From a virus (lineage: Duplodnaviria > Caudoviricetes): a DNA stretch of 34,929 nucleotides. The notes beneath the pieces are model-generated. The model was not told where the DNA came from. It worked only from the letters and a program-made list of their open reading frames with translations, and searched no databases. Made by a program: the position numbers and the translations under genes. The DNA lies in the IMG/VR virus record IMGVR_UViG_3300029792_000004, positions 1-34,929 of that record; one strand, written 5' to 3'. Each line of letters opens with the position of its first letter. Within the stretch, counting starts at the first letter, position 1. This document shows, one piece after another, positions 1-34,929 of this stretch.

Positions 1-107
1 GTGCTGTCTTATTGACAGTACTACAGGATTATTTTGTATTTTTGCCTGGTATCCTGGACTTTTTATATTTTGATTTAATAACTTTTGTAAGTCTAGCCGC
101 CCAATAG

Positions 108-136
108 TTGCAATTAGTCAAAACTGCGTTTATAAT
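108..136 (+). promoter_or_regulatory. Host sigma70-type early promoter
   Basis: TTGCAA (108-113), 17-nt spacer, perfect TATAAT (131-136), upstream of the first early ORF, as expected for T7-like class I transcription. Confidence 0.75.
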
Positions 137-185
137 TCTTATTAGATTCTTTACAGAATCTTTCAATCCACCAGGACAATTAATC

Positions 186-350
186 ATGATCGATGCAAGA
201 ACGCAACGCTTTCTAAATGAATATTGGAAGCCAAGGATGGGAACACTTAGAAAAGACTCTAAGGGTCGTTATCTTATTCCAGGCGGAAGAGGTCTAGAAC
301 CGATGACCGATGAAATGCTTACAAGGTATTCGAGGTTTATGGGTTATTAA
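186..350 (+). CDS. Hypothetical early protein (54 aa)
   Basis: ATG at 186 preceded by AGGA. The ORF-track TTG start at 108 coincides with the promoter -35 box, so 186 is preferred. Confidence 0.65.
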   Translation: MIDARTQRFLNEYWKPRMGTLRKDSKGRYLIPGGRGLEPMTDEMLTRYSRFMGY

Positions 351-352
351 TT

Positions 353-487
353 ATGAGATTTGATTTTAAATTTATGGGATTTAATCTCTTTATTATTCTT
401 CTTTGTATGGTTCTTGGAACTTGGGGAGACTATCCACCAGGAACAGAACCAACAAGAAAAGTAAACCATTCTAAATTATTGACATGA
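353..487 (+). CDS. Small early protein with a hydrophobic segment (44 aa)
   Basis: Hand translation MRFDFKFMGFNLFIILLCMVLGTWGDYPPGTEPTRKVNHSKLLT. Starts 2 nt after the previous stop and overlaps the next ORF by ATGA at 484-487. Confidence 0.6.
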   Translation: MRFDFKFMGFNLFIILLCMVLGTWGDYPPGTEPTRKVNHSKLLT

Positions 488-873
488 CCACCACAGCAAA
501 CAAAAAAATTGAGATGTACGCCAGGATCAAAAAACATGGGGAGGATATTAAAAAGATATTCTCTCTTCCTGCTGATACTGACCCTATAAAACTATGTAAA
601 AAATTACATAAGTTCGAAAAGCAAGCCCAAGCAATACAGATGTTGCAATATAAAGGCAACTATAAAGAGGCAGCATTTAGAGAAGGGCAATTATTTGGGC
701 GTTTAATGGTATTTCTATTAAAAGACCCAGATAATAAATTTAAAATCTTTCTAAATTATGACCCTAGAGGCTACGCCCTAAAAATCCCTGATGAAATAGT
801 TAAAGAAAAAAACTTGACTATTCATCAAGATTGGGGAGAGTTCGGGATTATTGCACCCGACTTTAACGAATAG
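484..873 (+). CDS. Hypothetical early protein (129 aa)
   Basis: Coupled ORF in the early operon, with a C-terminal NYDPRGYALKI segment. No function recognised. Confidence 0.75.
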   Translation: MTTTANKKIEMYARIKKHGEDIKKIFSLPADTDPIKLCKKLHKFEKQAQAIQMLQYKGNYKEAAFREGQLFGRLMVFLLKDPDNKFKIFLNYDPRGYALKIPDEIVKEKNLTIHQDWGEFGIIAPDFNE

Positions 874-875
874 CT

Positions 876-930
876 AAATCTAACTTGGAGGCCTCCGCAC
901 TTGGTCGCCTCCCTGGTAGATTTTCTACCA
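876..930 (+). other. Intergenic stem-loop, possible RNase III-type processing site or attenuator
   Basis: AAATCTA (876-882) pairs with TAGATTT (917-923); GGAGGC (887-892) pairs with GCCTCC (907-912). An alternative hairpin TGGTAGA-TTT-TCTACCA spans 914-930. Confidence 0.5.
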
Positions 931-961
931 TTTACAACCCACCACAAAAGGAGTTTTATCC

Positions 962-1105
962 GTGGCTTATTTCACAATTACAGACGGCAACGGCACATCA
1001 GTTGACGTTGACTTAACAACTAATGATCCTGCGATGATTGCCCAGGCTTTTAAACAGTTCGAGGCAAAGCAGGAAGCAAACAAAAAAGACCAGGAGGAAA
1101 AATAA
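962..1105 (+). CDS. Hypothetical early protein (47 aa)
   Basis: GTG start after AAAGGAG RBS; MAYFTITDGNGTSVDVDLTTNDPAMIAQAFKQFEAKQEANKKDQEEK; TAATG overlap with the next ORF. Confidence 0.7.
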   Translation: MAYFTITDGNGTSVDVDLTTNDPAMIAQAFKQFEAKQEANKKDQEEK

Positions 1106-1284
1106 TGGCACTAACAAAAAAGCAAGCCTTAATTATTTTTAAGGATTTGTACAAAGATTTTCTAAAAGAAAAACGTTTTGATTATGTTGCCAAGCGTGAA
1201 GCCTGGAACAACTGGACAGATGGACTTTGCAAAGATAGGCAGATTACAAGCTGGCAGTATGACAACTGGACACAGCCATTCTAA
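1105..1284 (+). CDS. Cyanophage-type small early protein (59 aa)
   Basis: AGGAGG RBS; MALTKKQALIIFKDLYKDFLKEKRFDYVAKREAWNNWTDGLCKDRQITSWQYDNWTQPF. The AKREAWNNxTDxLCKD...QYxNW pattern resembles small cyanophage proteins (from memory, not searched). Confidence 0.75.
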   Translation: MALTKKQALIIFKDLYKDFLKEKRFDYVAKREAWNNWTDGLCKDRQITSWQYDNWTQPF

Positions 1285-1296
1285 GGAGGTTTAACA

Positions 1297-1464
1297 ATGC
1301 ACCAGGAATTAAAAGGCCGTGAGTATTACAACGGCCACATTATGAACGACTCTTTTCGAGAGTGGTTGAAGTCCTGCCCGAAGGAATACACCTGGCAGAT
1401 GAACCAGGTTACAAAGAATAAGGGAACATATACCTTTTTCTTAACTGAGGAGGAGGAAGAGTGA
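1297..1464 (+). CDS. Small early protein (55 aa) with an acidic tail
   Basis: TAAGGAGGT RBS; MHQELKGREYYNGHIMNDSFREWLKSCPKEYTWQMNQVTKNKGTYTFFLTEEEEE; GTGA overlap with the next ORF. Confidence 0.75.
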   Translation: MHQELKGREYYNGHIMNDSFREWLKSCPKEYTWQMNQVTKNKGTYTFFLTEEEEE

Positions 1465-1652
1465 AGTATCTAAACACCGAGGCGGAGCAGTTTCACACTG
1501 CTCTAGCCCTTGCCGAGGATATGCGCAGGGAGTACAGAATACAACTTGCAGTCCTGCTCATGGCCGAGCAACTTTGCGCAGAAGATGTAAAGTTGTTAGC
1601 CATGAGATTATTTAAACTTTATCAACAATTAATTAAGGAACAGAACCAATGA
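1461..1652 (+). CDS. Hypothetical helical early protein (63 aa)
   Basis: GTG start after GAGGAGGAGG; overlaps neighbours on both sides. Confidence 0.7.
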   Translation: MKYLNTEAEQFHTALALAEDMRREYRIQLAVLLMAEQLCAEDVKLLAMRLFKLYQQLIKEQNQ

Positions 1653-1858
1653 GCAAAGAAAAACTAAAGCCTTACGAGGTTATCTTTAACCAGGTAGACC
1701 CCGAAAACCCAAGCAGTCCTGTGATGACTAGCAAAATTATATACGGTGGTAATCTTACCGCTGCTCTGGTTAAGTTTCACAATGAAACACCGCTAGTAGA
1801 TATTAAAAAGGTCGAAGAGTTTAACAATAAGAAATCAGGAGCTAGATTAAAATGGTAA
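1649..1858 (+). CDS. Hypothetical protein (69 aa)
   Basis: AAGGA RBS and ATGA overlap with the upstream ORF. Confidence 0.7.
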   Translation: MSKEKLKPYEVIFNQVDPENPSSPVMTSKIIYGGNLTAALVKFHNETPLVDIKKVEEFNNKKSGARLKW

Positions 1859-2175
1859 ATTCTGACCACCAAATTTATTTATTATCTAAAAAGAAACCAA
1901 ATAAAGCACACGCCAACAATCAAGGCAACGTGCTTTATTTTTATTCTGAGCCTGGAACCTGGATAAGTTCAACTTATTCCTACATACCTCCAGATGCAAC
2001 ACACTGGATGATGTTACCAGACAGTCCTGCACCAGTAAAAACGCCAGAAGAATTACAAGACGAGGCGTTTAATGCTTGGCTAAAAGAAAAATATGTAGAT
2101 GTAGTTGTTAGAACTGCAATGTATCCAACACTAAAAGAAGTCTTTTTATTAGGAGTAAAACATGGAAGTAACTAA
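1852..2175 (+). CDS. DUF551-like protein
   Basis: ATHWMMLPDSP matches the DUF551 THWMPLPEPP signature; AGGAG RBS. Confidence 0.6.
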   Translation: MVNSDHQIYLLSKKKPNKAHANNQGNVLYFYSEPGTWISSTYSYIPPDATHWMMLPDSPAPVKTPEELQDEAFNAWLKEKYVDVVVRTAMYPTLKEVFLLGVKHGSN

Positions 2176-2359
2176 GCCTGAGAGTACAAAGATACAAACA
2201 ACTCTCAACGTAGAGGCGCATCGAAGAGTCAAAGCACTTGCCAAGGTAACAGGCAAGTCAGACAGCGAAGTCGTTAACTACATTACGCAGTCCTGGATGG
2301 TCGATAACTTTGATAAGGAGTATGACTTTTGGGCAGCGAAAATACCCGAACAGAAGTAG
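2162..2359 (+). CDS. Putative ribbon-helix-helix (CopG/Arc-like) DNA-binding protein
   Basis: KIQTTL strand, helix VEAHRRVKALAKVTG, then KSDSEVVNYI, which fits the RHH strand-helix-G-x-S-helix pattern. AGGAG RBS. Confidence 0.55.
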   Translation: MEVTKPESTKIQTTLNVEAHRRVKALAKVTGKSDSEVVNYITQSWMVDNFDKEYDFWAAKIPEQK

Positions 2360-4710
2360 ACCAGGACAATCTTGAAAGAGAAATGCTAACCCTAGGCTGC
2401 GATAGGGTTAGAGTCCTGGGCAACCGACAAAAGAAAAACAAGATGGAGTCTCTCTCTAAATGGGGGGAGGCTCTATCTGCGCATGGATGTAACGAAATAG
2501 TCCTGCACTTGCGAGCCATTCGTAAAAAGATAGAGAAGGGAGCAGCTGGTAAAAACTTTGCTAGTCTTACGCCACTTACATATCTACCAGCACAGCAAGT
2601 AGCTGCGTGCGGAGTAAGAACCGTGATAGATAGTCTCAGTGCTAACCCTACGCTGCACTCTGTTGCCACTGATATTGCAGATAAATTATGGATAGAGACT
2701 ATGCTGGATAGGGCAAGTCTCCTAGAATTAAAAAACTTTAGGCGTGGTAGAAGTAGAAAAGCACATAAGATGGCTTACATCAGGAGGATGGAGGCGACTG
2801 ATAACTGGCAACCGAAGGAGCGCATGGCATCAGGAGTCCTGCTCATAGAACTGATAGAAAAATACACTGGATTAATAGAGATAAAGCTAGACAATACAGT
2901 CAGGCCAGCAAGAAGAATAGTCCTGCCTACTGAACAATGCCTGGCATGGGTGAGCAATGTAAAGGAGCAGCAAGAATTAATGACTCCTAACTATTTGCCT
3001 ATGTATATACCGCCTCGACCCTGGACTAGCACGCTCGATGGTGGCTATAGAAATAAAGACTTGCCGTTAACTCTTATGAAGAGTAACTCTGAGCTAGTTG
3101 CAGAGAAAACTACAGGCAAAGAGCAGTTTATCCAGGCTGCAAACATACATCAGTCTGTGCCTTGGAAGGTAAATGCCTGGATGTATGAACAGATAGAGTA
3201 CGCATACGATAGAAATATGGAGGTGGGTTGCTTACTACCTAGAGATGGCTGGCCTATCGACCCATACCCTAAACATTTAGAGGAGAATGATCCAGGAATA
3301 CAGAGATGGAGGTATAAAACCAGGGCAATACATGAGAAGAACGACAAGACTAGAGGTGCAAGGATCGCTCAGGCTAAAACACTATGGGTAGCACGCAGAT
3401 TTATAGAAGAACAAGAGATATATTTTCCTATGAGCCTGGATTTTAGAGGCAGATATTACTATCGACCACCTTATCTAAACCCGCAAGGTAATGATGTAGC
3501 CAGGTCGCTACTACTATTTGCTAATGGTACAAAGATAGATAGCAAGGAGGCAGAGAATTGGTTACGCATACATGGTGCTAACTTATATGGCCTAGGCAAG
3601 TCTGATTGGCAGACCAGGATAGATTGGACAGAAGAAAAGCTAAGACTAATCTTAGATAGTGGCATCGACCCCTGGACTAACGCAGAATTTTGGATGCGAG
3701 CAGATAAACCTTGGTCATTCTTAGCATTTTGTCGTTCCTTCTATCTATACAGGACAGAACCAGATTACAAATGCAATTTACCTGTGATGTTGGACTGCAC
3801 TTGCTCTGGAATACAGCATTATGCGTCACTTTTGCGGTCAAAAGAGATGGGAATACTGGTTAATCTTGAGAATAATGAGACACCAAGGGATATATACACG
3901 GAAGTTATCACTAAAGTTAACCAAAAACTGCGTGCAACAGAGGATCATAGGGCTAAAAAGTGGTTGATGTTGCAACCTGATAGGTCACTGGCTAAACCTT
4001 GCGTGATGACTACGCCATACTCAGCTACAAACACAGCCTTCTACTACTTTGCATACGATTGGGCTACAAAAAGAGCCAGGGATTTGTTTGGTCATGGCAG
4101 TTGGACTACAAAAAAAGGGTCAATGTCAACGATGCACTACATGGCACGGCTGTTACACAAGGAAGCAACGTCACTAATCGAGCCAGCGGTAGAAGCAATG
4201 AAGTGGTTTAAGTTTGTTGGCCGTATTGCTGGTAAAAATAACGTGGCACTTGAATGGGTTACGCCTTCTGGCTTACCAGTACACCAGGAGTACAGCGATA
4301 CAAGATTATCCAGGATAAGAATGAAATATTTATCTGATATTTATTTAGATATACGAACACAAGTAGATAAACCTGGTTTAGATACTAAGAGAATGAGCTA
4401 TGCTTTATCTGCAAACGTATTGCATAGCTTCGATAGCAGCCACATGGCAGCTACAACTGTGGATGCAATGAAATACATACAAAATATAGGAGGCATACAC
4501 GACTGCTTTACCACCACTCCAGCAGAGATGTCAAAGTTAAGAGACTCAGTACGAATAACTTTTGCAGATATGTATGCACATGATTGGTTAACAGATATAA
4601 AGGTAAAGCTAACATCACAAATACCAGGCACGAAGGGTATGCCTAGTGAGCCACAGCACGGAACATTAGACCCTAACATCACACGTTACTCAAATTATTT
4701 CATCACATGA
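2329..4710 (+). CDS. gp1: T7-like single-subunit DNA-dependent RNA polymerase
   Basis: LDFRGRYY, PQGND, motif A LDCTCSGIQHY, motif B RSLAKPCVMTTPY, NVLHSFDSSH, motif C IHDCF. TTG start 8 nt after AAGGAG. Confidence 0.97.
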   Translation: MGSENTRTEVDQDNLEREMLTLGCDRVRVLGNRQKKNKMESLSKWGEALSAHGCNEIVLHLRAIRKKIEKGAAGKNFASLTPLTYLPAQQVAACGVRTVIDSLSANPTLHSVATDIADKLWIETMLDRASLLELKNFRRGRSRKAHKMAYIRRMEATDNWQPKERMASGVLLIELIEKYTGLIEIKLDNTVRPARRIVLPTEQCLAWVSNVKEQQELMTPNYLPMYIPPRPWTSTLDGGYRNKDLPLTLMKSNSELVAEKTTGKEQFIQAANIHQSVPWKVNAWMYEQIEYAYDRNMEVGCLLPRDGWPIDPYPKHLEENDPGIQRWRYKTRAIHEKNDKTRGARIAQAKTLWVARRFIEEQEIYFPMSLDFRGRYYYRPPYLNPQGNDVARSLLLFANGTKIDSKEAENWLRIHGANLYGLGKSDWQTRIDWTEEKLRLILDSGIDPWTNAEFWMRADKPWSFLAFCRSFYLYRTEPDYKCNLPVMLDCTCSGIQHYASLLRSKEMGILVNLENNETPRDIYTEVITKVNQKLRATEDHRAKKWLMLQPDRSLAKPCVMTTPYSATNTAFYYFAYDWATKRARDLFGHGSWTTKKGSMSTMHYMARLLHKEATSLIEPAVEAMKWFKFVGRIAGKNNVALEWVTPSGLPVHQEYSDTRLSRIRMKYLSDIYLDIRTQVDKPGLDTKRMSYALSANVLHSFDSSHMAATTVDAMKYIQNIGGIHDCFTTTPAEMSKLRDSVRITFADMYAHDWLTDIKVKLTSQIPGTKGMPSEPQHGTLDPNITRYSNYFIT

Positions 4711-5312
4711 AATCCGAAACGCTTATCACAAAGACACCTGTATGTAGGTTTCAATACACCTGGTTGGTAGAACCAGATACTAAGTACGATCCATTATGGA
4801 AAGTTACTTGCCTAATAGATCCTAACGATGCACTTGAGTTAGAGAAACAATTAGATGGCTACCTAGAAAATTGGAAGAAGCAATTAAAGACAGCTAATCC
4901 TGACAAGAAATTTAAGTTAGCACCTAAACCCTGGAGCTACGCAACTGTAGATGATGGCGATGGTAGTAGGAATTATTTTGTAGTAAAAACTAAGATGCCT
5001 ACTGGTGGTATCAATAGGCTTACAGGAGAGCAATGGCACATGACCCCACCTGTTTTATTTAATTCTGAAAATAAAATTATGACAGAAGAAGAAAAGCAAA
5101 AGGTAAACAAGTGCGGTATTGGTACTCTTGGTCAAGTTAACTTGCGTGTCATGGGTTATGACGGCAACTTTGGGGTAGGTGTTAAGATCCAACCACAAGC
5201 AGTCAAGATACACAAGCACGTTGAGTATGTAAAATCTGCACAGGATTATGGTTTCGATGACACAGCGCAAACGTCAACAACGAGCAGCTTCGACAACGAA
5301 GAGGAGTTCTAA
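4707..5312 (+). CDS. gp2.5: ssDNA-binding protein (T7 gp2.5-like)
   Basis: Position after RNAP, WLVEPDTKY segment, GVKIQPQAVKI, and an acidic C-terminus ending in Phe (DNEEEF). Confidence 0.88.
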   Translation: MKSETLITKTPVCRFQYTWLVEPDTKYDPLWKVTCLIDPNDALELEKQLDGYLENWKKQLKTANPDKKFKLAPKPWSYATVDDGDGSRNYFVVKTKMPTGGINRLTGEQWHMTPPVLFNSENKIMTEEEKQKVNKCGIGTLGQVNLRVMGYDGNFGVGVKIQPQAVKIHKHVEYVKSAQDYGFDDTAQTSTTSSFDNEEEF

Positions 5313-5676
5313 CTATCGAAGCAAGTTTGAAGCATCGGTTGCAAAGAACCTGGTCGACAACAAAATTAAATTTTCCTATGAAACCATCAACATTGATTAC
5401 ATCATCTCTAGCAGTTACTGCCCTGACATCATCTTTGATAATGGAATCATTTGTGAAATTAAAGGCCTATTCCGAAAGGAGGAGCGCAGAAAACATCTTG
5501 CGATCAAGGCGCAACATCCCACATTAGACATTCGTTTTGTTTTTCAAAACAGCAAAACGAAACTAACAAAAGCTAAAGGAAGCCTAACCTACGCTAAATG
5601 GTGCGAGAGGCATGGCTTCCTCTACGCTGATAAGATTATCCCACCACATTGGTATCATGGATCAGAAAAAACTTGA
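5248..5676 (+). CDS. gp3: Endonuclease I / Holliday junction resolvase (T7 gp3-like)
   Basis: YRSKFE, YCPDI, EIKG, RRKHLAIKAQHPTLDIRFVF, TYAKWCERHGF. Confidence 0.95.
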   Translation: MVSMTQRKRQQRAASTTKRSSNYRSKFEASVAKNLVDNKIKFSYETINIDYIISSSYCPDIIFDNGIICEIKGLFRKEERRKHLAIKAQHPTLDIRFVFQNSKTKLTKAKGSLTYAKWCERHGFLYADKIIPPHWYHGSEKT

Positions 5677-6040
5677 AAAACTACAGAAATTATTTGCATT
5701 AGCAAGTAGAAATCCTAATGAAAATGAAGCAAGTGTTGCTGCGCTAAAGTTTATCTCTGCGCTAAACAAAGATGCTTTGCATATAACAATCTCAGAACAG
5801 CCACAACCTACAGGAGAGCAGATTAACAAGGCATTGCAAGAACATTATCAAAGAGGATTCCAGGAGGGAAGAGCTAGTGCATATGACGATGGCTATGCTG
5901 CTGGATACAACAAAGGCATACACGAAAATATGCAACAGGAGACTGTAAGAGAAGAGCAAATTTATCAGCCACATTCAACAGCAGCAAGCACTTTGTATGT
6001 TCATAACACTAGCGGTCACACCATTACAGTTGGCTTGTAA
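5657..6040 (+). CDS. DUF2786-like N-terminal domain protein
   Basis: EKLQKLFALASRNPNENEASVAALK fits the DUF2786 pattern, followed by a GxxxG-repeat helix (GFQEGRASAYDDGYAAGYNKG). ATG 5657 preferred over 5612. Confidence 0.6.
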   Translation: MDQKKLEKLQKLFALASRNPNENEASVAALKFISALNKDALHITISEQPQPTGEQINKALQEHYQRGFQEGRASAYDDGYAAGYNKGIHENMQQETVREEQIYQPHSTAASTLYVHNTSGHTITVGL

Positions 6041-7656
6041 TGCAGAGGAGTAAGTACATAAGCAAAGAGCCGTGTCCTGAGTGTCAGTCGAAAGATAACG
6101 TAGCTGTCTATGACGATGGACATAAGTATTGTTTTGGCTGCGGTTGGCAGTTCCAACCACCTAAAGATAAACCTATTAAGTTTGAGAAACCATTTAAGAT
6201 GAAGGTCACACCGCTACTACCATTCGTTACACCAAAGGCTTTACCTAAACGTGGAATCACTAAAGAGACTTGCGAACTATATGACTATGGGTATGCAGAA
6301 TACAACAACCAGGTAGTCCAGGTGGCTACATACCACGACAAGATAGGCAAGCCAGTTGCGCAGCACCTTCGATACAAAGACAAGAGATTTGGATGGGTCG
6401 GAGACACTAGCAATATGCAACTTTGGGGTCAAAAAATTTGGAGACAAAACCACGGAACAGAAACCAAAGTCTTTGCTGTAATTACAGAGGGCGAAGTTGA
6501 TTGCCTTACTATCTCACAGATCCAGGGCAACCGCTTCCCTGTAGTAAGTTTGCCAAACGGTTGTCAATCAGCTAACAAGTACATAGCTGCAAACTTAGAA
6601 TGGTTATCTCAATTCAATCGTATTGTAATTTGTTTTGACTCAGACAAGCCTGGCATGGATGCTGCCGAGAAAGCAGTTGAAATCCTACCTCCTGGCAAAG
6701 CAGCAATATGTAGACTGCCAAGAAAAGACGCTAACGAAATGCTCCTCGCAGGAGAAGGGGAAGAACTTAAGGATCTATTATTCAAGGCGATCCCTGCTAG
6801 ACCAGATGGAATACATAACGCCTATGATTTATGGGAACAGCTGATAAAGAAAGACGAGACAGGTGTATGTAGTTATCCATTTCCTATCCTTAACAAAATG
6901 TGCCAGGGGTTTCGCAAGCAAGCACTCGTAACTATTTGCGCAGGAACAGGTTCGGGGAAGAGCCTACTTTGTAGGGAAATGGCTTATCATTTTCTTAACA
7001 ATGGATTAAAGGTGGGGTGGATTGGTCTCGAAGAGAGCAGTAAGAGAAGTATGCAAGGCATATTATCTATTGCACTAAATAAACCACTACATTTAGAGCA
7101 AGACAAGATAGATGAAAAAGAATTACGCCAGGCATTTGATTATATATTTGCTGGCAATAGGTTCTTACTCCTGGAACACTTCGGTTCATTAGATCCAGAC
7201 AGGTTATTAGAACAGATAACGTACATGGCAACAGGAGAAAACTGTGACGTTATCTTCTTAGATCACATAAGTATTGTTGTATCAGGACTGACAGTAGGAG
7301 ATGAAAGAAAACAAATAGATGTATGCGTAACCAAGCTAAGACAGGTAGTAGAAAAGACAGGCGTAGGTTTAGTTATGGTCAGTCACTTGCGTAGGACTGA
7401 TGGTAAACCAGCTGAAGATGGAGGCGACATTAATTTAGCTAGTTTGAGAGGCAGCCAAAGCATAGCTCAGTTAAGCGACTTGGTTGTATGTGGTATTAGG
7501 TCACAAACTGACGAAGAAAAGAACAACGAGCTACAGCTAAAAGTGTTAAAGAATAGACACACAGGTTGCCTGGGCATGGCAGATAAACTTACATATACAG
7601 AAACAACAGGTCGCCTTATGGTGGCTGCATCAGATTTTTTTGGGGAAAAATTATGA
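6040..7656 (+). CDS. gp4: DNA primase-helicase (T7 gp4-like)
   Basis: Zn finger CPEC...CFGC, TOPRIM TEGEVD/FDSD, Walker A GTGSGKS, IFLDHISI, LRGSQSIAQLSD, VLKNRHTG. Confidence 0.97.
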   Translation: MQRSKYISKEPCPECQSKDNVAVYDDGHKYCFGCGWQFQPPKDKPIKFEKPFKMKVTPLLPFVTPKALPKRGITKETCELYDYGYAEYNNQVVQVATYHDKIGKPVAQHLRYKDKRFGWVGDTSNMQLWGQKIWRQNHGTETKVFAVITEGEVDCLTISQIQGNRFPVVSLPNGCQSANKYIAANLEWLSQFNRIVICFDSDKPGMDAAEKAVEILPPGKAAICRLPRKDANEMLLAGEGEELKDLLFKAIPARPDGIHNAYDLWEQLIKKDETGVCSYPFPILNKMCQGFRKQALVTICAGTGSGKSLLCREMAYHFLNNGLKVGWIGLEESSKRSMQGILSIALNKPLHLEQDKIDEKELRQAFDYIFAGNRFLLLEHFGSLDPDRLLEQITYMATGENCDVIFLDHISIVVSGLTVGDERKQIDVCVTKLRQVVEKTGVGLVMVSHLRRTDGKPAEDGGDINLASLRGSQSIAQLSDLVVCGIRSQTDEEKNNELQLKVLKNRHTGCLGMADKLTYTETTGRLMVAASDFFGEKL

Positions 7657-8396
7657 CACTATTGATAGATGCTGATTGGCTAATCTATTCTTCCTGCTGC
7701 GCTTGCGAAGTAGACTTCCGTGCTGACGATGGTACACACTTGTTGCACAGCACAGAGAAAGACGTAATGGATCTTGTTGACATAAGAGTAGAAGGGTACA
7801 AGAAATTAGCTGACGATGATAGTGGAGTCATCATGTGTTTTACTCAGTACCCTACGTTTCGACATGGAATATACCAGGACTATAAAGCTAACCGCATAGG
7901 TCAACGGCATCCACTAGCACTAAAGGATGTAAGGCAGATAACAAAAGAGACATATCGCTCTGTTGCGTTTGAAGGACTAGAGGGCGATGACGTTATGGCA
8001 TTGCTTGCTACTAATGGTCAGCATGAGAATCCTGTTATTGTTTCTCCTGACAAAGATATGAGAGGTGTACCTTGCACGCTACTGGCAAAGGATGACCTGG
8101 AGTTAATTACAAGAAAGAAAGCAGATAGATTCTGGATGCAACAGATATTGTCAGGAGATCATACAGATAACATCGAAGGACTTGTAGGAGTTGGACCAAA
8201 AACAGCAGAGAAAATGTTAGAGGATGCGACTACAGTAGAAGAGATGTGGGATAAAGTAGTTAAGCACTATGAAAAGAAAAACAAAACCTATGCTGATGCT
8301 GTTATGACGGCACAGCTAACACGCATCTTACGAGATGGAGAGTACAATTACACTACAGGAGAGGTACAACTATGGCAGCCATTGACCCTACAATAG
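7653..8396 (+). CDS. gp6: 5'-3' exonuclease (T7 gp6-like)
   Basis: LLIDAD, YKANR, LEGDD, SPDKD, GDHTDNIEGLVGVGPKTA. Confidence 0.95.
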   Translation: MTLLIDADWLIYSSCCACEVDFRADDGTHLLHSTEKDVMDLVDIRVEGYKKLADDDSGVIMCFTQYPTFRHGIYQDYKANRIGQRHPLALKDVRQITKETYRSVAFEGLEGDDVMALLATNGQHENPVIVSPDKDMRGVPCTLLAKDDLELITRKKADRFWMQQILSGDHTDNIEGLVGVGPKTAEKMLEDATTVEEMWDKVVKHYEKKNKTYADAVMTAQLTRILRDGEYNYTTGEVQLWQPLTLQ

Positions 8397-8572
8397 ACGA
8401 AGGCTATCCAGCTATTGACGAAGCACTAATTATTAAATTAAAAGAGAAGTTTCCAGAGCGATGCCCTAGCATTGATATGACTGATCGTGAGATTTGGGTA
8501 TATTCTGGCATAGTAAAGCTGGTAAATATTCTTGAATCCGTTTATATTGAACAAAACAACTTACAAGATTAA
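8372..8572 (+). CDS. Conserved podovirus hypothetical protein (66 aa)
   Basis: FPERCPS...REIW segment; sits between the exonuclease and the virion genes. Confidence 0.7.
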   Translation: MAAIDPTIDEGYPAIDEALIIKLKEKFPERCPSIDMTDREIWVYSGIVKLVNILESVYIEQNNLQD

Positions 8573-8576
8573 AGCT

Positions 8577-8990
8577 ATGTGCAGAAGAAATAGAAACAAT
8601 AACCAGGAGGCTGAAAGAAGGCATCAAGAGCAGATGGAAATGCAGAGAGAACAAATGCGTATTCAACAAGAACAGTTCGAGAGAAATCTCGAAGCACAAA
8701 GAGAAAGGTTCGAGGCACAACAAGCAGCTGCCCAGGCACAAGCTCCTGTAGCGCCAGAACCTATAGCTGAAGTCGCTGCTAGTGCAGCAGAGGTAGCTCC
8801 TGCTCCATTAGCTGATCCTTCTGCGCAAGGTGCAAACGCAGCAACAGGTGCAAACGCAGCATTATTATCTGTAGGTCAAGTCATGGGTGGTACGCCACTT
8901 AACAAGAGAGGTAGTAACAGAAGAAGATATAGAACTGATTTAATTCCTGGTGCTGGTGGTGCTGGCAGTCTTTCTATACCTAACACATAA
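8577..8990 (+). CDS. Putative virion assembly protein (gp6.7/gp7.3 position)
   Basis: Met-Cys start at 8577, Q/E coiled coil, A/P-rich low complexity, directly before the portal gene. Contains a direct repeat AGGTGCAAACGCAGCA at 8828 and 8846. Confidence 0.6.
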   Translation: MCRRNRNNNQEAERRHQEQMEMQREQMRIQQEQFERNLEAQRERFEAQQAAAQAQAPVAPEPIAEVAASAAEVAPAPLADPSAQGANAATGANAALLSVGQVMGGTPLNKRGSNRRRYRTDLIPGAGGAGSLSIPNT

Positions 8991-10688
8991 ATGAAAATAA
9001 GACTAACTAACAATGTCGATACGCAGTCTGCGTTGTATGGCGCATCAGGTGGCACGGCTGCGCAACGCTATGAGCAGTTGCGTGTAGATAGAAACTCTCC
9101 ACTTATGCGTGCTAGAGATTGTAGTAAGGTCACTATCCCTGGATTAATAGAAGATGAAAACTATGGAGATGCTGGTAGGTTGCCAACTCCATATCAGTCA
9201 TTAGGCGCAAGAGGTGTAGGTCACATGACATCGAAGCTGGCCGTAACCCTTTTTCCTACAAACGAAAACTTTTTTAAATTAGAAATAGATAGCCTAGCGA
9301 TACTTGCAAGTAACCAAGACCCACAAATGATAACTGAGTTTGATTCTGCTTTAGTAAAAGTAGAGCAAGCAGTAATGAGACAGTTTGAAACTTTAGGTGG
9401 GCGTGCTGCAATGCACGAAGCATTAAAGCATTTGATTGTAGGTGGTAACGTACTGCTGTATATAAGTGATGAAGGAATAAAAGTTATACATTTAGATTCC
9501 TATGTACTATGCCGTGACCCTATGGGCAACGTGACAGAGATAGTTGTAGAGGAGGAGATATTTAAAGATGCACTACCAGAAGAGTACCTGGAGGAGGATG
9601 AAGAAGATGACGATGATATGGAAAAAAGAATGGTCAAGATATATACCTGTATTAAATTTATGGATAACGAGTGTCATTGGTTTCAAGAAATTAAAGGCAA
9701 AGAAGTACCAGGTACACATGGTAAATGCGCAGCAGATGTAGCTCCTTGGATCGCATTACGCCAAGATAGAGTGGACTCAGAAATGTACGGAAGGTCATAC
9801 GTTGAGCAGTACTATGGCGACTTGCTTGCATTAGAAAATTTATACAAAGCTATACTTGAAGCAAGCGCAAGCCTAAGTAAAGTTTTATTTTTATGTAATC
9901 CAAATGGCACAACAAGGCCACGCACACTTAGCCAGGCATCGAATGGAAGCATCGTACAAGGCAACGCTGCCGATGTCACAGTCTTACAGGCAGCTGGTAA
10001 ATCACAAGATCTACAAATAGCTAATCAAACAATAGAACGCATAGAGAATAGGTTAGCTTTTGCGTTCATGCTTAACACAGCGATACAAAGACCAGGAGAA
10101 AGAGTAACAGCAGAAGAGATAAGATATATGGCACAGGAATTAGATGCTGGTATCTCTGGTTTATATTCCATACTTAGCCGAGAACTACAGCTACCACTTG
10201 TAAGACGACTAATACATATACTACGCAGAAAGCGTAAGTTACCTGACTTTCCAAGAAGCGAAGTAACAGGAGAACCATTAATAAAAGAGAAGGCGGTTAC
10301 TGGTATAGAGGCTATTGGTCGTGGCGATGATCGAAATAAACTTATAGACTTTATACAAACTGCTAACCAGGCACTTGGTCCACAAGCTATGACTCAGTTT
10401 TTAAATGTCGAGGAAGCATTACGCAGACTTGCAGCTAGTGGTTCTATTGATACAACTAACTTAGTTAAGACTAAGGCTCAGTTGCAACAGGAAGCAGCAG
10501 CCCAGGCTGAAGCCGAGCAACAAGCACAGCAACAGCAACTACTGGAGACAGGGATTAAATCTCCTGCAATGGCGCAAGCCGTTAAGAACTTCCAGGGTGC
10601 AGATCCCGAAAGGGCTGCACAGGCACTATCAGCAATCACTAGCGAAACAGGAGGTATTGATGCCGACCAACTCACAGAAGCTGTCTAA
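8991..10688 (+). CDS. gp8: Portal (head-tail connector) protein
   Basis: PYQSLGARGV, RDPMGNV, YGRSYVE, ERVTAEEIR, TGIEAIGRG. Confidence 0.97.
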   Translation: MKIRLTNNVDTQSALYGASGGTAAQRYEQLRVDRNSPLMRARDCSKVTIPGLIEDENYGDAGRLPTPYQSLGARGVGHMTSKLAVTLFPTNENFFKLEIDSLAILASNQDPQMITEFDSALVKVEQAVMRQFETLGGRAAMHEALKHLIVGGNVLLYISDEGIKVIHLDSYVLCRDPMGNVTEIVVEEEIFKDALPEEYLEEDEEDDDDMEKRMVKIYTCIKFMDNECHWFQEIKGKEVPGTHGKCAADVAPWIALRQDRVDSEMYGRSYVEQYYGDLLALENLYKAILEASASLSKVLFLCNPNGTTRPRTLSQASNGSIVQGNAADVTVLQAAGKSQDLQIANQTIERIENRLAFAFMLNTAIQRPGERVTAEEIRYMAQELDAGISGLYSILSRELQLPLVRRLIHILRRKRKLPDFPRSEVTGEPLIKEKAVTGIEAIGRGDDRNKLIDFIQTANQALGPQAMTQFLNVEEALRRLAASGSIDTTNLVKTKAQLQQEAAAQAEAEQQAQQQQLLETGIKSPAMAQAVKNFQGADPERAAQALSAITSETGGIDADQLTEAV

Positions 10689-10836
10689 AAAACCAGCTAA
10701 AAAACCTGTCTCTGATGCACCTGTAGTTACAGGAGTTAAAGAGATAGTCATACAGGGGGAAGATAACACAGAACCCACAGCCTCTTTCACAGCTGCAAAA
10801 CGTGATCCAAAAACTAACGAAATTATTATCGGTTAA
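10660..10836 (+). CDS. Small hypothetical protein between portal and scaffold (58 aa)
   Basis: ATG 10660 follows a strong AGGAGGT RBS; the stop is 2 nt before the scaffold start. Confidence 0.6.
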   Translation: MPTNSQKLSKKPAKKPVSDAPVVTGVKEIVIQGEDNTEPTASFTAAKRDPKTNEIIIG

Positions 10837-10838
10837 TT

Positions 10839-11636
10839 ATGCCAGAACCAGTAACTATTAGAGAAGAACCTACCACAGCTGTAGATCCTAACGCCACGGA
10901 GGAACAACAGATTACCCAAGAGGATAATGTTGAGATCCAAGGGGAGGAGAAACTACTTGCTGGTAAATACAAGAGTCAGGAAGAGCTAGAGAAAGCGTAC
11001 CTGGAACTACAAAGAAAGCAAAGCCAACCTCCAGAACAAAGAGAAGAGGTAGTAGAGTCTGAGCCACAGTCAGCCAGGGAAATATATGGCGACTACATAG
11101 GTAGTAAGTTTGAAGAATCAAACATCGACTACAACAGTATGAATGAACGCTGGCAAAAAACTGGCAAGCTAGAGGATGCTGACTACGATGCTCTCAACAA
11201 AGCAGGATTTAACAGAGAGATGGTCGAGTCCTATCTTGATGGCGTGCAGTACAGGCAGACAAGTGACAACCAACTATCAGTACAGCAAGCTAACGATCTT
11301 ATGAATGAGTATGGTGGTAAAGAAAATTATGAGAAGATGGTGTATTGGGCTGCGGATAACATGACTAAAGAGGAAGCTGCTGCATTTGACAAAGCAGTAA
11401 AATCTCCTGATATAAGTTTTGTAAGACTTGCAGTTGACGGACTCCAGGCACGTTACTTAGCAGCAACAGATCAAGAGCCAAGACTGATAGGTGGTAGGTC
11501 ATCGAGAGGATCAAGTAATGATGTCTTTGAATCAAATGCACAGCTAGTAGAAGCTATGAATGATCCTCGATATTCAAGAGATTCAGCATATAGAAAGAAA
11601 GTTGCAGATAAATTAGGTCGATCTAACATACTTTAG
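10839..11636 (+). CDS. gp9: Capsid assembly scaffolding protein
   Basis: Acidic protein with LLAGKYKS..ELEKAYLELQ, GGKENYEKMVYWA and a C-terminal AMNDPRYSRDSAYRKKV; lies between portal and capsid. Confidence 0.93.
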   Translation: MPEPVTIREEPTTAVDPNATEEQQITQEDNVEIQGEEKLLAGKYKSQEELEKAYLELQRKQSQPPEQREEVVESEPQSAREIYGDYIGSKFEESNIDYNSMNERWQKTGKLEDADYDALNKAGFNREMVESYLDGVQYRQTSDNQLSVQQANDLMNEYGGKENYEKMVYWAADNMTKEEAAAFDKAVKSPDISFVRLAVDGLQARYLAATDQEPRLIGGRSSRGSSNDVFESNAQLVEAMNDPRYSRDSAYRKKVADKLGRSNIL

Positions 11637-11747
11637 ACGCTATAGTTAGATCAACCTAGACCTTCTAACAGAAGCAAAGCCCTTTGCGAAGGACACCTTA
11701 TGCAGAAGTAATGGTCTGGACAATCATTAATTCTAGGTAACTAACCA
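11614..11747 (+). promoter_or_regulatory. Structured leader of the capsid gene
   Basis: Inverted repeat 11614-11627/11645-11658 (13 of 14 bp). Nested stem CTAGACC...GGTCTGG around a CCTT-TGCG-AAGG hairpin. ACCTAGA (11654-11660) is complementary to TCTAGGT (11732-11738). Confidence 0.5.
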
Positions 11748-12734
11748 ATGGCTAACTTTACGCCTTCACGCCTGGGTCTTGTTAACAATACAGGAACAGG
11801 TGTAAAAGATTTATTTCTTAAAACCTTTGCAGGAGAGGTACTTTCTGCCTTCCGTAAAGCAACTATCTTTGAAGATTTGCATACAGTCAGAACTATAAGC
11901 TCTGGCAAATCGGCACAATTTCCCATCGTAGGACTCTCCAGTACCAGCTATCACAGCCCTGGGACACAACTGACAGGGAACGCTATTAAGCACGCAGAGG
12001 CCGTCATAAATATTGACGACAAACTTGTATCTAATGTTTTCATAGCAGACGTAGACGAGGCTATGAACCACTATGATGTTAGGTCTCAATATTCAGTTCA
12101 GATGGGAAATGCTTTAGCATATACCTTCGATCAGAACGTAGCAGCTATGATCGCACAGGCTGCAAGAACATCGACTAACCCTAATACTGATCTTCCAGGT
12201 GGTACAAGAATAAAGATTCTTAAGTCAGGTACAGCCAACACAGCTGCTGCGGTTGCTGCTGTTACAGGTACAGACTTAGCAACTGCTTTATTCTCAGCTG
12301 CTGAACAGATGGATATTAATAACCTTCCAGAAGAGGATCGTTACTGCGCTATTGACCCAACTAACTACTACAAGTTAGTACAGAATACAACTGTTATTAA
12401 CAGAGACTTTGGTGGTCGTGGTGCATACGCAGAAGGAGAAGTCCTTAAGGTAGCAGGAATCCACATTGTTAAATCTAACCACTTACCTAAAACAAACAGG
12501 TCAGCGGCAACTGGAGAGAACAATACATACCACGCTAACTATACTGACAACATTGGTCTTGTATTTAACAAGCAAGCTGTAGGTACAGTTAAGCTAATGG
12601 ATCTCAAGATGGAGCAGACAGGAGCAGACATCCACGCTCTCTATCAAGGTACATTTATGGTTGGTAGCATGATGCACGGTAGCGGTGTTCTACGCCCAGA
12701 CTGCGCAATCGAACTCTATGCAGCTAACTCATAA
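11748..12734 (+). CDS. gp10: Major capsid protein
   Basis: LFLKTFAGEVLSAF, RTISSGKSAQFP, INIDD, HYDVRSQYS, GIHIVKSNHLP, GSGVLRPDCAIEL. Confidence 0.98.
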   Translation: MANFTPSRLGLVNNTGTGVKDLFLKTFAGEVLSAFRKATIFEDLHTVRTISSGKSAQFPIVGLSSTSYHSPGTQLTGNAIKHAEAVINIDDKLVSNVFIADVDEAMNHYDVRSQYSVQMGNALAYTFDQNVAAMIAQAARTSTNPNTDLPGGTRIKILKSGTANTAAAVAAVTGTDLATALFSAAEQMDINNLPEEDRYCAIDPTNYYKLVQNTTVINRDFGGRGAYAEGEVLKVAGIHIVKSNHLPKTNRSAATGENNTYHANYTDNIGLVFNKQAVGTVKLMDLKMEQTGADIHALYQGTFMVGSMMHGSGVLRPDCAIELYAANS

Positions 12735-12745
12735 GCCGTTAATAT

Positions 12746-12774
12746 AAGGGGGTAACACAACCCCCTTTATTCTT
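12746..12774 (+). terminator. Intrinsic terminator after the capsid gene (T-phi position)
   Basis: AAGGGGGT-AACACA-ACCCCCTT followed by TATTCTT. Confidence 0.8.
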
Positions 12775-12846
12775 ATGCCATACGGAAAAGGAACATACGG
12801 CTCTAAGGTAGGTAGACCTCCTAAGAAAAAGAAAAAGAAAAAGTAA
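12775..12846 (+). CDS. Basic microprotein (23 aa) with GRP motif and poly-Lys tail
   Basis: Hand translation MPYGKGTYGSKVGRPPKKKKKKK; TAATG overlap with the next ORF. Confidence 0.65.
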   Translation: MPYGKGTYGSKVGRPPKKKKKKK

Positions 12847-13100
12847 TGGCTCAAAAGAAAAATGTTCGCCTAAAGATGGGCAAGCATAAGAGCAGATCAG
12901 GTGGCTTGACAGCTGCTGGCAGGAAAAAGTACAACAGAGAAACAGGTTCTAATCTCAAAGCACCGCAACCTGGAGGAGGCAAAAGGAAAAAATCTTTTTG
13001 CGCCAGGATGAAAGGTATGAAAAAGAAAAGAACATCTAGCAAAACAGCTAGAGATCCTAACAGTAGGATCAACAAAGCCCTTCGCAAATGGAAGTGTTAA
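12846..13100 (+). CDS. Basic small protein (84 aa), marine-phage type
   Basis: SGGLTAAGRKKYN, RKKSFCARM and a WKC end; K/R-rich; coupled in the operon. Confidence 0.8.
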   Translation: MAQKKNVRLKMGKHKSRSGGLTAAGRKKYNRETGSNLKAPQPGGGKRKKSFCARMKGMKKKRTSSKTARDPNSRINKALRKWKC

Positions 13101-13102
13101 CT

Positions 13103-13264
13103 ATGGCAAAAAAGAAAGGACTCTACGCAAACATACACGCAAAGCGTAAGAGAATAAAAGCTGGTAGTGGAGAGAAGATGCGCAAGCCTGGAGCTAAAGG
13201 CGCACCTACTGATGCTAACTTTAAGCGTGCAGCAAAGACCGCTAAGAAAAGGAAGAAGAAGTAA
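13103..13264 (+). CDS. Basic small protein (53 aa), marine-phage type
   Basis: Hand translation MAKKKGLYANIHAKRKRIKAGSGEKMRKPGAKGAPTDANFKRAAKTAKKRKKK; TAATG overlap with gp11. Confidence 0.75.
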   Translation: MAKKKGLYANIHAKRKRIKAGSGEKMRKPGAKGAPTDANFKRAAKTAKKRKKK

Positions 13265-13866
13265 TGGCAGCACGAACTGGCTTTCTTGATGCAGTAAACA
13301 GAGTTCTGCAAATGCTTGGAGAAGCACCTGTCAATAGTTTGCAAGGCCAGTTTGGTCTAGCAAAGCAAGCGGAAGTTGCATTGAATGATGTAAGCAGAAC
13401 AATACAGACAGAAGGTTGGTCGTTTAATACAGACCTGGAGAAAAAATTGGAACGGAACTCGTCTAACGAGATAGAGTTATCGAGTAATGTAAGTCGAGTT
13501 GTAGTTGATAATTTGGAATACCCAGACATAGATGTAGTGCAACGAGGAGACAAGTTATACGACAGAAGAAATAATAGATATACATTTGACGAAGATTTAA
13601 TAGTTGATATGACAACCATTCTTGAGTGGGATTTACTCCCCGAACACGCAAGGCAATATATAACTATTAAAGCAGGAAGGCAATTACAGGAAGCGATTAT
13701 TGGTTCTGCTGAATTAACTAAGTTAAACCTGACACAGGAAGTGGAGGCTCGTAGTGCTTTCTTGGAGGAAGAAACAAGCAAGACAGAACACAGTATGTTG
13801 CGTGGGCATCTTAATAGAACTAGCCCTGTCAATACTTACATACCTTCTCGCACACTTGAGCGTTAA
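13264..13866 (+). CDS. gp11: Tail tubular protein A
   Basis: LDAVNRVLQMLGEAPVNSL, IQTEGWSFNT, LPEHARQYITIKA; synteny. Confidence 0.95.
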   Translation: MAARTGFLDAVNRVLQMLGEAPVNSLQGQFGLAKQAEVALNDVSRTIQTEGWSFNTDLEKKLERNSSNEIELSSNVSRVVVDNLEYPDIDVVQRGDKLYDRRNNRYTFDEDLIVDMTTILEWDLLPEHARQYITIKAGRQLQEAIIGSAELTKLNLTQEVEARSAFLEEETSKTEHSMLRGHLNRTSPVNTYIPSRTLER

Positions 13867-13868
13867 CT

Positions 13869-16289
13869 ATGCCACTAATCAGTAGCTCTATTCCTAATCT
13901 TATTAATGGAGTAAGTCAGCAACCAGCAGCGTTACGCCTGGCATCACAGGCAGAAGAAGTAATTAACTGTATGCCTAGCCCTGTTGAAGGGTTAAAGAAG
14001 AGGCCACCTATGCAACACATAAAGAAGCTGTTTGCAGGATCAGCTGGTACTGGTAGGCCATTTACACACATCGTTGATAGAGATGGTGTAATTAGATATT
14101 TAATTTTTATACAGGATAACGCTATAAAAGTATTTGATTTAGATGGAAATGCACAGACAGTATCCACACCTAACGGCACTAGCTATTTAAACATTACAGG
14201 AGAACCTAGCTCTACATTTAGGGTTGCTTCTATCGCTGACTTTACATTCATAGTTAACAGAGAAAAGACAGTTGCTATGGACACTACAAACAAGTCATAT
14301 AACTGGGGTACAAAGTCAATGGTATTTATAAAATCTGCTGACTTCTCTACTACATACAGAGTTAAATTAAACGGTACAGAAAAAAGTGTAACTACTGGTA
14401 ACTCTTCTGGCTCTGCTCCTGATACTGTAACGATTGCAAACGACTTAGCTACGCAGCTTAATACTATATCTGGTTTTACTGTAACCAGCACCGACTACAT
14501 AATTAGGATTACTAAAGATGATGGTGGCGATTACACGCTAGAAAGTAGCGACACAAAAACAGCAGATGCAACGTCAGCGATAAAAGGAACAGTAGATAGC
14601 ATTACTGATTTGCCTACCATTGCAGAGCATAACTTTACAGTAAGGATACAAGGTTCTGCTACTACTGCTTTTGATGATTACTTTGTTAAGTTTGAAGCTA
14701 CAGCTGGTAGTGGTTTTGGTCCAGGTGTATGGAGAGAAACTGTTGCACCAAACATTGACCACTTACTAGATAAGTCAACAATGCCACATACCTTAGTGAG
14801 AAATGCTAATGGTACTTTTACTTTTGCGCAGTTTAACTATACAGGCCGTGTAGCTGGAGACACTACAACTGCACCGAACCCTACTTTTGTAGGTAGTAAA
14901 ATAAAAAACATTAACTTGTTTAGAAACAGACTTGTATTTCTAGCAGATGAAAATGTTATCTTATCTGCTGCTGATTCGTTTGAAAGGTTTTTTCCAGAGA
15001 CAGTACAAACCTTATTAGATTCTGACCCTATAGATATTAGTTCTGGTGGTACATCAGTTAACTTTTTAAACAGCAGCTTGGCTTTTGCGAATACATTATT
15101 ACTGTTTAGTTTGCATGGACAGTTTAGATTGGATACTGGTTCAACAACTGTAGGCACATCGCTCACGCCAAAGACAGCAACCATAACTGCAATAACTACA
15201 TTCGATATTGTCGATGCCATTGACCCTATAGGTGTTGGTCGAACTGTTTACTTTGGCATACCGAAAGGAGACTTTAGTGGATTGAGAGAATACTTCTTGC
15301 CTGACGCTAGTGGACCAATACCTTTATCAGAAGAAGTAACATCTTCAGTACCTAGATTTGTACCAGGCAATTTAATTAGCATGTCTCCTTCTGTATCAGA
15401 AGAAGTAATAACAATGATTAGTAAAGACCAGCCACGCAGGGTATATATTTACAAGTTTTTCTTTGATGATGACCAGAAGCTACAGTCATCCTGGTCGTAT
15501 TGGGAGGTTGCTGCAAACAAAACATTATTAGGTGGCAATGTTTTAGATAGCGACTTATATACTTGTGTTGAATATTCAGATGGAGTGTACCTAGAAAAGA
15601 CACAGCTAAGACCTGAGACTGTAGATAGTGGTACAGAGTTTGAGATATTGCTAGATAGAAAAACTACAGAGGCTGCTTGCTCTACATCTCTTATAAACTC
15701 AGGCGCATTAGGAGTACAGACTGTAATTACATTGCCGTATCCTATGTCGGGTACAGGAACAATGGCAGTAGTAGGTAGGTTTGCTTCTAACAATACTATT
15801 GCGCATGGACAGGTTATAAAAGCTACAGCTGAAACTCTTACAGGTGGAGCTAGTGGTAATGGAACTATGACTGTTCCTGGAGATTTAAGTAGTGCAAAGT
15901 TTTTTGTAGGAGAAATATATAATATGACTTATGAATTTTCTACACCATATTTAAAAGAAACACCTCCTGGAGGAGGTTTAGCTGTATTAGCAAACCCAAG
16001 GTTACAATTACGAACTTGGAGTATTGTGTTTGATGAAACATCTAACTTTTCTATGAAGATTACACCAGGGCAAAGAGATGAATTAACTTATCCTTTTAAC
16101 GGATATAAGATAGGTAGTGGTCAATTCCCAATAGGTACGCCTTCACTAGCTACAGGTAAGTTTAGAGTTCCTGTCATGGCACAAAATATAGAAACAAAAA
16201 TTGTACTCTTTAGTGATTCTCCGTTACCCTGTAGGGTACAGTCAGCAGAATGGGAAGGATGGTATCAAGAACGAGCGAGAAGGCTATAA
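13869..16289 (+). CDS. gp12: Tail tubular protein B
   Basis: IPNLINGVSQQP, GLKKRPP, WRETVAP, TMPHTL, FRNRLVFL, DSDPIDI, QSSWSYW, EWEGWY. Confidence 0.96.
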   Translation: MPLISSSIPNLINGVSQQPAALRLASQAEEVINCMPSPVEGLKKRPPMQHIKKLFAGSAGTGRPFTHIVDRDGVIRYLIFIQDNAIKVFDLDGNAQTVSTPNGTSYLNITGEPSSTFRVASIADFTFIVNREKTVAMDTTNKSYNWGTKSMVFIKSADFSTTYRVKLNGTEKSVTTGNSSGSAPDTVTIANDLATQLNTISGFTVTSTDYIIRITKDDGGDYTLESSDTKTADATSAIKGTVDSITDLPTIAEHNFTVRIQGSATTAFDDYFVKFEATAGSGFGPGVWRETVAPNIDHLLDKSTMPHTLVRNANGTFTFAQFNYTGRVAGDTTTAPNPTFVGSKIKNINLFRNRLVFLADENVILSAADSFERFFPETVQTLLDSDPIDISSGGTSVNFLNSSLAFANTLLLFSLHGQFRLDTGSTTVGTSLTPKTATITAITTFDIVDAIDPIGVGRTVYFGIPKGDFSGLREYFLPDASGPIPLSEEVTSSVPRFVPGNLISMSPSVSEEVITMISKDQPRRVYIYKFFFDDDQKLQSSWSYWEVAANKTLLGGNVLDSDLYTCVEYSDGVYLEKTQLRPETVDSGTEFEILLDRKTTEAACSTSLINSGALGVQTVITLPYPMSGTGTMAVVGRFASNNTIAHGQVIKATAETLTGGASGNGTMTVPGDLSSAKFFVGEIYNMTYEFSTPYLKETPPGGGLAVLANPRLQLRTWSIVFDETSNFSMKITPGQRDELTYPFNGYKIGSGQFPIGTPSLATGKFRVPVMAQNIETKIVLFSDSPLPCRVQSAEWEGWYQERARRL

Positions 16290-16750
16290 AACTATTTAGT
16301 CGGCCAGCGACTATACATGATGTAGCTTACATTGCTGCACGCATGAGAAAAGAAGATCGAGAAGAGTGTTTTGCTAATGCAGGAAGTAGCCCAATACAAT
16401 CATTATTTGAAGGATATTTTACAAGCAAGCCTTGTATGACTACGATTAGTAGGCATGGTTATCCCATAGCAATGTGGGGATTAAGTAAAACATCTGATAC
16501 TTCTGCCTCTATATGGTTGCTTGGTTGCGAAAATATGCTTAAAGATACTAGAGACAAATACGAGTTTTTAAGGCAATCTAGGATAGAATTAAAAAAATTA
16601 CAAAAACTTTACCCTGTTTTGTACAACTATATTGATGCACGAAACACAGTTCATCTAAGATGGTTGTTATATATGGGGTTTACTATCATCAAAAAACACG
16701 AAGTTTTTGGCTATGAAGGTCTACCATTCTATGAATTTGTGAAGATTTAA
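16250..16750 (+). CDS. gp13: Internal virion protein A (gp13-like, acetyltransferase-like fold)
   Basis: MRKEDREEC, IWLLG, LYNYIDARNTVHLRWLLYMGF; position after gp12. Confidence 0.8.
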   Translation: MGRMVSRTSEKAIKLFSRPATIHDVAYIAARMRKEDREECFANAGSSPIQSLFEGYFTSKPCMTTISRHGYPIAMWGLSKTSDTSASIWLLGCENMLKDTRDKYEFLRQSRIELKKLQKLYPVLYNYIDARNTVHLRWLLYMGFTIIKKHEVFGYEGLPFYEFVKI

Positions 16751-16752
16751 TT

Positions 16753-17406
16753 ATGTGTAATCCAGTTGCTGTCGGTATTGTTACAGGGATTATGAGCGTA
16801 GGTCAGGCTATTGCTGCTAACGCTGCCCAAAATGCAGCGATAGATGCAGCTAATTTAAGTGACCAGTTCCAGTATGAATATAATATGCTCTCTGCATCTA
16901 ATCAGAGGCAGTATGAAGCAAACCAGGAAGCATTAAGAAACGAGCAGATGTTTCAAAATCAAGAGTTAGCATTGATAGCAGAAGCAAATAAGATGAATGA
17001 TGCAAACCAGAAGATAAGACAGTTGCAACAAAAATCAGCACAAGAAACAAGAGAAGCGCAGCTAGAAGCTAAGAGGCAAAAAGGTTCGATACTGGCGACA
17101 GGTAGAGCAGGAGCTAATGTCGCTAATTTACTAGCAGATGTAAACAGAGAGTTAGGTAAATACGATTACTATTCAGATACAAACTTGGCTTTTGCTACAG
17201 GTGGAGTACAGTCGGAGAAAAGAGGATTTATTGCAGAGCGTGCAAGCAGAATTGCAAGTATATCTCCATATCTTAAGAAAACTATCCTCGATCCTATGAA
17301 ACCTGTACCTAGACCTAATGTAAGTCTAAGTCCATTCTCTATAGGTGCTGGCATTATGAGTGGTGTAAATGCTGGTGTTAACTATCAAATTATGAAAAAC
17401 GGCTAA
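16753..17406 (+). CDS. gp14: Internal virion (ejection) protein B, gp14-like
   Basis: MC start, hydrophobic N-terminus, A/Q-rich helical body, size and synteny. Confidence 0.8.
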   Translation: MCNPVAVGIVTGIMSVGQAIAANAAQNAAIDAANLSDQFQYEYNMLSASNQRQYEANQEALRNEQMFQNQELALIAEANKMNDANQKIRQLQQKSAQETREAQLEAKRQKGSILATGRAGANVANLLADVNRELGKYDYYSDTNLAFATGGVQSEKRGFIAERASRIASISPYLKKTILDPMKPVPRPNVSLSPFSIGAGIMSGVNAGVNYQIMKNG

Positions 17407-20267
17407 TGGCAATTTCTCTAGGCAAATCATCAGGCGATAGCAGCCGTAAGACATCAAGAAGATTACTAAGTCAGTATGGTGTTGACGCAACCATTGCTAC
17501 TAAGGGTCTTACTCCTCCAGGACTAAAAGTATCTGCTCCTATTGTCGATACCTACCAGCAAGTAGAGAGGATGAACGCACCTCAAGTACAGCTTGGAAGA
17601 TTTGCTGACATGAGTGTGATGACTGATAACAGCAAAGATTTGCAAAACCTAGCTAACTCACTTGGTCAATTCAGCACACAACTGCAAAACTTTGGTACTT
17701 TGTACGCTAAAAGAGAAAAGCAAATAGATACAAAAGCGAAGGATTACAGTAAAAGCCTTGCGCTACAAAATTTTGGTAGCAAGAAATCCGCTGTAGAAAT
17801 ACTGCAAGATACTAGGGCTGATTTACAAAAAATAGTAGAAGATACTAATGCAACTATTGATGAAAAGAAAGCAGCAGAAAAGAATCTTAATTACATAGAT
17901 TCAAGAAATAACATATTAGTACCGCACTTACAGTCGCAAAACAGAATAGTAAATATACAAGCAAACGCTGCAACTTTATCTAGTAAAGCTGGTGGTGCAA
18001 TGGTAATAAAAAACGGCATCGAAGTACCATTAAGCTCATTAAGACCTGATGACCCTGTTTATCTTGAATGGAGGCAAGATGCGGTGTATGGAGATGGAAG
18101 CGGTGGAGTGATACCTCTTACAGATAAAGAAGGTAAAGAAGTATCTGCTACTGTTTTATCTGCCTACGCAAATGATACAAACAGGCAGGAAAAAGCGGTT
18201 ATTCAATACAACAAAGATGTATATGAAAAGGAATCGTTAGTGCAAGTAGATGGCTATGCAGCAATACATCTTGATAAAAATAATATAGATGATGTAGTAA
18301 AAGGTCTTAACGGAATACTAGATGATTCTCGCTTTATGCAAATATATAGAACAAAAGAAGAAAGAGATAAGTTTATAGAAAAATTAATTACACAATGGAA
18401 ACAAGCGTTATTTATTAGAGGACAAGAAACAGGTGTATTCCTGGAGGCAGATGAAGCATTTGAACCCTGGTTAAAAATAATGACAGGTAAGAAAGAAGAT
18501 AGGTTAATAAAGGATACTGATAAAAATTCTCCTACATTTGAACAAGAAATAATAAACCCAAAATTACTTTGGCATAAAAGTTTTGAACCTGGTTGGGAAG
18601 CTAATACTAAATACAAATACAATACAGAACTTGCTAACGCCAGGAATCAACAAAAAACAACAAAAGTACAGGTGGGTAACAATGCTATAGATAAGATGTT
18701 TACAGAAGAAATATTACCTGAGTTGAAAAAAATAGATGAAATGGCAGGGAAGATAGATGGTGGATTTGCTTCTGACAAAGTACAAACAGAACTAACTAAA
18801 ATAAAACAAACATTTGAAGAAAGAAAAAACGAAATTATATCTGGCGTACCTATTAGATTTCAAGAAGATGTATTAACCTATGCAAACAAAAAGATAGTTA
18901 CAAGTGATGGATTACTGTTTGGACCAGAAAGAAAATTACTATCGACACAATTAGGTAAAGAATATACACAGGTATTTCTTAATCCACAGAAAGCAGTTGC
19001 ATTTAGGGATAAGGTAAACAAACTTATGGAATCAGGTGCAATAGATGTGAATGTTGGTATGAACCTTATTAACAGAACCAATACTATTGTTAGTGAAATA
19101 GCAAAACCAAACCAAGAATTTGCAGCAGACATTATTAAAACAAACTTAGATAAGTTTGCTAGTTCTAAAGGTAAAGGTTATTTCTATTCTTCTGACTCTC
19201 CTGGAGAATCAGAATTTATTTTAGAAGAACAACTAGAACTTAGTAATGCAGAGCAAAAAATGACAGATGGTGCAAATAAAATAATAGAAGAAGGATTAAA
19301 GAATAATAAAAGTACACAAGTTATTAATACAGAACTTACTAAATACTTCCAAGATACTGATTTTGGTTTAGTTAGTAAGTATCAAACTAAAAACTTAGAC
19401 GGAGAAATACCAAAGGCATTTGACTCAATAGATGATTTCAAAAATAGAATGATTGGTGTAGAACAAAAAGGGAAAATTGATAAAAAAGAAGCGACGCAAT
19501 TAGTGACTATGTATAAAAGCGAAATACCTATGTTACCAAAAGAAGATTTAATGAAGTTGTTAGACAGTTGGAATACTGATGGCGTAGAGGGAGTAGATAA
19601 AGATGTTAGAAAAATGCTTAGAGCGTTAAAGAAATACAATAGTGTAACTCCATATCAATTCTTTAATAACCAATTACAAAAGCACGGCATAAGTTTTTCA
19701 GATATGCAAATACAGAATGGAGGAGTAGATGTATTTAATAAAAAATACTCAAAAATAAATACCAACACACCAAAGCCTCCTAGCTTTATACAAAAAATTG
19801 CAATGCTACCTGTCGAGCTATTGCTTGGTGGATCTGTCATGGCAGGAGAAGTTAACAATAATCCATATAACTACATTCCTCCCGAAGGCACACAAACAAT
19901 TCCTAGTATGTTAAAGATTGCACTTACTTCTGATTTTACAGAGGATGAAGCAGTAATTATGGCAGCTATAGGAATGGCAGAATCTAGTGGTAGACCACAC
20001 GCACATAACACAGAAGGAGATGATAACAGCTACGGATTATGGCAGATAAATATGTTAGATCGACCTGGATTTATGATGGGAGAGGAGCGCAGAGGCCAAC
20101 TTGCGTTAGACTCAAATGAGCAGCTGTTCGATCCAATAGTTAATGGTCAGGCAGCTAAGTATATCTATGATATGCAAGGCTTCCGTGCATGGACAGTTTA
20201 CAGAACAGGTGCTTATAAAAAGTACTTACCAGCTGCCCAAGAAGCTCTAAATTTACTATCTAACTAA
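17406..20267 (+). CDS. gp15: Internal virion (ejection) protein C, gp15-like, with a C-terminal lytic transglycosylase domain
   Basis: Synteny. The C-terminal AIGMAESSG...SYGLWQINM...LFDPIVNGQAA...AWTVY segment carries SLT/lysozyme-like motifs, with the catalytic Glu codon at 19980-19982. Confidence 0.8.
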   Translation: MAISLGKSSGDSSRKTSRRLLSQYGVDATIATKGLTPPGLKVSAPIVDTYQQVERMNAPQVQLGRFADMSVMTDNSKDLQNLANSLGQFSTQLQNFGTLYAKREKQIDTKAKDYSKSLALQNFGSKKSAVEILQDTRADLQKIVEDTNATIDEKKAAEKNLNYIDSRNNILVPHLQSQNRIVNIQANAATLSSKAGGAMVIKNGIEVPLSSLRPDDPVYLEWRQDAVYGDGSGGVIPLTDKEGKEVSATVLSAYANDTNRQEKAVIQYNKDVYEKESLVQVDGYAAIHLDKNNIDDVVKGLNGILDDSRFMQIYRTKEERDKFIEKLITQWKQALFIRGQETGVFLEADEAFEPWLKIMTGKKEDRLIKDTDKNSPTFEQEIINPKLLWHKSFEPGWEANTKYKYNTELANARNQQKTTKVQVGNNAIDKMFTEEILPELKKIDEMAGKIDGGFASDKVQTELTKIKQTFEERKNEIISGVPIRFQEDVLTYANKKIVTSDGLLFGPERKLLSTQLGKEYTQVFLNPQKAVAFRDKVNKLMESGAIDVNVGMNLINRTNTIVSEIAKPNQEFAADIIKTNLDKFASSKGKGYFYSSDSPGESEFILEEQLELSNAEQKMTDGANKIIEEGLKNNKSTQVINTELTKYFQDTDFGLVSKYQTKNLDGEIPKAFDSIDDFKNRMIGVEQKGKIDKKEATQLVTMYKSEIPMLPKEDLMKLLDSWNTDGVEGVDKDVRKMLRALKKYNSVTPYQFFNNQLQKHGISFSDMQIQNGGVDVFNKKYSKINTNTPKPPSFIQKIAMLPVELLLGGSVMAGEVNNNPYNYIPPEGTQTIPSMLKIALTSDFTEDEAVIMAAIGMAESSGRPHAHNTEGDDNSYGLWQINMLDRPGFMMGEERRGQLALDSNEQLFDPIVNGQAAKYIYDMQGFRAWTVYRTGAYKKYLPAAQEALNLLSN

Positions 20268-20269
20268 TC

Positions 20270-23200
20270 ATGCCTTTTGAAGAATATAAAGACGAAAACG
20301 GAGAAACTAAAACTCGTTACGTTGCTCCAGAAGGAACAATATCTAAAGAACCAAAGAAAGGTTTCCAGGAGGGTGGAGATTTTGATTTAGGTGCAAGTAT
20401 TGGCAGAACATTTGGACAAGCTGGTAGAGACTTTGTACAAAATTTATATGATTCTGTTTACGATGAAATAGCTACATACGATCCAACAGGCCCAACAGAA
20501 ACTTTTAAAAGTTCAAGAACTATAGATGATATACGAAATGAATATGGTACAGATTTATCTCCTAGAGAATTTAATAAAATATTCAACGAAAGAAGAGAAG
20601 AATTATTCCCTTCGGATCAGCCAGGAGTAATAGGTAAAGCATTTGATATGCAACCTACTTCCTTTGATAGCCCAGATGCAGACATACCCTTTTTAGGTAA
20701 ACCATTTGACAATGTTGCACAGAACAATGCAGAACACATGATTGGTGGGTTGCTGGCTTCGATAGGTCAATTTGCATTAGTTGCTAAAGGATTAAAAGCT
20801 AAAGGTGTCAAAGTTCCGCAAATACCTTTATTTAAAGGAAGAATGAAAACTAAACTTGCAAGCAAAGCACCTGGAGTAAAAGGTTTTTTTGATAGAACAC
20901 AAGGTAGATTTATACGAGGTGCGCAAGAAGGTTGGCTTCCTGGAGCAATAAATGACTTTGCGTTAGAAGATCCTTGGGATGGCAATATGGTTAACTTGCT
21001 TGCTAGTGGTGTGCCTGATGGAAAATTAAAAAATTTATTAAACGAGTTTGCAGTCACAGAAGATGATACGTTAGCAGAAGCAAGATTAAAGAATGGAGTA
21101 GTAGGTACACTTATAGCTGGTCCATTATTAGGAGGTTCACTAGAGCAACTAGGAGGCGGTAAAAGAGAAACCTTAATAATGCTTGACGCTATTGCAGATT
21201 ATTTTACTAAGGGTGCAAAGGTTGCTAAGAAAGGAAATGCAGCGAGAGGCATAAAAAATCCTTTAAAAGAACTTACAGATCAAGAGACAGCAGAAGTAGG
21301 AATTGTAAAACTTACAGGTAGAGAGAAAAAGTCAGCATCAGAACAAGCTGTAGAGATTATCCAGGAGCAAGATAAAATACAAAAAGCAAAAGATTTTCCA
21401 GGTACTAGTGGACAGCAACTTAATACAGATGGCATAGATCAAAGCGAAATAGAATTTAACGATTCATTAAATGAATTAGAGCAAGCTAGAAAAAATTTAG
21501 AAGTAACAGCATCAAGGTCAAAGTTTATAGCTGAGTCGACAGGCGGTATAGATGAAACAAAAAGTTTAGATTTGCAACCTGTACCTAGCTCAGAACTTGC
21601 AACTATTGGAGTAAATGAAATTGCTGTAAATCCACAAAGGTTTCAATTTAAACAAGCAGGGCAAACAAAAACTGGACAAAGCGGATCTTTAGGCGCAATA
21701 ACAAAATATAATACTGATCTGGCTGGTGTTGTAAGTGTATGGAGAGATCCAGCTGACGGCAAAACTTATGTTGTTAATGGGCATAACAGGTTAGCAGCAG
21801 CAAAACGACATCAAATACCAACTGTAAATGTAAGGTATCTTGATGCTCCAGATGCAGCAACTGCAAGAGTAAAAGGTGCTATGCAAAATATTGCAGAAGG
21901 TAATGGCACAGGTGTCGATGCAGCAAAGATAATTAGAGAGACAAAGATGGGCGTAGAGGAAATGGTGCAGCAAGGTATCAGCCCTAGCGGTGTAGTTATG
22001 AAGAAAGCTATACCTTTGTCGAAGCTACCAGCAGGACTATTTGACCAGGTTGCTACAGGAAAACTTACAGAAGATATGGGTGTAGCAATAGGAAGTAGCA
22101 ATGCACCAGATCAAGTAATGTTTGACCTGGCAAAAGCTGCAAAGAAGAAGGGTTGGAGTGCAGCTAAGACAGCAGAAGCTGGATTAATAGCAAGACAGTC
22201 AAGTGTATTTGAAGTAAAAGATCCTAACGCTTTACCTCTTCTTGGCTATGACACACTTATTACATCTAACTTTGAGAAGCAACTTAATGTACGCATTGCA
22301 ATTAGGCAGCAGTTAAGGTCAGAAATAAACGCATTAGGAGTTGCTGCAAATACAAAGAAAGCAGGAACATTAACTGACGCAGGAAATGTTATTGATGTTG
22401 ATGCAAGTAAAGCTGCAAGAGATGAATCGCTCCAGGGAGAAATTGTATTTAACAGACTTGTTGGAACAGAAGGTAAGTTAAGTGATTTAGTTAATGAATT
22501 AATTGCGCAAGTTAAAGGAAATAAAAAAGCTGCTACTGTCGTACAAGCAAACATACAAAAAATAAAATCAGTACTAAAAGAGGAAGCAACACTTGCAACA
22601 ACTAAAAAACAAAACGTACAAAGAGGAAGAGAGAAATTATCAGAAAAAGAATTAGATAATATTTACGGAACAGATCGAGACCAGGGCGACTTAGATCGTA
22701 GGCAGGAAGCTTTGCAGCGAGATGAAGAATTTGCAAGAACAAGCGAAAAAGAACGTATGGATAATTTGGAAATATATAGAGTTGGTTCTGTGTTTGACGA
22801 ATCGGATCAATATTTAGCAACAAGAAAAGCAGAACTAGAAGCGCAAGGCTATCCGTTAACAAAACGGCAAATATCAAATATTAAAAACAAAGCAATAAAA
22901 GGAACTGGTATTAAGCCAGATTTTCCAAATCAAGCTGTTGAGCAAGATTACTATATAAAAACGTACAGAGAGTATGTAAAAAAAGATATAGAGCTACATT
23001 CAACAGAATTTTTAGAAAGCATATATAAAAATGGAGAAGAGATAGGAGATGAAAAACTAGCTCAAGCACAAAAAGAATTAGAGGACATATACGGCAAAGC
23101 TCTTACTGCGCAAAATAATTCAAGGCGTATGGTAGAAAACTTAGAATACAATTTTATTATTGAAGAACAAAAACGTAGAGCAGGAGTAACTAACAACCCT

Positions 23201-26200
23201 ACAGAAATAAATAAAAAGCCAGATACATTTAATGTTAAACAAACAACAGAGACAGTAGCTACAGGCACATCAAACATTGTTAGAGAGCCAGAACTACCTA
23301 AAAGACTGAAAGGAGCTAAGTCCAGGTATCGTCAGATGCGTGTATCTTTTGATAATGACATTGATAAAGCTGTTTATATAGTTACTAAACGACCTAACAG
23401 AAGAACAATCGTAGAGTTTGAAGGTGGTAGTAAAAATAATCCAGACTACATTAAATTTTTAATGGATGATAATGGCTTTACAGAGCAGGATATTATTCGC
23501 ATAGCTGATAGTTTGTATGATGATTTTAAAGCTAACTACAGAGAAGGCGTAGAGTATGTAGCTCAAGCTGGTTACAAGTCACTAGGTTACAAGTCAGGAC
23601 AGCTAAGTTTAGATCCACTTAACGGAATAAACCCAATACATAAGAGATCCTACGGAACACTAGGTAATGACTATACAGGCATGAATATGCTGAACTATAG
23701 AGAGAAGTTTGAGCTATTAGAAGAAATACAAAGAATGGCTGGCAAGGATGTAAACGTACAGTTTGTAGCAGAGCTAGAAGGCACGCTTACTGCTAAACAG
23801 GCAGCTGACTACGGCTTAACAGAAGGCGATACATATAGCGCAGCTGGAGAATTTATTGCTGGTACAAATCCAGCAGATGATTTAATAATGATTTCTATGT
23901 TTAGTAAAGGTGGATATAGAGGTTTTGGTAAGTTACTAAGAACTGCTTTCCACGAATCATTCCATAGAATACAAAAACGATTATTAAGCAAAGCAGATCA
24001 AAAAGCTCTTATAGCAGGAGAAAAGGAGATAAGAGAGTTAGCTGCTAAGACTATGCCAGAGTTTAGAGACAGCATCCTTGATGGCACATTAGGTAGACAG
24101 GAGGTAGAAGCTATAGCATTTAGTGATTGGTATATGCGTAATACTGATTATCCAAAGGCAACTTGGGCAGAACCATTCAAGAAAATTGCACAGATTATTG
24201 AACGCACAGGTAACTTCTTAAAAGGTAGAGGCTATCAAACTTGGGATGATGTATTTGAAAGATCAATGCGTGGAGAGACAGCAGAACAGGCTGTAGCAAG
24301 TGACCTTATTGCACCAGCCACACAACTTGCTATTGATCCTCCAGATGCAGATAAACTTGCTAACGAAATAAAGAAAAATATAGAAGCAATAAATAACGGA
24401 GATATGAGCATAGAAGAAGCTCTTAAAAATCAGGCAGCAGATGAACCTAGAAGGTTAATTAGTCGCAGCGGTAAAACACAATATGTAGAGACACCTAGCG
24501 AACAATTAGCTGCGTCTTACAAAGCATTTAACGATTTAATATATAACCTTACATTTGACAGAGCAGAAGCTACAGGCATAGCAAATCTTGATAAAGCTAT
24601 GTTGTTTAATCAAGCTGTAGATAAGTTAAGAATGGATGGTGGAGATTCAGATGCAATAATATCAAGCGTAGAAAGAGCATTAAAAGGAGATCCAAGATCA
24701 GCAGATGATTTAATTGCTATAGCTACATTGCAACTGCAAACAGATATTGTAAGAAACAAGACAGGAATACAAAGCCAGGCATACTTATCTGCTCCTGAGT
24801 CGGAGAAAGGTGTTGAATTGCAAAGATTAAAAGCAATGCTAGGAGAGCAACTAAAACTAGATGTTGCGTATATGAGTGTAATGAGAAAGACAGGTCAAAG
24901 ATTAAGTATGGGTAAGCTAATGTTTAGGGCAGATGATGTAGATTTATCTGATTTACCTAGCGAAGTAACTCTTAGAAAAGGTACATCTAACGAAGCTGGT
25001 GCAAAAGTATTACAAGATGGCTTTGACGTTACCCAGGAGACAGGTGCTATGGGTCAAGCTGTTTACTTTACTACTGACGAAAACAGTATAAAAGTAATGG
25101 ATGGTTACGATAACGCAGAAATATATGGCGATTTAATTAACGACATAAAAATATTAGACCTATCTGCAATGAATAAAAGGTTAACTGATCTAGTAACTGA
25201 CTTAGGATTAGGCAAGGTAAAGAAAACTAAGAACGGATTAGAGTTAAATCCTGCACAAATAGAAGGTATAAAAGCGTACTTAGCAGATAGAGGTTACGCA
25301 GGAATAAGGTACGAACCTAGAGATACTGGTCGCCCTAATGCACCAGCTGACGAAATAGCTATCTTTGACAATAATTCTGCTAACAGAATAGTAGGATCTG
25401 ACGCAAGCGTACCTCCTAGCGCAACTCCAGAAGCACCAAAAAGAACTTTATTAGAGCAAGCTATTGCAAAATCAGAGGATTTGTTAAACGATAAGTTAGA
25501 TCCGAAGTTACTAGATGCTATAGAAAGCGGAGAGCTAACGCAGGAAGCAATAGAACTTGGAGATGTCATGGTAGCTATCTCTAACTATTCGCAAAAAAAT
25601 AGAGGATTCAACAAGCACATATCCGATTTAATAGAACAAACTCCTAAAGGTGGACTGACACAAAGAAGGTTACTTAACTTCTATCGAGGAGCAATATTAC
25701 TGTCAGGAGAAACTACATGGAAAATGATGATAGGTGGTTTATATAGAGCAGCTACATTGCCTGTCATACAAACTATGGGAGGCTTTACCAGAGGCGTAGG
25801 TCAATCTATAACAGGAAATAAAGCAGAGGCATATAAGAGTTTTAGAAGAGCAAGATTAGGAGCAATGATATATGGACAGTATTACCAAAACTTAGGTAAC
25901 GCTTTCCGTTTAATGGGCGCAACATTAATGGAAAACGAAACTTTTGGTAACTTAGGTGTAGATCAGATGCAGTTAAGAACTAATAGCAGATTTAATCCTA
26001 CTGACCAACTTAGCCTGGGAAGCGATGAAGTACAGGTAAGCAAGAAAAGTGATATATGGCACGCAGATCCAAACAATAAAAACTTTTTTGCTAATGCTGC
26101 ATTAAGAGTTTTAAGTGCTGTACCTAAAGCTACAGGTCGTTTAGCTGGTGGTGTAGATACATTTATGAGTTCATTAGTTGGACCAAGTATGGAATATGTC

Positions 26201-28033
26201 AGATTCTTAGACCAGGAGTTATATCATGCAGAGACAGTATTAGGTATGCGCCCTGGATCTGATGAAGCATTTAATTATGCAAGTGATAGGGCTGTTGAGT
26301 TAGTTAAGGCAGAGATGGTAGATGTAACACTTGCTAATGGTAAGAAAATAGAAAATGGTGCATTAACTGGACAAAATGCTAGATATATTATGGATTGGGT
26401 TAACTTTACTGACTCACTAGATGTTGTACCAGCACCAAGAACATACGACTATGGCGTAAGAAAAGCTAGAGAAAGTGGTATTACAGATCCATTAGATGTA
26501 CATAACTTTGCAAATAAATATGTAAATGAAGGTAGCAATATATTTAACCAGGGTGGTGTAGCTGGTGGCATGGCAAAAGCATCGCAAGCTGTAGGACTTG
26601 TACCAAAAGCATTAGGAAACGTAGTAGAAAACTATCCTGCATTTGGTCTTATATATCCACTACCTAGAGGACCAATAAATATTATTAAAGCAAGTGCAAG
26701 AGCATTTCCTATTACTGCGCCATTTGTAGATACATTTTGGAGAGATATAACTTCAGAGGATTTATTTACAAGAGATAGAGCTATAGGAGAAATGGCATTA
26801 GGCACTACAACACTAGCTGGTGGTATAGCATTGCTATCTACAGGATTGGTTGAGTTTACTGGCTTTAGGTCTACTAACTATAGGAACAGAGAAGTTGGAC
26901 CAGAAAGTGTAGAAAGAGGTAGAGAACCTATGAGTATAAGATTTAAGAATCCATTTAGTGATAGCGAAGAATGGACACCCTGGTACTCACTACAAACCTT
27001 TGATACATTAAGCAATATTTTTGGTGCAATAGGTGAATATGTAGAAGTTGGCAACAGCCTTACAGAAGAAGAAAAAGAAGTAGAAAGCTCTATAGTTGCA
27101 ATGAAGATTGCACACGTTGCAAGAGCATTAGGTATGGGTCAATTTAGCAAACAGATACTATCAAGTATTACTGAACTCTTTGACGTTGTAGCTGGATTTG
27201 ATGAAGATGCTGCAAGAAGAATGAAGAAAGGTAAAACTGGTGCATTTAGTAGATACATAGAAAGAAAACTATCATCATTGCTAGTACCAGCTGCTATTAG
27301 AAAAATTAATATAGGAGAAGCAAGAAGAGATATTGTAGCTAGTGAACTACCTTTTCCATTTAATGTTGTATCAAATACCGCACAAAGAATACAATTACAA
27401 ATTCCTGGAGGAAGAGAAGGGCTGCCACCTGTATTACATAACTACTCAGGAGATCCTATAGACGACAGAGATTACGCTGGTACAGGTGCAATACCAGAAG
27501 ATATGCCTTGGCTAAAGTTCTTTTACAAGATGCTTACACCTACTTCTGCATTTCCTAGTCGTACAAAATCTACACATCCTGTCGATGTAGAACTAAGCAA
27601 ACTATATGGTAAAGGCTCTAACTACAAGCCCTGGAATGATAATATTTTTAATTTGCCAGGCAAAGTTCTTAACAGGGAAGAATTAAATAGACTGATAACT
27701 ATAGGTACAAAAGAAATTAAAAACGAAGCTGGTAATACTTTATGGGAAGAACTTACAGCATTAGTCACAATAGATTCAGTTTATGCCTCTCTGCCGTATG
27801 ATGTTAGCAGCGATGTTGAAAACCCCAGAATGACGATGATTAAAAATGTCGTTGCTGAGTTTAAAGAAAAAGCAAAAATTAAATTTTTAGAAGAAAGGCC
27901 AGATATAAACAGCCTTATAGAAGAAAGAGATCAAAAGATCATTGATAAACAATACACAAGAGATAGACTAAATAGTATGAACGACAAACAAAGTCGCAAT
28001 GATTCTAACCAGTTCCTAGCTCAACTTAACTAA
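20270..28033 (+). CDS. gp16: Giant internal virion (ejection) protein D, gp16-like, with ParB-like, zincin metallopeptidase and ADP-ribosyltransferase-like domains
   Basis: Lies between gp15 and the tail fibre; 2587 aa. Motifs YVVNGHNRLAAA (about aa 500-511), HESFH (aa 1228-1232) with downstream EVEAIAF, and LRKGT...GQAVYFT...GYAGIRY...DEIAIFD (about aa 1568-1700). Confidence 0.8.
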   Translation: MPFEEYKDENGETKTRYVAPEGTISKEPKKGFQEGGDFDLGASIGRTFGQAGRDFVQNLYDSVYDEIATYDPTGPTETFKSSRTIDDIRNEYGTDLSPREFNKIFNERREELFPSDQPGVIGKAFDMQPTSFDSPDADIPFLGKPFDNVAQNNAEHMIGGLLASIGQFALVAKGLKAKGVKVPQIPLFKGRMKTKLASKAPGVKGFFDRTQGRFIRGAQEGWLPGAINDFALEDPWDGNMVNLLASGVPDGKLKNLLNEFAVTEDDTLAEARLKNGVVGTLIAGPLLGGSLEQLGGGKRETLIMLDAIADYFTKGAKVAKKGNAARGIKNPLKELTDQETAEVGIVKLTGREKKSASEQAVEIIQEQDKIQKAKDFPGTSGQQLNTDGIDQSEIEFNDSLNELEQARKNLEVTASRSKFIAESTGGIDETKSLDLQPVPSSELATIGVNEIAVNPQRFQFKQAGQTKTGQSGSLGAITKYNTDLAGVVSVWRDPADGKTYVVNGHNRLAAAKRHQIPTVNVRYLDAPDAATARVKGAMQNIAEGNGTGVDAAKIIRETKMGVEEMVQQGISPSGVVMKKAIPLSKLPAGLFDQVATGKLTEDMGVAIGSSNAPDQVMFDLAKAAKKKGWSAAKTAEAGLIARQSSVFEVKDPNALPLLGYDTLITSNFEKQLNVRIAIRQQLRSEINALGVAANTKKAGTLTDAGNVIDVDASKAARDESLQGEIVFNRLVGTEGKLSDLVNELIAQVKGNKKAATVVQANIQKIKSVLKEEATLATTKKQNVQRGREKLSEKELDNIYGTDRDQGDLDRRQEALQRDEEFARTSEKERMDNLEIYRVGSVFDESDQYLATRKAELEAQGYPLTKRQISNIKNKAIKGTGIKPDFPNQAVEQDYYIKTYREYVKKDIELHSTEFLESIYKNGEEIGDEKLAQAQKELEDIYGKALTAQNNSRRMVENLEYNFIIEEQKRRAGVTNNPTEINKKPDTFNVKQTTETVATGTSNIVREPELPKRLKGAKSRYRQMRVSFDNDIDKAVYIVTKRPNRRTIVEFEGGSKNNPDYIKFLMDDNGFTEQDIIRIADSLYDDFKANYREGVEYVAQAGYKSLGYKSGQLSLDPLNGINPIHKRSYGTLGNDYTGMNMLNYREKFELLEEIQRMAGKDVNVQFVAELEGTLTAKQAADYGLTEGDTYSAAGEFIAGTNPADDLIMISMFSKGGYRGFGKLLRTAFHESFHRIQKRLLSKADQKALIAGEKEIRELAAKTMPEFRDSILDGTLGRQEVEAIAFSDWYMRNTDYPKATWAEPFKKIAQIIERTGNFLKGRGYQTWDDVFERSMRGETAEQAVASDLIAPATQLAIDPPDADKLANEIKKNIEAINNGDMSIEEALKNQAADEPRRLISRSGKTQYVETPSEQLAASYKAFNDLIYNLTFDRAEATGIANLDKAMLFNQAVDKLRMDGGDSDAIISSVERALKGDPRSADDLIAIATLQLQTDIVRNKTGIQSQAYLSAPESEKGVELQRLKAMLGEQLKLDVAYMSVMRKTGQRLSMGKLMFRADDVDLSDLPSEVTLRKGTSNEAGAKVLQDGFDVTQETGAMGQAVYFTTDENSIKVMDGYDNAEIYGDLINDIKILDLSAMNKRLTDLVTDLGLGKVKKTKNGLELNPAQIEGIKAYLADRGYAGIRYEPRDTGRPNAPADEIAIFDNNSANRIVGSDASVPPSATPEAPKRTLLEQAIAKSEDLLNDKLDPKLLDAIESGELTQEAIELGDVMVAISNYSQKNRGFNKHISDLIEQTPKGGLTQRRLLNFYRGAILLSGETTWKMMIGGLYRAATLPVIQTMGGFTRGVGQSITGNKAEAYKSFRRARLGAMIYGQYYQNLGNAFRLMGATLMENETFGNLGVDQMQLRTNSRFNPTDQLSLGSDEVQVSKKSDIWHADPNNKNFFANAALRVLSAVPKATGRLAGGVDTFMSSLVGPSMEYVRFLDQELYHAETVLGMRPGSDEAFNYASDRAVELVKAEMVDVTLANGKKIENGALTGQNARYIMDWVNFTDSLDVVPAPRTYDYGVRKARESGITDPLDVHNFANKYVNEGSNIFNQGGVAGGMAKASQAVGLVPKALGNVVENYPAFGLIYPLPRGPINIIKASARAFPITAPFVDTFWRDITSEDLFTRDRAIGEMALGTTTLAGGIALLSTGLVEFTGFRSTNYRNREVGPESVERGREPMSIRFKNPFSDSEEWTPWYSLQTFDTLSNIFGAIGEYVEVGNSLTEEEKEVESSIVAMKIAHVARALGMGQFSKQILSSITELFDVVAGFDEDAARRMKKGKTGAFSRYIERKLSSLLVPAAIRKINIGEARRDIVASELPFPFNVVSNTAQRIQLQIPGGREGLPPVLHNYSGDPIDDRDYAGTGAIPEDMPWLKFFYKMLTPTSAFPSRTKSTHPVDVELSKLYGKGSNYKPWNDNIFNLPGKVLNREELNRLITIGTKEIKNEAGNTLWEELTALVTIDSVYASLPYDVSSDVENPRMTMIKNVVAEFKEKAKIKFLEERPDINSLIEERDQKIIDKQYTRDRLNSMNDKQSRNDSNQFLAQLN

Positions 28034-31000
28034 TGGCTTTCGCACAACGCATAATAACTAGCAACTCAGCTGGAGATCAAGAGTTTACTTTTACCTTTGA
28101 CTACATCAAAGAAGAACATATAAAAGTATTTGTTAACTTTGTAGAAATAAATCAAGGAACAGGAAGTAACGAATTTCAAGTAATAACTAATACAACACCA
28201 AAAAAGATAAGTCTTAACACAGGCTTATCGGCAGATAATACCAGAGTAGAAATAAAAAGAATATCATCATTATCTACACCATTAGTTAATTTTGAAGATG
28301 GTTCGACACTTACAGCAGCTGATTTAGATACAGCAGAGAAACAAAGTTTATTTATAGACCAGGAGTTAGATGACGCACTTAAGCAAGGTGTATCTATAGA
28401 TCCAACTACAGGTTTACCTACACTTAGTAACCAAAGATTAACTAATGTCTTAGATCCAGTAAATGCCCAGGATGCAGTAACTAAAGCGTACTTAGAAAGA
28501 AGTGGCAGTATTACGTCAACACAAATTGCAGACGGAACTATTGTTAATGCTGACGTAAACGCAAGCGCAGCTATAGCTGGTACTAAAATATCTCCTGATT
28601 TTGGCAGCCAAAATATTGCTACAACTGGAACTGTTGATGGAAGAGATGTATCTGCTGATGGTACGAAATTAGATACGATTGAAACGTCAGCTAAAGACGA
28701 TCAAACAGGAGCAGAAATAAAAACTTTATATGAAGCGGAAAGTAATACAAATGCTTTTACTGACGCTTTGCTTGCAAAGTTAAATGCTATTGAAGCAAAC
28801 GCAAAAGACGATCAAACAGTATCAGAAATAAAAACACTTATAGCTGGTAGCCCTTTAGACGCTAGTCATCTTGCAGCAAACTCAGTTGGTAGCAGTGAAA
28901 TAGTAAATAGCTCAGTTACCAATAATAAATTAGCAAACGCAGAGTTAGTAACTTTGGCAGGGATGCAATCAGGTACAGCTTCTAAATTAGCTGACAGCAC
29001 AGCCCTTACGTCTGATATTGCCGATTTAAACCAGTTAGATGGTATGGCAAAACAGACTACTATAACTGATGATGATACAAAGTTTCCTACCTCTGGTGCT
29101 GTTGTAGATTATGTAAGTAGTCAGTTAGATGATATTGGTGGTTTTGAATCTATAGCTAATGAATTATCATTTCCTAATACACAAGCACCCAATGGCGTAT
29201 CTATAAGTATTGCTGACGCAGCAGGAATAGTCGTTAATGGTAGTGGAGTAAGTACGACAGCTAGAACATTAAACGGAACTACTGTCACGATAAACAATAT
29301 ACCTTCTAATTTCCATAGCTCAACAATAGCTTCTGGCATAAGGTTTATTGTTACTTCTACAGGTAGCGGACAAATTTATAACTACCATAAAGCTACGCTT
29401 TCAGAAAGTGACCTTGTTAGCCTTAGTGGAGATATAAATGATTTTAATGAAAGATATAGAATAGGCTCTACAAACCCTGATACTAACAATGATTCAGGAG
29501 ACTTATTTTTCAATACAAGTACAGGTAAGTTATTAGTTTATAACGGAACTAATAGTGCTTGGGAGGAAGCACAAAGTATTGGTAACTTTTTTATATCTAC
29601 ACTTAGCCCTGCATTTGATAACAGCACTCAAAATTTTACAATTACAAATGCACCTACAAATGCACAACAGATACTTTTAAGTATTAATGGTGTCATACAA
29701 AAGCCTAATAGCGGTACATCTACTCCTTCAGAAGGATTTGCTTTAGACGGCAGTACAGTCAAGCTGGCTGCGGCTCCTGCTAGTGGATCAGAATATTTTG
29801 CAGTTGTAATAGGATCTACAGTAAATATTGGTACTCCAAGCAACAACACAGTAACAAGTGCTATCCTTCAAAACGGATCAGTTATTGAAGCTAAACTAGG
29901 AAGCGGTGCGGTAACAAGAACTAAATTAAATCTTGTATCTACATCTTCTGCTCCTGGACTAGAAGTAAAAGGTGATGGTACTTCTGACGGATATTTACAA
30001 CTTAACTGTAGTCAGAATAGTCATGGTGTAAAAATAAAATCCCCACCGCATAGTGCAAATCAAAACTATACTCTTACACTTCCAAGTGCATTGCCAGCAG
30101 GAGAAGGTTTTTTAATTAGCGATCAAAATGGAAATACTAGCTTTACTACTGAAGTAGGTCTTATTAGCGATCAATTAAGAGTTCACGATCTTTATTTAGG
30201 TAGAGATTCTAGTAATAATGATCCTGTTATTCAACCAGCAGCACAAGCAAATATAACTTTAAGATGTGGTTCTACGCAAGCTGGAACATATACATCTATT
30301 TTAGATGGCTCTGGATTGCAACTTGGTAGGAACACACAGTATGTAAAACTTAAAGCACCAGCAGATCAAACAGGACAATCAAGTTATGATTTTACTTTTC
30401 CTATAAGCGGTGGTAGTAATGGACAGTTTTTGAAAACTGATGGAAACGGAACTACGTCTTGGGGTACTGTTGATTTAACTTCGTTAAGTGCATCTAATTT
30501 AACTTCTGGTACTGTTCCTGATGCTAGATTTCCTGCAACCTTACCAGCTGCTAGCGCAGCTAATTTAACTAATATTCCTGCTGCAAATATTACTGGAACA
30601 TTGCCAGCTATAGATGGATCTAACCTTACAGGGTTATCGGGAGTATCTGTAGCTAGCCAGGCAAACAATAGACTTATAACTTGCACAGGAACAAGCGACA
30701 GTTTAACTGCTGAAGAAGGATTAGAGTTTGTACACGTTAACGGAGTTGATCCTACATTTACTTTCAAGCGTCTTTCTGCTGCAAGTGGTAATGACAATAT
30801 CTACACAGAGTTACGTTTTCTAAACTCTAGTGGCACTGTTATGGGTCAAATTATATGTAGAAGAGAAAGTAGTACTGATAATGCTTATTTAGATTTTGAG
30901 ACAAAGAACGACAGTCAAAACTCCCAACCTTCAATGCGAATTGCAGGAACTACTGGTACTGCATATTTTGTTGGTAATCTTGGAAGAGCTAACAATAACC

Positions 31001-31803
31001 AACCATCATATTTCAGTAATGCAATTTTTGGTGGTTCGACTATTCCTAGTGCAGTAACTATTAAAGCCTTACCAGATGGTGGAGAAACTGGTTTGCTTAT
31101 TAGGGGTACAAGTATGGGAGGAGGGTCTACCGATATTAATTCCTGTATAAGAGTTGATGCTACAGCTAGTAGTAATAACGCACAGCAATATGGAATCTAT
31201 GTTAAAGGTAAACAACAGAATGATAAAGATACTGGTGGAATTTATGCAGATGTTTATGGTAGCTATTCAGAAACGTATGTTTATCGTGGTCACTTACAAA
31301 AACAAGTTGGTGCATATACTATTGGAACTACATTTCATAGTAAGATAACTGAAACCAGTTCTGGTGGTGCTTCATATCACATGAGATGTTATGATGGCAG
31401 TAATTTAAAATTAAGAATAGAAAGAGATGGAGATATAGATAATACTAATAACAGTTATGGTTCATTATCTGATATTAAATTAAAAGAAAATATTGTAGAT
31501 GCTAAATCTCAATGGGATGATATAAAAGCATTGAAAGTAAGAAACTTTAATTTTAAAGATGATCCTAATAAAGTAAAGATGCTTGGTCTTGTTGCACAAG
31601 AAGCAGAAATTGTATCGGCTGGTTTAGTTAAAACTAATAATGATCTTGAAACAGATAAAGATACTGGTGAAGGTAAAGTTACTGGTCAAACAAAATATTT
31701 AAAGTATTCGATACTTTACATGAAAGCTATTAAAGCATTACAGGAAGCGCAAGTTAGAATAGAAACATTAGAAACCAAAGTAGCAGCATTGGAGGGTGCG
31801 TAA
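28033..31803 (+). CDS. gp17: Tail fibre protein (gp17-like) with a C-terminal peptidase S74 intramolecular chaperone
   Basis: T7-type N-terminal adaptor (FTFTFDYIKEEHIKV...VNFEDGSTLTAADLD), S/T/G/N-rich shaft, SDIKLKENI...GLVAQEAE and a terminal coiled coil. Confidence 0.92.
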   Translation: MAFAQRIITSNSAGDQEFTFTFDYIKEEHIKVFVNFVEINQGTGSNEFQVITNTTPKKISLNTGLSADNTRVEIKRISSLSTPLVNFEDGSTLTAADLDTAEKQSLFIDQELDDALKQGVSIDPTTGLPTLSNQRLTNVLDPVNAQDAVTKAYLERSGSITSTQIADGTIVNADVNASAAIAGTKISPDFGSQNIATTGTVDGRDVSADGTKLDTIETSAKDDQTGAEIKTLYEAESNTNAFTDALLAKLNAIEANAKDDQTVSEIKTLIAGSPLDASHLAANSVGSSEIVNSSVTNNKLANAELVTLAGMQSGTASKLADSTALTSDIADLNQLDGMAKQTTITDDDTKFPTSGAVVDYVSSQLDDIGGFESIANELSFPNTQAPNGVSISIADAAGIVVNGSGVSTTARTLNGTTVTINNIPSNFHSSTIASGIRFIVTSTGSGQIYNYHKATLSESDLVSLSGDINDFNERYRIGSTNPDTNNDSGDLFFNTSTGKLLVYNGTNSAWEEAQSIGNFFISTLSPAFDNSTQNFTITNAPTNAQQILLSINGVIQKPNSGTSTPSEGFALDGSTVKLAAAPASGSEYFAVVIGSTVNIGTPSNNTVTSAILQNGSVIEAKLGSGAVTRTKLNLVSTSSAPGLEVKGDGTSDGYLQLNCSQNSHGVKIKSPPHSANQNYTLTLPSALPAGEGFLISDQNGNTSFTTEVGLISDQLRVHDLYLGRDSSNNDPVIQPAAQANITLRCGSTQAGTYTSILDGSGLQLGRNTQYVKLKAPADQTGQSSYDFTFPISGGSNGQFLKTDGNGTTSWGTVDLTSLSASNLTSGTVPDARFPATLPAASAANLTNIPAANITGTLPAIDGSNLTGLSGVSVASQANNRLITCTGTSDSLTAEEGLEFVHVNGVDPTFTFKRLSAASGNDNIYTELRFLNSSGTVMGQIICRRESSTDNAYLDFETKNDSQNSQPSMRIAGTTGTAYFVGNLGRANNNQPSYFSNAIFGGSTIPSAVTIKALPDGGETGLLIRGTSMGGGSTDINSCIRVDATASSNNAQQYGIYVKGKQQNDKDTGGIYADVYGSYSETYVYRGHLQKQVGAYTIGTTFHSKITETSSGGASYHMRCYDGSNLKLRIERDGDIDNTNNSYGSLSDIKLKENIVDAKSQWDDIKALKVRNFNFKDDPNKVKMLGLVAQEAEIVSAGLVKTNNDLETDKDTGEGKVTGQTKYLKYSILYMKAIKALQEAQVRIETLETKVAALEGA
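28693..28819 (+). repeat. Intragenic direct repeat in the tail fibre (AKDDQTxxEIKTL twice)
   Basis: AAAGACGATCAAACAG at 28693 and 28804, 111 bp apart. Confidence 0.8.
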
Positions 31804-31806
31804 ACT

Positions 31807-33522
31807 ATGGCATTAACTAAAGTATCTACACCTGGAATAAAAGACGAAGCTATTACATTAGCTAAGTTATTGCATGGTACATCATCTAATGATGGTAAAT
31901 TCTTAAGAGCCAACAATGGAGCAGATCCTACGTTTGAAAATATTTCACAGTTTACAACCCTTACTGAACACGTTGGTGCTGATGCTAGTAACAGGTCTGC
32001 TGGCGATCTTATTATTGAAGGAACTGATACTGACAGTAGCGGTTCTGTAACTGATGACGATAGGACTATATATGATAAAAGTTTAAATAAATTTAAGTTA
32101 GGAAGAAACGTAAAACTTGAAATTGGATTCTTAACATTACAAACTAAATTACAAGCTACAAATCATAATAACGGACACATTATACAATATTCTGCACATC
32201 TTAATATGACTACTGGTGCAGATATTTGGCTTAGTACTGTAGGAAAAAGAGTAGTTATTGGTACTTCTGATACGGCTAACCATGAAGTAGCAAGCTTCCA
32301 ATGTTCTGCTTCTGGTGCAAGTCAACATGGTTTTGTAGCACTAAATTATGTAACAGCAAACTATGGTCAAAGTACCAGTATGGTACAAAGGCTGTTAACA
32401 ACACAAACAGGTTTAACTTTAACAGGTGACGTAATACCAGCAACTACTCAAGCACATGATCTTGGTAGTTCTTCTAAAAAGTGGAGCAATATTCACGCTG
32501 ATTATTTTTATGGTAGTGGAGCAAATCTAACTAGCTTACCAGCGGGTCAACTTACAGGAACTGTTGCAGATGCTCGCATATCAACTCTTACAGCATCAAA
32601 GTTAACTGGTGCATTACCAGCGATTGACGGATCTAATTTAACTGGTATTAGTTCTGTAGGTGGAGCAACAGGTGTTGATTTTAACGATGGTGTAAAAGCT
32701 AGATTTGGAACTGGAAATGACGGTGAGATATTTCATAACGGCACAGACTTTCACATAGATGGTGAAGCATCTGGTGGAGCAACTAGAAATATATACATTA
32801 CAGGAGGTTCAGTTAACGAAAAAGTAATTGAACTTAGAAGTAAAGATAATGAACCTCATGTTAGATGTTATGGTGACGGAGCAGTGGAGATATACCATAA
32901 CAACGAGAAAAAGTTTATTACCACAGGTACTGGAGTTAGAATTGAAAATACAAGTAGTCCTTTAACTACCGCAAACTCAAGTGCTAATGAATTTGTTGTA
33001 ACAGGTGATGGTGCAATGGGTATGACTTTGCATACTACTAACACATCAAGTAACTGTGGTATTCATTTTGCAGATGGTACATCAGGTAATGCGACATATC
33101 GAGGAACAATAATTTATCGTCATTTACACGATCAATTAAGATTTAGTGTAAACGGAGGTACTCTTGCACAGCAAATAAACTCCGACCTAACAGTATCTTT
33201 TCAAAACACTATATATGCTTCAAGTTTTAGTACAGCTTCTGATCTTACTCTTAAATCAAATTTAGTTCGTTTTACTAATACACTTGATAAATTAAAAGAA
33301 CTAAATGGATATACATTTGACATGAAAGTTGGTGAAGCAAAAGATATAACAATAGCTTCTGCTGGTATTATTGCTCAAGATGTTGAAAAAGTATTTCCAG
33401 AGTTAGTAAGTACAGAAACAGGCTCAGACTACAAAACAGTTCAATATAATGGATTGATAGGTGTGTTAGTAGAAGCTGTTAAAGAGTTAACAACTAAGGT
33501 TGCAGCATTAGAAGCTGCTTAG
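31807..33522 (+). CDS. Second tail fibre / receptor-binding protein with S74 chaperone
   Basis: MALTKV start, LPAIDGSNLTG module shared with fibre 1, SDLTLKSNL...GIIAQDVEKVFPELV...YNGLIGVLVEAVKEL. Confidence 0.88.
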   Translation: MALTKVSTPGIKDEAITLAKLLHGTSSNDGKFLRANNGADPTFENISQFTTLTEHVGADASNRSAGDLIIEGTDTDSSGSVTDDDRTIYDKSLNKFKLGRNVKLEIGFLTLQTKLQATNHNNGHIIQYSAHLNMTTGADIWLSTVGKRVVIGTSDTANHEVASFQCSASGASQHGFVALNYVTANYGQSTSMVQRLLTTQTGLTLTGDVIPATTQAHDLGSSSKKWSNIHADYFYGSGANLTSLPAGQLTGTVADARISTLTASKLTGALPAIDGSNLTGISSVGGATGVDFNDGVKARFGTGNDGEIFHNGTDFHIDGEASGGATRNIYITGGSVNEKVIELRSKDNEPHVRCYGDGAVEIYHNNEKKFITTGTGVRIENTSSPLTTANSSANEFVVTGDGAMGMTLHTTNTSSNCGIHFADGTSGNATYRGTIIYRHLHDQLRFSVNGGTLAQQINSDLTVSFQNTIYASSFSTASDLTLKSNLVRFTNTLDKLKELNGYTFDMKVGEAKDITIASAGIIAQDVEKVFPELVSTETGSDYKTVQYNGLIGVLVEAVKELTTKVAALEAA

Positions 33523-33525
33523 TTT

Positions 33526-33554
33526 TTGTCAATAGTTGATAAGGCTGCTAAACT
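33526..33554 (+). promoter_or_regulatory. Host sigma70-type promoter for the right-end cluster
   Basis: TTGTCA (33526-33531), 17-nt spacer, TAAACT (33549-33554) with an extended -10 TG at 33546-33547, in a 62-nt intergenic gap. Confidence 0.55.
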
Positions 33555-33584
33555 TACAACAGGCAAACCTACCACTTAATTATT

Positions 33585-33842
33585 ATGGCTAGACCAACAA
33601 CACAAGAATTACTTGAAAAGCAAAAAGAAATTGCTGAAAAGTTTAATGCTCAACAAATAGAGCAAGATAAATTAAAGCAAGAATTTGACAAAATTACTGC
33701 TGTTATCGCTGACAGACAAGCAGGAGAAGCAGAAATAGCTGCAAATGTAGCAGCTGAAACTTGCCCTGCACCAGAAGTTGCACCAGCTTCTGTAGATCCT
33801 GCTCCAGAAATAGACGCAGTTACTGTAGAAAGAGGTACATAG
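33585..33842 (+). CDS. Hypothetical coiled-coil protein (85 aa)
   Basis: Heptad-like N-terminal half and an A/P/E-rich tail. Confidence 0.7.
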   Translation: MARPTTQELLEKQKEIAEKFNAQQIEQDKLKQEFDKITAVIADRQAGEAEIAANVAAETCPAPEVAPASVDPAPEIDAVTVERGT

Positions 33843-33844
33843 TT

Positions 33845-33952
33845 ATGCCTCTTAAAGGTAATCAAAGAAAAATAGATGCCAACAGGGATGGTAAAATAAC
33901 ACGCAAAGATTTTAAACTCTTAGCGAAAAAGAAAAAGAAAAAGAAAAAATAG
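33845..33952 (+). CDS. Microprotein with an EF-hand-like loop and poly-Lys tail (35 aa)
   Basis: ATG 33845 after AGAGGT; MPLKGNQRKIDANRDGKITRKDFKLLAKKKKKKKK. DANRDGKITRKD fits the DxNxDGxIxxxD pattern. Confidence 0.65.
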   Translation: MPLKGNQRKIDANRDGKITRKDFKLLAKKKKKKKK

Positions 33953-34453
33953 ATGGAAATAAATCTGCCTGATTTACCAGATACAGATTTTATCCTCGTT
34001 CCACCTAGAACAATTTTCTATCCACCTGTGGCAGAGATCCCTTATTTAGATCCAATCCTTCTACCTTCTCTGGAACAGGTACAGTCGGGACTTGGGGAAG
34101 ATCAGGGATCTTCTGCTGAAGAAGAAAAATCATCTTCAACGGAGGAAGTAATACCAGGAGGACAACCGCAAGTACCGAACAACTTGCTAGAAACCAAAGA
34201 AACTTTACCATCTGAAACTGTAGCTACATTTAATATACCTTTATTTGGAGAATTTCCTATTCCTGCTCCAGAAGTAATTGCATCAAGTGTCATAGCATCT
34301 GGTGTAAGTGCCACAGCAGCCGTTACAGGATCAATAATTCTGCAAAGCGTTGTTAATCAACTAAAGAAACTTATGACAAAAATATTTAAGAAAGTTCTTA
34401 AAAAAGAAGTCGCAAATGTTAAAGAAAAGATGGATAATAATAAAGGTAGCTAG
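33953..34453 (+). CDS. Hypothetical Pro-rich protein with a C-terminal hydrophobic segment
   Basis: Acidic Pro-rich N-terminus, hydrophobic VIASSVIASGVSATAAVTGSIIL stretch, basic amphipathic tail. Confidence 0.75.
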   Translation: MEINLPDLPDTDFILVPPRTIFYPPVAEIPYLDPILLPSLEQVQSGLGEDQGSSAEEEKSSSTEEVIPGGQPQVPNNLLETKETLPSETVATFNIPLFGEFPIPAPEVIASSVIASGVSATAAVTGSIILQSVVNQLKKLMTKIFKKVLKKEVANVKEKMDNNKGS

Positions 34454-34492
34454 AGTTCACATACCTGTACGTGTGGCGTCTAAACTAGCTAC
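34446..34492. terminator. Imperfect hairpin between convergent genes
   Basis: GTAGCTAG (34446-34453) and CTAGCTAC (34485-34492) form an inverted repeat enclosing CACA..TGTG pairing; the arms contain both stop codons. No clear U tract. Confidence 0.35.
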
Positions 34493-34929
34493 TTAAATTT
34501 TTCGGAATTAGCTTTAACATAACTTCGTATATTAATGACATCGTTACAGATGTATGCGTATTTAGAAACAGGATTTATCATATAGCCAGCTGCGTGGAGT
34601 TGTGAACACTTTAAAACTCTCACTAATTGCTTATCATGCACTTGTTTGTCTAGTTCTTCTATGGCTAACTTTAGCTTTACTTTTGCTAACTCAGAACACG
34701 TTTCGTTATTAGATCCAAGTGGTATCATCCAACTTATCTGCGCTCCCCATCCTTCGTTAATACTATAAGTATCTTCCCCCTGGGCATCATTTCCTGTATA
34801 GAAAGGTGTTATTGCCATAGTTGGTTGACTACAAACTAAGTTTCCAAACTGTAGCTTACCTGTCATTCCATTATTAACATTCATATTTTGGTTGATAATA
34901 CTAGAATTACCAACGGCATTAGGTTGAGC
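34489..34929 (-). CDS. Cyanophage-type hypothetical protein, 5' truncated by the window edge
   Basis: The frame stays open to 34929 (AQPNAVGNSSIINQNMNVNNG...). Contains CSQPTMAITPF, ISWMIPL, C...KCSQL..GY...ICNDV. It is the only credible minus-strand gene. Confidence 0.75.
   Translation of the reverse strand, partial: AQPNAVGNSSIINQNMNVNNGMTGKLQFGNLVCSQPTMAITPFYTGNDAQGEDTYSINEGWGAQISWMIPLGSNNETCSELAKVKLKLAIEELDKQVHDKQLVRVLKCSQLHAAGYMINPVSKYAYICNDVINIRSYVKANSEKFK

Follow-up and report, generated by a model that had tools for sequence, protein, structure and literature searches.

Phage T7 carries short heptamer repeats, CCTAAAG, in and beside its terminal repeat. The operator and centromere arrays of ribbon-helix-helix (RHH) proteins, as in ParG, CopG and the omega heptads, consist of adjacent boxes in promoters or centromeres, in both orientations. 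The class II signal of T7 is described as a 7-mer of strict specificity on the non-template strand, with a flank rule, which functions inside coding DNA and is stronger in tandem (10.1101/2021.01.11.426313, 10.64898/2026.02.12.705533, PMC9624206). Terminal clusters of co-oriented Chi sites are known in phages LLS and MD8 (PMC12315714).

Here we describe a row of short words in the early region of a T7-like phage. The window, which is the whole stretch of 34,929 nucleotides that was analysed, belongs to a P-SCSP1-type T7-like phage of Prochlorococcus (MPP-C / P-SCSP1 cyanopodoviruses), with 98-99% RNA polymerase (RNAP) identity and 100% capsid identity to 17 isolates. MPP-C phages are reported to be abundant and cosmopolitan (PMC9860041). 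An exact search returned the same nine + strand copies of AGTCCTG that the first-pass annotation had read by eye (Table 1), no further + strand copy in the window, and all four reverse copies (CAGGACT) that it had placed at 7283, 7875, 17518 and 22032, on the - strand. As also claimed, the nine sites are spread over six ORFs and all three codon phases. They lie 84-336 bp apart, with about one per small ORF and four in the RNAP gene, all within its first 600 nt. An eighth base belongs to the word: across 17 independent site clusters, A never occurs at position 8 and C occurs in 11, and no other flank position was clearly informative. Single-mismatch variants are absent from the + strand of positions 1-3500, where 3.7 are expected, and number 0-7 in the array zone of each of nine relatives. 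The sites have no common helical phase and no fixed distance to a start codon (range 65-572 nt). For the reverse copy in the exonuclease gene, codon conservation could explain its retention, and its membership of the array is uncertain.

Table 1. Positions of the AGTCCTG sites in the window, with the candidate readers and an upstream promoter candidate.
Feature	Position	Strand	Details
Array of nine co-oriented AGTCCTG(not-A) sites	1370..2925	+	exact word search
Site 1	1370..1376	+	ORF 1297-1464, K-S-C; present in 27/29 aligned loci
Site 2	1550..1556	+	ORF 1461-1652, A-V-L; present in 29/30 aligned loci
Site 3	1715..1721	+	ORF 1649-1858, S-P; present in 11/17 aligned loci
Site 4	2023..2029	+	ORF 1852-2175, DUF551-like, S-P; present in 34/34 aligned loci
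Site 5	2289..2295	+	within RHH gene, Q-S-W; present in 36/36 aligned loci
Site 6	2412..2418	+	RNAP, R-V-L; present in 17/40 aligned loci, only nearest subgroup
Site 7	2499..2505	+	RNAP, I-V-L; present in 41/41 aligned loci
Site 8	2835..2841	+	RNAP, G-V-L; present in 36/39 aligned loci
Site 9	2919..2925	+	RNAP, I-V-L; present in 36/39 aligned loci
Reverse copy in exonuclease gene	7875..7881	-	present in 24/24 aligned loci
T7-like single-subunit RNAP gene, proposed reader (inferred)	2329..4710	+	PHROG 414 E 8e-178; 99.4% to P-SCSP1n
RHH protein, rival reader	2162..2359	+	predicted RHH fold; strand residues K-x-Q-x-T
ParB-like domain of 2587-aa gp16, weaker rival reader	21560..22300	+	TIGR00180 E 0.022, below cut-off
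Sigma70-like early promoter candidate, upstream of array	108..136	+	10/12 consensus matches

The array resembles each of the described systems in part. It shares with the T7 class II signal (ATCTGTT; concatemer junction, PTH, VSV) an exact 7-mer with strict 7-bp specificity, a single orientation, the lack of a hairpin and a flank from which one base is excluded. The two words differ, so AGTCCTG is not a member of class II and at most functions like one. T7 has one natural site at the junction, whereas about ten sites run through the early genes here. At a class II terminator the phage RNAP pauses or releases 6-9 nt past the word. The class II signal also has a T-rich run, which goes with release rather than pause, whereas no T excess follows the array sites at +7 to +31 (17 clusters). 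T7 and this clade both have co-oriented short repeats at the genome end; those of T7 are close-packed and non-coding, whereas the array lies 1.3-3.4 kb inside, in ORFs. Compared with RHH arrays, an RHH gene likewise sits in the middle of the array, but the sites are single, dispersed, coding and polar. The Chi clusters of the lambdoid phages LLS and MD8 are, as here, a short polar word near one genome end and inside genes, but that word is a host word read by RecBCD.

The first-pass annotation had proposed an exact count against a codon-preserving shuffle, and this gave a mean of 0.3 and a maximum of 4 copies in 20,000 runs over positions 1297-2931. On both strands together the window contains 13 copies, which none of 100 dinucleotide shuffles reached (mean 3.4); these shuffles put the chance rate near one copy in 20 kb of each strand, where the first estimate had been one in 30 kb. 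AGTCCTG forms the strongest local word cluster of the genome (p ~1e-14), and the best chance cluster among 35 control stretches, at 1e-9.9, is far weaker. None of the 20 largest repeat families contains the word, and a longer or tandem repeat is thus rejected. Relatives keep the word at synonymous sites, with 9-11 copies in all 19 relatives of 89-99% RNAP identity and 17 independent site positions among them. Other alleles of the gene that contains site 3 bear AGTCCTG elsewhere in the gene. Outgroup RNAPs have Phe in 30 of 34 rows at the site 8 residue, where the array clade reads G-V-L, and Lys or Arg in 30 of 34 rows and Leu in none of the 34 at the site 9 residue. These alignments indicate that AGTCCTG displaced the family-typical residue at two RNAP positions. 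A reading at the level of protein or codons is rejected, in line with the earlier view that protein sequence does not explain the sites. Inside the array, aligned loci contain 17 independent + clusters and one - cluster, versus no + and 11 - clusters outside it; a sense copy in terL is present in four loci. On this comparative evidence, the AGTCCTG array is a real, strongly selected one-strand signal in coding DNA, and the proposal of a selected polar array close to the left end of the genome was borne out.

By analogy with the sequenced terminal repeat of P-SSP7, we infer that the left end lies ~113 nt before window position 1, which would place the array ~1.5-3.0 kb from it. Across 14 genomes no AGTCCTG occurs within 1325 nt of this inferred end, the distance of the first site from the end (sd 97) is less variable than its distance from the RNAP start (sd 199), and the ORFs from the gene at 1297 through the RHH gene have roughly one site each, which is retained through allele swaps. 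The array starts 1.3-1.6 kb from the end, and the first early genes contain no AGTCCTG. The sigma70-like element upstream is a candidate by consensus only, with seven such matches in the sequence versus 11.5 in shuffles. Of the 23 public runs listed, 20 contain part of the stretch, all as contigs; four of these contig sets, set against the stretch, showed no ends, and contigs cannot show RNA ends. The first early protein had no usable match in an atlas search.

In sister clades with the same layout of hub, RHH and RNAP we detected no array (45 loci, plus 12 loci). Two candidate words were borderline in a blind scan, ATTCCTNG in L106/L242 (2e-8) and ATTNTCCA in L244/L292/L293 (2e-9); control stretches reached 1e-7.7 in 5 of 35 cases and 1e-8.7 in 2 of 35. 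The L244 word was not counted as an equivalent array, as the other strand also has copies and start codons are overlapped. The L106 locus contains eight ATTCCT versus 0.9 expected, starting ~370 nt from its end. P-SSP7-like phages have a polar word, CANGGAC, with 275 versus 4 copies on opposite orientations, which is near-complementary to AGTCCTG on the same functional strand; its site-free leader varies from 516 to 2072 nt. The array word in P-SSP7 or P-GSP1 reads CANGGACG. We found neither the AGTCCTG array nor this parallel word in print.

The phage RNAP is our best, tentative guess at the reader of the array. By analogy with T7 class II, the copies are possibly sequence-read pause or termination sites for this polymerase that limit read-through into the early region. 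Host RNA polymerase, the first transcriber of the early region, would ignore AGTCCTG. On concatemers or joined ends, the phage RNAP, once made, would start to the left of the terminal repeat, at a promoter-like element, and would then enter the early region, where a row of individually weak AGTCCTGC sites would halt it before the RNAP message is completed. Self-amplification of RNAP and late re-expression of early genes would thereby be limited; opposite-strand copies would be neutral and sense copies in middle or late genes harmful. Such an element, TGTCCAC(T/A)TA(G/T), does lie just left of the terminal-repeat hairpin throughout the family; it looks like a T7 promoter, is directed into the early region and shares a GTCC core with AGTCCTG on the same strand. 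Its role rests on resemblance, and it was not seen again before middle or late genes. As a sequence, this hub element reads TGTCCACTATAG. After the terminal hairpin this clade has 4-5 repeats with a GTCC core, on the strand of the array, and AGTCCTG differs by one base from the invariant terminal word AGTCCTTG. In a quick RNAP tree the array clade has a long branch (0.39), which fits an altered RNAP specificity, and the polarity of the site clusters inside and outside the array follows transcription. The lack of any trace of the word in host genomes was also counted in favour of the phage RNAP. AGTCCTG is not over-represented in 41 Prochlorococcus genomes (71-107 copies each versus 83-117 for the reversed word), and the host strand skew proposed beforehand as a check did not appear, with 43 leading and 51 lagging copies and 44 expected in 1.6 of the 1.74 Mb of MIT 9302.

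Other observations weigh against the phage RNAP. No array was detected in sister clades that share the arrangement of hub, RHH and RNAP, no T-run follows the sites, and the array begins well inside the genome, not at the junction. The near-complementary word of P-SSP7-like phages, on the same functional strand, is not explained. The + strands of the window and of P-SCSP1u lack the canonical T7 word ATCTGTT (2.2 and 3.4 expected), and two relatives have one and three copies; the phage RNAP may thus already recognise this word, in which case it would not require another. Avoidance of AGTCCTG on the sense strand is only suggestive: four related genomes (115,690 nt) contain no + and 13 - copies, but such absence from the + strand is shared by 6-22% of matched controls (141 of 2376 words chosen for a similar - count, 66 of 300 CpG-free permutations), and GTCC is also low in a relative without the array. 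A promoter array for the phage RNAP is unsupported, as there is no information past base 8, no purine start and no copy before late genes. The earlier proposal of a polar array of protein-binding sites thus holds for its polarity, while its list of candidates omitted both the phage RNAP and RNA as the level of reading.

One candidate on that list was the RHH protein, as reader of operators or iterons. Bound as a dimer to the dispersed sites, it would form a roadblock, looping or centromere-like complex that closes the early operon, its own gene and the RNAP gene included. The RHH fold is well predicted (pLDDT 85), 8 of 25 homologues match RHH_1, and the PDB structure matches listed are almost all RHH, none at E <= 0.001, with ParG the best (TM 0.60, E 0.14). 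The RHH gene, which starts at 2162, lies at the centre of the array (midpoint 2147), and AG-TC-CT is near-palindromic. K-x-Q-x-T is invariant in the clade although the protein drops to 57% identity, and elsewhere among 25 aligned homologues it recurs only in the protein of L106, so that these strand residues are paired with A(G/T)TCCT in both. The L106 signal is borderline, however, as 5 of 35 control stretches equal it, and L262 combines five ATTCCT with a K-x-Q-x-V protein. Looking for more RHH loci with K-x-Q-x-T yielded none beyond those already known. RHH proteins usually require adjacent boxes, and no adjacent or phased boxes over a promoter were found here. A symmetric dimer gives no reason for the 17:1 polarity, most sister clades have RHH but no array, and the P-SSP7-type array is independent of RHH (mean 7.0 sites in 24 loci without the gene, 5.9 in 7 loci with it). 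The fold keeps the RHH protein a live rival, but the sister clades and the one-strand rule make it rather unlikely as the reader.

The word could instead act in RNA, as AGUCCUG, where a cut or binding site would remove early messages once a phage or host factor appears. T4 RegB, for example, acts on GGAG. Sites on the sense strand only, their density of about one per ORF kept across allele swaps, the suggestive absence of the word from later sense strands, and site-free first early genes that could encode the factor agree with this. Yet clade-specific proteins include no nuclease or RNA-binding family, Rfam gave no match, the sites share no RNA fold, and the word is not preferentially unpaired (0.40 versus 0.49 in controls). 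CsrA is absent from host and phage (0 of 11 records over the cut-off), and the GGA of a CsrA/Rsm-type array (antisense CAGGAC) is unpaired at 0.31, as in controls. We consider a signal in RNA unlikely.

The site-free leader and the tighter spacing of the first site to the end than to the RNAP gene would suit sites that the ejected gp15/gp16 machine reads as a polar brake or ratchet, in which the first 1.3 kb enters freely, entry stalls within the array and transcription pulls in the rest. The fast divergence of gp16 between clades would fit a clade-specific word. T7 gp16 has been proposed to clamp DNA at ~850 bp, but its C-terminal part, gp16-C, binds DNA without sequence preference (PMC8954989). 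A relative with the identical word has only 71% identity in gp16 and 59% in gp15, the L106 array starts much closer to its end, and the leader of P-SSP7-like phages is not fixed. Nor does the ParB-like domain of gp16, for which the sites had been suggested as loading sites, predict the array, as 5 of 7 records with the domain lack it. A parS site is palindromic and ~16 bp long, and this word is a non-palindromic 7-mer. We consider an ejection brake unlikely.

Nothing points specifically to an origin that recruits the host replisome, as had been suggested, and we regard a replication start, with sites for loading or priming by the phage primase-helicase on the displaced top strand and a host-polymerase replisome, as very improbable. 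The absence of a phage DNA polymerase was confirmed among 32 ORFs scanned and in all 21 related records other than P-SSP7. GTC, the T7 primase triplet, is contained in AGTCCTG, the primase zinc domain retains its D-G-H residues, and the top strand is the correct one for a rightward fork. However, the conserved bases 3' of GTC lie outside the primer-templating part, sister clades share the primase residues and lack of polymerase without an array, priming sites would be expected genome-wide, and the array has no AT-rich unwinding element.

A host Chi or other polar host word (KOPS-like) that protects or recombines the left end can practically be dismissed on the 41 genomes and the one 1.6-Mb skew test, since, although the host encodes RecC (2 of 2 genomes) and the site orientation fits RecBCD entry from the left, AGTCCTG is neither enriched nor skewed in the host, the 15:4 leading:lagging ratio of the 8-mer GCAGGACT in one host genome drives the 56:37 over four (14:10, 13:10 and 14:13 in the others), three other phages of this host, P-SCSP2, P-SSP7 and P-GSP1, lack the array, and the first 1.3 kb, including the early promoter, would be left unprotected.

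As a cis-signal, the array is strong and mapped, it belongs to a phage-host pair in culture, and selection on it has been hard enough to alter residues of the RNAP. The candidate readers differ in their predictions, which are cheap to test. If the phage RNAP reads the word, it would be the second natural class II-type word and the first self-control array of such words, and would be useful to those who engineer single-subunit polymerases. Reading by the ejection complex would instead bear on the long-standing question of what halts genome entry in T7-like phages. It is conceivable, though far from established, that the early coding sequence of Prochlorococcus T7-like phages conceals a general layer of polar control words, AGTCCTG in P-SCSP1 and CANGGAC(G) in P-SSP7/P-GSP1. 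Each would derive from the terminal-repeat word of the phage itself, and its reader would be a directional machine of the phage (the RNAP or the ejection complex) that meters genome entry or the early-to-late switch. As the CANGGAC array sits in P-SSP7, the best-studied marine podovirus, it can be tested in existing systems. At stake for MPP-C phages is how they time transcription and how they replicate without a DNA polymerase (PMC9860041).

The array of AGTCCTG words in the early region is a real, conserved and polar cis-signal. Exact counting returned nine copies on the + strand of the window and four on the − strand, all where the first-pass annotation had placed them. When synonymous codons were redrawn across 1297–2931 with the protein sequences fixed, 0.3 copies arose on average and four at most in 20,000 runs. 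The remainder of the window contains no + strand copy. It is exact and slightly longer than first noted, with an eighth base that is never A in the 17 independent site clusters, where no other flank position was clearly informative.

Relatives keep the word. In all 19 distinct relatives with 89–99% RNAP identity and at least 900 nt of upstream sequence it is the top word, with 9–11 copies, and the cultured relative P-SCSP1u has nine. Retention of individual sites (see the table) can be compared with the four-fold codons of the RNAP gene, which vary at 142 of 241 positions among ten loci. Exchanged early genes and alleles bear their own copies, which therefore represent 17 independent + strand positions, all within the array, where there is one − strand position. 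At site 2919 the word gives Leu, a residue seen in none of the 34 outgroup rows, of which 30 show Lys or Arg; at site 2835 it also gives Leu, whereas 30 of 34 have Phe. As Leu is imposed against the outgroup residues at both sites, the alignments indicate that the DNA signal outranks the RNAP protein sequence. The sole reverse copy found inside an array is that of L016, a P-SCSP1-type contig whose array is interrupted by an inserted DNA methyltransferase-like gene similar to gene 2 of P-SSP7.

Coordinates of array sites and other features in the window and its relatives
Feature	Genome	Position	Strand	Remarks
Intergenic element	window	874–961		between site-free genes and array; has a perfect short hairpin
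Invariant 20-mer	window	903–922		in the intergenic element
Leader word AACCCACCAC	window	935–950		often (A)AGGAG next
Site 1715	window	1715	+	kept in 11/17 aligned loci; turns over
Site 2023	window	2023	+	kept in 34/34 aligned loci (partly redundant)
Site 2289	window	2289	+	kept in 36/36 aligned loci (partly redundant)
Site 2412	window	2412	+	kept in 17/40 aligned loci; turns over
Site 2499	window	2499	+	kept in 41/41 aligned loci (partly redundant)
Invariant run	window	4639–4664		in RNAP gene
DUF2786-domain gene	window	5612–6040		142 aa
Invariant run	window	6415–6458		in primase gene
gp16	window	20270–28033		2587 aa
End region	L022	36700–37140		just left of window position 1
CANGGAC(G/A/T) array	P-SSP7 (L024)	2072–3655	sense	
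PSSP7_010	P-SSP7 (L024)	about 4207–4353		annotated hypothetical
CANGGAC(G/A/T) array	P-GSP1 (L463)	about 4166–6231	sense	

Outside the array, P-SCSP1u and two relatives with 90% RNAP identity likewise have no + strand copy, and 11 clusters of AGTCCTG lie on the − strand; under the codon null, the window remainder would have 1.4 + and 2.0 − strand copies. Avoidance of sense-strand copies is suggestive only, because 6–22% of matched control words are likewise absent from the + strand, GTCC is low in an array-less relative too, and four loci have a sense copy in their leftward terL gene. CGCG and CCGG are absent from the middle and late ORFs of the window (28 kb of coding sequence, where synonymous shuffles expect 18.5 and 15.5) and from two relatives, which looks like restriction-site avoidance.

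The window is a T7-like podovirus that encodes an RNAP, SSB, endonuclease, primase-helicase and exonuclease along with the T7 structural set. Its RNAP is 98–99% and its major capsid protein 100% identical to those of the 17 isolates of P-SCSP1, which grow on Prochlorococcus MED4, and its group is the MPP-C clade described by Cai et al. (PMC9860041). The window lacks the terminase genes and the beginning of the end region, which are present on a 99%-identical contig. The DUF2786-domain gene is an extra between endonuclease and primase-helicase, with no counterpart in any other record tested, P-SCSP1u included. The two long invariant runs both end in CACGGAAC and are candidate phage promoters or RNA elements.

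The array is absent from 45 loci at 46–71% RNAP identity and from 12 further loci at about 52–61% identity to L106. In the corresponding stretch, L106 and L242 have eight ATTCCT where 0.9 are expected, and the early regions of L244, L292 and L293 bear ATTNTCCA; both signals are borderline, within reach of the blind-scan null. These borderline arrays, ATTCCT(T/A)G in L106 and GATTNTCCA in L244, L292 and L293, each include a copy at the codons of the RNAP gene that correspond to site 2499. A DNA polymerase was found neither among the 32 window ORFs scanned nor in the 20 viral contigs tested (several of them fragments) or P-SCSP2. As it is also missing from array-less relatives, its lack does not predict the array.

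The array is a member of none of the known families tested. Ranked first, tentatively and by analogy, is that the phage RNAP may read the array as a class II-like pause or terminator signal. This would account for the polarity, exactness, coding location and multiplicity of the sites without an extra assumption, and for the invisibility of the word to the host enzyme. T7-type RNAPs read a 7-bp word in this manner according to excerpts of 10.1101/2021.01.11.426313, 10.64898/2026.02.12.705533 and PMC9624206. However, unlike class II terminators, the array sites are not followed by a T-run, which counts against the RNAP, as do sister clades that share the layout without the array. Also against it, the canonical T7 class II word is absent from the + strand of the window and of P-SCSP1u, a hint that this RNAP may continue to recognise that signal.

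The first-pass annotation had proposed sites for the ribbon-helix-helix (RHH) protein of ORF 2162, encoded directly upstream of the RNAP through most of the family. Of 25 aligned homologues, only those of the window's clade and of L106 have its strand residues K-x-Q-x-T, a modest point in favour of this reader, whereas array polarity and site spacing speak against it. An entry brake at the array is suggested by the site-free leader at the genome end and by the T7 gp16 clamp proposed at 850 bp in the accessible part of PMC8954989. Loading of the ParB-like domain of gp16 finds no backing in gene content: this domain, a match below cut-off, occurs in seven of 22 records, five of them array-less. 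With this domain and an HExxH motif (AFHESFH), the window's gp16 resembles a polyvalent injected protein. Nuclease families had no match among the clade-specific small proteins.

Although the host encodes RecC, AGTCCTG does not look like a Chi site: each of 41 Prochlorococcus genomes has 71–107 copies versus 83–117 of the reversed word, MIT 9302 has 43 leading and 51 lagging copies with 44 expected (1.6 of 1.74 Mb, origin placed at dnaN), and P-SCSP2, P-SSP7 and a 16-kb stretch of P-GSP1 contain none, three scattered and two, respectively. For the 8-mer, the leading:lagging ratio was 15:4 in MIT 9302, but hand counts for three further genomes gave 14:10, 13:10 and 14:13. The accessible part of PMC5101192 names no Chi for the host.

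The end region is conserved family-wide, with a promoter-looking TGTCCAC(T/A)TA(G/T), a AAAAATCTGAGGGG block and a C-run/G-run hairpin. In L022 it also has co-oriented GTCC repeats and probably represents the P-SCSP1 terminal repeat, which is unannotated, and the GenBank records would therefore be permuted. The terminal repeat of P-SSP7 has been sequenced (206 bp, in the available text of PMC3350473), and that genome starts 27 nt before the hairpin; by analogy, the left end would lie 113 nt to the left of window position 1. The first AGTCCTG site of 14 genomes lies 1325–1606 nt from this putative end; at least three site-free early genes precede it, and from it onwards there is about one site per ORF. 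Four to five repeats with a GTCC core follow the hairpin in the window's clade, on the same strand as the array, and one of them, AGTCCTTG, is invariant in 14 of 14 end regions. The intergenic element is a possible processing site or promoter. The leader word also occurs in the early regions of L262, L266, L288 and L270; many relatives have it 4–5 times ahead of their early genes (p to 2e-11), and Syn5 has a similar word, TCACCANC.

P-SSP7-like phages have an independent parallel to the P-SCSP1 array. In 31 distinct MPP-B loci, CANGGAC occurs 275 times on the sense strand of the early region versus four times in reverse, in 224 distinct contexts, in all phases and in intergenic tandem 8-mers; such tandem 8-bp repeats precede a GGTTCGANTCC hairpin. 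P-GSP1 has nine CANGGACG within 2.1 kb (p 1e-13), and arrays of this type were not found in Syn5 or P-SSP10. Some copies may be ribosome-binding sequence, because 60 of the 224 contexts have an ATG 3–12 nt downstream. The complement, GTCCNTG, is the P-SCSP1 terminal word and one base off AGTCCTG, but the two lie on opposite strands relative to transcription. The CANGGAC array is independent of the RHH gene and of CsrA. PSSP7_010, found in seven of the 31 loci, reads as an RHH protein. Early regions of P-SSP7 (left end, near 640) and L122 also bear TTATCCACA/TATCCAC words, which resemble DnaA boxes.

No published description of either array was found in a search of openly available main texts. 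The main text of the MPP-C genome paper (PMC9860041) has no match for AGTCCTG or 'motif', the accessible part of the P-SCSP1u structure paper (PMC10575957) describes neither array, and the letters of the word occur once in PMC5490813. From the portions available, the nearest published pattern is that of PMC12315714, and PMC12455610 deals with avoidance, the opposite of this pattern. The array belongs to a phage lineage that is both cultured and abundant.
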